A DNA stretch of 63,973 bases, the filler included. It is 12 parts of 12 records of this genome, joined end to end, with 100 filler letters (N's around TTAATTAATTAA, not from the genome) between each part and the next. Parts side by side here need not be neighbours in the genome. Positions count along the whole stretch, not along the records: positions 25,373 to 28,997 come from SRR9188676_3467; 11 more parts are not named here. One strand, given 5' to 3'. A model generated the notes under the pieces. The model worked only from the letters and a program-made list of their open reading frames with translations. It ran no database searches and was not told the origin of the DNA. Both the position numbers and the translations under genes were made by a program. Below, piece after piece: positions 1 through 63,973 of the stretch (positions are counted from its first letter, which is position 1; the number at the start of each line of letters is the position of its first letter).

Positions 1-126
1 CATTCTTTCAGAAAACCAGCCGAAGTGGCTGCGCTGAACTGCGCTGAGTCATCGGGTACAGTCAGATGCCAGAGACATTGATAAAAGAAACACAGCATAG
101 AGCATTAAATATACCTACTTTTATTA

Positions 127-1057
127 TTACTCATCCGTCTTCTCAGAGGCGATTTTGGTTGGCTCAGGAAGATACGCATAGATAGGTAGAGCTACTGAAT
201 CATGAGTCTTGATATGAAGCGATTGGATGCCCTTCCATTTCTGGGATAATAGAAAAATTACAAGGTCAGCAGGAGGAAAGAATTACGAAAAATTGAAATA
301 ATCGCTGGGCAGATGACAAATCGACAACTGATGTTGGATTACTATGGAGTGTGTACCTTGGGAACTTGTGCAAGAATGCCTTCAACAGCAGTCATAATGT
401 TTTCCACTACTTGCTTCACAGTGAACTCGGTGCGAGCAACTTTCACAGCACTATCATCGAACAACACACAGGATGAGAACAACAAGCACGAATAGCGAGA
501 AAAAAGAATTATAGCCAACACACATACCTACAGGGACCTGCTCCTAAATGGAGAAATGTAGAATCTCTGGCTTTCTTAATTTGAGGCAAGATGGAGCCCT
601 TGCTGATATCGACGGGCACCGGCTGCTTCTTCTTGTTGAAGAAAGCTTTACCGAGCAATTGGGGAAGAAGAGGAATGATTCTCTCATCTGCTAAAAACAA
701 ATCATATGTACTACACAGATTCCGCTTTGCCTCATGGGGCTTGTACTTGTCACGCAATTTGGAGATACCAATAACTTTTTTAACGGGAGAATCAAGTCCA
801 GGACATTCCTTATCAAGTTTGTCTTTATATTCACGTTGTGGGTCCTTCGTAATGAGGCAAATTTCAGAGTCTTCGGCATAGAGTGAATGAGGAATGTAGA
901 TGCGATAAGCTTTTCGCTTCTTTTGGGGGAAGTTTCGAAGTCCGACAATGAGAGAGATGACATCATTGGATTCAATGAGCTCCTTCTTCTTCTTCTTTGC
1001 AAGCTGGATGTGTTTCAACAGCGCTGCGGCTGCCTTCTCGACCTGACTCGGATCCAT
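127..1057 (-). CDS. RSL1D1: Ribosomal L1 domain-containing protein (RSL1D1/Utp30/Cic1 family), 3 exons
   Basis: Exons 1057-528, 450-357 and 240-127 with GT-AG introns give MDPSQVEKAAAALLKH...ICLITKDPQ...KKVIGISKLRDKYKPHEAKRNLCSTYDLFLADERIIPLLPQLLGKAFFNKKKQPVPV...GPCSAVKVARTEF...KWKGIQSLHIKTHDSVALPIY...*, typical Ribosomal_L1-like motifs. Confidence 0.92.
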
Positions 1058-2342
1058 TTTCTTCTTTCTTCCCAGAGGCGAGAATATTCCAGAATTTCTA
1101 GTGACTAATGTGATAGACAAAGTGATGTGTACCGGGGTGGTGATGAACCACACTGCATCCTTTGTCGTCCCGTCGTCCCCTCCAGCGAAGTTGTGAGCTA
1201 TTCTCATCCAAGAAAATCACTTTAGAAGTCTTCCCTTCATGCTTATATTCTCATCTTCTCATTTTCTCGTCAGGTATTTTCTTCAGGGCTGCGGTAACGC
1301 GAAACTCTCAATTCTCATCAGTAAGTTCTAGATTAGACCAATTAAATGACCACATTGGTTGTATAGGATGATCATTTCATTTTTATATCTTTTTTTCTTC
1401 CTTCAGTACCATCCACAGGGGAATTCGTCGAAACATTAGATGCAACTACATTGCCATCTGAAGACGTCTTCTTGCTGAAAAGGGTACCCTTCTGGGCATA
1501 AGGAGGGGCTATTAATATTTTGTTTCTAGATCTACAGCGGCATCAGGAAATCATTGCTGTTGTCGCTTTCACGACCACCTGAGTTGGATGGTCGTCAGCA
1601 AGGTCCAGGCGAGGTTCTTCGTGGTAGCGCTCAGGAAGTTGGAAAGAATGAAAGAATAGCGCAATTGACTGGATTTTGCTGAAAAATGTCAAAGATCTCC
1701 AAACTTCTTCAAATAACCCCATCATTATTAGGTTGGTTCTGAATGTGTGCGTTTTCGAAATTTCACATCATAATGATAACATTGAGACTCTTTTCCCGCG
1801 TTGTGTTTGAATCTAGACCAAACGACAAAACCCTCTTCTTCCCAAAAGCTCCATTTTCTTCCTGATTTCAACCACATTTTCTTTATCGCTTCATCTAGTT
1901 TATGACCTCACTTTTTTAGAAGAGGAACTTATCTCATATCAAAACACAACTTGTCGTTGACTCTGCGATAAATCTCAGCCATTGGGGAGGATCCCATGAA
2001 TTTCAATATCAAGGTTAATGATGTTAATGCCAAAACCTTCGTCAAAAAAATATCGTCATTCGTGACAAAGTTTCGGACATGTTGGCCACCCCTGCCTGAA
2101 AATACTTTGGATGTTGGAAGAAAAAATAATTGCACATATGGGCGCCGCGCGGAAAAGGGGGTTAGATGGTCCGTTTTAAGTTAAATATAGACCCGAGGAG
2201 AGTGCATCACCGACTAAATAGGCGCATCAAAAAAAATCACATTCTCACTGCTGGAAGGAAGGGGTCTAACTGCTTTTGATCTGCTGGATTTTTCTGCTTG
2301 ATCTATTGACGTTCTTTCATTTTTGGCTGATATATTTGAAAG

Positions 2343-2442
2343 NNNNNNNNNNNNNNNNNNNNNNNNNNNNNNNNNNNNNNNNNNNNTTAATTAATTAANN
2401 NNNNNNNNNNNNNNNNNNNNNNNNNNNNNNNNNNNNNNNNNN
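2343..2442. other. Artificial contig-joining spacer (N44-TTAATTAATTAA-N44); 11 copies in the window
   Basis: Identical 100-nt spacers at 2343-2442, 7336-7435, 9792-9891, 14779-14878, 25273-25372, 28998-29097, 47362-47461, 51419-51518, 54680-54779, 57418-57517 and 59609-59708. The 12-mer is palindromic and supplies stop codons in all frames. Confidence 0.98.
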
Positions 2443-2738
2443 AGCGGAAAAAGAAAAGGGGGGGGTTTTGTGAGATGGATTTAGAATGAATATATGTTTC
2501 GGATTTTAGTGACGCAGTAGCATTGCGAGGTATGGCAATGATATTCTCGGGCTAGTGTCATCACCTCCAAGGCATACGGTCGTGACGATAAACCAGTACA
2601 CCCACTAAAAAAGATCAAAAATGATCTGATCTTTATTATCAGGTGCCCTACGAGAGCCTGAGGTTCAGACAGCGTTCCGAAGAGTGGCGAAAGACCCGAG
2701 AGAGGAAGAGAAGCGGAAAGAGAAGCATGGTGTCTTAC

Positions 2739-5700
2739 CATGAAAGCCGTAGTAGCTCTTGGTAATCTCTTTGCGAAGCTGCTGAAATCGGACCTCTCTC
2801 TCAGGGCTACCAGTCACGACAGCAAACTATCACATTCCATCACACACGGACTTCAATGAGTTTTGTTTTTACAATGACGATAGTCGATATTATTAAATTT
2901 TTCGCTGTACAATTGTCAGAAATATCACGACGGGATGAAAGATGACAGACAGCGAGCGATGTGAGATATCAAGAAGCCCTTTAATCCCCAAATTCTTTTT
3001 CGAGTAAAAGGTCACAAACATGGGGTCACAATTCATACCTGTACAGGGCCGATTGGCTGACCATTCACCCGAATTAGCTCATTCTCTTGCAGTTGCTTCA
3101 AATGTGACTTATTGCTCAGAATAATCCACCGCAGCAAGCAATAGCAGTGAGGATCGAATGTATTGAGGTATACGGAGAAGCTTCTTGGAGGGTTCACATG
3201 ATTGCTGGTTTTAAGGAAGGCTGTCATCTCGGGAACAGATGGCATTCGGTCTAGCACATTCTTCACGTCAGAAGAAGTAGCAATTCCCGCAATAATTCCT
3301 ATATATCACATGCAGAAGAAAGGTTATACAGTCATCAGCGAATCCTGCCACAGGCTTAATCCACTCGTGAAACACAACTTGAATTTTCAACTTGGGAACG
3401 AATTTGTTCCCTGACGGTTTCACAACAAGAATATGGGAGAGCGATGTGAGGCCCTGTAGAAAGGGCCTTCTGACCCAAATAAGGCTTCACTGGACGCGTC
3501 GGATTTGACATTCATGCAAGGATAAAGCACATCCACAGCACAACGTGCAAATGTGATTGACCTAACGAGGTGTAAGATGAATGTACCAAATCACATCTAT
3601 CACGCTCACATTTTTCGGACTACAATACCATCTACATGATCAGAGTTGTTTGTTTGAGGGTTATTTTGAGGTCGTAGAACAAATAGCTCTTGTAATAATC
3701 CGAGGACGTTCTGAAAAATGGTTCAGAATCCGAACCAATGGTCACATGAGTTACCTTTCGGAGATGGGTTCAATATTACTCCACCAGCTGGATAGATCCC
3801 ATGGGCGGCAGCTGAATATGCCAAGGAAATCAGGAGATCTACCACACCGCCATTCGAGAGAATTTCGTGCTCGACATCGAGACCAACCTCCAGGGCGACA
3901 CTCTGCTGAAGGCATACTGGCTTGTTGCATATGATGGATTTCAGGCCTTCGAATTCCTCAAAGTCCTATAAAGCAGGAAATGAGAAAAAGAAGTCAATGA
4001 CCAGTCATTCTGGATAATCGAAAACACATACAGCCATAACCACCCTACTCTTCCAGAAATCGGGAGTTTAAAGAGCGGATTAGCTCCTGAGCCATGGAGT
4101 TCTTGAAGGGAGAAATACTCTTCGTGATAGATGAAATGCGAGCCGAAGAGTGATCAAAACGTTTTGGAGACTACATATGATTGGTAAAAAAAAAAAAATC
4201 GAGAGGTTTCAGCAATGTGAGTCGATAATAATGTGAAGGCATTCGACCCCACAGGAGGAGATTCATTCTGAAGAAAGCATTTCTCTTTTCGTTCTGAGAG
4301 CAATATATTCTCTCACAAAAAGAGGTTTATTCTCGACTTCCCCCACTACATCTTCATCCTGTAGTATGTTCATTCACATAAAGCCGTCTTATTTTTTCAT
4401 TTCGTCCATGTGGCAGGTATATACCATTCATTATGATGCCCCCAATTCTTGTTCATGGATTTCCATATGCGTTGGAGATTTTACTGAAACTCGTACCTTG
4501 CTACAGTTGGGGCATCGCTTCGAAGTGTCGACGATGTTATGCTGCACAAATCTAAGCAGGGCGACGAAGAAGTTTTCATTTTCAGAACGCTCGGAGTTGT
4601 CACTATCAATGGCCCAGCGTCGAGAGTGTTTCATCGCCCGTTCTCTGTTCAGGATCAATAAAATCGGAACAATACATTATCGTGGCAAGCACGAGGGTGA
4701 AAATCATCGAGAAAATAACACTAGACCGAAGATTTCGTTGAACATTCCAGCTATTTCCCCAGCGTGTTGAAGTTATTATTGCCTCTTGAGCTATCCATAA
4801 CAAATGTAAAACAGAAGGAATTGTCCCCAAACAAAGAGAGTTTGTAAAGTATCTAGAATACAACGAGACAAGATAGCATCAGAATCCCGGAAAGCCTGAC
4901 GTCGATATGAAACAAGAGAATCGACAATTGAACATGGAGGAAATCACGGAACGGTAGTTCTCTTACCTGTCATCTGCTTTTCGACATTCTGCAATCCTGC
5001 GGGCCAGAGAGAGGCTAATCAGCCACATTTGTTCAACCATTACGCCGAAATAATCCGAGAATCAAGTCGCTTACATGACAGCGAGAATATCACTTTGCAT
5101 TACATCGGCGTCGTGGTACATCTTAAGAGCTCCACTCCACCCAAAACCATGCGTCTTGCGGTAGTGAAGGATCTTCAGGAATGCCTATAACCAAATGTAA
5201 CAAATAAAATTTGGGAAGTTCAAGAAACAATCTCGCTCGTCGTGGGAAAGAGAAGTCCGAATCCGAAGACTATTTCCTGTTCCAGAACGAGTTCAGATTC
5301 AGCAGGATGTTTCAATTGAGATTTGAGAACAAAACAGATTGCGAGAATTAAAAAGATTGCATTCGAGAATGTATGAAGCAAATGATGAGGAGGAGCGAAT
5401 CGATGACAAGCGAGGTTAACAAAGGATTCTCACAAATCCTTGAATACTTCGTGAACGAGAAGCAGAGACCCTGCGGATGCGTACTTACTTGATTTAGTAG
5501 AAGCTCGATATGTTTGCAAATCATTTTTGTTGCTGGTCGATTCTTCGAGGCTTGACGTTCGTGGAGGTAATCGACTGGTGATCCTGCAGACTCCTAGACA
5601 AATGCAACAAGCAAAAAAGATTGAGATAAGACGAATGAGGTTATCCTCGAAAAAGTACATGACTGCCCGCCAATCCGGCTTTTAATGGCTAAACTGTTCA

Positions 5701-6233
5701 ATGACTGATGACATGCATGACTTCGTTTAGGTGAGCTCGTTCATATTCATGAATGATAGAACAGTGTGGGAGCTTTGGCAAGGCATACCATGCTCGACAA
5801 CCAAATGTCGAACTTCACTGGAGAAGAAGTCTGGCCCAGGGCAGGAGGGTAATCTTTCTGAGAGAATATGCACTCTAACCAAATGAATGTCTTCGGGGTT
5901 AAGCCCCAGCTTTCCATGGCTACGTCAGTCAGGCCGAGTGATTCGATCGGGGCTACCATCCAGACACACACGTTATCTATCTGCAACGCACAAATGCCTA
6001 TGCACAGACACAACCTGAATAAACGAGGATATATCCCACCAAAAGATGAAAATCGCGATTTAATCGAACAAGAAAAAGGCTCAATTAGGAGAAGAGATGA
6101 ATTCGAAAGAGAACCGACCACTTAAATCTGTAAACCATATTCTGTTCGAAAAAATCAATTCAGAATTCTTACCTGTATGGATTTCAAGTTCCTTGCTTAC
6201 AAGCTCAATGTCCGTCAGGAATGTGGATGCCAT
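2739..6233 (-). CDS. PARP6/PARP8-like mono-ADP-ribosyltransferase, multi-exon, 3' end not recovered before the contig end
   Basis: Spliced exons read FFVALLRFVQHNIVDTSKRCPNC; GLKSIICNKPVCLQQ...GVVDLLISLAYSAA...LNPSP; LLRWIILSNKSHLKQL; FAVVTGSPEREVRFQQLRKEITKSYYGFHG. These follow the order of PARP6/8 motifs (CxxC, VVDLL, LLxWIIxSNxSH, FHG catalytic His). The start at 6233 (MASTFLTDIE) is tentative. Confidence 0.8.
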
Positions 6234-7435
6234 TCTTAGAACTCTGAAAAGCAAGTCAAATCACATGCAAATCAGTGACAGATTTTGGGGAAACGGGGAA
6301 ACTAGCGGAAAGGAGCTTCTCGCCGGGTCATGTGATGCAGATTGAGACGTCACTACTTTTCACCTGTTGAAAGTCTGTTAATTTGACTTCATATTTTCCA
6401 TAGAAAATGTGCCTCCTAAAACGGAGAAAGTCGACATCGAGAGGAGATGGTACACGATCCCAGACCAAGCAAGCGGGCTGATATAGGCTGATATCAATTT
6501 CACAATTTTATAATCTCCCATCGAATCAATCCAAGCAGCTTTTTGTTTCCAATCGCGATGATGATGAGGGAGGATTAAGAAAATCTGGATGAGGTTAACC
6601 GGCAGTGAAGGCCCCCTGCTGCGAAGGTCTGGTCGTTCACAGCTTCATAAGCACATTCTCACTGAAAAAATGAAAGACATCATGTTCTGACACACATGTA
6701 ACAGCGTCTCGAGCTGATCTCTAACGAGCCATCTCGTCATCTATCGTCATCATCTCGGAGGAGAGTCTATACAGAACAGAGTGAGAAAAGAAAACATATC
6801 AAGCGGATATGACATGAGAATAAAGCTACCTAAACAAATCGCGAAGTGTCCAGGAAGGGATGAAAAACCTGAAAAGGAAGAGCAATGGCAGATGGCAGAT
6901 GGCAGCAGCAAATGGCAATTTCGCATTCGCACAGATAATATATACGGCTTGATACGGAGGGTAAATGACGAAAAAAACCTGTGAGAAAAATCATTCTTAC
7001 CGGCTATCTTGATATTTACAAATCAGCTCAGCACAGAATGATCTAGAAATAGTTATTTCGCTCACCAATGAGGGAATGGAGAAAATCACATTCATTTGTC
7101 TTTTTTGTATATTAGCCTTCTGTCTCTGTGAGGCTTTTTGCCGCAATTTTACAACCACCTTACTCATATATATCTCTCTTGTAGCTGGCGCTCTCGCCGT
7201 TCCGTGGGGATATGATCCTGGTACATCATCGCGCAAGCCCTGCATTTGCAGCCTCGAATTAATTCGACTCTTGTTACTGCAGATGATGAATGCATTTGTG
7301 AAGTAGATAACTGCCATGCCTTCGCAACATGTGTGNNNNNNNNNNNNNNNNNNNNNNNNNNNNNNNNNNNNNNNNNNNNTTAATTAATTAANNNNNNNNN
7401 NNNNNNNNNNNNNNNNNNNNNNNNNNNNNNNNNNN

Positions 7436-7502
7436 AGAGAGAGAGAGAGAAAAGAGAGAGAAGGAAAGACAGAGAGTGCAGGCGTGTGTGTGAGAGAGAG
7501 AT
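7436..7502. repeat. (GA)n-rich microsatellite at contig start
   Basis: agagagagagagagaaaagagagagaagg...gtgtgtgtgagagagagat directly after the spacer. Confidence 0.8.
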
Positions 7503-7713
7503 AGAAGCCAAGAAAGTAAGCATGGGGCGCACCATCCCTGTAAATCCACGTCTTAAACTTGCCGGGATGGCTAGAGTGCCCTGACCTCTCTTTCTCTACC
7601 ACAGACACATTATTTCTCTTTCTCGCCCCCTAACACCCTCTATTGGCTTCATAACTGTCCCAGATTTCAACTTTACTCGAAAGTTATTCCACTTCGATGC
7701 TTCTTCTGAGTAC

Positions 7714-8804
7714 CTAGCAAGCATCCCCGTGAACCCAGTCCCAGATCTTTGGAGTTGAATGATCAAAGCGAAGGGCGAGGGGGGGGAGGAGAATGAATTT
7801 TGTCGGAGTCACAACAGCTTTTCCTACAAAAAATATAGTGGCAATGATATGGTCGTCCTGATTTTCATAGGATGACGAGAGGTTGATACTGAGGAGACGG
7901 ATTCTTCCTAAACGAAGAATATGAGGTTTGAGAAACCAAAAGGCTAGGGCGAAGATTTGTTCACCAAAATACAGCGCACTGAGAATGCCGTCCTCAAGTA
8001 ATGTTGCACATCTGAGCAGGCGCGCCAACACAAGCAGACTGGCAAACCACGCAGGGAGCGAGGAAGCGGGGAGAATGAACTTGATGATCCACAAGGTCCA
8101 TGATGAGAGTGATGCATCATTCTAACAAAGATAAGGAGATGATGTACCTCATATCGGGAATAATAGGGAAGATAAGGAAAGCCTGGCACTTCATCTCCAA
8201 GGGGATGCATTTTCAAGATCGTCGCAGTGATGTGCAGGCAGATGTAAAACATGGCCAGTTTGAGGTAGGAACTAGAAATATCATGAGATAAGCTTGAGTT
8301 CTTGGTATTTTGAAAATGAGAGGAATAAATGGGTTTTGCGTACTTTACGATGAGAACCAGATTGAGTCGTGCGTATTGTGGCTGCTTGTGTGGGAAAGTT
8401 GAGAGACCCAAGACTCGAGAATATAGGTTCATATAGGTCATTTTCTGAAAGTCGTGCGGTTTGATGCAATACAGGACTTCCCAGGAGATCATAAAATACC
8501 TGAATGAGCGAGACGCAATTGAAGTGAGAAGGACTGAGATTGGACAAATTCCATACATCGTGGCTGTAGCAGCAATAAAGAAGCGGATAAATAGTACAGA
8601 GGGTCCATCGAAAAATGTGAGAGGGATCCAGAAATCAATCAGAGCGACAAGTAGGATCAGTGATGCGCGAGTTGAATGCTTCAGGGTGCCGAAAATCGAT
8701 CGAATCCCAAACACCAGCAGGAGCATACAGATATATATCCCTTGCGCGACATTAAAATAGATTATATTCCCCCAAAACCCCAATTCCGCGACAGAATTAT
8801 CCAT
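7714..8804 (-). CDS. Multi-pass membrane protein, intron-containing; possibly MBOAT/wax-synthase-like
   Basis: ORFs 7944-8804 and 7714-8094 carry several hydrophobic helices and contain intron-like pyrimidine tracts. No diagnostic motif was seen, so the family is a guess. Confidence 0.4.
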
Positions 8805-8966
8805 TCGACCGTGTCACTTTTTTGCCCTGATCATACTTTATGGTCCACTGATAAAAATATACCCCCGGATCCAGAATCATCTTCTACCCCCCCCTCGCGA
8901 TTTCTTGTGAAGAGATCTCACTTCATTGGCCCATCACGACTCTCTCTGAAGACTCTCTCTGAAAAA

Positions 8967-9369
8967 ATGAGTTGGGGTATGCCTATAGATCTCCTTTCTG
9001 TGGATGCGAGCTTTAACGTCAATTCTTGCTTCTCACAGACGATGATGATTTCGAGATCAAGAACCCCTTGTCCTCCAACACGGCTCAAGGCAGCTGGGAG
9101 GATGATGATGAGGTATATTGATTGCTTTTCGTTGAGACAAGCTCAAAAGCTCCTGTCCCGGTGGGTCTCCTAATGTGCGAATGTTAGGTTCCCGCAATCA
9201 CCCCCGCGAAGACTGAAGCCCCTGCGCCTGCGCCTGCCGCGCCTGCTGCCCAGGGAGCAGTAAAGCCTAAGCAGCAGAAAAAGGCTGCTCTTAAGGCCGC
9301 TGAGGAAAAGAAAAACCAGGAGGCGGAAGTCAAGAAAGGCTTCGCCACCGTACAGGTGGAAGATGCATT
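8967..9369 (+). CDS. EIF3J: Eukaryotic translation initiation factor 3 subunit J (Hcr1), 5' exons
   Basis: Not in the ORF track. Exons 8967-8976, 9039-9112 and 9188-9369 (GT-AG) splice to MSWDDDDFEIKNPLSSNTAQGSWEDDDEVPAITPAKTEAPAP...KPKQQKKAALKAAEEKK, the acidic Trp-containing N-terminus followed by a Lys-rich helix that characterises eIF3j. Confidence 0.8.
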
Positions 9370-10068
9370 GTATGTGTTCTTTTTCGTATCTTTATTGATT
9401 ACTATCTCATAGTAGTCTGTCATATATCCATAATTTAGCAGTTTTGCTCGCCACGTCCCTCAGACCACTTCGTCAGCGATTCTCTGATGGTTTTTGTTTT
9501 ATCTGACAGCTCTTGCCTTTATCGTTCAAAAGAACGAAAAAAGACTGTCTAGAATATCAATCGCTAGCTTTAATATACTGCTTTCGGAGGCCCAGACCCC
9601 TCGATATCTCTCATTGCCGAGGAAATTCTCCTTGCCTCGGGGATCACGGATTCGGTTAGAAAGATTTAGATCGATATTAATATGTCTTTAATTCACTATT
9701 TAACACGAGATTCAAGAAGGGGAAAAAGCCAAAAAGACAGAAAAGACTGCGATTTTGTCTGATCCAACTTCTTTCAAAAGCCTGAGAAAAANNNNNNNNN
9801 NNNNNNNNNNNNNNNNNNNNNNNNNNNNNNNNNNNTTAATTAATTAANNNNNNNNNNNNNNNNNNNNNNNNNNNNNNNNNNNNNNNNNNNNACTCTATCA
9901 GACCATCGAAGGAGAACCAGGAGAAAGTCAAGAAATGAAATGTCTGTCAGAAAAAGTTAACATTTTTCGAATAAAATGAAACAGGTTTGATTACGAGCGG
10001 GGTCGAAGACTTACGCCTTCCCATATATATTTCCCTTCCACTGAACACGGTTTCTCGTTCTTGTTTTT

Positions 10069-11634
10069 TTACCTGTGTGTTCTGAGGGAGCCCCTCCACC
10101 TGGTGAGTGCTGACCGCGCGGTGGGCCACTGGGCGGCGGGGATATTCCGAGTGGGTGCGGTGTGCAGGGGCACGTGGCGCGAGGGCGTGAAGAAGGGCGG
10201 CATGACGCGCGGCGACACCACGGGCGAGATCGTGGCACGCTTGAGGGCGCGCGAGGTGGGCACCATGGCCGGGAGGGGCGATGCGAACGCTGCGGCAAAG
10301 GGCGCGGGCATGGGACCGGCGTGGGCGGGCGTGGGCGGCACGGACGCTGGCAGCGGCGCGTCGGAAGCGGTCTCGGACTCCACGCTGTGCCCAGATCTGA
10401 CTGATTCCGGGGCGCTTCGGCTTAACATAGGGGGCATCTCTTCACGAAGGGCCGCACGCATGTTGACAGCCAGCCCCGTACTAGTATTCGGTTGCGCCAT
10501 GATCACATGTTCTGACTCAGAGGCTGACATCAGTCCCCGCGCTGTGTTAGGTGCGCTGCCACGTGCGCTGTCAAAGATTTCCAGATCGGATTCCACTGAA
10601 AGTCAAAGCGGAATTTCCATGATCAGAAGATGTCTGGATGTAACAAGAAAGCGCTCGATCTTACATGTCCTCGAGGTCAGGGCAGGAGATGAGGGCAGAG
10701 ACATCTCGAAGGCGGTGTCGGGTGGGGACTCGGGGATGGACCATGACTGTGAGGACTGTGCGGGTATGGGCAGCGGGGGCAGATGCGGGCGCGCGCGTGA
10801 CAGTACGGGTGTCACGCTGCTCAGCAATGCAGGAATGCCACTCCCTCCCCTTGGTGACGACAGCACACCACCCGCACCCGCACTGCTTCCTGTATTACTG
10901 CTACTACCGATAAGACTTGCAGCACTCTGGTCCGCGCGGTGCTTACGAGGCGTCCGTAGCCGAGTATGAATGCTCCAAGAATCACTGGACGTCGGTGACG
11001 GAGGATCTGCAGGAAGGGAAGTGTCACCTAAGAATCGAGAAATTTCGTAAAAATCAGGAAGGAATACCTTGTATGATATCTGTGTGTGTGACAGTTTCGA
11101 CGAGGGCTATGTACGCACGACGTGCCTCCCTTTTATCCATACCACGTCGCTACAGAAGGTAGGTTAATCATTAGAGCACTTAATCAACAGATATAATCAA
11201 ATACCTGAATCCACATCTCATGCTTTAGCTTAGAATCCCGACCAAAGAGAGGTTTTCTCGAGGTACAGTCGCCAACGGTGGCTTGCATTTCATAACCATA
11301 CAGTAAAGCAGCACTCGTGGCATCCAAGGTAATTTGGTCAGAAGAGGAAACCCGTGATTTAGAGCGCTGTGAAATGACCACCGGGAGAGATCGAGCAATG
11401 GTCAGTGCCCGTTTGAAGGCTTCTTCTTCAATGTGATCATGTTTATGGAGGTCTGTAACCCATCTCTTTTCCTGAATCGAAGCATGGAAATGAATAAAGA
11501 TCGAGAAAATAGAAATAGGGATATTATACCAGTGAGGTGACGAAATCAGCGACACAATCAGCAAGTTCGGCAGGTAATTTGGCCTGATTTGACGGTGGGT
11601 CCGTCCCAGACCCTGCTTCGGTCTGGGATGCCAT
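10069..11634 (-). CDS. Acyl-CoA-binding (ACBP) domain protein with long Ser/Pro-rich tail, multi-exon, 3' end uncertain
   Basis: Spliced: MASQTEAGSG...|EKRW...FKRAL...LLYGYEMQATVGDCTSRKPLFGRDSKLKHEMWIQ|RRGMDKREARRAYIALVE, matching the ACBP consensus LYxxxxQATxGDC...W...GMxKxEA..YI.LV. It continues into low-complexity exons (ORFs 10603-10866, 10069-10596). Confidence 0.75.
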
Positions 11635-12381
11635 AGAAAATGAACCTGATCGAATGGATTAATGCAACAACCAGATTTGCTTCATCGTAGCTCGAAACTG
11701 CATCGTAAAAATCTCGATTCGAGTCGTGACAGAAGTGACTGGTAGCCGTTCGAAAATCTTTGCTTTCACCTGAGAATCCAACAAGAAAAAGTTGTTTTGG
11801 CCCGACTTTTATCAATTTCCTCATCTATTTCTTCATCTTGTTCAAATATATCTATCTTTCATGGCTCCAAAGTCATTTTTGTCAAGAGGACTGCCGTTTA
11901 TCGGCTTGACACTTGCTGGTTTCATGACTCTATCGCTCACACTCTCTGATTATGTAAGTGGTTAAAGAAACCAAGCAATCTGATAGGCCTAATTATATTG
12001 GAATTCAGCATCGGTTCAAGAAACAACATGCAAGTCGTGAGCATGCGAGTGAAGTATTGCGCCAGAACCAAGAAAAGCAAGACAAGGGAAAATATCATGA
12101 AAATTGGGACGATCGAATGGAAGCTGAGATCGAGGTATCTAAACTTCTGTCGATAGTAATTATTTCCTCTAATATTCTATTGATGTAATGTGATACAGGA
12201 GCTCCTACAAACGACCAGAAATTATGACATGGTGCCGATCTACGATCCAACTTTAAACTACGATCGAGAACATGGACGCTAATGAAATTGAATAAAGTTT
12301 TATTTTGATATTTACATACAAACGGGAACTATCTAATAGAAGAGAAAAAAGCTTGTCGGGAGGATGTAGGAGGATGGCAAT

Positions 12382-12888
12382 CTATTTTTCCTTTGTTGTT
12401 GGCCCTTCACAAGCCACAATTTTGACTTTATCCGCTGTTACTGTCTCATTTTCGATTCGGAAAGATGCATTTGCAAGACAAAGAGTCCACACGTTGTCAC
12501 AAAAGCGGAAGGTTCGAAGATCACCCTACAGGATTTGCAAAAGGAATCAGTCCTGAGTCCTGAAACGTTCAAGTCAAAGTAGTACATACCTTGAAATTCA
12601 TTCGATTTCTGATATGCAATCTGAATGCCTCCATCATTGACTAAAAGAAGAATTGAGATTGAGAAACAGCGAGAAACAACAGGGTAAAAGCAAACCTTGT
12701 CGAACTGTTTCAAGACTTTGAGTGCAAGAGTAGCAGTAATCAATTCTTTTTCTACAAGCTCATCCAGAGAAGCGCAGAGTGCTTGGCCGAGTGTAGACTA
12801 GGGTCAAATCAGGTAAGATGATGCACAGACTCACAGAGAACCAACAAAGACAGACCTCCCGGTAAAATTCATAATATTGAGTGGACAT
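12382..12888 (-). CDS. GTF2A2: Transcription initiation factor IIA gamma (small) subunit, 4 exons
   Basis: Spliced: [109 protein letters not shown], with the diagnostic FRFCDNVWT and KVKIVAC motifs. Confidence 0.95.
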
Positions 12889-13159
12889 TGTATAAGTATA
12901 TTTTCAGAGGGTGATTCTTCAAAGACACCCAGAAAGAACACAAGATGGAGAGGGAGGAGGGAGAGATCGCTTTGTATCGGGGATGGTGTATGAATGTGTT
13001 TGTTTCGACGCAATTTTCGCAATTCCCCAAAGGGAATGTTAGACTCGCTTCATTCTCTTGCATTCCCTTTTCGATCTGCTTGCTCGGATCTCAGGACGAG
13101 TTGCTGACTGACTCTTGACTCCTGACATTCCACCTCTTACTCAAGCAGCTCATCCAACA

Positions 13160-14650
13160 ATGTCGTCATCCGAAGTACTGAAATCAATTCTTGTGAAAGA
13201 AACACGCATTCAATGTCCTGATGATAAGAAGAAGAAGAAGAAGCAAACATTAACATTCTACAATATCAAGCATGTCAAGTGGGATGTGAAAGCTTATCCG
13301 AATATTGGACCACCGTGTGAGGTGAACGATAGTCACCTCTGGATCGAACCACCTCCCCCTGTCACCAACCACCGCAAATCAAAAAAAGAGAAAGAACCAA
13401 AAACACTTTTGACTTTTTCTGCAAAGAAACGACTTAAGAAGAAGAAACGCGAGGCTTCATCAGATCAAGAAACTCACGATGATTCTGAGCGAGGCTTATC
13501 AGATCAAGAAACTCACGATGATTCTGATACGGACGGACAGGGTGCTGAGAATGTGCTTGAAGATGAGAACCATGGTATTGAACTCAATGGCCAAGCGTCG
13601 ACCGATAATGCTTATTCTATTTCTCCTGAGATTAATGCCAAGATTGATGAATGTAAAATTGATGAAAGCAGGGTCAATTGTGCTGGGTGTGATGCTCTGA
13701 TATCCCCGATTTTTGAATGTCCCTACTGTCTTGAAGAATCTCGGCTCTCTTCGGCCAGATCCAGAAGCTTCTATTGTAACAAGGACTGCTTCCGACTCGC
13801 TTGGTCGCATCACAAAATACAACATCCAAATATTATGAAAAAGAAAGCTTCTGGGACTTCGGACAATGAGAAGAAATCCACGATAGATACTCATCCCCCA
13901 ATAAATGCAATCACCGCCGCAATAAAGGCAACTGGATCGTCATCCCCCAGCGCTCGTGCTGACCAAGGCGAGGCCAAACAGCCACGATCTTCATGGAAGA
14001 GCGGCTTCCTAACCGAGACCCGTCACTCAGCGCCCTCGCGCCCACTCGCTGCATCTTCTCCCGCTCCTTCTGTCTCTGCACCCACCCCTGTGGTCTCGAA
14101 ACCGACCTCTTCAGCCAATACGGTCAGTGCGGCGACGGGCGCAGCGTGCAGTGTCACCTCCGCAATCTGTACGCCGCCTGCCGTGTGCGGTGTGGCTTCT
14201 GATGTTGCCTCCCCCTGCCTCGAGCGAGCGTGTGTCGATGAAAATGCTGCTCGGGGCCCTGCCGCGTCCTTGCCTCTCTACCCCGTCATGCATTGCTTTC
14301 CAGCAGCGGCATTACCCGAGCATCAGTCCCTCCACCCCTCTCACTCCCCTCAGTCCCCGTCTCTGCGTTGCATGGGGTTCAGCTGGAGAGACATCATGTA
14401 CCTGTGGGGGTCAGTGCACATGCTGCTCGACGCCCTACTGCGGCACACCTGGCACAGGTACCCAACCGCATCCTCTATACAAAAAAACAATCAACCAATG
14501 TCAATTCCTTTTGTCTTCTTGTTCCGCTTCGATCTTTCCATACTCTTGTCTGTGACGGATCAAGAAAGATTGACAAAAAGATCTAAAGGTTCTATGTGGT
14601 CGGTCATCTGCAAAAGTGCTGTGTGGTCATCGGCAAAAGTTCTGCTGTGA
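13160..14650 (+). CDS. Low-complexity protein with a MetAP1-type C6H2 (MYND-like) zinc finger; probably spliced near 14457
   Basis: Long ORF; motif CAGC...FECPYC...FYCNKDCFRLAWSHHKIQH; Lys-rich NLS-like stretches; first ATG at 13160. Confidence 0.65.
   Translation: MSSSEVLKSILVKETRIQCPDDKKKKKKQTLTFYNIKHVKWDVKAYPNIGPPCEVNDSHLWIEPPPPVTNHRKSKKEKEPKTLLTFSAKKRLKKKKREASSDQETHDDSERGLSDQETHDDSDTDGQGAENVLEDENHGIELNGQASTDNAYSISPEINAKIDECKIDESRVNCAGCDALISPIFECPYCLEESRLSSARSRSFYCNKDCFRLAWSHHKIQHPNIMKKKASGTSDNEKKSTIDTHPPINAITAAIKATGSSSPSARADQGEAKQPRSSWKSGFLTETRHSAPSRPLAASSPAPSVSAPTPVVSKPTSSANTVSAATGAACSVTSAICTPPAVCGVASDVASPCLERACVDENAARGPAASLPLYPVMHCFPAAALPEHQSLHPSHSPQSPSLRCMGFSWRDIMYLWGSVHMLLDALLRHTWHRYPTASSIQKNNQPMSIPFVFLFRFDLSILLSVTDQERLTKRSKGSMWSVICKSAVWSSAKVLL
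13449..13527 (+). repeat. Two-copy ~39-40 bp tandem duplication in coding sequence (SDQETHDDS x2)
   Basis: gcgaggctt(c)atcagatcaagaaactcacgatgattctga occurs twice back-to-back. Confidence 0.85.
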
Positions 14651-14985
14651 GTATGACAATTCCTGATCATCCAATTCGAAGAGACTATCGATGTTCGCTA
14701 TGGATTTCATGTGTCGGTTTTGAAATTGTCAGAAACAGAATGTTCATTTATTCATACCTTAATTGTTGGGATAGTTTANNNNNNNNNNNNNNNNNNNNNN
14801 NNNNNNNNNNNNNNNNNNNNNNTTAATTAATTAANNNNNNNNNNNNNNNNNNNNNNNNNNNNNNNNNNNNNNNNNNNNCAATTGAAGCGAGCTATTACTC
14901 AGATTTTCCTCACTTGGACTTGTGTTTTCAAAACTCCAAGCGAGCAAACAATTATCCAGATAAAATGCTGTTATAAAGGCATCGC

Positions 14986-16665
14986 TTACATACTCCCAAA
15001 AATCTCTTTCGAAAGCTTCGTATCTAAATCGTATAAATCTTTTCTGAAATTGATTTGTCCAGCGCTGTCAACCCAAGTAGTAAAATAAACGATGTAAACG
15101 GGTACAGTCGGGCGAACACGAATACCGTATTCTTTATCAGTTTTTAGAATTTTATTAACTCGATTCTCATTCCAAGTAGAATCTTTTCTTAATAAATAAA
15201 GGGCTAATCGGTTTGGTTCGGCTACTCTGATACAACCGTGACTAAAAGCTCTTTTCGACTCATTGAATAATCCTTTTGATGGTGTATCGTGCAGATAAAT
15301 ACTGAAATTGTTAGGGAACAAAAACTTTATTTTTCCAAGTGCATTGTCGTCTCCCGGTTTTTGTCGGAAAGTAAAAGGCACATTTTCATTGTCTTTATAT
15401 TTTTTCCAATTGATTTTATTCGGATTCACCACCGTATTGCCTGAAAGTACTTCCATGTTATTATCAGACAAATAATCTGCATTTCGTTTGAGTTTCTGTA
15501 ATATTTCATTCTTTACAATACTCGTCGGAATTCCCCAGTATGGATTTAAAACAATGGTCGATAAATGTCCTTTAAAAATACTTGTTTGTGTAGCGGTTTT
15601 TCCAACGACCACATTCATCGCCCAAGCTTGTTTGCCATTTTCAAAAACATGTAATCTGAATTCTGGAATGTTTATCAACAAATAATCTTTTTCTAGTTCA
15701 ACAGGAACCCATCTGAGGCGTTCCATATTAATCATGATTTGTTTGATTCTGGCTTCAACAGGCTGATTCAATTCTTTGATAGTAGCAAGGTCTAATTCTC
15801 CATTTTTGGATAAACCCATTCTAAACTGAAACCTTTTTACTGCTTTTGCCAACGAATCTGTAAAAGCCATGCTTCCATCATTTTCTTGGAGGTCGCCAGT
15901 GAGTAATAAATGTTTTTTTACATTGACAATACAAGAGTCGCTATCGCCAAGTGCGATTACTTTTTTGTTAGCAACTATTTGTTGCCAACCGCCTTTTTGT
16001 TGAATGTCACGATATTCTCGGAGCTTCTTTTTTAAACGAATATAGTATTGATTAACAGGTTCTTGTATTTTTTCACCTTTAGAAAGCGATACAAGTGAAT
16101 CCAGTAAAGTTTGATAGTTTTTCTTTTTTCGGGGAATAAACCATTCTAAATCGAATGGATTTTTGGTGATGCCATTGTATGCTTTTTCGGCATATTTAAA
16201 AAAAGTGGCAGTCAATAATAATTCTAATTGTTGTACTTCGCTTTTTTGAGTTTGAAACTTTTTTTCATCAGCCTGAGCCGCTAATATTAAGTTTTCCATT
16301 TGGGCATTATCAAAGCTGTTATCATCAAAATCTTTTTGATAAGCCTGCAATTGATTATAAAAAATAGAAACTGAATGTGTTAATCCATTTTTAGTAATCC
16401 ATGCCAATTGGTAGTTCCGTCTTGTATAAAATTCATGAATTTCTTCTTGAATGGTATCTGACACAGGGAAAGTTTTAAGAAAAGCAGTAATAGAAGCAGA
16501 ATCTAATACTAAATCATTATAGTTCTGTGATTGATAAATGCTTGAATCTGGCAAAATACCTCTCTTTTTCCTTTTCTCTTTATTACAACTCTGAATGATT
16601 ATCAGGAAAAATAAAGCACAGAATAAGCTCAAAAATAAAGGATATGTTTTTTTAATTGTTTTCAT
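14986..16665 (-). CDS. L,D-transpeptidase, YcbB/LdtD family with scaffold and peptidoglycan-binding domains (lipoprotein)
   Basis: IIIQSC lipobox-like site, AVKRFQFRMGL PG-binding motif, INMERLRW, QKPGDDNALGKIKFLFPN, IYLHDTP...FSHGCIRV YkuD catalytic motif. Confidence 0.92.
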   Translation of the reverse strand: MKTIKKTYPLFLSLFCALFFLIIIQSCNKEKRKKRGILPDSSIYQSQNYNDLVLDSASITAFLKTFPVSDTIQEEIHEFYTRRNYQLAWITKNGLTHSVSIFYNQLQAYQKDFDDNSFDNAQMENLILAAQADEKKFQTQKSEVQQLELLLTATFFKYAEKAYNGITKNPFDLEWFIPRKKKNYQTLLDSLVSLSKGEKIQEPVNQYYIRLKKKLREYRDIQQKGGWQQIVANKKVIALGDSDSCIVNVKKHLLLTGDLQENDGSMAFTDSLAKAVKRFQFRMGLSKNGELDLATIKELNQPVEARIKQIMINMERLRWVPVELEKDYLLINIPEFRLHVFENGKQAWAMNVVVGKTATQTSIFKGHLSTIVLNPYWGIPTSIVKNEILQKLKRNADYLSDNNMEVLSGNTVVNPNKINWKKYKDNENVPFTFRQKPGDDNALGKIKFLFPNNFSIYLHDTPSKGLFNESKRAFSHGCIRVAEPNRLALYLLRKDSTWNENRVNKILKTDKEYGIRVRPTVPVYIVYFTTWVDSAGQINFRKDLYDLDTKLSKEIFGSM

Positions 16666-16898
16666 AGGAGTATATAAGTATGAGTGCTGAATTGCGAATG
16701 CTGAATTATGAGTTTAAGTGTCTGAATATCAACTTATTGGACAATTTGTAAATCTAAACTTATATTGCACGATTACTTAAGTATAAAGAAAGATTAAATA
16801 GACATTACTTTATAAGCATATTTGATAAGTAACTGTTTGATTTTGAGAATTTACAGATAACAGATATACTATTAACTGATAACTTCTTTTTACTTACT

Positions 16899-17522
16899 TT
16901 AAGAATGAATATAAAGTAAACTACCGTTTGCCAATACTGGAATTACTTTTGGAATCAAATCATTTGGTAAAGCAGGACAACCGTAACTTCTGCCTAAACG
17001 ACCAAATTTCTGAATAAAAGTTGAGCTGACATACGATGCCCCATGAATGATGATTTCTCGTCGACGAGCATTATCGTTAATTCCTTTTTGTAAACCATAT
17101 AAAAGTAATGCGAGGCCATGTTTCGGACTCGTGATTTTATTCCCAACCAAATAAAAACCAAGACTACTTTGATGTGAATCTATTTTATTTGAAAAAGAAC
17201 GAGCCAGGTTTTCGCCAGATTTTTTACCATGTGCCACCAAAGAAGAGAACAATAATTTCTTTTTTGATAAATCAATCACAAAAAAGCGTTCCACGTTGGA
17301 AGGTAGAGAAAAATCTACAATAGTAACAATGGGTTTTGATGGATGAAAAGTTTGATAACCATCAACAGATTCTTTGAAAGCATTGTAGCTTACCACTCCA
17401 TTTAACTGGCAATCGGCATAAAGTGTCTGCGTTTCATCCAGTACAACAGCCGTTTTTGTGGGAATTGGTTTTGCTAAACAAAGATTTAGCAAGAGTACAA
17501 TTGCGTGGAAAGTGAAATTCAT
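16899..17522 (-). CDS. Murein L,D-transpeptidase catalytic domain protein (YkuD_2 family)
   Basis: IVDFSLPS...VAHGKKSG...FSN...SSLGFY...[14 protein letters not shown]...[11 protein letters not shown]. Confidence 0.9.
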
Positions 17523-17750
17523 ATTATTTTATTGCCTTGTGTTTTGTTTCTATACTAACAGCTTCGCCTCGGTTTTCATTGCAATTCGTCAGAGAAATCT
17601 TTATTAAAACCTAGACTTCCCTCAACTCAAATATGCTGAATTAGCATACTGGCAATAATTAATACAAAATTATCATAAAATGATTCTAAACAGAGCTTTT
17701 TGTTAACAAACTGATATTATTAGAATTATTTTCAGGTTAAACAGTCAATG

Positions 17751-17758
17751 TACTTTTG
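17751..17758 (+). promoter_or_regulatory. Bacteroidota sigma-A -7 element (TAnnTTTG) upstream of the YdcF-SusCD operon
   Basis: TACTTTTG about 190 nt upstream of the ATG at 17945. Confidence 0.5.
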
Positions 17759-17944
17759 TGTCAGAAAAACGCTTCTGCAAAGTTTAATTTTTCATGAACA
17801 CCTTCCGAGTTGAAAATCAACTCAAAGATACAATCAAACAAGTCTAATAAAAATAGACGCCTTCATTCACTAAACTTTTATCCAATAATGAATAAGTATC
17901 CTCTTTTTGCGGAAGGAGTACTTGTTTGTTGAAATATACAATTG

Positions 17945-19207
17945 ATGAAAAAAATATACTTTTTATTCCTTTTTTGGCTGATTTCGGGAATTGTCTCCCA
18001 ATCTCAAGCACAAAATGCGAAAGCCAATTATGCCCTCATTAAAGGCAAAAGTTTTGTCCAGTCTAAAAATTATTATCTCCTTACTTTATTTCAAAATTTA
18101 CCAGCAGTTAAACATTTGTTGAGCAATGATGCTACGTTAAAAAGTATCACAACTCAGAAAATTGAAGCGTTGAATAATGCCTCAAAACAATGTCAAAATA
18201 AAGTTAGCTGTCTCAGTGAAAGTATGCAGTTTTCTGAAACTGAAATTGAGGAAATCAGTAAACGTTTAGGTGTACTTTATGAAGAAAATAATGCTTTGGG
18301 AAAATTGGTTTCAGAACATTTAATTCCTTCAGGCACTTATATTTTAGTGCAAAAACTTACTCCAAAAGAACAATTAATCAAAGCTTGGGAGCAAGATGCC
18401 CGTGGAATTAATTTCACGATTGGGGTTTATGTTGCTGGACAAAAACCAAATTATCCAAACATCGACTCCATCAGTTTTAAAGTTACTCATAAAAGCTATC
18501 CACAATTAGTTGGTGATTTGCATAAAACAGTTCAGGAAGAAAGTAAAAAAGCCAATTTGTTTTTTGAGTCATCACTTACTGCTGCTTTGTTGGCTTTAGA
18601 AATCAATGAGCGTGAACAAGTAGCTGATTTTGAGCCAATGGCTTCTACGGTCAATAAATTAGCCTTCGATAGAATCAAAACAATTAATTGGAAAGCCTTT
18701 CCATACTCAGTAATTCTTGTACCCGGTGCTGGTCCAGAAGAGCCAGAAGTAGCTTTAAGTGCAGGAGGAATGTTGCGTTGCAGAGTGGCTGCTTTACGTT
18801 ATTTTGAAGGATTAGCCCCTTTTGTGGTGGTTTCTGGCGGAAATGTTCATCCTTATAAAACGAAATTTAATGAAGCCATTGAAATGAAAAAATTCATGGT
18901 GGAAAAACTTAAAGTACCAGCCAATGCCATTATTGTAGAACCACACGCCCGCCACACTACAACCAATATGCGTAATACGGCTCGTTTGATTTTCCGTTAT
19001 GGAATTCCTTTCGACAAAGCTTGTATTACTTCTACTTCAAAATCACAAAGTATGTATATCCAAGAATTGAATTTGGATAAACGTTGCGAGAAAGAATTGA
19101 ACCATGTGCCTTACCGAAAAGGCAAACGCTTGTCTGAAACCGAAACTGAATTTTATCCGCTTATTGAAGCACTTCAAATCAACGCACTTGAACCACTTGA
19201 TCCATAA
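17945..19207 (+). CDS. Secreted YdcF/DUF218-family protein with N-terminal helical extension
   Basis: Signal peptide (MKKIYFLFLFWLISG...SQAQ); ILVPGAG, VVVSGG, EAIEMKK, IIVEPHARHTTTNMRN DUF218 motifs. Confidence 0.82.
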   Translation: MKKIYFLFLFWLISGIVSQSQAQNAKANYALIKGKSFVQSKNYYLLTLFQNLPAVKHLLSNDATLKSITTQKIEALNNASKQCQNKVSCLSESMQFSETEIEEISKRLGVLYEENNALGKLVSEHLIPSGTYILVQKLTPKEQLIKAWEQDARGINFTIGVYVAGQKPNYPNIDSISFKVTHKSYPQLVGDLHKTVQEESKKANLFFESSLTAALLALEINEREQVADFEPMASTVNKLAFDRIKTINWKAFPYSVILVPGAGPEEPEVALSAGGMLRCRVAALRYFEGLAPFVVVSGGNVHPYKTKFNEAIEMKKFMVEKLKVPANAIIVEPHARHTTTNMRNTARLIFRYGIPFDKACITSTSKSQSMYIQELNLDKRCEKELNHVPYRKGKRLSETETEFYPLIEALQINALEPLDP

Positions 19208-19212
19208 ATGTT

Positions 19213-19306
19213 AGTTGTGAGTTTTGAATTGTGAATTAAAAATGTAAATAAAAACTCACAATTTACTCATTCGCAATTCACAATTAGAAATTCACAACTC
19301 ACAACT
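19213..19306. repeat. Inverted array of degenerate heptamer repeats (AATTGTG/AATTCAC-like)
   Basis: agttgtg-agttttg-aattgtg-aatt ... aattcac-aattaga-aattcac-aactcac-aact; the outer 18-mers are reverse complements with one mismatch. Confidence 0.75.
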
Positions 19307-19311
19307 TACTC

Positions 19312-20208
19312 ATGAAAAAAGCTATCATTGAAATGAGCGGACTTGTCCTCTCAGGTATTTTGAGTTTTTGTTTTTTATCACAACAAGTTACTGTTAAAGA
19401 CCTTGAATTTAGGCTAAAAAAAGAGTTTTCGATTGATTCTCTTGGTGCTGGGCAAGGCATCAGTATTCAAAACGAAAAAGCCTTTATTTATGGCGACCGT
19501 GAAGTAGGAATGATTCGTGAATATGTCTTGAACAATGATTCACTGATATATACTGGCAAAGAAATGCAGTTGAGTTTGGCGGGAAAAGACGTGATTAATC
19601 ATCCAACGGGCATTGCATTTCATAAAAATCAACCAACTTTTATAGGGAACAGTATCCGCTTAAATCCAGAAGGAACACTTTGGAAAGCCATGATTTATCA
19701 TGTTGATTGGAATGGTTTACAAAAAACAAAAACACTTGATGGCAATTTGCTCAATACGATTGAAGACGATGCTTGTATTCAAGGGACTCGTCCAGAATAT
19801 GTACAATATCAAAACAAATGGTTTGTAGCAACTGCTGATTATGGCAATAAGAAAAACGAAGTACGTTTATACAATCCGTTAGCACTGAAAACTGCTAAAA
19901 AGACTTCTGAAGCAGGCGTACTTTATAAGAAATTTACTTGCAGTCCTTTCGTGCAAAATTTGCTTTGGGTTCCTGAAAAAAAAGTGTTGGTCTTAATTCA
20001 AAACCAAATTGAAGGACGCAGATGGCGATTTACTTTTTTAGATTTTGAAAAATCTTTAGAGACAGGGCACGAAGTAGTTTTAAAAACAATAGACCTCGAT
20101 AAGACAGATGAATTAGAAGGTTTTGCCTTGACCAAAAATATTCAAAAAGGCATTGCAGTTACATCTGCTCGTAAGGCAAACGTGCATCTTGCAAATTTAA
20201 AATGGTGA
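19312..20208 (+). CDS. Hypothetical exported protein, probably beta-propeller
   Basis: Intact 298-aa ORF inside the operon; N-terminal hydrophobic segment; repeated beta-strand motifs (AGQGISI, HPTGIAF, VQNLLW, ELEGFAL). Confidence 0.7.
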   Translation: MKKAIIEMSGLVLSGILSFCFLSQQVTVKDLEFRLKKEFSIDSLGAGQGISIQNEKAFIYGDREVGMIREYVLNNDSLIYTGKEMQLSLAGKDVINHPTGIAFHKNQPTFIGNSIRLNPEGTLWKAMIYHVDWNGLQKTKTLDGNLLNTIEDDACIQGTRPEYVQYQNKWFVATADYGNKKNEVRLYNPLALKTAKKTSEAGVLYKKFTCSPFVQNLLWVPEKKVLVLIQNQIEGRRWRFTFLDFEKSLETGHEVVLKTIDLDKTDELEGFALTKNIQKGIAVTSARKANVHLANLKW

Positions 20209-20247
20209 AAATATAATCCAAATTTCCAATAAATAATCAACAAAAAA

Positions 20248-23200
20248 ATGCAAAAACAAGTACAAAAACAGCTTTGGCTGAGAGCCATGCTGTTAATTGT
20301 AATGGCTGGTACCCAGACAATCGGTACAGTAAAAGCTACTGCTTTTACACAGCAAAAACAAGTGGCGGCGACAATAACAGGAACTGTAACGAACGAGGCG
20401 GGACAAATAATGCCGGGAGTAAACGTTTTTGATAAAACGGCAAAAAAAGGAACAGTAACAGATGCGAATGGGAAATATTCAATTGTTTCTAATGAAGGAA
20501 ATACTTTAGTTTTCAGTTTTGTAGGCTATGAATCGAAGGAAGTTTTAGTGGGAAAATCTTCGCAAATCAATGTCAAGCTTTTTGAAAATTCACAGGAATT
20601 ACAAGAAGTTGTAGCCATCGGTTATTCTACAGTGCGTAAAAGCGACGTAACTGGTGCAATTTCTAGCGTAAAAGCAAAAGAATTGAACCTTACAACACCT
20701 ACAGTTGGACAAGCCTTAGTTGGAAAAGTTGCGGGCGTACAAGTATCACAAGTAAGTGGTGCGCCTTATGTAAGTACCAAAATTCGTGTGCGTGGTGTAG
20801 GTTCAATCAATGCCAGTTCAGACCCACTTTATGTAGTTGATGGCTATCCTGTTGGTAATGATTTATTTATCAATCCAAACGATATTGAATCTATCGACAT
20901 CTTGAAAGATGCAGCTTCGGCGGCGATTTATGGTTCAAGAGCTTCTGGTGGGGTAGTTTTAATTACCACCAAAAGAGGAAAAGAAGGGACAGGTCAGTTT
21001 CAATATGATGTTCAATATGGGTTGAATCAACTAAGTAAAAAAGTAGATTTGCTAAATTCAGAGCAATTTGCACAATTATTAATCGACGGTCATAATAATT
21101 CATATCGTGATTTAATCGTGAATTCAGGAAGAACTTGGAATGATGCCATGTTTTCAGACGATAATGCGACCAGAGTAGCTAAAGTTGGAAATGCTTCTTC
21201 TGTAAGTATTCCTTCAGAATTCTACAATTTTGCCACACAGACATTGATTAAACCAACGATTAATACCGATTGGCAAGATGAATTGTATCAAACTTCTTTG
21301 GCACAGCGCCATAATTTATCATTCTCTGGTGGTAATTCTTCTACTCGTTATGCCATCAGTGGTGGATATTTGAATCAGCCGGGGATTATTAAAAGTACCA
21401 AGCAAGAACGTATCAACTTCCGTGCAAATGTTGATGGGCAAGTAAGTAAAAAACTAAGAGTTTCAGGAAACTTAGCCGTGACGACCAACGAAAATCGTGA
21501 AGTACAAGAAGGACGTTTTAACCAAGGTCCAATTCTTGGCGCTTTGATTTATATGCCATTTTTCAGTGCTTATAACGAAGACGGAAGTTTAAAGAAAAAT
21601 GAAGCAGCATCGAAATCATCTTTATATGCTTATCAAACACTTGAAAACCCAGTTGCTTTGGCAACCGAAACACATATTTCAAGAAAAGGTGTTCGTGGTA
21701 CTTTTAGTGGAAATGCTACCTATCAAATTTTACCAAGTTTATCGGCTAAAGTGAACGTTGGTTTACAAACTTATAACGAAAAGTACGAGTATTATTTGCC
21801 AACTTCATTGAGTAATGGTGCGAATCCTCCGGGTTCTCCACAGTCAATTGCCGCAGCCAACGCTGTAGCGACGACAAGAACTGAAATGGATAAATTAGCT
21901 GAATTTACGTTGAATTATAATGAAAAATTTGGCGAACACAGTATCAGTGCTTTGACGGGTTATACGGCGCAAAAGTTAGATATTGATGTAATTAGCGTAA
22001 CCGCAAAAGGTTTCCAAAACGATAGAATTGAGGAAATTACTGGAAAAGGTGCTGACCCAACTTTATTTACATTGAATGGTGCTACAGGAAAATCTACGGC
22101 TACTTTGCTTTCATATTTGGGGCGTTTGGGGTACAATTATAAAGAAAGATATTTCTTAACGGCTTCTTTCAGACGTGACGCTTCTTCTCGTTTTGGTCCT
22201 TTAAATCGTTGGGGAAATTTCCCATCTGTATCTGCTAGTTGGAATCTTTCGCAAGAACCATTCTATGCTGATAAATTTGGAGACCAAACTTCTATCAAAT
22301 TGCGTGCAAGCTGGGGTTTAAGTGGTAACAACAACATCGGTAATTATAATTATTTACAGACGATGTCTAGCCCCACAGGAGTCGTTTTTGGCAATGGAAC
22401 AATTCAATCTGCGGTATATCCAAACGATATTCGTGACCAACGTTTAGGATGGGAATCTACGTCTCAAATCAACTTTGGAACAGACATTGGTTTGTTCAAC
22501 AACCGTGTTTTTGTGATGGCGAATTATTATGTTTCTGAATCTTCAGATTTGTTGTTTAACCAACCTGTTTCGGCTGTTGCGGGAGCTTCTACGATTTTAA
22601 CAAACCTAAGAAACTCTAAAGTACAAAACAAAGGTTTGGATTTACAGATTGATACTCGTTTGGTTCAAACGGGCGACTTGAAAGTAAATTTAAGCGGTAA
22701 TATTTCAATCAACCGAAATAAAGTATTAGACCTTGGTGGTGCAAATGCCATTTTCACTGCAGGTGCTGAACGTTCTTATATCACTCACACTACGCAAGAA
22801 GGTCAGCCAATCGGTATGTTCTATGGTTTTAAAGTGAAAGGAATGGTTCGCCAGTCGGACATGGATAATTTAGCGGCGGATAATTTGGTATATAATGCAG
22901 CAACGCAATCTTTTCCAAAAGATTATAAAATCAAAGGTCCAGCACGTTCTACTGCATCAAGTAATCCTTTGAAACCGGGAGACCTTTATTTTGAAGACGT
23001 AAATGGCGATGGCGTGGTAAACGATTTAGACAAAACAGTAATCGGTACACCTTACGCTAAGTTTACTTATGGTTTTGCACTTTCGGCAAGCTACAAAAAC
23101 TTTGATTTGAGTTCATCTTTCAACGGTTCTTATGGCAACCAAGTATTAGACGGACAAGATTATTATGTTTATAACATGGAAGGTTCTGGAAATCAGTACG

Positions 23201-23568
23201 CTTCGGTCGTAAATCGTTATCGTTCAGAAACGGAACCGGGCGACGGAACGGTTTATCGTGCATCTCGTGGTGGAACCCAAAGTAATAGTACTCGTCTTTC
23301 AAGTTTTTATTTACAAGATGGTTCATTCTTCCGTTGCACTAATCTTACGCTTGGTTTTACAGTACCAACGCAATGGTTAGGGAAACAAAAATCAGTATCC
23401 AATGCTAGAATTTACATAGGAATTGATAATGCTTTCACCATTTCAAAGTACAAAGGCTATAACCCAGAAGTTGATTACAACAATGGAGCAAACCTTACTC
23501 CGGGTGTTGATTACGGAAAATATCCTTTGATGAGAGCCTACAACATCGGTGCAAAATTGACATTCTAA
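20248..23568 (+). CDS. susC: SusC/RagA TonB-dependent outer-membrane transporter
   Basis: ITGTVT...GTVTDANGKYSI, plug motifs IRVRGVGSINASSDPLYVVDG and DIESIDILKDAASAAIYGSRASGGVVLITTKRG, C-terminal GAKLTF. Confidence 0.96.
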   Translation: MQKQVQKQLWLRAMLLIVMAGTQTIGTVKATAFTQQKQVAATITGTVTNEAGQIMPGVNVFDKTAKKGTVTDANGKYSIVSNEGNTLVFSFVGYESKEVLVGKSSQINVKLFENSQELQEVVAIGYSTVRKSDVTGAISSVKAKELNLTTPTVGQALVGKVAGVQVSQVSGAPYVSTKIRVRGVGSINASSDPLYVVDGYPVGNDLFINPNDIESIDILKDAASAAIYGSRASGGVVLITTKRGKEGTGQFQYDVQYGLNQLSKKVDLLNSEQFAQLLIDGHNNSYRDLIVNSGRTWNDAMFSDDNATRVAKVGNASSVSIPSEFYNFATQTLIKPTINTDWQDELYQTSLAQRHNLSFSGGNSSTRYAISGGYLNQPGIIKSTKQERINFRANVDGQVSKKLRVSGNLAVTTNENREVQEGRFNQGPILGALIYMPFFSAYNEDGSLKKNEAASKSSLYAYQTLENPVALATETHISRKGVRGTFSGNATYQILPSLSAKVNVGLQTYNEKYEYYLPTSLSNGANPPGSPQSIAAANAVATTRTEMDKLAEFTLNYNEKFGEHSISALTGYTAQKLDIDVISVTAKGFQNDRIEEITGKGADPTLFTLNGATGKSTATLLSYLGRLGYNYKERYFLTASFRRDASSRFGPLNRWGNFPSVSASWNLSQEPFYADKFGDQTSIKLRASWGLSGNNNIGNYNYLQTMSSPTGVVFGNGTIQSAVYPNDIRDQRLGWESTSQINFGTDIGLFNNRVFVMANYYVSESSDLLFNQPVSAVAGASTILTNLRNSKVQNKGLDLQIDTRLVQTGDLKVNLSGNISINRNKVLDLGGANAIFTAGAERSYITHTTQEGQPIGMFYGFKVKGMVRQSDMDNLAADNLVYNAATQSFPKDYKIKGPARSTASSNPLKPGDLYFEDVNGDGVVNDLDKTVIGTPYAKFTYGFALSASYKNFDLSSSFNGSYGNQVLDGQDYYVYNMEGSGNQYASVVNRYRSETEPGDGTVYRASRGGTQSNSTRLSSFYLQDGSFFRCTNLTLGFTVPTQWLGKQKSVSNARIYIGIDNAFTISKYKGYNPEVDYNNGANLTPGVDYGKYPLMRAYNIGAKLTF

Positions 23569-23632
23569 ATGAATTTTTCAGGAAGTAATCAATATTAAAA
23601 TCCTGAAATTCAATTAAACAAGATTCAAAAAA

Positions 23633-25159
23633 ATGATAAAGAAATTAATAACATTACTTGTTTTGGCGACAGCCCTTGCAAGTTGTAGTGATGATTTTGT
23701 GCTACAAACAGATCCAAATTCAGTAGCCGCTTCAGATTATTTCCGTACAGATAACGATGTCCTTCAAGCGGTAAATGGCGTGTATCAATCGCTTCGTGGT
23801 GGAAATAATATTGGTGAAAATAGCGGACTTTACACCGACGAGCGTTCTGATGATGCAGGTAGAAATGATAACCAATCGAATGCTGGAGAACCTTTCCAAT
23901 TCAATGATTTTTCGATTTTACCAAGTAATACTTATTTAAAAAGTCACTGGCTTTCATTGTATCAAACCATTGCACGTTGTAATCAGGTTACTTCAAACAT
24001 TGATAAAGTAACTTTTACTACACCAGCAAATAAGGGAATTTACAATGCAGAAGTGAAATTTGTTCGTGCCATGATTTACTTTCATTTGGTAAGAAAATGG
24101 GGAGATGTGCCATTGGTTACAAAGCAATTAAATTCAACCGACGATGTAATTGCGAATACTTTCCGTGAGAAAAAAGAGAAAGTTTACGAACAAATTATTG
24201 CTGATTTGAAAGAAGCAGTAGCCAGTGGTTTACCGAATCATCAACCTGTTACAGAAAAAGGTAGAGTATCAAAAGCGGCAGCTAATGCTTTGTTAGGACA
24301 AGTATATTTAACGATGGCAACTACTTTAGACCAAGCCAATCGTGCTAGTAATTTAGCGAATGCAAAAACATATTTGACGGCTGCTTATAACATGAAAACC
24401 TTTACAGATTTAAAGGATATTCCATATACTGATGTATTTGATGTGACTAAAAAATCGACGAATGCAGAAATCATTTTCCAGATTGTTAACAAACAAGGCG
24501 ATATCACCTATTCATCTTCAATCGCTGCGAATAATCAAGCGAAAGGTGAAACAACGAATTCACTAAAACCAAGTAATGGCGTAGGCGGAAATGTAAAACA
24601 AGATTTAGTGAAAGAATACGAAATCAATGATTTACGCAAGGATTTCTCGATAAAATATGCGAATGATGCTACCGTAAAAGATTGGTACATTACTAAATTC
24701 AGAGATGTAAGTGCTTTGGCAAGTGCAAATGGTTATGGCGGAAATGATTGGCCTTTAATCAGATATGCTGATGTGATTTTGATGTTGGCAGAAGTAAATA
24801 TGTATTTGGGCGATGAAACGACTGCAATTCAATTCTTGAACCAAGTGCGTGAAAGAGCTAAATTACCTACTTATGAAGTGATGAAAAATAATACAGAATA
24901 TGCTACAAAGTATCCAACGTTGAAATTGGCAATTCTTCATGAACGAAGAGTTGAATTAGCTTTTGAACACCACCGTTGGTTTGATTTACTTCGTTTCTTT
25001 ACACCAACAGAATTGGTTACTTATATTCAAAGTAAGTCACAGTCAGACTATGGAACAGCTAAAGTTTCCAACTTTGGTTTGAAAGATTATCTTTTCCCAA
25101 TTCCATTTGATGAATACAAATTGAATCCAGAGAAAATGTATCAGAATACTGGTTATTAG
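23633..25159 (+). CDS. susD: SusD/RagB surface lipoprotein
   Basis: LASC lipobox; YFHLVRKWGDVPL, IRYADVILMLAE, ERRVELAFEHHRWFDLLR, QNTGY end; directly follows susC. Confidence 0.95.
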   Translation: MIKKLITLLVLATALASCSDDFVLQTDPNSVAASDYFRTDNDVLQAVNGVYQSLRGGNNIGENSGLYTDERSDDAGRNDNQSNAGEPFQFNDFSILPSNTYLKSHWLSLYQTIARCNQVTSNIDKVTFTTPANKGIYNAEVKFVRAMIYFHLVRKWGDVPLVTKQLNSTDDVIANTFREKKEKVYEQIIADLKEAVASGLPNHQPVTEKGRVSKAAANALLGQVYLTMATTLDQANRASNLANAKTYLTAAYNMKTFTDLKDIPYTDVFDVTKKSTNAEIIFQIVNKQGDITYSSSIAANNQAKGETTNSLKPSNGVGGNVKQDLVKEYEINDLRKDFSIKYANDATVKDWYITKFRDVSALASANGYGGNDWPLIRYADVILMLAEVNMYLGDETTAIQFLNQVRERAKLPTYEVMKNNTEYATKYPTLKLAILHERRVELAFEHHRWFDLLRFFTPTELVTYIQSKSQSDYGTAKVSNFGLKDYLFPIPFDEYKLNPEKMYQNTGY

Positions 25160-25244
25160 AAAAAAGTATAAAGAGGCATCCTGAATTTCTATTTATAATA
25201 AAGCGTTTCCGAAGATTATTGAAGTTTTAAATTTATTCTTGCCC

Positions 25245-25272
25245 TTACTTTTTGCCTTGATGCAAAAAGTAA
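25245..25272. repeat. Perfect 11-bp hairpin (REP-like or terminator) at the contig break
   Basis: TTACTTTTTGC-CTTGAT-GCAAAAAGTAA; the contig ends exactly at the arm. Confidence 0.6.
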
Positions 25273-26243
25273 NNNNNNNNNNNNNNNNNNNNNNNNNNNN
25301 NNNNNNNNNNNNNNNNTTAATTAATTAANNNNNNNNNNNNNNNNNNNNNNNNNNNNNNNNNNNNNNNNNNNNTTTTAGTGGGAATATTTTTGGCTGTGCC
25401 CCGTAGATACGCCTAGAAGAAGTACGTAAGTGGATCGAACATCATCAGGAATAATAGATAGTTGCATTTTTCTAAATTTTTCACTGTAGTGTTGAGATCT
25501 TAAAATGCACTTCCACAAAAAGTTCGGCATTAGCGGCATGTCGGTTCCCCATAATCAAGAGCGACAACAGCTTTATTTGCTGTGATGAATTTCTTTTTTC
25601 GGATTCTACAATTAAGCGGCACGGTATTCAAACGAAAAAATTAATAACTTGATGTCTCAGATTGTGTTTTTCTCGCGGCTCCAGACACAGCTCCAAAAAA
25701 GGAGAATTTGGAAAAAGTTAATTGGATATTTTGCCAGAGAAAGCGCAGAATATTTGTGAAGCAGGTTGTGGATGCCCGGGAAAGAGAAGACCTATACTCT
25801 ATTCCCTCTCAAAAGTTTAGCAGCCCACACACATTTATCATCACAGTCTTGCCTTGACTCTCTCTTCTATTTTTGTGAATGTGCATGATTATAAATATAA
25901 TCACCACCAGAGGCTCGAACTGACGATGATCGCATGGGTCTCGCGTAAGAGCAAGAATGATGCTGTGTGTGTGATGCTGTCAGATTGATTGCATGGTAGC
26001 ATCTGAGAACCTCAGAGGTGGAAAAAAGAGATACAATCACACACATGTAGGAATCAAATTCTCTCGAATGCGTGTATTCCTTAATTATCCATACACAGTG
26101 TGAAGAAAATCGAAGTGTACACTCGTATATGTGGTGTTCACAAAAATGAGACCGAATAAAAGTACTCGGTGGGGTAATTATAGCTCTCTCTAGACTCTCC
26201 AAGTGAGATTTATAATGTATGTGGTGGGAGGGGGGGGACATAC

Positions 26244-27350
26244 CTTGAATTTCGAGGTAGTAGCGTCGTTTCTCCTCGCTAACCTTGAACAGGCGGGCTT
26301 TCAGAGTCTGGGCAACTGGCGTACCGGATTCTGGGATATAGAGAAAAAGGGAGAAAGGTTCAGAACCTACAACATGCCAACAGAGACAATACATAAGGGT
26401 ACATACCAATAGCGTCTTTGACATTCTTTCGGTCCTCAGCATTGAAATTGAGTTCTTTGTGCTTGGCAGTGTCGCGTTGGACGTGCCCAAAAAAATTCGT
26501 GAGGGTATTGAACCCGTGAAGTGTCGCCTCATGTCCACACAACGGGCAAATGATCTCGATACCTTAACACATAATCATCGCAGCCCAATGCCTTCTTGAA
26601 CATCTCCCTTCGCTTTTTCAGGACTGCCCGAGCATCCTTGTCCAAGGACGCCGCGAAAGCATCTCGTGAGGGTTCATCACGCGCGGTCTTCCATCTAAAA
26701 TAATATAGCACCGCGAGAGGGGAGAGACATCATGGTGTGTTGTGAGACATAGGGATGAGGAAAGACAATGAATGCAAGAGGATTGAAATATTGACGCACT
26801 TTGCGAGCAGGTCTTGTGACGCTTTGAAGCCAGCGACGCTCGGTCGACTGTTGGTCGATGCATTTAAGAATGCTGTGACGACGGAGATCCAGGGGAAAGT
26901 GGAGCAGCAGGTGATGAACCACCAGTTCCTTCATTCTCGGTGCCACTATTCGAGTCATTGTCCATTTGGCCATAAGTTCTTTTAGAACCGCGCAATGCTG
27001 GTGGCTGGCTCTCTCTCACAGGACTGTCCTTCGGTCTATAGGGATTTGACAGAGGAGATTGTGACAATCGGAGCTTGGATCTGATGAACAGATAGAAAAT
27101 ACCTTGAAAACAGATGCATGTCACCGGACTTGCATTTCTTTAAGAATCTCGTCCAATGATGTCCGTTGACAATTGCAAATCGATCACCGTCCACGCGATC
27201 AGAGTACTCGAGATCGAATTTTGAAGCGTCATTGTCCAGCAAGACACCTTTGGCATTCTCTAGGCCATCCACAGGAAGATCTTGAGGGTCCTCTTCGGTT
27301 ATTCGGTCCCGATGATGAAAGATGAATCCTTTATCTTGAGAGGAAGTCAT
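26244..27350 (-). pseudogene. Disrupted spliced gene with a C2H2-like zinc finger
   Basis: Exon-like blocks with GT-AG borders and the motif ICPLCGHEATLHGFNTLTNFFGHVQRDTAKH. No stop-free model was found: ORFs 26864-27124, 26618-26863 and 26360-26542 share one frame broken by TAA/TGA/TAA, and an alternative model needs two frameshifts. Confidence 0.45.
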
Positions 27351-27521
27351 ATGCAGCTGTCAAGCTAATTGTTTTTCGCGATCAAGAATCACATCAACCA
27401 ATCGAGTCGGCCGACTCGGAGACTGGAGGAAGTGTTGAGAAAGGGATGTTTATTCGAAAAACCTAAATTCTCCATAAACCGAGACAAAAAACAAAAAAAT
27501 ACGGGGAAGAAAAGAACCACA

Positions 27522-28584
27522 TTAGTGAGGGTCAGAGTCAGAGCTGTCAGAGTCAGGTTTAAAAAGATCCACACGTCCGATGTCCTTGAAATATTTCTTG
27601 AAACGCTTCGGACTCGGTCCCATATAGACCACGACATGGCCGTACGGGGACTGGCCCCGTTCTCCACTTTCACTCTCAAAGGAGTACTGATCATACAGAG
27701 TGCACATGTGATGGTTGAGCAGAATGGTCTTGAACCACTTATATCCGGCAGCAGCCTTAATGAGCAGAACGGCGGCCGTAAAGTGCCCCTTTGCGAACTC
27801 GCTTTCGGCTTTAGCTATGAATAATCCTTGAATACTCACATTATTTAGAGTCCCGTACGGCGGATTCAAGAACACTCGTGGGGTAGGTCTCGTGGTTGAG
27901 CCCCAATCACATGCTAATCCGTTCTGTTCCTCTGTGATATACTGGACTGCGTCTACTCGCGTGTTCGCTTCGTCATCGCTGGCTGGGTCCAAATCGATCC
28001 TGCCGCCCAGCACTCTCCTGGCCTTGTCAAGCAGGATGTCAGGTGTGTACCACTTGTTTGACTGCACATCAAGATTACATCCATATATTTTTTCCAGAAT
28101 GATTGTCCCAAATAAGCAAGAGCTGCACCCTGAGAGTGCGATTAAAAAGTTAATCTCGACTTACATTCGAAGAAAGAAACACGTCTCGACGGTGCTGGGA
28201 CAGACAATAGTCTACTTGATCTTTTCCAATTTGAGTTGCCTGCAGAAGATACTCTGAAATCTCTGCAAGCTTGTTCCTGGACCAATCTTTGCCATATAAT
28301 GGTCTGATGACCCATTCTGTGATCTCACTCATTCTGCTTTCGAGCCCAATTTCTATACAGAATTGCACAGCTTTCATCAGTCTGCGTGCATGTTTAAGTT
28401 TCAAAAAATTGGTTTTGGTTATCCATTCATCCATCGATTTCATGCCATCGAGAAGAAAAAGTTCCTTATCCCTGATATTCAACAAAATCTGACCCGCAAC
28501 TAGATTACTTCTCACTTTCAGTTCTTTCAGTGTCTCCTTCATCTCCTTGAATTCTGCCTTTCTCGAACTCATGCTTGCCATCAT
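27522..28584 (-). CDS. ParB-like HTH + phage-type Dam DNA N6-adenine methyltransferase fusion, 2 exons (319 aa)
   Basis: Exon 1 28584-28165, intron 28164-28062 (GTAAGT...GTGCAG, phase 0), exon 2 28061-27522. Splicing restores VFLSSN|SNKWYTP, followed by IDLDPAS, EQNGL..DW, VFLNPPYG, AVLLI and KWF (PF05869-type Dam motifs). Exon 1 has GQILLNIRDKELF...SMDEWI...HARRLMKA...EWVIRPL, a ParB-type HTH pattern. Confidence 0.88.
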
Positions 28585-29097
28585 TGTTTGTTTACAGATC
28601 CTGTTGTTCTGGAAGTTCCGTCACCTCAAAGGAACGAAATTTCGAGAAGGAGGATCAGAGTCGGTCGACTCGATTGATTGATGTGGTTTGCGTCCATCCC
28701 CTGCGAAAAATCTCTATTTTTAACGCAACGTTCTCGCCAAGGAATCGCCAAGGAACCAAGGTCGGAACATTTCTCTGATTTAACTTTTCTTTGAAATCAT
28801 CTCTTTTTATGTGTAGAGAGAGCCGTTCCGTTTCCGTGATTCGTCCCGACCCCCTCAATGTGCGAATCTTCCCTGGGAATAAACTGAGGGTGTGCCCGAT
28901 CAGTTTCCTATCATGTTTCCTCTCTCCACATGTTCTCGAATTCTACACCCTTCAATCCGACTGCATTTGATCTCATTCTATCTCTTTTCTCCCAGTGNNN
29001 NNNNNNNNNNNNNNNNNNNNNNNNNNNNNNNNNNNNNNNNNTTAATTAATTAANNNNNNNNNNNNNNNNNNNNNNNNNNNNNNNNNNNNNNNNNNNN

Positions 29098-29127
29098 CGG
29101 TCGAAAAACTAATTTCGACCGCTTTTT
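29098..29127 (+). terminator. Intrinsic terminator hairpin
   Basis: CGGTCGAAA-AACTAA-TTTCGACCG followed by CTTTTT; lies just downstream of the minus-strand iorB-like gene. Confidence 0.7.
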
Positions 29128-29205
29128 ATGATTGTAAAATTTGGAATGGCTCATGTGCACTAATTTTAATATCAGAAGCTTTTAGTCCATTCGCTAATTA
29201 TTGAC

Positions 29206-31452
29206 TTACAATTTTGTTCCTTCAACAGTAAATGGCTGATTGTAATACCTTTTGCCCGTAGATTTATACAAAGCATTCGCTACTGCACCAAATACAGGAG
29301 GGAAGGGAGGTTCGCCAAGCCCAGTTGGGTCAATGTCGTTTTGTACAAAATGTACGTCAATTTTTTTAGGAGCTTCATTATGACGAATAATGCGGTAATT
29401 ATGGAAATTACTTTGTTCTGCCGCACCGTCTTTATGCGTTAAAGCGCCATAAAATGAATTGCCAATGCCGTCAACTACTGCACCTTGTACCATATTGATT
29501 GCCGCATCAGGGTTTACGACAACGCCACAATCTATAGCACTGGTTACTCTTTCAACATAAGGCTGACCGTCACGAATCACCATATCAACCACATGACCTG
29601 CATAAGAAGCATGGCAGAAGTAAGCGGCTACACCTCGTTTTTTTCCACTATTTTCTGGTTTGCCCCAGCCAGATTTTTCTCTGAGTAATTCCAATACGCC
29701 TGCATATCTATCAGCGTCATATTCATTGTTTTTGCCTACTGGATTTTCTTTAGCACGTTTCAACAAATCAAGACGGAAGGCGATTGGGTCTTTGCCCATA
29801 GCTTCTGCTACTTCATCCAAGAAAGATTGTTCTGCGGCTGCATTAAAGTTGGAACGAGGTGCACGGAATGCACCAATGGTAATATTAGAAGGAATTTCCC
29901 AGCCTTCGGCTAAGTAATTGTCAACAGCACCAGCAGGGAAACGATTGGCATGAATAGGGTTTTCAGGAATACCACCGCCTTTTACATGAAACGCAATCAG
30001 ATTTTTATTTGCGTCTAAAGCCGCACGGTAAGTAGCCGTGTACATCGGGCGATAGATTCCGTAACTCATATCGTCTTCACGAGTGTAAATCAATTTTATC
30101 GGTGCTTTCAATCTTTGAGAGATGCGAGCTGCCTCATATACATATTGTGCGTAAGCTCTACGTCCAAAACCACCGCCCATACGAGTCATCTGAATTTCGA
30201 TTTTATCAGCAGGTAAATTCAAAATTTTTGAAAGCGTAGGCTCCATCCAACCGGGTGCTTGTATTGGTCCAGCTACCAAAGCCTTACCTTCTGAAACATG
30301 GGCAAAGAAATTCATTGGCTCCATGGTATTGTGTGCCAAAAACGGAGCATTATAAGTACGTTCGATAATCTGAGCAGCATTTTTAAAAGCCGTTTCTGGG
30401 TCGCCATCTTTTCTTAATTGCTGTGCAGGTTTTTTGGCGTATTCAGCCATTAATTCCATTTGGCTACTTGTTGTTTCTAACCTTCCCGGAACGGTTACTT
30501 CTCTTTTACCGCCTCGTCCCATCATGGTTTCTTTTATATCGCCAGCAGCTTCCCATTGTACTTTTATTTTTTTACGGGCGTTCATTACTTCCCAAGTAGA
30601 TTTGCCTACAATGGCAATCATTTCGTTGAAAGTACGAGTATCAAAACCCGCTTGTTCAAAACCATCGTCGTATAATTTAAAGCTAAAAATATCTTTAATG
30701 CCCGACATTTTTAGGGCTTGCGAAGCATCGAAAGATTTTAATTTCATACCAAATGCAGGCGGATGCTGAATCATGGCAATCAGCATTCCTTCCACATGAT
30801 AATCAATTCCGAAGAGTGGCTTACCTGTAACTACTTTTAATCCTTCAGTATTTTTCTTTGAATTTCTTACAATCGAAAAGTCTTTTGGAGCTTTCAATTT
30901 CACATCTTTCGGAACGGGAATGGTAGCCGCTTTATTCGCCATTTCACCATACTTCGCAGATTTACCACTTGAATGTGATAAAACGCCCGCTTTCGTCGTG
31001 ATTTCACTGGCAGGAACGCCCCACGTTTGAGCCGCCGCTTCAATAAGCATTTGTCTTGCCGATGCTCCTGCGTTTCTCAAAGGCTTCCAGTACATTCTTA
31101 CTGAGTTACTACCGCCAGTAAATTGTGCCCCTAATTTCACGCTATCGTGTGGACCCATTTCTACGACTACATTCTTCCAATCTACGTCTAATTCCTCTGC
31201 CACCATCATCGGTAGCGAAGTCATTACATTCTGACCAAATTCTGGGTTTGGACATATAATTTTGATAACATTATCAGGAGTAATTTTAATATATCCGTTG
31301 AGTTCATTCCATTGTTCAGGCAAATTCATCGCAGCCATTTTGTCGGCGGTTTGAGCATTTGCGAGCCAACTGAAACTCAGCATTAATCCACCGCCTGCAA
31401 GAACGGAAGACTTTAAGAACGAACGACGATTTTGTGTATTTGTATTTTCCAT
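29206..31452 (-). CDS. iorB: Xanthine dehydrogenase family molybdopterin-binding subunit (IorB-like), copy 1
   Basis: RRSFLK twin-arginine-like motif, EFGQNVMTSLPMMVAEELD, RMGGGFGRR, DCGVVVNPD, GLGEPPFPPV. ATG taken at 31452. Confidence 0.9.
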   Translation of the reverse strand: MENTNTQNRRSFLKSSVLAGGGLMLSFSWLANAQTADKMAAMNLPEQWNELNGYIKITPDNVIKIICPNPEFGQNVMTSLPMMVAEELDVDWKNVVVEMGPHDSVKLGAQFTGGSNSVRMYWKPLRNAGASARQMLIEAAAQTWGVPASEITTKAGVLSHSSGKSAKYGEMANKAATIPVPKDVKLKAPKDFSIVRNSKKNTEGLKVVTGKPLFGIDYHVEGMLIAMIQHPPAFGMKLKSFDASQALKMSGIKDIFSFKLYDDGFEQAGFDTRTFNEMIAIVGKSTWEVMNARKKIKVQWEAAGDIKETMMGRGGKREVTVPGRLETTSSQMELMAEYAKKPAQQLRKDGDPETAFKNAAQIIERTYNAPFLAHNTMEPMNFFAHVSEGKALVAGPIQAPGWMEPTLSKILNLPADKIEIQMTRMGGGFGRRAYAQYVYEAARISQRLKAPIKLIYTREDDMSYGIYRPMYTATYRAALDANKNLIAFHVKGGGIPENPIHANRFPAGAVDNYLAEGWEIPSNITIGAFRAPRSNFNAAAEQSFLDEVAEAMGKDPIAFRLDLLKRAKENPVGKNNEYDADRYAGVLELLREKSGWGKPENSGKKRGVAAYFCHASYAGHVVDMVIRDGQPYVERVTSAIDCGVVVNPDAAINMVQGAVVDGIGNSFYGALTHKDGAAEQSNFHNYRIIRHNEAPKKIDVHFVQNDIDPTGLGEPPFPPVFGAVANALYKSTGKRYYNQPFTVEGTKL

Positions 31453-31474
31453 TTCCAATCAGGTTTAAGGTTAA

Positions 31475-31930
31475 TTACTTTTTTGCAGCAGCTTTAATCG
31501 CCTCTTTGATACGCAAGTAAGTACCACAACGACAAATATTCCCGCTCATATAGTTATCAATATCTTCATCGGAAGGATTTGGATTTTCTTTCAATAAAGC
31601 CGTAGCACTCATGATTTGTCCAGCCTGACAATAGCCACATTGAGCCACGTCGTGTTCAATCCAAGCTTTTTGTACTGGGTGAGTTCCGTTGGCAGATAAG
31701 CCCTCGATAGTAGTAATCGCTTGTTTACCCACTGCAGATACTGGCAAACTACAAGAACGAACAGCAGTGCCATTCAAATGAACAGTACAAGCACCACACA
31801 TTGCCATTCCGCAACCAAATTTAGTTCCCGGCATATTAAGATGATCTCTTAAAACCCAAAGAACTGGCGTTGATGGGTCAACATCTACTAGTTGTGTTTT
31901 CCCGTTTATTTTTAGAGAATATTTTGCCAT
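31475..31930 (-). CDS. iorA: (2Fe-2S)-binding subunit (IorA/CoxS-like)
   Basis: [37 protein letters not shown]. Confidence 0.95.
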
Positions 31931-32041
31931 AATGTTGTATTAATTTTATTTAAAACTGAATGAAGATATATAAATAAACTCATTTAAAATAATATTTTTC
32001 TGATAAACCCCATGGTTTTTAAATACTAATTTCTTCAGAAT

Positions 32042-34285
32042 TTACAAGTTGTCGCTAAAAGGTTGATTGTAAAAACGCTTGCCCGTTGCTTTGTATAAGG
32101 CATTTGCCAAAGCCGCATACACTGGCGGATAAGCAGGTTCGCCCATACCCGAAGGGTCGAGTGTATTTTTTACAAAATGTACTTCTATTTGTTTGGGGGC
32201 TTCATTGTGGCGAATCATACGATAATTGTGAAAATTATTCGCATCTGGAACGCCTTTCGTCAATGTCATTTTTCCATACATGGCTGCTCCAAGAGCATCC
32301 ACAATTCCACCCTCAGCCATATTTTTAGCAGCATCGGGGTTGATAACAATACCGCAATCAATTGCACACCATACTTTATTGATAACGGGCGTGCCGTCTT
32401 TTATTTCTAAATCAAGAACATGAGCAGCATAAGAATCATGACAGAAATAGGCTGAAAAGCCTAATTTTTTGGTTGCTTTGATACTTTCCCAATTGGCTTT
32501 TTCTTTGACTAATTCTAATACTTTAGCAAAACGTTCTGGTTCATATTCATTGTTTTTGCCTACTGGTTTTTCTTTGGCTCTATTCAATAAAGCTAAACGA
32601 AAAGCAATTGGGTCTTTTCCTGCTGCTTCGGCCACTTCATCCAAAAATGATTGTTCTGCCGCTGCCATAAAATTAGAACGTGGTGCTCGGTACGAACCCA
32701 CTGTAATATTTGAATCAATCGTAAAATCTTCTGCTAAATAATTATCGACTGCCCCAGCAGGAAAACGATTGGGATATAAAGGAGATTCGGGCGTTCCACC
32801 TGCTTTTACATGAAAAGCGATTAGATTATTGTCGGCATCTAATGCCGCCCGAAAATATGCTGAATACGTAGAGCGATAGATTCCCGAAGTCATATCGTCT
32901 TCACGAGTATAAAGTAATTTTACGGGTGCTTTTACTTTTTGTGAAATCAAAGCGGCTTCTATCAACCAATGGGCGTAAGAACGGCGACCAAAACCACCGC
33001 CCAAGCGAGTCATTTTAATATCTATTTTCTCTAAAGGCATTCCCAGACGAGCCGAAAGGGCTTGTTCTGTAAATTCAGGTTTTTGTAATGGACCAGAAAG
33101 TTCGGCTTTTTCATCCGTCACATGGGCAAAGAAATTCATAGGTTCCATGCAATTATGTGCAAGATATGGTGCGTTATAAGTACGCTCTATGGTTTTTGGG
33201 GCACTTTTAAAAGCCGTTTCTACATCACCATCTTTGCGACGAACTGTAGCTGATTGAGCCATTCGTTCAGCCAATTTAGTTTTATGTTCAATCGTGTCTT
33301 CTAAGCCAGCAGGAATTTTCTCAACTACTTTTCTACCCAACATATTACGGTTTTGGGTATAACTTTCTATGGGTTGCCAATCTATTTTCAAGGCTTTTTT
33401 TGCTTGCATTACTTCCCAAGTACTGTTGCCGACAACTGCGACTACTTCGTTGAAAGTGGTAGTATCAAAAAAAGTTTTTTCGTAGCCTTCATTGAAAATT
33501 TTAATTGGGAAAACAGCCTTAACGCCCTTCATTTTGCTAATGACAGCTTCGTTTTGTATCGACTTAAATTTCAAACCAAAAGCAGGTGGATGCACTATCA
33601 TGGCGATTTGCATTCCCTTAACTTGGGTATCAATACCGAATAAGGGTTTGCCTGTTACGATTTTCTTTAAATCAACATTACCTTGACTTTTCCCAATAAT
33701 TTTGAAATCTGGAATGCTTTTTAACTTTACCTCTTTCGGAACAGGAATTTGTGCCGCAGCCGTTGCCATCTCTCCATAGTTGGCTGATTTTCCTGAATTT
33801 TTATGATACAAAACACCCGATTCAGTACTTATCTCATCCACAGGAACATTCCATTGTTTGGCAGCAGCTTCCTTAAGCATTTGGCGAGCCGTAGCACCAG
33901 CCAAGCGTAGCGGTTGCCAGCTTAAATGTATCGCCTGACTTCCTCCAATAAATTGTCGAGTAAAATGTTTGGTATCTAAATCTGCTTGTTCGATAATGAT
34001 TTTAGAAAAATCAACGTCTAATTCTTCTGCCACAATCATCGGCATTGACGTTTTTACACCTTGCCCGCCTTCGGGATTGGGCGACATGATTTTGATGACA
34101 TTATCGGCAGTAATTTTTACAAAGCCATTGAGTTCATTCCAACCAACAGGTAAGACTGTGTTTTTCTTTGGTCCAATCGTTTTAAAACTTGAAAAACCAA
34201 CAATACTTAGCATCAATCCACCGCCTGAAAGGGCAGATGCTTTTAGAAATGAACGACGACTATGAGTTGTTTTTGATGTTTCCAT
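32042..34285 (-). CDS. iorB: Xanthine dehydrogenase family molybdopterin-binding subunit (IorB-like), copy 2
   Basis: SRRSFLK, EGGQGVKTSMPMIVAEELD, RLGGGFGRR, GMGEPAYPPV; clear paralog of 29206-31452. Confidence 0.9.
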   Translation of the reverse strand: METSKTTHSRRSFLKASALSGGGLMLSIVGFSSFKTIGPKKNTVLPVGWNELNGFVKITADNVIKIMSPNPEGGQGVKTSMPMIVAEELDVDFSKIIIEQADLDTKHFTRQFIGGSQAIHLSWQPLRLAGATARQMLKEAAAKQWNVPVDEISTESGVLYHKNSGKSANYGEMATAAAQIPVPKEVKLKSIPDFKIIGKSQGNVDLKKIVTGKPLFGIDTQVKGMQIAMIVHPPAFGLKFKSIQNEAVISKMKGVKAVFPIKIFNEGYEKTFFDTTTFNEVVAVVGNSTWEVMQAKKALKIDWQPIESYTQNRNMLGRKVVEKIPAGLEDTIEHKTKLAERMAQSATVRRKDGDVETAFKSAPKTIERTYNAPYLAHNCMEPMNFFAHVTDEKAELSGPLQKPEFTEQALSARLGMPLEKIDIKMTRLGGGFGRRSYAHWLIEAALISQKVKAPVKLLYTREDDMTSGIYRSTYSAYFRAALDADNNLIAFHVKAGGTPESPLYPNRFPAGAVDNYLAEDFTIDSNITVGSYRAPRSNFMAAAEQSFLDEVAEAAGKDPIAFRLALLNRAKEKPVGKNNEYEPERFAKVLELVKEKANWESIKATKKLGFSAYFCHDSYAAHVLDLEIKDGTPVINKVWCAIDCGIVINPDAAKNMAEGGIVDALGAAMYGKMTLTKGVPDANNFHNYRMIRHNEAPKQIEVHFVKNTLDPSGMGEPAYPPVYAALANALYKATGKRFYNQPFSDNL

Positions 34286-34455
34286 GTTCGGGTTGAGATA
34301 TTAAATAATACTCTATTTTACTACCAAATGATGCCTTGCGTTTGGATTTTGAAAAGCTAAATTTTCGTCAAATATATCCTTGTGTTTGAACAAGAAGATG
34401 AATTAAAGATAATTTTAGACCAACATCAATATATTCCCACCAACGACAATAATCT

Positions 34456-34920
34456 CTATTTCTTAATCTGATGCGTATCTCGAACACTACTGAAGGTCAA
34501 GGCTAACATCTTCCACGCTTTGCCTTGTTTTTGATAGACTTCTGTTACAGTAAATTCTACTTTAGCTTCATTTCCTCTAACGATGGATTCAAGTGTTATT
34601 CTATTCCAAACAATGGCGGTTTTTCCAGAAACTTCAATCGCAGAATCATGGATAGTAGCTTTTTTATACCAAATACTTCCTGTTTTAATGATTTCAAGCT
34701 CCTCATCTTTTTTCCAAGTACCACTCATGTGAACAAATTTTGATTTATCATCAAATAATTTATCCAACTTTTCTACATCTTTATCAGCCATCCATTGCCA
34801 TTTGTCTTTGGATAATTGTAATACTGTTTGCTCTTCACTAGTATTTTGACTGCTCTGTTGAGCAAAGATTAATTGTACACTAACGATTAAAAGTACGAGA
34901 CTAAAAAATGAAGATTTCAT
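34456..34920 (-). CDS. Secreted NTF2-like (DUF4440) protein
   Basis: Signal peptide; KWQWMADKD..KL..LF, FVHMSG, TEVYQKQGKAWK. Confidence 0.8.
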   Translation of the reverse strand: MKSSFFSLVLLIVSVQLIFAQQSSQNTSEEQTVLQLSKDKWQWMADKDVEKLDKLFDDKSKFVHMSGTWKKDEELEIIKTGSIWYKKATIHDSAIEVSGKTAIVWNRITLESIVRGNEAKVEFTVTEVYQKQGKAWKMLALTFSSVRDTHQIKK

Positions 34921-34953
34921 ATTTTTTTTTATTTAAAAGATTATTCTGTGGTA

Positions 34954-35066
34954 CAAAAGTAGATACTTTAATGACAGAGAATAGTATAAAAATTACTGCT
35001 TTTTCTACCATTTTCACTGATTGAAATCTGTGCTTTAAAATAGTTTTAAGAGAATGAGTACTTTTG
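34954..35066. promoter_or_regulatory. Divergent Bacteroidota promoters (two TACTTTTG -7 boxes)
   Basis: TACTTTTG on the - strand at 34954-34961 and on the + strand at 35059-35066. The latter implies the AraC start is the ATG at 35084 rather than 35054. Confidence 0.6.
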
Positions 35067-35083
35067 TTTCAAATCATAAAAAA

Positions 35084-35998
35084 ATGGAAATTTTATATCC
35101 CATCAATAACATCAGTAAGTATAATGCTGATAATAATCACAAAACACTTCATCCTTTGGTAAGTGTGATAGATTTTTCAAAAGCTCCAGAAAGAAATTGG
35201 GGTACAGAAGCCAAAACGATTAAGTTTCAGTACGGGCTATATTGTATTTACTTGAAAGACGTGAAGTGTGGCGATATTCGTTACGGAAGAGATTATTATG
35301 ACTATCAGGCGGGTACTTTGGTGTTTTTTGCGCCAGGGCAAGTAATGGAAGTAGATAATTTGGGTATAAGTTATCAGCCTGTGGGTTATGGATTGGTTTT
35401 TCATCCAGACTTAATACATGGAACCATTCTAGCCAAAACTTTCAGTGATTATAATTTCTTTAGTTATAAAACCAACGAGGCATTGCACATTTCTGATGAT
35501 GAACGCCAATTGGTGTTAGACCTTTTTGCCAAAATTGAATTAGAATTAAAACAGCCCGTTGATAAGCATAGCAAGAAACTTATTGCTTCAAACATAGAGC
35601 TATTTCTTAATTATTGTGAGCGTTTTTATGACCGACAATTCATTACAAGAGATAATGTTAACAGAGGAGTTTTAACAAGATTTGAAGACTTGCTAAATAG
35701 CTATTTCCTATCAGAAAAACCGCAAAGTATTGGTGTGCCTTCAGTGGCTTATTGTGCAGATACGCTACATTTATCTGCGAACTATTTTGGTGATTTAATA
35801 AAAAAAGAAACAGGCCAAACTGCAAAAGAATACATCCTGAACAAAACGATTGAAATTGCTAAAAATAAAGTATTTGAAGGCGATAAAACCGTCAATGAAA
35901 TTGCCTACGAATTAGGTTTTAAATATCCGCAACATTTTACGAGATTGTTTAAACAACGAGTAGGATGTACTCCAAATGAATATAAGAATTTGAATTAA
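35084..35998 (+). CDS. AraC-family transcriptional regulator
   Basis: HPLVSVIDFS, YGRDYYDYQAGTLVFFAPGQ, C-terminal HTH LSANYFGDLIKKETG...EIAYELGFKYPQHFTRLFKQRVGCTPNEY. Confidence 0.95.
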   Translation: MEILYPINNISKYNADNNHKTLHPLVSVIDFSKAPERNWGTEAKTIKFQYGLYCIYLKDVKCGDIRYGRDYYDYQAGTLVFFAPGQVMEVDNLGISYQPVGYGLVFHPDLIHGTILAKTFSDYNFFSYKTNEALHISDDERQLVLDLFAKIELELKQPVDKHSKKLIASNIELFLNYCERFYDRQFITRDNVNRGVLTRFEDLLNSYFLSEKPQSIGVPSVAYCADTLHLSANYFGDLIKKETGQTAKEYILNKTIEIAKNKVFEGDKTVNEIAYELGFKYPQHFTRLFKQRVGCTPNEYKNLN

Positions 35999-36010
35999 CC
36001 ATAAAATACG

Positions 36011-36946
36011 ATGAAAAACTTAATCTCAACTATGAAAAACTATGCGTTTCCAAAGTCCTTATGTGTTATTGTTTTACAATGGCTTTTGCTAATCAATACT
36101 ACGTTTGCACAAACAGACAATCCAGTATTAAAGCTGTTTCCCAACGGTACAGAATTACATGGAAATATTGCTTATCAAAATGATACGCTCAAAAAGCATT
36201 TATTAGACATTTATTTACCTGCGAACACAAAAGGAAATATTCCATTTGTGGTATTTATTCATGGCGGTGGATGGCTTGTGAACGACAAGTATGCAGACAT
36301 TGGGTACATGGGAAATACGGTTTCGGCTTTGATTAATAACAATATCGCAGTGGCGTCTATTGATTATAGATTTGCTTCGCAAGCTCAGTTTCCTGCTTTG
36401 ATTCAAGATTGTAACCAAGCACTTGCATTTCTTTGTAATAATGCCGAAAAATATCATTTAGATAAGAATCGTATTGCCATTATGGGTTTTTCGGCGGGTG
36501 GACATTTGGCATCGCTTCAAGGTTTGTCGAATAACAATAAGGTAGCTTCATTTTTTAATGGCAATCATGCACAAGTATTTAATATCAAAGCAGTGGTTGA
36601 TTATTATGGACCTTCTGAACTTACTTCATTAGGAAGTAGCGAAGACCCAAAAGCACCAGAAGGGATTTTATTAGGAGCAAGCCCTATTGCCAGACCCGAC
36701 TTGGCAAAAATTGCCAGTCCTGTAACGTATGTAGATAAAAACGACCCCCCATTTCTGATTTTTCATGGAGAAAAAGATAATCTCGTAAACAATCGCCAAT
36801 CAAAATTATTGAGTGGTTGGTTGACATCATTAGGAGTAAAGAACGAACTCATCATTGTCAAAGATGCTCCTCATTTCGGAAAAATGTATGACATAGAAGA
36901 GTTCAAAACAAAAGTAATTTCATTTTTAAAAGAAGCTCTTCGATAA
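36011..36946 (+). CDS. Secreted alpha/beta hydrolase (HSL-like esterase/lipase)
   Basis: HGGGW oxyanion motif, GFSAGGHLA nucleophile elbow, HGEKD and H completing the triad. Confidence 0.92.
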   Translation: MKNLISTMKNYAFPKSLCVIVLQWLLLINTTFAQTDNPVLKLFPNGTELHGNIAYQNDTLKKHLLDIYLPANTKGNIPFVVFIHGGGWLVNDKYADIGYMGNTVSALINNNIAVASIDYRFASQAQFPALIQDCNQALAFLCNNAEKYHLDKNRIAIMGFSAGGHLASLQGLSNNNKVASFFNGNHAQVFNIKAVVDYYGPSELTSLGSSEDPKAPEGILLGASPIARPDLAKIASPVTYVDKNDPPFLIFHGEKDNLVNNRQSKLLSGWLTSLGVKNELIIVKDAPHFGKMYDIEEFKTKVISFLKEALR

Positions 36947-36955
36947 GAAGGGTAG

Positions 36956-37834
<879 letters not shown>

Positions 37835-37841
37835 GTGTTTT

Positions 37842-37875
37842 TATTCCACGAATTCATTCGTGAATTCGTGGAATA
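37842..37875. terminator. Perfect 15-bp hairpin with TTCG loop between convergent genes
   Basis: TATTCCACGAATTCA-TTCG-TGAATTCGTGGAATA. Confidence 0.75.
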
Positions 37876-37884
37876 TTATCACTT

Positions 37885-40800
37885 TCAAACATTTTTATCG
37901 AATTCTGTCACTACGTTTTCTCCACCATACTTTGCATATTCAGAAGGGCTAACACCAAATTCTTTCTTGAAACAAGTTCTAAAATATTGTAAATCAGTAA
38001 AGCCCACTTCATAAGTAACTTCTGATACATTTAATTGTTGCTGTTTTAGTAATTGTGCCGCTCTTTTTAACCTTATATTTCGAACAAATTCAACGGCAGT
38101 CTGACCCGTCAAGGCTTTTATTTTTTTGTATAGTGGCATTCTACTCATGCCTACTTCTTTCCCAAGGTCTTCCACACGAAATTCAGCATCTGAAATATTT
38201 GCCTCAATGCACTCCAATACTTTTTTCATAAATATTTCATCAAGTGGAGTAATCGTAATATCTGTAGGTTCAAGTATGAGTTTACGGCTTTGAGAAAATC
38301 TTTCCGCCAACATTTTTCGGGATTTTATTAAGTTTTTTACTCTTACTTCCAGCTCATTAGAATCGAAAGGTTTAGCTACATAATCATCTGCTCCTGTTTC
38401 AAGTCCTTCAATTTTATTCACAGAATCGGTTTGCGCTGTCAATAAAATGATAGGTATGTGCGAGGTTTGAACATTATTTTTCAAGGAACTACACATCTCT
38501 ATTCCAGTCATTTTAGGCATTAAAATATCGGAAATAATTAAATCAGGCATTTTTTCTAATCCTAATTGCAAGCCTTCTTGTCCGTTGACGGCTTCTATCA
38601 CATTATATTTTTTGCAAAGTCTTATGTGCAGATAATTTCGCATATCGTCGTTGTCTTCCACCAACAAAATAAGTGGCTGTTGTTCATCGCTAGAATTATC
38701 GACAGACGTTAAGGCTGTACCATCGACCATTGAAATAGGTTCAAAATTGTTAGCGGCATAGTTGTTTGACCTATCATAAGCGATAATTTCAGTTGCTTGC
38801 TGTTCTACTCCTAATGGCAACAAAATCTTAAAAGTACTTCCTTTACTTATCTGACTTTCTACAGAAATTGTTCCTTTGTGAAGTTCAACCAATTCTTTGG
38901 TTAAAGACAAACCAATTCCAGTCCCTTCATTTTTATGATGATTGTGAACGACTTGATAAAAATGGTCAAAAATATAACTTAAATTATCTTGAGGGATTCC
39001 AATTCCACTATCCGAAACGGTTATTTCTACATATTGATTAAGGTCTAAATCTTCATTTTTCCGTTGTTCTACAGCCTTAATTGACAGCACGATACTTCCC
39101 GATTCTGTGAATTTAAAGGCATTAGAAAGTAAATTGGTTATGATTTTTTCAATTTTATCAGCATCTGCTAATACAAAAATATCCTCTGAAGAACAGTCTA
39201 ATACATAAGTAAGTCCTTTTTTCTGTGCGAAAGGTTCGAACGATAAGAATATTGGTTTTAGGAAATCTATCAAATTAAACTTTGTTGTAACAAGCGTCAT
39301 TTTGCCAGAATCAAGTTTTGATAAATCAAGTAATTGATTGATTAACCGCAACAAGCGTTCTGCATTACGAATCATTAATTGGTATTGATTTTTGGGATTA
39401 CCCTCGAAAGTATCGTGATACATATCCTTCAAAGGACTTAATATCATTGTTAGTGGTGTACGGAATTCATGCGAAATTTTGGCAAAGAAATTCGACTTTA
39501 AGCGTTCCAATTCTTGCATTTTAGTGAGTTCTAAATGCTCTAATTTTAAATCACTTTCCAAACGCATTTGCTTGATAATGAGTTGACGATACCACCACAA
39601 CAAAGCCATTGAGATAAGTAAATAAAGTAGATAAGCCCACCATGTTTTCCACCAAGGTGGCAGTACCGTAATGCTTAATTTTACCTCAGTTTTATCGTTT
39701 GTATCCAAACTTTTCACTCTGAAAGTATATGAACCCGAAGGAACTTTAGCATAGCTGGCATTTCTATCAATACTTGTGTGATGCCAATTTTCATCATAGC
39801 CTTCGAGGATGTAAGCAAACTGAGCATTTTGCGGTGCAGAATAATTTAGAGAAGCAAAACCAATACTAAAGTCGTTGTTATCGTGTGAAAGCGTTATTGC
39901 TTGGGTTTCGCTAATATGTCTTTTTAATGGCGAATCCTTTTGATTGGGTTTTATCAGAATATTATTGATTTTAAGTTCGGTCAAACAGAGTGGTAGCTTG
40001 TTCTTTTTTTCCAAAATGTTTTCTGGGAAAAAACTATTATAGCCGTTAATTCCTCCAAAAAAGAATTCTCCTGCTTTGCTTTTGAAAAATGAGCCTTTGA
40101 GAAACTCAGGCGATTGTAAACCATCGGCAACAGAATAGTTGATAAATTTTTCCTTCGCAGGGTCAAACTTACTGATGCCTTGATTGGTGCTAATCCATAG
40201 AAAACCTTTTTTATCTTCTATCAATCCGTTGATAACATTATCTGGAAGCCCATTTTCTTTGGAATATTCTGTAAAAATATCCTTGCTATCATCAAATTTA
40301 TAAAGCCCTTTACCAGTGCCAATCCATAAATTATGCTTGCTATCTTCGATAATGGCATTTATCAAATTACTCCCAATTCTACCTGATTTACTTCCTTCAA
40401 ACTTATTATGTGTAAAAGTAAATTTTCCATCTTTTCGATTTAATCTATCTAATCCACCACCAAAAGTACCAATCCAAAGGTTCTTTCTACTGTCTTCAAA
40501 TATCACAGAAATTAAATTACTGCCCAGACTATTAGGATTATTTGGGTCGTTTAAAAATTGTTTGAAAGAATCCGTCGTTGGTTCGTATAGATTGAGTCCG
40601 CCATAATAAGTTCCTACCCAAAAATTACCAAAACTATCTTCGTACATTGCATACACATTTTCGCCCTTCATATTCGCTCCTTTGTTCGAAGTATGCAAAT
40701 AATGTTTGAATGTGCGGGTTGTTTTATCAAATAAATTAAGCCCACCGCCCCAAGTACCAACCCATAAATTTTTCTTTTTGTCTATATGAAGTGAAATTAC

Positions 40801-42108
40801 GGCATTACTTCCAAGACTATTTTTGTCTTTCGGATTATAAAAATAACGGATATGTTTATTGGTTTTCTTATCGAAATAATTGAGGCCGCCACCATCCGTT
40901 CCTATCCATAAATTACCCAATTCGTCTTCCTGAAAACAAGTAACATCATTATTATTTAATTTTTGGTTTCCCGAAACACTTAAATTATAGTGTTTAAATT
41001 GCTTATGATAATAGTCCCATTTATTGATACCTCTGTTTCTTGCACCAAGCCACATTGTGCCCATTCTATCTCTGTACACCGACCATACCGAATTACTACT
41101 GATGCTGTATGGTTGAAGTGGGTCAGGGTAAAAATTGGTAAAAGTATTTTTTTGTTGATCATAAATGTATAATCCATTAAGCTGTGTACCCATCCAAATT
41201 CTTCCATTCAAATCCTCTGAAAGACATACGATAACATTGTTTCCAAGGCTATTTGGGTCATTTTTTTCATGTTGGTATCGTTCAAATGTTATACCGTTTG
41301 GGCTTTCAACCAAGCGATTTAATCCATTTTGGGTTCCCAGCCAAACTTGTTTTTTTGAATCCTTGAAGGCACTATTGATAACATTATTGCTGATAGATTT
41401 TGGGTTATTTACTTCATTGACATAACTGATAAACTTTTGGTGTTTTTGGTCAAAAAGTTTGAGCCCGCCACCTTTTGTTCCTAACCAAAGATTATAATGA
41501 CTATCTTCAAAAATCGCTGAAATATTATTGCTGTTAATACTTTTTGGATTTCCGTTGATGTACCTAAAAAAAACAAAGCTATTCTTCTCAGGCACATAAT
41601 AATTCAGTCCGTTTTCTGTACCAATCCATAGTTTATGATTTTTATCTTCATAAATACAAGTGATATTATTATGGCTGATGCTTCCTTGTTTCTTGTTACT
41701 CTTAAAATGGATAAAGGTTTCATTTTCCTTGCTAAAAAGATTCAAACCGCCTTCCATCGTTCCAACCCAAATATTCCCTTTAGCATCTTCAAAAAGAGTA
41801 GTGATATAGTTATGACTAAGCGAAGAAGTATCAGATACAATATTTTCGAAAGTTGTAAATTTTACGCCATCATAACGATTCAGTCCATTCCTTGTTCCAA
41901 ACCAAAGAAAGCCTTTTTTATCTTGTAAAATACAGGTGACGGTACTCTGAGAAAGTCCCTCAGAAATATGCTCGAACTTGATATTTCCCAAAGCATCAAA
42001 AGCTTGCGCATATCCTTTTATCTGCAAAAAGATGAAGAGCAGTAAAAACAGAGCAATTATTCTTCGAGAAAAACACATTATTTGACGAGTATTTATAGCT
42101 TTCATCAT
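37885..42108 (-). CDS. Hybrid two-component system (propeller sensor, Y_Y_Y, His kinase, receiver, AraC)
   Basis: Many LWIGT.GGL reg_prop repeats, PPWWKTWWAY transmembrane entry, ISHEFRTPLT, GTGIGLSL, ISDILMP receiver and AraC HTH; a Bacteroidota hallmark. Confidence 0.96.
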   Translation of the reverse strand: MMKAINTRQIMCFSRRIIALFLLLFIFLQIKGYAQAFDALGNIKFEHISEGLSQSTVTCILQDKKGFLWFGTRNGLNRYDGVKFTTFENIVSDTSSLSHNYITTLFEDAKGNIWVGTMEGGLNLFSKENETFIHFKSNKKQGSISHNNITCIYEDKNHKLWIGTENGLNYYVPEKNSFVFFRYINGNPKSINSNNISAIFEDSHYNLWLGTKGGGLKLFDQKHQKFISYVNEVNNPKSISNNVINSAFKDSKKQVWLGTQNGLNRLVESPNGITFERYQHEKNDPNSLGNNVIVCLSEDLNGRIWMGTQLNGLYIYDQQKNTFTNFYPDPLQPYSISSNSVWSVYRDRMGTMWLGARNRGINKWDYYHKQFKHYNLSVSGNQKLNNNDVTCFQEDELGNLWIGTDGGGLNYFDKKTNKHIRYFYNPKDKNSLGSNAVISLHIDKKKNLWVGTWGGGLNLFDKTTRTFKHYLHTSNKGANMKGENVYAMYEDSFGNFWVGTYYGGLNLYEPTTDSFKQFLNDPNNPNSLGSNLISVIFEDSRKNLWIGTFGGGLDRLNRKDGKFTFTHNKFEGSKSGRIGSNLINAIIEDSKHNLWIGTGKGLYKFDDSKDIFTEYSKENGLPDNVINGLIEDKKGFLWISTNQGISKFDPAKEKFINYSVADGLQSPEFLKGSFFKSKAGEFFFGGINGYNSFFPENILEKKNKLPLCLTELKINNILIKPNQKDSPLKRHISETQAITLSHDNNDFSIGFASLNYSAPQNAQFAYILEGYDENWHHTSIDRNASYAKVPSGSYTFRVKSLDTNDKTEVKLSITVLPPWWKTWWAYLLYLLISMALLWWYRQLIIKQMRLESDLKLEHLELTKMQELERLKSNFFAKISHEFRTPLTMILSPLKDMYHDTFEGNPKNQYQLMIRNAERLLRLINQLLDLSKLDSGKMTLVTTKFNLIDFLKPIFLSFEPFAQKKGLTYVLDCSSEDIFVLADADKIEKIITNLLSNAFKFTESGSIVLSIKAVEQRKNEDLDLNQYVEITVSDSGIGIPQDNLSYIFDHFYQVVHNHHKNEGTGIGLSLTKELVELHKGTISVESQISKGSTFKILLPLGVEQQATEIIAYDRSNNYAANNFEPISMVDGTALTSVDNSSDEQQPLILLVEDNDDMRNYLHIRLCKKYNVIEAVNGQEGLQLGLEKMPDLIISDILMPKMTGIEMCSSLKNNVQTSHIPIILLTAQTDSVNKIEGLETGADDYVAKPFDSNELEVRVKNLIKSRKMLAERFSQSRKLILEPTDITITPLDEIFMKKVLECIEANISDAEFRVEDLGKEVGMSRMPLYKKIKALTGQTAVEFVRNIRLKRAAQLLKQQQLNVSEVTYEVGFTDLQYFRTCFKKEFGVSPSEYAKYGGENVVTEFDKNV

Positions 42109-42377
42109 TTAAATTATGTAAAATAATCTTGCAATATTACATTTTTCTACCTTGTAGAACCATTGTTTTTTGCACAAAAACCAATGCTATTTTAATCTTC
42201 GCTTTTGCCTAATCTCTTCTTAACAAGATTGTTAAAACCTCATTGGTATTTATGATTTATCCCATCCATGCAAGGTTTATAATCTTCTTTACTTTGTCGT
42301 AGCCTAATTGATGACCCAATGCTTCATCGAAGGCACGATAAAAGCATTCCATTTTTTCTCAATTTTCAAAAAATACC

Positions 42378-44468
42378 ATGAAATTATCCATCCAAAAACA
42401 CTGGTTTTTATTTCTTTTGATATGCCTTTGCTTATCAAAAAAAGGCATGGCTCAAATTATTCAGCCTGCCAAATGGACTTACTCCGTCTCAAATAATTCA
42501 GCAAAGGTAGGTGAGCAAACAGACCTTATTTTCAACATTAAGATTGATAAAGGTTGGTATATGTACTCTTCCGATTTCGACCCTAATTTAGGACCGATGG
42601 TAACAACCTTCAATTTTCAACCCAACGATACTTATGAATTAGTAGGAAAGATTGAACCTGTTCATCCTAAAAAAAAGAACAGTGAAGTATGGGGCGGTAC
42701 TTATACCTACTTTATGAATCATGCCGAGTTCAGGCAAAAAGTAAAGATACGTGCTGAGAATTATAAAGTTTCAGGAAATGTAACTTATCAAGTGTGTACC
42801 GAAGCCGATGGGAAATGTGTTTCGCTTGATGAAGGTTTCTCTTTTGTGAATCAAAATGCTAAAAATGTAGCAGGAAAATCAGTAACGATTTCATCCATCA
42901 AAGGCGATAGCTTAATTAAAGTAGAGGCTTCTGAGACAGCAATACTTCCTGCTAAAAAAACAGAAGTGCTTCCTAAAAAAGCGAATATTATTCCAGAAAA
43001 AAAGAACGCAGAATCACTTCTTACTTTTATGTTATTGGCTTTTATGGCAGGTTTGGCGGCTTTATTAACGCCTTGTGTTTTTCCGATGATACCCATGACG
43101 GTGACCTTTTTTACCAACACCAGTAAAGACCGTAAAAGCTCCATTTTCAAAGCACTCATGTATGGTTTCTCAATTGTCTTTATTTATACTTTGGTTGGAA
43201 CAATCGTTGCCAGAATCAACGGGCCAGAATTTGCCAATTGGCTAAGTACGCATTGGTTGCCGAATCTTATGTTCTTCGTCATTTTTATCTTCTTTGGCTT
43301 ATCTTTTCTTGGACTTTTTGAAATTGTGCTTCCGCATAGTTTGGTCAATAAAATGGATAAAGAAGCCGATAAAGGCGGTTATTATGGAATTATTTTCATG
43401 GCTTTTACCATTGTCTTGGTTTCTTTTTCATGTACGGGACCTATCGTCGGGAGTATTTTGGTAGAATCTGCTGGTGGTGCCATTCTAAAACCGATTGCAG
43501 GAATGTTTGCTTTTTCAATGGCATTTGCCATTCCATTTACTTTGTTTGCCATTTTCCCCAATTGGTTAAAATCATTACCCAAATCTGGTGGTTGGTTGAA
43601 TTCGGTAAAAGTTGTATTGGGCTTTCTGGAATTGGTTTTAGCCTTGAAATTTTTGAGTACGGCAGACCAAGTTTATCATTGGAGAATACTAGATAGAGAA
43701 GTTTTTCTAGTATTGTGGATTGCTGTTTTTTCTTGCCTTGGATTATACCTTCTTGGTAAAATCAGATTGCCACATGACAGTGAAACTAAATCGGTAAGTG
43801 TTCCAAGATTAATTGTTTCGATACTAACTTTTGCTTTTGTATTTTACCTCATTCCCGGTCTTTGGGGAGCGCCGCTTAAAGTTCTTGCAGGTTTTTTACC
43901 TCCGATGCACACGCAAGATTTCAATTTTGCCAACTTAAATATTGAAGGTTCTGAGGCACCAGTATCTACTTTATGTGAAACGCCAGACAATCCTGCTTCA
44001 CTTAGTTTTCCTCATAATATTCAAGGATATTTTGACCTTGAACAAGCAATTGCTTGTGCTAAAAAACAAAACAAACCTGTATTCATAGATTTCACAGGAC
44101 ATGGCTGTGTCAATTGCCGAAAGATGGAAGAAAATGTTTGGGTGGCTACTCCTGTGATGAGTCGATTGAAAAATGATTTTGTGATGGTAGCCTTATACAT
44201 TGATGAAAAAATGGAATTGCCCGAATCAAAATGGTACACTTCAATGTATGATGGGAAGGTTAAATCTACGATTGGAAGTCAAAATGCCGATTTGCAAATC
44301 ACTAATTATCAAAATAATGCTCAACCATATTATGTAATTCTTGACCCGAATACGAAAGAATTACTGGTAAATCCTGTATCCTACGAAACCGATATTGCGA
44401 AATTTACTTCATTCCTTGATGCTGGAATAAATACTTTTAAACAGAAGTATAAAAAGGCGATTCTATAA
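42378..44468 (+). CDS. dsbD: Thiol:disulfide interchange protein DsbD
   Basis: N-terminal DsbD-alpha (YQVC....KC), LLTPCVFPMIP and SFSCTGP transmembrane motifs, thioredoxin CVNC. Confidence 0.92.
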   Translation: MKLSIQKHWFLFLLICLCLSKKGMAQIIQPAKWTYSVSNNSAKVGEQTDLIFNIKIDKGWYMYSSDFDPNLGPMVTTFNFQPNDTYELVGKIEPVHPKKKNSEVWGGTYTYFMNHAEFRQKVKIRAENYKVSGNVTYQVCTEADGKCVSLDEGFSFVNQNAKNVAGKSVTISSIKGDSLIKVEASETAILPAKKTEVLPKKANIIPEKKNAESLLTFMLLAFMAGLAALLTPCVFPMIPMTVTFFTNTSKDRKSSIFKALMYGFSIVFIYTLVGTIVARINGPEFANWLSTHWLPNLMFFVIFIFFGLSFLGLFEIVLPHSLVNKMDKEADKGGYYGIIFMAFTIVLVSFSCTGPIVGSILVESAGGAILKPIAGMFAFSMAFAIPFTLFAIFPNWLKSLPKSGGWLNSVKVVLGFLELVLALKFLSTADQVYHWRILDREVFLVLWIAVFSCLGLYLLGKIRLPHDSETKSVSVPRLIVSILTFAFVFYLIPGLWGAPLKVLAGFLPPMHTQDFNFANLNIEGSEAPVSTLCETPDNPASLSFPHNIQGYFDLEQAIACAKKQNKPVFIDFTGHGCVNCRKMEENVWVATPVMSRLKNDFVMVALYIDEKMELPESKWYTSMYDGKVKSTIGSQNADLQITNYQNNAQPYYVILDPNTKELLVNPVSYETDIAKFTSFLDAGINTFKQKYKKAIL

Positions 44469-44506
44469 ATAATTTATCCAACACATTTTACGGTAAAATA
44501 TATCAA

Positions 44507-45343
44507 ATGAAAAATAGACGTGAATTTTTGAAAATCGCTGGAGGTGCTACTTTTTTAAGTATAATCGGCTCAGAAATGGCTCAGGCTACACAAGTAAAAA
44601 ATGTGGGAGTAAACCTTTTTTCTCTACGTGAACCAATGGGCTTAGACCCCATTGGTACATTGACTCAATTAGCCAAAATTGGCTACAAAGTAATTGAATC
44701 TGCACCGAGTGCAAAAGGTAACTATTATGGATTGACTCCGAAGGAAATCAAACAAGTAATGAACGATTTAGGGCTGATACTTTCCAGTGGTCATGCCATC
44801 ATTAATGCCAATTGGCAGAAAAGTATCGACGAAGCGGCTGAGACAGGACAAGAATTTTTACTTTCACCCATGCTTCCTGCTAAAGGACAAACAGTTGATA
44901 ATTACAAAAAAGCAGCAGAAACCTTTAACAAAATGGGTGAAGCTTGTAAAAAATCTGGTGTGACTTTTGGTTTTCATAACGGTGTTACTGAATTTGAAAA
45001 AGAAAATGGACAAGTATTATACGACGTTTTATTAGATAATACGGATGCCGAATTAGTAAAAATGGAATTGGATTTAGGTTGGGCTATTGTGGCTGGAGCG
45101 AATCCTGAATATTATTTTGAAAAGTACGCTGGTCGTTTTCCACTTTGGCATATCAAGGATATTAAAAAAGATAAAGACGAAAGTATAGAGTTTGGTAAAG
45201 GGAAAATAGATTTCGTATCACTGCTCAAACAACAACAAAAATCTAATATGAAATATATGTTTGTTGAACAAGAACATTTGACGCAACCAGCACTTGCTAC
45301 CATGCGTGATAATTTTAACTACTTGACAAAGTTGAAATATTGA
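44507..45343 (+). CDS. Sugar phosphate isomerase/epimerase (xylose-isomerase-like TIM barrel), Tat-exported
   Basis: NRREFLK signal; GFHN, MELDLGW, WHIKD, FVEQE. Confidence 0.9.
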   Translation: MKNRREFLKIAGGATFLSIIGSEMAQATQVKNVGVNLFSLREPMGLDPIGTLTQLAKIGYKVIESAPSAKGNYYGLTPKEIKQVMNDLGLILSSGHAIINANWQKSIDEAAETGQEFLLSPMLPAKGQTVDNYKKAAETFNKMGEACKKSGVTFGFHNGVTEFEKENGQVLYDVLLDNTDAELVKMELDLGWAIVAGANPEYYFEKYAGRFPLWHIKDIKKDKDESIEFGKGKIDFVSLLKQQQKSNMKYMFVEQEHLTQPALATMRDNFNYLTKLKY

Positions 45344-45368
45344 GTTTAAAGAATAAGAGTACAACCAG

Positions 45369-45407
45369 TGGGCAGATAGAGACAAAATCTATCTTGCCCA
45401 TTTTTTT
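45369..45407 (+). terminator. Intrinsic terminator
   Basis: TGGGCAGATAGA-GACAAAA-TCTATCTTGCCCA followed by TTTTTTT. Confidence 0.75.
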
Positions 45408-45438
45408 GTTAGCTGATGATGTAGGTGTAAATAGAGAT

Positions 45439-46299
45439 TTATGATTCTTGAAAACCTGCTTTAATATGTCCTATCAATTTCACATTATCCTCAACCGTAT
45501 TCTTAAAGTATTCAATCATTACAATTGCCATATTGCTATTGGTTTCGTCATTGGTATTACGTTCCAAAATACTCATTATTCTTTCTTTCAATTTTAGATT
45601 ACGCTTGGCAATCTTCTTAATTTCTCTTCCCATTACTCTGGCTGCCAATTCTCTGAGGCTAAATTCTTCTTCTCCAAATAAATCTAAATGATTGTTATAA
45701 ATTTCTTCATTATACATATCAAAAAAATGATTGAGAATATCGCTGATGTCCTTAATATCGTCTCTTCGATGTTCTGGTCTATCATCGAAAGCTATCATTT
45801 TCAACAATACTATTCCTGGCAATGTACAGAATTTGAATTGATGTTCACCTTCCAAATTCAATTCGGGTAAACCTTCATTGTAAATTTCTGTAAAACCTTG
45901 CAATGAGATATTCGTCAAGCCTATTCCGTTAGTTGAAACCTTACCATTTTCATCTTCAATTGCTCCAAAAGGGAGTAAATCTACCTGAGTTCGTCCTTTC
46001 CAAATCAGCACAAAGTTGTTTCCTTTGTACGGAAAAAAGCCTTCTTCGTAGATTAAATGCTCTCGGAGTTCGTCATAAGTTGATATGTTATTGATAAATA
46101 CTGCAAAATCAATATCCCCCGTAGTTCTTCGAGGTTCAATTTTGTTGATGCCACTCATCCAAACATCACGAGCCACTGCACCTACCAAATAGAAGTCAAC
46201 CCTGTATTTTGTTAATCCTCTTTCCAGAGCGGACAACATCTCTGATATTTCGGGTTGTTGTCTGAGTTGATTATAATTGAGTTTGTAGGTATTCATCAT
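45439..46299 (-). CDS. AbiEii-like nucleotidyltransferase (type IV TA toxin)
   Basis: YLVGAVARD...RRTTGDIDFAV pol-beta NTase motif, VDLLPFG, LLKMIAF.DR...DD..DI; start (MMNTYK) overlaps the antitoxin end. Confidence 0.85.
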   Translation of the reverse strand: MMNTYKLNYNQLRQQPEISEMLSALERGLTKYRVDFYLVGAVARDVWMSGINKIEPRRTTGDIDFAVFINNISTYDELREHLIYEEGFFPYKGNNFVLIWKGRTQVDLLPFGAIEDENGKVSTNGIGLTNISLQGFTEIYNEGLPELNLEGEHQFKFCTLPGIVLLKMIAFDDRPEHRRDDIKDISDILNHFFDMYNEEIYNNHLDLFGEEEFSLRELAARVMGREIKKIAKRNLKLKERIMSILERNTNDETNSNMAIVMIEYFKNTVEDNVKLIGHIKAGFQES

Positions 46300-47269
46300 A
46301 AATTTTTTGAGCTGTTTCAATACATCTTCTATCATTAATTGCCATCAAATCGGCATACACAACAAGCGGTGGGGCTGTTTTGTGAGCCGAGTTATCCTCT
46401 TTCCAAAACTTCTGATAAACTTTCACATTTCCTTTTTCATCTGGAATCAGTTTATAGTTTTTAATGACTTCATTACGACTTTCTTCTGTGTATAGCGTAA
46501 ACTCAGCAGGGTGAAGATAATCGGTTAATAAATTCCCTGCAGGTTCACCACCCCAAACGGCTTTTGTAGTATCAAAATCTTTCCATGCCAATAAATTATC
46601 TTCTTTCAAGAAACGAAACGTTCCAATGCGTAAAGTTGGTTTTAGATTTTTGGTAAATTCATCCGCCCATTTTTTAATTAATAATTCAATGTTAGTGAGT
46701 TTTAGGGTATTTTTATTAATTGATAAAATAAAATTATCCTGTTTCAATCCTTGAATAATATTGGTAATATTTCCGATTGAAGTACCTGTTTGTTCTGCAA
46801 TTTGTCGATAAGGTTGATTAATTAAGATTGGGTTTTGGAGAAATTCAAATAATACTTTCAAGCCTGTTTTAGTAAATGCCCGATTGCGATTATCAATTTC
46901 AATTTTCATAGGTTCATGAGTGTCTATCCAGAACATTTTATTACTCTCTCTCAAGTAAAAATTACCATTAGCTTCCAGATAAGCTACATTATGAACTTGC
47001 AATTGCTTTTTAATGGCAGGTGAAATTCGACTTGCCACCAACATAAAAGGTTTAAATTGTTCATTAAGTTGGTAAATTTTTGGCAAAGCCTGATTTTTCA
47101 TTTCTCCTTTTATTTCAACATTATAAGTAGAAACCTCATTAGGAAATATTAAAGACAATATTCCATCTAAATTCGGAATACCTTTTTGTTTCCAATTCCC
47201 TTTAATCAGAGTCGTTTTTTGAAGATTATCAAGAGCTTTATAAATGATTATTTGTTCTTGTGTGTTCAT
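46271..47269 (-). CDS. AbiEi-family antitoxin / transcriptional regulator (DUF2186-like)
   Basis: YLEANGNFYL, winged HTH YRQIAEQTGTSIGNITNIIQGL, AVWGGEPAG, APPLVVYADL...RCIETA; directly upstream of the NTase. Confidence 0.85.
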   Translation of the reverse strand: MNTQEQIIIYKALDNLQKTTLIKGNWKQKGIPNLDGILSLIFPNEVSTYNVEIKGEMKNQALPKIYQLNEQFKPFMLVASRISPAIKKQLQVHNVAYLEANGNFYLRESNKMFWIDTHEPMKIEIDNRNRAFTKTGLKVLFEFLQNPILINQPYRQIAEQTGTSIGNITNIIQGLKQDNFILSINKNTLKLTNIELLIKKWADEFTKNLKPTLRIGTFRFLKEDNLLAWKDFDTTKAVWGGEPAGNLLTDYLHPAEFTLYTEESRNEVIKNYKLIPDEKGNVKVYQKFWKEDNSAHKTAPPLVVYADLMAINDRRCIETAQKIYDEYLQTQL

Positions 47270-47279
47270 TTTTTTAAAG

Positions 47280-47322
47280 TGTTTACGAAATCGTGAACAA
47301 TCATTATTTGTGAACAAATGTA
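47280..47322 (-). promoter_or_regulatory. Putative promoter and autoregulatory operator of the AbiE-like operon
   Basis: -7 box TACATTTG (- strand, 47315-47322); inverted repeat TGTTTACGA-AA-TCGTGAACA (47280-47299) plus an extra GTGAACAA half-site abutting the -7 box. Confidence 0.6.
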
Positions 47323-47461
47323 GGAAGTTTATTTATGAAATTCAAATTATAATTTGAATTTNNNNNNNNNNNNNNNNNNNNNNNNNNNNNNNNNNNNNNN
47401 NNNNNTTAATTAATTAANNNNNNNNNNNNNNNNNNNNNNNNNNNNNNNNNNNNNNNNNNNN

Positions 47462-50400
47462 GAAGTTATCAAAATTATCGCCACTGAGAATGGCCACACC
47501 GACCGTGATCAGCACCATTATGACCCTATACCCATTACACATTCAGATCATAACAACATATACCAGAGAGAAAAGATCATAAATTGCCAATATCATTGTA
47601 GAAAAAAGATATCAACAACTAGGATAAGCGAAAGGGTCCGAGAGGGGCCAAAAGACGCAAGCAGAGAGAATAAAATATGAGGAACACGTCTCATGGACCA
47701 CTATTGGGGCAAAAACAAGATTTGTAGTGAAAATAAAAAGAATCAATTTGAAGGATGAGATCTGAACAAGCAAGGGAATGACACTTTGGGAGATGGACAA
47801 TCCAAAGCTGAGGTAGGAGTCTGGGGAATATTGTGATAATCAATCAAGATAGCGAGGAGAAAGCAAGCCTCACTCCTCCTGAGAACTCACCTGAAGCCGT
47901 TACGTTTCCAGAGGCCACGAGTGGTGTTTTCTTCGTGGAAAATGAACCCTTCCAAGATCTCTACCGCAGGATGCAGCTGAGGAACACACACCCAGAGACG
48001 AAAAATGAGAATACAGAAGGCGAAAAAGAGGAAGTATGAAAGAGAAAATTGTTACATGGATAGTGAATCAGAACAAAATGAAATGTCGATAATGCAAAAT
48101 AGCGGTGATAGAGAATACAGTATTCGAAGTTCAAGTAGCTATTTAGATTTGCCACAAAAAGTGGAGGGCCGGTAGATATTTCGTCCTCTTATTTTTTTTT
48201 TATCTGCAAGCTTGAACCAATTAGCATATTATTGTAAATCATTCATGACAATATCTGTCTAGTTCGGATCTGCTCTCCTTCGGGCGGAAGAACTTTGATA
48301 GGATAGCAAATATGTGTCTCTTGAAGTTGCCGGAATCAACAGCACAAATGTCCAAGACGTCGTAGCTATCTAATCTTTTCATGGAGTGGTTTGAAGGAAC
48401 TCTTCCCCTCCAGCCTGGTCCTCACGGAGCGTTACGCTAATGGTATTGTACACATGAAAGTTCAACGTCACATATCATATGAGGGCATACCATAAGAGGA
48501 TATGTGCATAGCAGGGCCATGCAGTACAGCACCTGTAGGATCTCCACCGTGCGCGAATTCTTGGGCATGTTGAGCGTGATCGGGCCCTAGAGAGCGAAAG
48601 AACCAAAGATACATAAGAGTCAGAGAAGGTCGAGTGTCGACGAAAATCGAAACACATACGCATTGAATAAGACAGCAATTACATAATTAGAAGATGAAAA
48701 TCCCTGTCCAACTCTTTCCGAAAATTCAAAATTCTTCGTTGAAATTGATGCCAGAAAGTTCGCTTCTTACAACCGAATTATAGTGACATGACAGAGGCTA
48801 TATAGCGCTTGACAGAGAGTCACTTTCCTTATTATATCCTGAGCGACTATATGCAGATTGCATCAGGAACTAGTGGCAAAAAATTATAACTGCAATAGTA
48901 CAGCGAAGTATTGCAGGGGTATACGCAGGGCCAGTGCCGGTCAGTTACTGCTGTTCTGGATGACGGCATACAAAGTGATAGCCGACTGAAAGAATACATC
49001 AGGGGCATATAGCCAACGAACCTTGATGTCTTCACCATAGGCGAGATAGTTGACACTTGCGAAAATCACCAGGCCGGTGCAAAGTGCGAGTACAGTGAGC
49101 GTGAGCACGCGAGAAAACTTTTCCTTCTCCTTCATGCTTTGTTGGATAGGTATTACCATGCCAACACCTGTGATGAGAGTGATCATGATGAGTCAATAGG
49201 AACAGGAACATGTGCATCGGAAAATGCTCGAGCTATCCATAGTGTCGATGCAGCGCAAACCAAGAAATAAGGGACCAAAAAATCAAAAGCGACGGGCCTA
49301 GAATGACGATGATGCCTTATTCTTTCAATTTTTTTTTTAATTTTTTTCACAGGGTTTGATGGGGTTTGTCCGTCAGGAAACATGCTACATCTACAAATTT
49401 AAACGGCATGAAGCCCAATATAATGAAAGGAAAGGCCTGTTTTCGCAGTCCCTTTCTTCTACGAGCTGATCGTAATAAGGATCCGATCGCTTGATTTTCT
49501 CTCATTCAATCGCCCGCAAATGAAAATGAACAAACATGCCGACGCCAAATGTAGTCGCAGGAATACATACCTTCAAAGGTATACACCGCGGTGCCGAGAA
49601 AGAGGGAGAAATACTTTCTGTTGAACAAAACGATCTTTTGTGGTTCACCTGGAATACATGCAAGGGACGGAGAAAAAGACCGAGCGAGAAAGGGAATAAA
49701 TATGAGATGGTCAAGGCAATGGAAGCGTAGGTCGACTCAAGAAGAATACTGAATCTGAAGTTCAAACTGGAGTGCCAAAGACTGACGCTCACAAAGCCAT
49801 GGCCTGAGAATGGTACTCGGCAAAGAAGAAATAAATCAATAAGCAAGCTGTGCTGCGTGTCATTTTATGACAATTGGACATTGTCCACAGGATGAGCTTA
49901 TATATTAAAGAAATAAATATACTGATCTTAAAAAGAGGAAATGTAAAAATAGCGTCGCTATATAGAGGAGCGAGTACTTACGATCTTCATGAGTAAGCAC
50001 CCGCAAACTATGGTACATGATATACAACGTGACCAGCAGAATTAGCAGGTTGCCGAGCAAACTTGTGAACGCAAACTTTTCCACTCGCCGAATCCACACC
50101 AGAGGAATCAAAATGGGAACCTGTACGATCAGAGACAGAGGCAAACATCTGGAGTGAATGCCAGAACAAAGAAACACTGAAGACCGAAGAAAAAAGAAAA
50201 TCTTCTCGGTAATTTCCTCTGAGAGGCGTCGTAAGCCTTCATAAAGTAGGCTTATTCCTCAACTAATTCGGATCGAGAGAAAGGATCAATGCGTGAAGAA
50301 AAAAAAAGAGAAAAAAGAAAATATGAGTTCGAGATTGTTTTCATAAGTGGCTGAACAGGGAGCCTGTTTTCTCACCTGATTGTCGCTCCAGAAGGTACTG

Positions 50401-51183
50401 GACCATATATTTCACATCAACGAAGGATAATGAAATACAGTCCAGGCCAACTATCTTTCATAGTCACAAATAAACGGAAATAAATCTCATGGCGCGTGAA
50501 TACTTCATTGGAAAGGCAGTATAGCCGATCTGAAAGCGAATGAAATCCACTGTCGAGGCTGATGCCAGGTTTAAGGCGAGGTGGAAGGGTCCGATTGATG
50601 AATTCTTCGCTTTGTGAGAAATGAGAGGACATACGAGCATCCAGATAACGGCAACCTCGTTCAGGAGATGGTCACCGCCAGAAAGGGATGAAACCACTTG
50701 CACCAAATGCCGCGGGATGAAGATTAAATAAGCACAGCAAAACGCGCACTGAAGGATTCAAACAAAGAAATAAATAAATTGGCAGCACTCGATTCGTCCT
50801 CGCGGGCATTTTGCACAGGAGTTAGATGTTGAAATGATCTCAAAGAGAATAAGATCGAAGATTGTCTCGAGGATATGTTACTTTCTGGAATGATTTAATG
50901 ATCGTGTCTGCGTGTTACACCTTGTGAACAATAAATGAAGCGACGAACTCTTCTTGGGACATATAAAGAGTCAATAAGCTCGTTCATTATCACAGTCTTT
51001 TGTCAAAAAATGTAATATAAACACAGAAACAAGCGAAAAAAATAAATATATGTTTCAATAAGTCCAGAGAGCATGAGTCCGCACCTGAGATAACACCAAG
51101 GACATATCCACGGCCACTTTGCCTGGCTTCCCGAAACTTTTGTATCCAAGGTCGCTGAACGAACCTCCATGCTTCTCGTGAAT
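47462..51183 (-). CDS. Amino-acid transporter, Aa_trans family (AVT3/SLC36-like), partial, many introns
   Basis: Exons: GGSFSDLGYKSFGKPGKVAVDMSLVLSQ | CAFCCAYLIFI | IPLVWIRRVEKFAFTSLLGNLLI | FLGTAVYTFEG | VGMVIPIQQSMKEKEKF...YLAYGEDIK | GPITLNMP...LYCMALLCTYPLM | LHPAVEILE...WKRNGFR | VIMV...FDNF. Confidence 0.9.
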
Positions 51184-51670
51184 CTACCATTTACATTCAT
51201 GAAAAACGGAAATTTGACGTTCAGTAGAAGCAATGTCGTGAGAAAACAAAATGAAAGCAAATGTGTGTGATACTTCAAGGTAAACAAACCAGCTCCGAAT
51301 TCGGTCAGCGGGAATATGGCAAGATCCATAATCCGAAAGTTCAACCCCTATTTTTCGGATATATACAGTAAAGCCATAATGTGGATACAGTCATTCTTCG
51401 ATCTCACTATCGACGGCANNNNNNNNNNNNNNNNNNNNNNNNNNNNNNNNNNNNNNNNNNNNTTAATTAATTAANNNNNNNNNNNNNNNNNNNNNNNNNN
51501 NNNNNNNNNNNNNNNNNNGAAGTCCCGAGGTGCGTCGATTACAAAAGTAAATACAGATAAATGATATATATATATATAAAATAAATAAAAATGAACACCC
51601 ATTTTGGTTCTTTGGTCATTTTTACTTCTTATCGAGCCTGAGACCAAATAAATCGCATATTCATCGTCTT

Positions 51671-51731
51671 ATGCTTTTATCTTCACCAATACTTCAGCAG
51701 GGTCACCATGCTTTTATCTTCACCAATACTT
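51671..51731 (+). repeat. 24-bp direct repeat
   Basis: ATGCTTTTATCTTCACCAATACTT at 51671 and 51708. Confidence 0.8.
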
Positions 51732-52099
51732 GCTAGATGTCTGGATAAGAAGGGCTATTTCCAACGATTTGGGGTGGGTGGGCCTCAGACAAAAACTTGT
51801 GAATAGAGAGCGGACGGGGGGTGATCAGGGTGGTGGATCTAGTGAAAAAATCCCATTCTCAGGTGGATGTCCTTTATGGATGATCCTGAAGGAAAGGAAT
51901 CACATGATATAAAATTCATTCTTAAAACTAACGATCCTCTCGAATACTGGACAAGTAAAAGAGAAAGCGGTGTTCCTTCTCAGAAACCTCATCGAGAGAT
52001 CCGATGTTACACTCTCGGAACAAGCGGTGTACAAGTCAATTATCCTAGAACGGTTCGAGAAAGTTGTGTATGTATCTTCGAAACACATAGATATCTCGA

Positions 52100-53310
52100 A
52101 GAGACGTACGATTCGAGCGGCGGATTTTTGAACCAGCTTATTGAATGGAGAATGGAAGACTGCATAATCGAAACATGTCCGATTGAAGTGCTTGCCAGTC
52201 TGTAGCAGGAAGTACAGGAAAACAATCATACAAGGTTGATGATGAGGACAACATATCTCAAAGATCGAGTCTGTAGTGTTTGCTGAAATTCGAATCTCTT
52301 CGATCAAATATCGCGTTGTGTGGGCTTTTGAATCGCATCAAGTTTTGGGAGGTTATGAAGAAATTTCAATCCATGTGGTGACCAAGGGCTCACCTTCTTT
52401 TCATACTTCTTGCCGAGCGCACGATAGCAGCCATCGACAGCAGACAAGAAGCACGACAGAGTGCGGGGGCCGTCCACTCGAGGGTACTCGGATGTCATAT
52501 CCGGTTTGCAAAAATCAAAGGTATTTCTGAAATGATTTGCTCGAAGGCCCGGGGCGATAACGAGTGGAGCATTGGGGCCGATGAGCATGGCCACAGCACC
52601 GCAACCGCCAGTGGGACGAGCCGCGCCCTCGGCATACACTGCAATGTCGCCACATACCACAAGGCCATACCGCCCATCCCACGAAGAGCTTTCGACCCAC
52701 GCAACAGTGTTGAACAGCGCAGCCGTGCCACCGTAACACGCGTTGAGGTTATCCACGCCTGCCACGGATGAGGCCATGAGATCATCGCATAATCTGAACC
52801 ACTGACTATATTACCTTCAACATCAAAATTTCCATGGGAATTAAATAAATCCATCAGCGAAGTTTTCACAGACTTTGATCGATCGAGAATCGTTTCTGTT
52901 CCGACCTCAAGTCTCCCAATCTGATTGTAATCAATCTCATACTTCTCAACGAGGGAGCGTACCACTAATAACATAGAGAATGACAGGAAATTGAAATACA
53001 TTCAGTCAGTTCGAGATCAGAATGCAAAATAACTGAACAGAGAATGCGCACCTGTTAAGCAAATGCTGATCACATCTTCTCGATCGCCACAAAAGCTCAT
53101 GCAACTTTGTCCAAGGCCTATTGTATATTTGCCTTGGCTAGCTTCAAATTGGGTCTCTACGAGGAGAGATTAGTGTGTGTACGTCAGATGAGCCAAAAAC
53201 ATACCAAGCTGTTCTTGTCGAACGCTTGTTCGAGGAAAGTAGACATCTATTGCGAGGATACCAATATTTTTTGGTTGTTCATCAGCCTTCAACACTGGAA
53301 GGCAAGGCAT
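52100..53310 (-). CDS. HMGCS: Hydroxymethylglutaryl-CoA synthase (eukaryotic type), 5' part
   Basis: [46 protein letters not shown] (catalytic Cys), [38 protein letters not shown]. The C-terminal exons were not resolved. Confidence 0.95.
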
Positions 53311-53494
53311 TTCGAGCCGGGAGAAAATGTCGGGGTTTGTAACTGTTTGTGAGTCTCATCAGGGGAATAAAAACACACGTTGCCACGTAAGCACAGCCGT
53401 CGCGCCAACGACCCCCGAGACCCCCGCTCCACATCTTGTCTCATGACTAGAGTTCACGATCAATTCTTGGCGGGAAATCTCCTCCTGAAGAGTG

Positions 53495-54384
53495 ATGGTG
53501 AAAAAAGTGAAAAAACAATGGGTAATTCGGTTGGGTAAGCAGGATATCCCTATATCCGTCGGAGAGACAACGATTGGAAGGTATTTTCAATGTTTTGAAA
53601 TGCGCAAAGGATGTGGGTGCTAACATCATTCCTTTCAGAAAAAGCGATCAGGATATTCGTCTTGAAGGGACCACCGTCAGCAGAGAGCATGCAAAATTGA
53701 TTCTAGATAACAACGACGACCTCACTATCAAAAACTTCAGCTCAAATGGGACCTTTGTGAATGGGAAATTATGTGAAGACATGATGCACTTAAATCATGG
53801 GGATACTATTGAGATTCGGGATCATACTCTCATCGCAAGAAAAAAACGTAAGCTCTAATGTGATCATCTCTGTCAAATTTATGTTTGTATACTGATGTCC
53901 TCTCTGATAGTCTGCCCGGCTACGAAGAGTGGATCAGTCAAACCACCTCCATCACCCATCGCTCGTTCTTCTTCTCCTCCATCCTCCCCGATCATCATTC
54001 CTTCATCTCCCGAATTGAATGCCGAGCCCACACGAGTTGTTGGGACGCATACAGATGGAGATGAGTCTGACTTCATGGGCCACCACGAATCTCTTGTGTG
54101 TACTGCCTGTGGTGGAAAGCTGCCAAATTATGATGAGGCACCTGGAGAGATTTGCGCGCATCCCATTCTTTCTGTTGCTATCTGCGTACCATGCTATGAT
54201 CACTATCGGTCCATTATGGCAGACATCACAGCTCACACCGACGAAGAAGGGAAGGAAGAAGCATGTGCTTGGTGTGGCGATGATGATGGTGTGGACTTGG
54301 TGATCTGTGACACTTGCCCGAAAGCATTCTGCAAGGGATGCATTACCCGAAACTCCGGTGATGAATATTTGAAGAATATTTTAG
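53495..54384 (+). CDS. FHA domain + ATRX-type ADD zinc-finger protein, 3' truncated
   Basis: Exons 53495-53580, 53639-53847 and 53911-54384 join in phase. FHA: IGR...VSREHA...SSNGTFVNG. ADD: CTAC...HPILSVAICVPC...DEEGKEEACAWCG...LVICDTCPKAFCKGCITRN. Confidence 0.85.
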
Positions 54385-54779
54385 GTTCGTTCCTATGTGA
54401 CTGTACGCTAGGATACCGAAGCTGAGTATTCACACGGAATCAGTTTTTCGCACATTCAAGTTTCCCCTCTCCGAACAACATCTTACTAAAGTTGCCTTCT
54501 GGGTGATTCGAAACACGAAGTTAAAATAATTACAGAGAACCCTCACTAGGCATCTTTCATTCAACTTTAGCAGCACGAGAAAAAAAAGCCTAATTCGTAA
54601 TAATAGGGGGGGGGGGGGGGGGGAAGGCAAAGATCTACGAGATCTCGCTCCCAACAATTTTTGTTTGGTTTGGGGGAGGNNNNNNNNNNNNNNNNNNNNN
54701 NNNNNNNNNNNNNNNNNNNNNNNTTAATTAATTAANNNNNNNNNNNNNNNNNNNNNNNNNNNNNNNNNNNNNNNNNNNN

Positions 54780-54801
54780 GAGAGAGAGAGAGAGAGAGAG
54801 A
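54780..54801. repeat. (GA)n microsatellite
   Basis: gagagagagagagagagagaga at contig start. Confidence 0.85.
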
Positions 54802-54899
54802 ATTAGATGTCATTGAGGATCAAAATTTTCAGAGGAGCGAGTGAAGGGAGAGGTAAGGAAATCGAACGAAAAGAGATGGGAAGAGAGGGAGAATGGAAT

Positions 54900-55714
54900 A
54901 CCGATGGCCGCGATACACGGACTGAATGCGGATGGCCGCGTGCCGTTTCTCCCAATACTCAGTCTGAAATAGAGAAAGGCACAGGAAAGTAAGAGAGCGA
55001 TTCATCACGTAGAAGTTCAAGCGGATGAGAGTCGAGAGAGAACCAATTTTCTCATTCTATTTTCAAGAACACCTCAATTCGATTGCCAAAGAAAAGCGAA
55101 TGCTGAGGGTCCAAAAATGAGACATTTTGACGATATATCTCAAGAAAATGATATATCTATGCATAAACAGCGCTCCTCAATGAGCATCGGCAATACCTGA
55201 GCATAGAAAGCACGGAACTGTGCCTGAATTTTGGTCGCAGCCTGTTTCTTTGTCATCAAGTCTCTTTTGCTCTGTGAAGAAATGAAAGTTTAGCATGAGA
55301 CTGAAAATAGAAAAAGAATCCAACATACTCTAAACATCCGGAATGTGCTTTGGATTCTGGTGGCAGCCTGGTTTTCCTGTCGCCTTTTCTTTTGCACAAT
55401 CGATCGAGTTTTGTACCCTCGATAAATGCGCTGAATATCGATCGCTGCTTCGCCTGATTCTTGGTCTGATTTATTCTTCTTACGGACATGATATCCTCGA
55501 AACTAGAAATGCAGACAGAATAGCCGAAGACAAAGAGATGGCGAGCTGATGAGCAAGCTATGGCCCCACGAGGGGGAACGTGAGGACCTACCGAAGCCTG
55601 AATCTTAACCGCAGCATTATTCACTGCATTTTCATCCCCATTATAGGCGGAATAGTCGAACAAGGATGCGGTGGGAGAACCGCGACTCGGGGGTTGATCT
55701 TTCTTTGGAGGCAT
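54900..55714 (-). CDS. Multi-IQ-motif calmodulin-binding protein, multi-exon
   Basis: At least five IQ motifs across exons: AAVKIQAS|FRGY, AAIDIQRIYRGY, AATRIQSTFR, AATKIQAQFRAF, AAIRIQSVYRGH. Confidence 0.82.
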
Positions 55715-56103
55715 CCCCAAATCCGTCAGCGACGATGATAGTAGTGGTTAGTTAGAGTTGTATTCTTAATATTTTCCGATTTTCTGACCACGGATATCCC
55801 GAAAAATGAAGGATTTCAATCGAAAGGAAAGTTTCCGTTAAAAATATCTGAAGGTTGCCACAGGTTATTATCGGGGCAGGGAGGAGCCTCATTCTCTGTT
55901 GACTTGGGTTCAGAAACGATAACAGGCTATAACCTATATATTTCTGCAGATTCTGTCTCTACATTATGCTGTTGATCAGAATCCTGCCAAAGCTACAAAA
56001 GAAGATAACAAGGATTTGTGTTCATGCGATCATTGACGCGATTGTATCTCATCATTGCGAGGTCGTTTGGGATACACATAGATGTATTTCGATAATAAGT
56101 TTA

Positions 56104-56709
<606 letters not shown>

Positions 56710-57297
56710 AAGTGAGAGGAAAGCGAGTATAATATGGGCTATGGGGACTGGCAAGAATCGGGGATGGCCGAATACGATCAGGTGTAAGTAGAAAACAAAA
56801 AGGGAAGACAAATGCCACACACACAAAAAAAACTGGAGAAACCCCAAATCGTATTTTTGGATTATTTTCTCCAGATTATTTTCTTCTTCTTCTCGTGTCG
56901 TATGCTCTCGTACTTTATTCGATTGCGTCCTCACCTGCATTCTTCTTTTGCTTTTGACAGTTGCGGTAGTCTCTATCGTCACTACCCCCCTAAAGCAGCT
57001 CTGATTGATGAGCTTTTCGCCATTTTAGCGCTGTCATGCAGTGCTGTGAGGAGAAAATTTTAGAGTTGAAAAGCGAATATAGATGCATCTTACTGAATGG
57101 ATTTGATCGCACGATTGACCAGGAGAAATGGTGAGCATCTACAAGGAGCAAACTCGAGTCAATTATCCTTACCCTGAGTGCGAAGGTCTCACCCCCCGTC
57201 AGATCTTGCAAGATTTTTATGACACCATCGATCGAAATAATCGAAATAGAAATCGGCTTCGACAAATCGAACATCGCGATCAAAGCGCTCAGAAAGA

Positions 57298-57417
57298 ATG
57301 ACGGAAACGAAAGAAAAGCTTAACCCAGTGAGCCCCATTATCAAGATGTTCGGTGGATCTCTCGGTGGTATCGCCGAATCGGTTTGCCTCCAACCTCTCG
57401 ACACTGTCAAGACTCGC
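57298..57417 (+). CDS. Mitochondrial carrier (SLC25) N-terminus, truncated by contig end
   Basis: MTETKEKLNPVSPIIKMFGGSLGGIAESVCLQPLDTVKTR, containing the PxDxxKxR signature. Confidence 0.85.
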
Positions 57418-57531
57418 NNNNNNNNNNNNNNNNNNNNNNNNNNNNNNNNNNNNNNNNNNNNTTAATTAATTAANNNNNNNNNNNNNNNNNNNNNNNNNNN
57501 NNNNNNNNNNNNNNNNNCCACGCCATCCCCC

Positions 57532-59379
57532 TTGGACTCCGTTACGCGCACCTCCTCCTCACAGAACAATAGTGCGCGCGCCCGCAGCAGTTTCAACTCC
57601 CTGCTACGGCTCGGGGAGAACCTTGTTGCTGCTTTGGGTCGGGATCTGACCCCTAGGAGTGTCAGAGCCTGGCCTGACCGAGGGTCGGACCTACCTAGTT
57701 CCCGCTCTGGTTCTATTTCCTCGGGTACCTTCCCTGGTATGAACCCAGCTCCAATGGGCACAGGACTCGGAGCTTCAATCGGAACAGGGGTAGGGATGGG
57801 TATAGGTGTAGGTATGGGTACGGGGTCTACAAGTATGGTTTCAGCCTCAGCATCTGGCTCGGGATCGGGAGTTGGACTCGGATCTGGATCTGATTTTCAT
57901 GAGAATCGCACAAGTGTGAATGCAGCAGATACCACGCCGAGACAGAGCTGGTTTAGCAGATTTCTGGACTCTACCACTCTCACACCCAGTTCAGCAAGGA
58001 AAGAGGTTCCTGAGTTCTCGACCATCCCCACCCAGGAGGATGACCCCACTCCCTCTATACCCTCGGGGACCGCTAGCTTCAGTGCACCTACTGCGGCCAT
58101 GGGCTCTTCCTTACCTTCCCCGACTTCCCCTAAAAACTTGATTTTTTCTTCCGGCCAAGGTCGTAGTAAGAGTAAAAATATCAAAAGGGATAGAGATAGC
58201 CAGGGAGAGAAAAATGGGGTCGGGGATGGGGTTAGAGACGGGGATGGAAAGGCAGAAAATGGACCTTCTTTGCTTGATACTTCTCCAGGATCTCTACCAT
58301 CCTCATCCCCCCCACAGCTGACCTCAGACCCAAGTGATATATTGAATGGGTCAGATGCACACACCATCATCATACCGGACACTCTCATCAACAGTCCGCG
58401 AGAACCCACTACCTCCCTCCCTCTCCCTCACCTCCTCTCTCACTCTCTGAAAGCCGCACCTCATACTCCTCATCTGAACTCTCCAGCCGAGGGCGAGGGG
58501 GAGGGCAAAGGGAAGGAAAAGGGAGGAAAAATTGGTACCAGTCCCAGCCCGAGTCCCTCAGAGCCCGCACTGGCTCTCCCCGAGGGTCCGAACCCGTACA
58601 TTCCCCATGCACCATTATCACCCTCATCATCAGTATCAGTACCAGTAACTTCAGTATCAGCAGCACCCTCAGCAGCATTCACATCCACATCCATACCCAC
58701 AACCACAGGCACAAATCAAAAACCATCCCCTACCTCTACCCGACCCTCAGCCTCCAACACTCGTCTGCCGCCACTAAAACCTGAAAGCACTTCACATTCG
58801 CCATTCCCCTCGGATCTCCCCTCGGCTCTGACCTCGGACTCAAACCCGAGGGATCATCCAAACCCATGCAGCGACAGCACCCAACTAGCTCCCAAGAACC
58901 CGAGACCGCCCGCGGGGGGCCGCCCCTCGGGTGTACCTAAACGGAAAAAGATATCCGACGTTCGCGCCGGACTGGATGCAAGTAAAGCCAATTCCAAGCT
59001 AGTTCCAGAGCTTAGTAAATCAAAATCAGACAGCGAATTCCAGAGTTCCCCCTCGCACCCCCCGCAAAACCAGTCAGATGATTCTGGGGATAGCCTGGGC
59101 ACTGGGGCTGGATCTAATGTGCTTGGACCCAACGGGACTGGACTTAATACTGGGGTTGGACCTAGTGGTGCCGGACCTAGTACTGGGGTTGGACCTGTTG
59201 GGGCCGTTGCCGGTGCAGGGCTTGTGCAAAGCATCTCCCCCTACCGCCCTGGCTATGGAGCTCAGGTATGCCTCCATAAACAGGATATGTATCTATCTGC
59301 ACAGAATGCACAGTCTGGAATCTCAGCAAAACAAAAAAAATGGAGGGGAAGAACACGTTCAAAATTGAAAATGAAATAG
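57532..59379 (+). CDS. Large Ser/Pro/Gly-rich disordered exon of an unknown eukaryotic protein
   Basis: 615-codon open frame with no recognisable domain; likely GT donor near 59266. Confidence 0.55.
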   Translation: MDSVTRTSSSQNNSARARSSFNSLLRLGENLVAALGRDLTPRSVRAWPDRGSDLPSSRSGSISSGTFPGMNPAPMGTGLGASIGTGVGMGIGVGMGTGSTSMVSASASGSGSGVGLGSGSDFHENRTSVNAADTTPRQSWFSRFLDSTTLTPSSARKEVPEFSTIPTQEDDPTPSIPSGTASFSAPTAAMGSSLPSPTSPKNLIFSSGQGRSKSKNIKRDRDSQGEKNGVGDGVRDGDGKAENGPSLLDTSPGSLPSSSPPQLTSDPSDILNGSDAHTIIIPDTLINSPREPTTSLPLPHLLSHSLKAAPHTPHLNSPAEGEGEGKGKEKGGKIGTSPSPSPSEPALALPEGPNPYIPHAPLSPSSSVSVPVTSVSAAPSAAFTSTSIPTTTGTNQKPSPTSTRPSASNTRLPPLKPESTSHSPFPSDLPSALTSDSNPRDHPNPCSDSTQLAPKNPRPPAGGRPSGVPKRKKISDVRAGLDASKANSKLVPELSKSKSDSEFQSSPSHPPQNQSDDSGDSLGTGAGSNVLGPNGTGLNTGVGPSGAGPSTGVGPVGAVAGAGLVQSISPYRPGYGAQVCLHKQDMYLSAQNAQSGISAKQKKWRGRTRSKLKMK

Positions 59380-60097
59380 AGAGAATGCATGATACTCCGA
59401 TCCGAAAATTATGAAAGAATGTTTAAGAGGGGATCCTTGATCGGTTTGGAGACCGAAAGCCTCAGTGTGAGGATAGTACAGGATAATATAGGCAGTCTAT
59501 GTCTTGTATATTGTCCGCGAGACCGGGGGGGAAAAGCTGCAAGTCACAGAAAAGAAAGAACAAGGGTGAACGGCTCCGGAAAGAACGAACCCTCCTCGAT
59601 CAACTAGANNNNNNNNNNNNNNNNNNNNNNNNNNNNNNNNNNNNNNNNNNNNTTAATTAATTAANNNNNNNNNNNNNNNNNNNNNNNNNNNNNNNNNNNN
59701 NNNNNNNNGGGGGGTGGGAGTGAGACCTAGCTGCATTGGGGTTGGGTGATTGTGTAGTGCCTGTACCTCGCTGCTGCGCGCATCATTTTCTGGGTTTCTT
59801 CAGGAGTTGCGCACTGCAAGTAGGTGTTCAGGGTTGCACCCAAACGCGCTAGCATCGGGAAGTACAGCTACATGAGTACATAGCAGAGAGACACGCTTTC
59901 AAATGAATACGGAAGTCAATAGTAACTGAATGTTCGAGCGTGCTCATTCTGCTTGGTAGAATCATAGCACAAATTACCCGAATAAAGAAATAAAATTAAA
60001 AAATCCAGAACTCATACGATTCGGACAGCTTTCAGATAGAACAAAAAACAAGTCACATGATAATGCCGTTGATAGGATGTATGGTGTTCAATACGTA

Positions 60098-60928
60098 CAG
60101 CACGGGCAAACCAGGCATCCAGGGCAGCATACATGATCTCTTGCTTATTAAGATGTCGTTTCTCCCACTCATTGATCTGGAGCTCTTTGAAGGCGTCTGG
60201 AAAAGCGAACATCGTGGCGGTTAGTTGCAGGAGAGACAACAAAGCGTGTGGTTAACTGACCGCAGTCAGGAAGGTACAGGCGCACGAGAGTAGACAATGC
60301 TCGCTTTTCAATTCTGAAATCATATTGACGTTAGATGAAGAAAATGGATTGACGAGGATTGTATACGAACAATAGATCTTCTGCCATCTTGTGTAGGTCC
60401 ACCCGTCCAAGACAGTCCAATCCCCAATCAGCTTTGAGACGGCGCGCATCCTCTAAAATACAGTGACCCACCTGTCATAGAACACGATCAGGATCAGAAT
60501 CAAGGGACGCGTTGTGACAGTGACAGCTATGCAGTACTTTGATAATGTTTGTGTCCTTGAGCATTTCTTCAATACTGGGAGGGAGATATGGCTCATCAAG
60601 ATGCATGAGCTGCACTACAAGAACAGATCGTTCGGTGGCAAGTTGTAAAACTGAAGTCAAATCGGCACCACCCCTCATTCGAGGTTGCCACTAAGAAAAC
60701 AAAGTCAGATTCAAACTCAACTTTAGAGGGTCAAATGCAAGAAAATATAATATTTACCTCAATATCAATGCCAATAAACTGTGGACCATCCTTCGTTCGC
60801 TTCAAAACATTCTCTTGCACCCATTCATCCACCACACTCACCCGCTTTGTCACAATCACATCTAGCGAATCAAAGCCAATACTCTGAAGCCATTTTTGGC
60901 AATATATTCCATACCACTGCGTGGACAT
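60098..60928 (-). CDS. 3'-5' exonuclease, DEDDy WRN/EXD2-like, multi-exon (further 3' exons likely)
   Basis: IGIDIE|W ExoI, VLQLAT...LP..I.EML.D.NIIK, ED..RL..DWG, W....L...EIMYAALDAW ExoIII. Confidence 0.85.
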
Positions 60929-61165
60929 GGCTGTACTCTAGCGGAGGAGGCCACACACAGAGACTGACAGTCAGAACAATACCCTTCTTTACTCTCCCCT
61001 GGCAACACAAAAATCACATGACCGGGCGTGGAAACATGTTCGAACTTTCGATTTCGTATTTTTCAGAACGCTGTCCTTAGTAGAAAAACTCGTCCCTCGA
61101 AGTGATCCTTTCACTGCTTGGTCGCAGGTAGCCAGGCCATTTTTCTTGATTTCGCACTATTACCC

Positions 61166-63835
61166 ATGGCTGTATGCTCGATCTGCAAAACTGAAGGGCC
61201 AGATAGCCTTTTTAGCAGCGATGAACTGAAGAAACAGTCGGTGGAACGTCGATGCCTTGCTTGCGAGCAGGAAGCTTGCAAAGAAGGCAAGATCCAGGAC
61301 GGTCCATCTATTACAATTCCTGTGTCCAACGAAACGTACATGAATACATCCTCATCCAGTCCGAAGACCCCCGAATCTGTCGCATCTCCACGACTGAAAT
61401 GGAAGAGTCTAGCAGTCAAGGCTGTTCAACTCCAGAAAGATCCTTGGGAGGAGTTTCATATTCATGAACTGAAAGCAGAACTAGGTGTGAAGCACGAGTA
61501 TGATCCTGATAAAGGAGAATGGCGCCAAGATCAAGTGCTTGTCAAGATGGAGGCAAAACCATTTGCAGCAGGCGCTATGAGAGAGTGTTTCCGAATGAAA
61601 AAACTTTCGAACTTCTCTGCATCTGATTGGAAACATGCTGCAAACTATGTTGCTAAAAGTTATAAAGATCCACAAACTCCACGGTACCTATTCTGATTTG
61701 TCTTTATTTTGTTGCATCGATCATCCCCGAGATTTCAGTGAGGATCGATGAGCTTAGCTTCCTTCTCTGTTTTCCATTTTCTTACAGAGAGACATACTTC
61801 GAGGATGTTCGGTTGCAAATGGAAGCGAAACGATGGGCCGAAGAGTTCAATCGATTGGAGCCCCCGAAGAAAGTCGATATCATCCGCGCTTATCTTTTAG
61901 AGTGAGTTTTCAATTTTCATTTCTCTGACTTGCTATGATGATCTCAGTAGTTTTACATAATTGAATCCAATATTTTCGCAAGGGCAGGACTGAGCTGTGG
62001 GATTCTTCCGATTCGAGAATACTCCACATCAGTTGCGATTTACAAAAGAGTGAATCGTTGAGCTCTGTCTCTTCGTTTGTCGATATCAGGCCCTCTCTCC
62101 TTCCATTCCTCTCGTTCTCGCATCATGGAGGAGATCTTGTTCTGAAGGAACACACCGAATGCATTAGGATAATGAAATGAACGAGATGATTGCGATACAT
62201 ACATATTCACACCACCCATATGAAAAAAAAAAAGATGTTTTGAGAACCATATTTGATCTACAGATGTTTTGCTTTCAAAAGAGAGAAGATGCGATGGTTT
62301 TGGTAATATGAAATGAAAACGAATCAAATAAAATGAAAGGACATGAATAAAATGAAATGAAATGATCGCTAAATAACTTTCATTCTCATTCCTTGATATG
62401 GCAGGCTGCCCGATCGTGAAGGTCAGCCCGTGTTCGCAGTAGAGCATCTCATCGAGGGCGAGTACCAGAAATACAACTCCAATTCCGGGTTTGTCGACCC
62501 GCACCTGCGCTACACGCCGCACACATTCTCGCACTTCACATTCGAGAAGTCCGGGCACCAGCTCATCGTGGTGGATGTGCAGGGCGTGGGTGACCTCTAC
62601 ACTGACCCTCAGATTCACACAGCCGATGGCCATGGTTATGGGAATGGCAACCTCGGCCCCACCGGCCTTGCACTCTTCTTTGTGACACACAAGTGCGTCT
62701 TCATACTGCTAATGAATATCCCGAACCTCCTGATCCATATCCTATATTCTCTTTCAAAAAACAACAGCAAAAAAATACAGATCCAATTCATTCATCTCAC
62801 ATACCCTGACCCTAAATTCTCATGGCCGCCTCTCTATCATCACTAAGATTCTTCCCTGATTTCTACCCCGAATAAAATATTTCTTAATGCCTCGTGTTCT
62901 ATTTTGTAGATGCTCTCCTCTGTGCGTGAAGCTAGGCCTGAAACCATTCCAGCTTGCACCTAGCATTGAGAGCCACCAACCTCAGTTCGTGCATCATGAG
63001 GTGCGTATTCATTGATATGATCTACCTAGGATCTGAATTTTATGTTCACCCTCACCATTTGTGATTGCTTATTTGTCTCAGTTCGTGCATGATGAGGGAC
63101 TATTCATTGATATCGGTTGTAGTCATTATGAGCTTACTTTATTGATTGATATGATCTGCCTAGAATCTGTATCTTCTGTTCACCCTCACCTTTTGTGATT
63201 GTTGCTTGCTTATCTGTCCTTATCAGCCTCATTGCATATCACCCAACGTGTATTACCTTGATGGTATTGGACAGTTTTCCCATTATGAGCTTATTTATTC
63301 GTCATGTGGGATGTGGGGATATAATGCCATAATCTCGGTAATTATCAGCTTATTTTATCTATTTATCACGTTACATCCCGGTTTGCCACATTGCAATGCA
63401 GCTTCGAGCGCTGATGCATTTTTTTTTTTAAAAAAAAAAAATTTGGGGGGTAATTATGAGCTGATTTTATTTATTTGTCCTTACATTCCGACTGGCCACA
63501 TTGCAATGCAGGTTCGAGCGCTTGGGCCGATGCTGTCAGCAGCCAAGACAGTGATCCGCAAGACAGTGCAGAAGAGCGGGGGGATGGCATCGCGAGGAGG
63601 CGACAAGTCAGTGCATGCTATCCCCGAGGATGACACGCATGATGAGCACGGACATGACCATGACCATGACCATGCACATCCCCGTGCGTTGTCTCTTCAT
63701 TATCACCATTATCACTACCATCATCATCAATCAGCATCATCACATTATCATTTATCGATTTCTAGAGCCAGTGATACTGCGGTTGGGGATCAGACTTCTC
63801 CAGGAAAAAAAAGCTGTTCGATATCGCGGCGATAG
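61166..63835 (+). CDS. EEF2K: Eukaryotic elongation factor 2 kinase (alpha-kinase) with N-terminal Zn ribbon; 3' structure uncertain
   Basis: LKWKSLAVKAVQLQKDPWEEFHI...VLVKMEAKPFAAGAMRECFRMKKLSNF..DWKHAANYVAKSY | YFEDVRLQMEAKRWAEEFN | EHLIEGEYQKYNSNSGF..RYTPHTFSHFTFE.SGHQLIVVDVQGVGDLYTDPQIH..GNLG...FF.THKC. Confidence 0.9.
62981..63523 (+). repeat. Degenerate tandem duplications within an eEF2K intron, including copies of both exon edges
   Basis: CTCAGTTCGTGCAT.ATGAG at about 62981 and 63077; TTGATATGATCT.CCTAG...TGTTCACCCTCACC.TTTGTGATTG twice; CCACATTGCAATGCAG.TTCGAGCGCT at about 63387 and 63497. Confidence 0.7.
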
Positions 63836-63973
63836 AGAGTACAGTGTCCTTAGGCGAAGAAGAGAGCTATCCTTGTCCATTAATCCTATTTTAAATTGAC
63901 GACATAAAGACGGAGAGGACGGACATACGGACGGACGGACGATCAAAAGAGAAATAGAGAGTCAAAATTCACT

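Follow-up and report, generated by a model that had tools for sequence, protein, structure and literature searches.

A predicted two-exon gene linking a ParB-like helical domain to a phage-type Dam methyltransferase on a contig of eukaryote-like composition

Introduction

DNA adenine methylation in eukaryotes is attributed mostly to enzymes of the MT-A70/AMT1 type. A different arrangement, in which a ParB-type HTH domain is fused to a Dam methyltransferase, was described for chlorophytes and chytrids in 2016 by Iyer, Zhang and Aravind, who placed the proteins in a 'chlorophyte-type Dam' clade (PMC4738411). The methyltransferase of this clade belongs to Group-2 (M.EcoKI/M.TaqI-like) of the adenine methyltransferases, and its prokaryotic relatives are found in phage loci (PMC4738411). 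Dam-type domains also occur in eukaryotic mobile elements: DIRS retrotransposons, which have inverted terminal repeats, carry a domain detectable with the PF05869 profile (PMC3783388), and a census in a 2026 preprint counts 10,030 DAM-domain proteins in eukaryotes, most of them retrotransposon-borne and 46.1% without detectable TE features, where "DAM domain" is the preprint's own term and may not equal PF05869 (10.64898/2026.05.21.726589). The same preprint reports three non-viral HGT clades, Chlamydomonadales, Carpediemonadida and Haptophyta-Heterokonta (10.64898/2026.05.21.726589). These clades could include relatives of the gene described here. The first-pass annotation of the DNA studied here had pointed to ParB-HTH-Dam fusions in green algae and early-diverging fungi, in agreement with the 2016 description (PMC4738411); its view that PF05869-type enzymes are mostly phage or prokaryotic is outdated in the light of the DIRS domains and of the preprint's census. 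Phytophthora DAMTs, which are N6-adenineMlase-domain proteins of a different family (PMC6211444), were set aside.

Here we describe a gene that, by description, resembles the chlorophyte-type family in that it would place a putative N-terminal ParB-type HTH ahead of a Group-2-like methyltransferase in a probably eukaryotic setting. With the 2016 description and the 2026 map in place, it is a divergent new example of a fusion type already known from chlorophytes and chytrids. In contrast to that account, the available text of which mentions neither an intron nor a flanking repeat (PMC4738411), the present gene has a putative intron and is bracketed by an inverted repeat.

Results

The window, a stretch of 63,973 nucleotides including filler, consists of 12 separate contigs joined via N-spacers, and the gene lies on a contig of 3,625 bp (25373-28997; Table 1). 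Two ORFs on this contig form a single reading frame once an interval of 103 nt (GTAAGT...CAG) is removed, giving a predicted product of 319 aa. The split two-ORF gene with its in-frame GT..AG join, first put forward as a single gene with a phase-0 intron, was confirmed as an observation on the sequence, with coordinates and arithmetic correct; the one-base frame offset between the two ORFs is what a phase-0 intron of this length requires. Of the 22 ways to connect the ORFs at GT..AG boundaries in frame and without a stop, the proposed join obtained the top score against a family profile that was built without the query (164.3 bits). The margin is small, at +1.4 bits over the next-best join (162.9 bits) and +2.6 bits over translation from a GTG at 28067 (161.7 bits), with exon 2 alone scoring 159.9 bits. 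The family consensus immediately 5' of WYTP is h-x-S-S-x-S, and the serine at -5, present in 62 of 79 fused relatives, can here be supplied by exon 1 only. That the proposed join is the best of the 22 and draws this conserved serine solely from exon 1 argues that it goes beyond chance.

Removal of the GT-AG interval restores both the reading frame and the S-S-x-S..WYTP motif that is otherwise divided between the exons, as for a spliceosomal intron. The GC content of the putative intron is 0.38, against 0.46 for the exons. Its retention would lead to a stop after 4 codons (28152-28150). No ATG precedes the catalytic motifs in the exon 2 ORF, and no SD-like motif was found upstream of the alternative GTG. 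Nothing that clearly resembles a branch-point consensus was seen by eye close to the acceptor, and an Rfam search of the whole window returned no match. A comparable intron occurs on a compositionally matching contig, where the Pfam domain of an HMG-CoA synthase is split over two frames and removal of a 56-nt GTAATA...CAG intron restores the protein stretch. An AATAAA downstream of the stop codon, located by script, is a possible polyadenylation signal.

Table 1. Positions of the features of the locus, counted along the window.
Feature	Position	Strand	Description
Inverted-repeat upstream arm	28655-28688	.	34 nt, 70 nt before ATG; near-palindromic core GAGTCG-AC-CGACTC
Exon 1	28584-28165	-	140 codons, ATG at 28584, translation ends ...FLSSN
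Putative spliceosomal intron	28164-28062	-	103 nt, starts GTAAGT, ends GTGCAG, phase 0
Exon 2	28061-27522	-	179 codons + TAA, begins SNKWYTP; PF05869 Dam domain
WYTP motif	28052-28041	-	within exon 2
DLDPAS motif	27995-27978	-	intact, within exon 2
NPPY motif	27866-27855	-	intact, within exon 2
AATAAA	27449-27454	-	67 nt past stop codon
Inverted-repeat downstream arm	27387-27420	.	34 nt, 101 nt past stop; perfect 16-bp palindrome CGAGTCGGCCGACTCG

The identification of exon 2 as a phage-type PF05869 Dam domain was borne out by profile searches. Exon 2 alone matches the Pfam model over profile positions 11-109 of 169, scoring 51.5 bits (cutoff 28.1; E 1.3e-13), and the DNA methyltransferase family phrog_111 with an E-value of 5.6e-29. 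The motifs follow in the order of the PF05869 family, with an N-terminal WYTP helix, the AdoMet-binding IDLDP and the catalytic NPPY/F. The rebuilt FLSSN-SNKWYTP stretch, as well as the DLDPAS and NPPY motifs reported as intact, agree with the family consensus, and all 12 invariant columns of a family alignment (A1) are kept, including D23, D25, P26, N66, P67, P68 and G70. The protein predicted from exon 2 is related to the NCBIfam family TIGR01712 (phage_N6A_met) but is not an equivalog, with a score of 44.9 bits that does not reach the equivalog cutoff of 97.05. An AF2 model of exon 2 (pLDDT 88.4) adopts a Class I methyltransferase fold like that of M.EcoKI, M.TaqI and PCIF1. Foldseek aligned it with PCIF1 (E 8.8e-6), the type I M subunits 3ufb and 2okc (both about E 6e-4), M.TaqI (E 2e-3) and M.EcoKI (E 3.7e-3), which places the modelled fold with the Group-2 prototypes PCIF1, M.EcoKI and M.TaqI (PMC4738411). 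No solved structure related to exon 2 by sequence was found.

The closest look-alike clusters of the Dam domain are tailed-phage PF05869 families. The top relative in the collections searched shares 43% identity, over residues 1-70 only; the "longer" protein search returned just 2 relatives, neither of them a polyprotein, and the clusters looked up for P0005, P0006, P0011 and P0003 bore no informative names. A phylogeny with phage and eukaryotic homologues had been suggested. In a Dam tree of 231 tips the exon 2 domain has a long branch, is weakly supported in its position (0.59-0.82) and falls apart from the proteins that bear the N-terminal domain; the tree offered no supported sister group or donor.

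Exon 1 is predicted to encode an all-helical domain (AF2 pLDDT 84.5), for which Pfam holds no family. A search of 1.84 billion protein representatives brought up nothing at E <= 0.001 for it, and nothing was found at E <= 0.01 in a default-filter phmmer search of 9,950 locus ORFs, the best E-value against locus ORFs with filters off being 0.039. A profile search of PDB sequences yielded chance PI3K rows only (E >= 0.34). The viral fold library likewise offered nothing at E <= 0.001; the leading row was a phage protein labelled 'Activating signal cointegrator' (E 0.09). We found that exon 1 is recognised by profiles of a methyltransferase-associated N-terminal domain (N-domain) family, which is without a Pfam model and was defined here from proteins like L036. 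With a profile of 9 such domains, built without the window, the exon 1 ORF was the sole match among 692 window ORFs (E 3.3e-6, the next-best window ORF at 1.1), and its score of 20.8 bits compares with a maximum of 8.5 in 1,000 shuffles. A profile of 120 further N-domains, again built without the window, likewise had the exon 1 ORF as its sole match among the 692 (E 1.1e-5).

Exon 1 had been likened to the ParB-type HTH that accompanies Dam enzymes, and this label is moderately supported. The likeness is one of fold: VIA aligns the modelled exon 1 domain with the DNA-binding domains of Spo0J, ParB, KorB and SopB over 99-115 residues, with middling Z scores of 7.8 (1vz0_A, Spo0J), 6.5 (6s6h_B), 6.3 (1r71_A), 5.7 and 5.6, in a range (Z below about 13 for helical proteins) where similarity may reflect a common arrangement. 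Against the label, Raf1 chains rank above Spo0J (Z 8.3-8.5), the top Foldseek match, Spo0J-parS 4umk_C, has an E-value of 0.57 (prob 0.84), and no ParB-related Pfam or NCBIfam model exceeds its cutoff. The borfam_49 partition protein matches exon 1 with E 0.0047, at 17.4 bits against a cutoff of 60. Among relatives there are weak leads to DUF3102 (E 0.0045-0.015), one of them in 1 of 10 members of alignment A3 (E 0.0045), and an Atlas cluster in which 16% of members carry PF01672 and 10% carry PF11300 provides a weak lead toward ParB. The window gene is further distinguished from ParB/Spo0J/KorB/SopB systems in having no ParB_N (CTPase/nuclease-like) domain, partition ATPase or parS context.

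The proposal that the two ORFs represent an HTH-Dam protein is consistent with the architecture of prokaryotic and phage relatives, in hundreds of which such a two-domain layout is the norm. Among the best 120 of 720 N-domain proteins, an adenine methyltransferase domain is present in the same polypeptide in 109, comprising PF05869 in 92 and MT-A70 (PF05063) in 17; the gene described here would share this layout only if its putative intron is spliced. MT-A70/AMT1 writers would make the same mark but are a different methyltransferase family, and exon 2 matches PF05869, not PF05063. In 8 of the 9 relatives that make up the smaller profile, Dam lies downstream of the N-domain in the same ORF. The predicted spliced product is colinear with 8 fused relatives, and the junction is ungapped in 7 of them. 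Its length of 319 aa compares with a median of 322 aa in fused relatives, and its linker, counted from match coordinates, measures 47 aa against a median of 44 aa. Fused prokaryotic and phage proteins (such as L036, 326 aa; P0016-P0135) share domain order, size, linker and a colinear alignment with the window gene, but are continuous ORFs without an intron; their identity to it is 15-22% in the N-domain and about 35-40% in Dam. Separate domains also occur. One prokaryotic relative (L099) has N-domain and Dam on neighbouring but separate ORFs, a natural example of the two-gene arrangement, and stand-alone Dam proteins of about 170-200 aa were found in 18 of 80 metagenome loci and as P0005-P0007.

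We compared the composition of the gene contig with that of 8 companion contigs, five of which carry recognisable genes (the intron-split HMG-CoA synthase, ADD_ATRX, zf-C6H2, Ribosomal_L1 and a deaminase). The GC-normalised tetranucleotide correlation was 0.84, within the leave-one-out range of the companions themselves (0.78-0.86) and above the maximum of 0.68 among 63 Dam-bearing prokaryote and phage control loci. The 1.3-kb gene region alone gave r 0.59, equal to the median of 48 length-matched host pieces, with bacterial pieces at 0.36 or below. The gene contig thus groups compositionally with the eukaryote-like contigs, in answer to the binning check that had been suggested. Bacterial contigs are also present in the window; the nearest bacterial genome among those compared (G001) has no match to the gene contig. 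Prokaryotic promoter and terminator patterns on the gene contig are at chance level, and the remainder of the contig is without phage-like dense coding. Eight other ORFs on it match no Pfam family below E 0.1, and reverse transcriptase (RT), RNase H, integrase and recombinase families are absent from them.

The gene is bracketed by the two arms of an inverted repeat, which are 88% complementary in a repeat search. The window contains two copies of a 19-nt core pattern, compared with 0 expected from 100 shuffles, and the flanking-repeat motif had 0 matches in the viral contig collection. Such a gene-bracketing repeat was seen in 0 of 8 fused prokaryotic homologues examined. Readings of the repeat as a transposon end, a hairpin signal or a conserved operator are not supported, since the repeat ends, inspected by eye, show no target-site duplication, the arms fold no better than shuffles (z -0.4 and -0.7) and no comparable repeat was found in the 8 companion contigs, where only two pairs at 72-73% were detected. 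The interval from 27387 to 28688 (1,302 bp) might be read as a self-contained cassette, with the HTH binding the palindromic cores of its own arms and the methyltransferase recruited to, or regulated from, the borders, a reading we consider improbable. If true, it would represent the eukaryotic equivalent of site-directed systems of the ParB/parS type, combined with adenine methylation, and possibly a mobile unit.

Discussion

We propose, with a probability of roughly 0.72, that the locus is a two-exon eukaryotic nuclear gene, encoding a helical ParB/KorB-like domain and a PF05869 Dam domain, that was derived from a phage or prokaryote as a unit and later gained an intron. The two-domain gene was most likely acquired in one piece; as the Dam tree is weakly supported, we infer this from the architecture as opposed to the phylogeny. 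The acquisition would be old, given that the composition is now host-like and that no relative exceeds 43% identity. A 103-nt spliceosomal intron would subsequently have been gained inside the S-S-x-S..WYTP motif, where the methyltransferase domain begins. In the encoded protein, the HTH domain may anchor or target the enzyme on DNA, with the Dam domain predicted to methylate adenine at N6, using AdoMet as the donor.

It could be argued that the contig is phage or bacterial and carries two adjacent genes without an intron, an HTH protein ending at 28152-28150 and a 181-aa Dam protein starting from the GTG at 28067. Both domains are typical of phages, stand-alone Dam proteins are common and the split arrangement is seen in L099, while bacterial contigs are present in the window and the GTG-start model falls merely 2.6 bits below the spliced one. 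However, the composition of the contig resembles that of the eukaryote-like contigs and lies above all 63 prokaryote and phage controls, and neither an SD-like motif before the GTG, promoter or terminator patterns above chance, phage-like dense coding nor a Pfam family in the other ORFs lends it a prokaryotic character. Furthermore, the conserved L-S-S would have no reason to stand at the C-terminus of an upstream gene, and the boundaries of the interval are exactly GTAAGT and CAG. Two prokaryotic genes are thus an unlikely explanation.

The stop reached after 4 codons of read-through could instead mark a eukaryotic relic in decay, in which a continuous acquired gene was broken by an unspliced insertion of 103 bp, leaving at most a truncated HTH-only protein. 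The long branch in the Dam tree would suit such a relic, as would the lack of a close relative to show purifying selection, the best being the one of 43% identity over residues 1-70. Set against this are 319 codons without stop or frameshift, the retention of every invariant family residue and an insertion that is in phase and has consensus splice boundaries. The fully host-like composition also suggests long residence, during which decay would be likely for an ORF not under selection. We give a decaying relic only a small chance of being correct.

Descent of the Dam domain from a eukaryotic mobile element or endogenised virus (DIRS, DAM-LTR retrotransposon, adintovirus or giant virus) as opposed to direct transfer from a phage or prokaryote is very unlikely: such elements have a Dam-type domain with the conserved Asn-Pro-Pro pocket seen here and are where most eukaryotic DAM domains reside (10.64898/2026.05.21.726589, PMC3783388), and an inverted repeat does bracket the gene, but the RT, RNase H and tyrosine recombinase or integrase domains expected in or beside the DAM ORF of DIRS and DAM-LTR elements were found in none of 8 other ORFs of the 3.6-kb contig, beyond which such parts may lie, the N-terminal partner is a methyltransferase-associated domain of prokaryotes and phages and not a polyprotein, the "longer" relatives include no polyprotein, the nearest clusters are those of tailed phages, and the repeat arms measure just 34 nt.

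As a candidate nuclear gene of phage or prokaryotic derivation, the locus has both its proposed acquisition and its proposed intron gain legible in the sequence, through the complete two-domain architecture, intact catalytic residues, a composition like that of the host and a putative intron placed within a conserved motif. The main text of the preprint on eukaryotic DAM domains uses none of the terms ParB, HTH and intron (10.64898/2026.05.21.726589). The value of this example is limited by the earlier chlorophyte and chytrid descriptions of the same fusion type. Independent acquisitions of phage-type Dam enzymes represent other routes, besides MT-A70/AMT1, by which 6mA could be written in a eukaryote. 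An active enzyme of this kind, if targeted by its HTH domain, would give site-directed rather than chromatin-directed 6mA.

Gene structure and the putative intron

The first-pass annotation had joined two ORFs on the minus strand across a 103-nt interval, and its coordinates and arithmetic for exons, interval and motifs proved correct when recalculated. Retention of the interval would bring the exon 1 frame to a stop four codons on. We scored the 22 in-frame, stop-free GT..AG joins between the two ORFs with a Dam profile from which the query had been left out, and the proposed join ranked top at 164.3 bits, with small margins over the next join (162.9 bits), a GTG start at 28067 (161.7 bits) and exon 2 alone (159.9 bits). 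The Dam family has an unbroken motif, h-x-S-S-x-S-x-x-W-Y-T-P, and the 103 nt divide it, L-S-S being contributed by exon 1 and S-N-K-W-Y-T-P by exon 2; the Ser at -5 is present in 62 of 79 fused relatives. The position of the motif is a stronger argument for an intron than the profile margins, and a motif split in this way would be accounted for neither by a frameshifted linker nor by two independent genes. No ATG occurs upstream of the catalytic motifs in the exon 2 ORF, and the alternative GTG lacks an SD-like motif ahead of it. The GC content of the putative intron is 0.38, versus 0.46 for the exons.

Coordinates of the gene, its flanking repeat and other features of the window
Feature	Position	Strand	Description
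Exon 1	28584-28165	minus	starts ATG, 140 codons, last residues FLSSN
Putative intron	28164-28062	minus	103 nt, GTAAGT...GTGCAG
Exon 2	28061-27522	minus	179 codons + TAA, first residues SNKWYTP
DLDPAS motif	27995-27978	minus	in exon 2
NPPY motif	27866-27855	minus	in exon 2
Inverted repeat, upstream arm	28688-28655		70 nt upstream of ATG
Inverted repeat, downstream arm	27420-27387		101 nt downstream of stop
HMG-CoA synthase gene	52304-53051	minus	Pfam N domain divided over two frames
HMG-CoA synthase intron	52814-52759	minus	56 nt, GTAATA...CAG
ADD_ATRX domain ORF	53859-54425	+	cysteine-rich chromatin-reader module, on companion contig
Bacterial-looking contigs	14879-25272 and 29098-47361		GC about 0.35, dense coding
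Outlier contig	57518-59608		GC 0.535, distinct from both other groups

The next ORFs downstream (27350-26864, minus strand) are joinable via a 67-nt GTATTT...TATAG interval (27102-27036), giving a stop-free product of 139 aa with a Ser/Pro/Gly-rich tail, for which no Pfam family and no homologues were found. On the minus strand at 26360-26729, GTATGT donor-like sites (about 26406 and 26244) fall at the ends of additional ORFs, and a stretch rich in Cys and His (CPLCGH...) suggests one more small gene with an intron.

The methyltransferase domain

Assignment of exon 2 to the PF05869 Dam family was borne out, the exon alone scoring 51.5 bits against a Pfam cutoff of 28.1. It also matches phrog_111 ('DNA methyltransferase', E 5.6e-29), lies below the TIGR01712 equivalog cutoff (44.9 versus 97.05 bits) and retains every one of the 12 columns that are invariant in a family alignment of 12 sequences. 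The AlphaFold model of exon 2 (pLDDT 88.4) yields fold matches to PCIF1/CAPAM (E 8.8e-6), type I M subunits including M.EcoKI, and M.TaqI. These are the prototypes named for 'Group 2' by Iyer et al. No solved structure matches exon 2 by sequence. In the ESM Atlas, tailed-phage families of PF05869 make up the nearest look-alike clusters, which we treat as a lead only.

Relatives of the domain are many but distant. The protein collection contains 10 of similar length and 2 longer (up to 41% identity), metagenome contigs 365 confirmed loci (up to 42%), viral contigs 286 (up to 40%) and prokaryotic genomes of many phyla 219 (up to 43%, that maximum over 70 residues only). A tree of 231 Dam domains places that of the window on a long branch, no closer than a patristic distance of 2.8 to any tip and with local supports of 0.59-0.82, and it names no donor. 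One metagenome protein (P0003, 735 aa) has three tandem Dam-type domains following an N-terminal region that the source names 'ParB family chromosome partitioning protein'.

Exon 1 and its link to exon 2

Taken alone, exon 1 is almost an orphan. It matches no Pfam family, and a search of 1.84 billion representatives gave no hit at E <= 0.001. The only leads are weak ones: a borfam_49 partition protein (E 0.0047), Atlas clusters of phage hypothetical proteins at 0.95, and one Atlas cluster at 0.93 in which 16% of members have PF01672 and 10% PF11300.

Relatives of exon 2 supplied the decisive evidence on whether the two ORFs are one gene. Of 80 metagenome loci, 40 extend the Dam ORF by at least 100 aa on the N-terminal side, 18 are stand-alone, 2 intermediate and 20 undetermined. 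When compared with 45 N-terminal extensions, exon 1 had matches of about 90 residues to those of two Dam-bearing loci, L036 (E 3.3e-5) and L075 (E 8e-4). Against 9,950 ORFs of 240 loci, L036 was again best with filters off, only at E 0.039, and default filters gave no match. A profile of nine such N-terminal extensions (N-domains), with the window's own sequence left out, was run on the 692 window ORFs and matched the exon 1 ORF alone (E 3.3e-6, 22.6 bits; runner-up E 1.1); the real sequence scored 20.8 bits, versus a maximum of 8.5 across 1,000 shuffles. Dam lies downstream of the N-domain in the same ORF in eight of the nine profile relatives and in an adjacent ORF in the ninth, the prokaryotic genome locus L099. 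This locus (L099:2312-3459) represents a natural split form, with an N-domain ORF at 2312-2980 and a Dam ORF at 3001-3459.

With the N-domain alignment as query, the large collection yielded 720 longer proteins. The best 120 of these (P0016-P0135), from prokaryotes and phages, carry PF05869 (92 proteins), PF05063 (MT-A70; 17), PF07505 (2), PF14216 (2) or no Pfam domain (7), and their median length is 322 aa, compared with 319 aa for the spliced product. A profile of these 120 members, again without the window, gave the same unique match to the exon 1 ORF (E 1.1e-5). By match coordinates, the linker between N-domain and conserved Trp is 47 aa in the spliced product and has a median of 44 aa (range 33-101) in this set. 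The spliced product is colinear with eight full-length fused relatives, the junction being ungapped in seven. The N-domain appears to be a swappable DNA-targeting module, unmodelled in Pfam, with gp37 (PF07505) among its partners.

The AlphaFold model of exon 1, based on the ten-sequence N-domain alignment (A3), is confident and has nine helices (pLDDT 84.5, pTM 0.75). Foldseek placed the Spo0J-parS complex first in the PDB (E 0.57, prob 0.84), followed by several ParB, Noc and SopB rows at E 2-7. A Foldseek-independent search put Raf1 on top (Z 8.5 and 8.3), then Spo0J (1vz0_A, Z 7.8 over 109 residues), Raf1 (7.0), the ParB DNA-binding domain 6s6h_B (6.5), KorB (1r71_A, 6.3; 8qa8_A, 5.7) and SopB (3mkw_B, 5.6). 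ParB-family DNA-binding domains occupy five of these top eight rows, Z values of this size being possibly generic for helical proteins. Relatives show weak DUF3102 matches (L036, E 0.015; one of the ten alignment members, E 0.0045), and another Dam-bearing locus, L058, has Dam together with a true ParB_N domain. For the ParB-type HTH proposed at first pass, the fold scores are middling (Foldseek E 0.57, Raf1 ranked first) and no Pfam family matches. We conclude that calling the domain a 'ParB/KorB-like HTH' is reasonable, with no more than moderate support, and that 'methyltransferase-associated N-terminal DNA-binding domain' is a well supported name.

Genomic setting

The window is not a single molecule: 12 contigs make up its 63,973 bases, separated by spacers of N44-TTAATTAATTAA-N44, and at least three compositional groups are mixed in it (nine eukaryote-like contigs, two bacterial and one with GC 0.535). 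The gene lies on a 3,625-bp contig (25373-28997, GC 0.447), one of the nine with GC 0.42-0.48, sparse ORFs and similar tetranucleotide usage. Its GC-normalised tetranucleotide correlation with the eight companions is 0.84 (their leave-one-out range is 0.78-0.86), above all 63 Dam-bearing prokaryote and phage control loci (maximum 0.68; 0.65 for the 18 with GC 0.40-0.50). The 1,302-bp gene region alone gives 0.59, the median of 48 length-matched companion pieces; bacterial pieces reach at most 0.36.

Recognisable genes are found on five of the eight companions: HMG-CoA synthase, ADD_ATRX, zf-C6H2, Ribosomal_L1 and a deaminase. The HMG-CoA synthase gene probably contains a second intron of 87 nt (53051-52965). 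The gene's contig has no match in G001, a bacterial genome (99% complete, 25% of the window's words in common); prokaryotic promoter and terminator patterns are no commoner than chance, and an Rfam scan of the window gave no matches.

On the outlier contig, one long ORF (about 620 aa) is rich in Ser, Pro and Gly. The tetranucleotide correlation of this contig with the eukaryote-like group is 0.45, and its usage also differs from that of the bacterial group. Beyond the spacer from the gene's contig, a bacterial contig of GC 0.36 has a 750-aa ORF (29206-31458, minus strand) that by eye resembles a molybdopterin-dependent oxidoreductase with a twin-arginine-like N-terminus.

The flanking repeat and known relatives

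A 34-nt inverted repeat, 88% complementary, flanks the gene. Its 19-nt core occurs in the window only at these two sites (0 expected in shuffles). The cores of the arms are palindromic, and the palindrome of the downstream arm is perfect over 16 bp. Neither the eight companion contigs nor the surroundings of eight prokaryotic fused homologues showed a comparable repeat, and the motif is absent from the viral contigs. Hairpin stability of the arms is not unusual, and no target-site duplication is visible by eye. Possible roles for the repeat are a site bound by the HTH domain, a cassette boundary or a regulatory element.

Inverted terminal repeats together with an MT domain detectable by PF05869 are described for DIRS retrotransposons (PMC3783388), and a 2026 preprint (10.64898/2026.05.21.726589), working from raw ORFs, places most of 10,030 eukaryotic DAM-domain proteins in one retrotransposon clade, alongside three non-viral HGT clades and two virus-associated groups. 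A retrotransposon origin of this Dam domain is disfavoured: no TE domains were found on the contig, the partner domain is prokaryote-type and the look-alikes of exon 2 are phage-type. By description, the closest known kind is the 'chlorophyte-type Dam' clade within Group 2 of Iyer, Zhang and Aravind (PMC4738411), where a ParB-type HTH is fused N-terminally to the methyltransferase in chlorophytes and chytrids. The terms ParB, HTH and intron are absent from the main text of the preprint, and the intron-joined architecture was not met in the part of the PF05869 literature surveyed.

The first-pass observation, two ORFs joinable in frame across the 103-nt interval, is confirmed. The best explanation, to which we assign a probability of about 0.72, is a laterally derived, putative-intron-bearing gene for a two-domain predicted adenine methyltransferase in a eukaryote. 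In the literature surveyed, the inverted repeat bracketing the gene is the sole feature without precedent. Since the fusion type has been described before and eukaryotic DAM domains are widespread, the gene is a new divergent example of a type that is not itself new.
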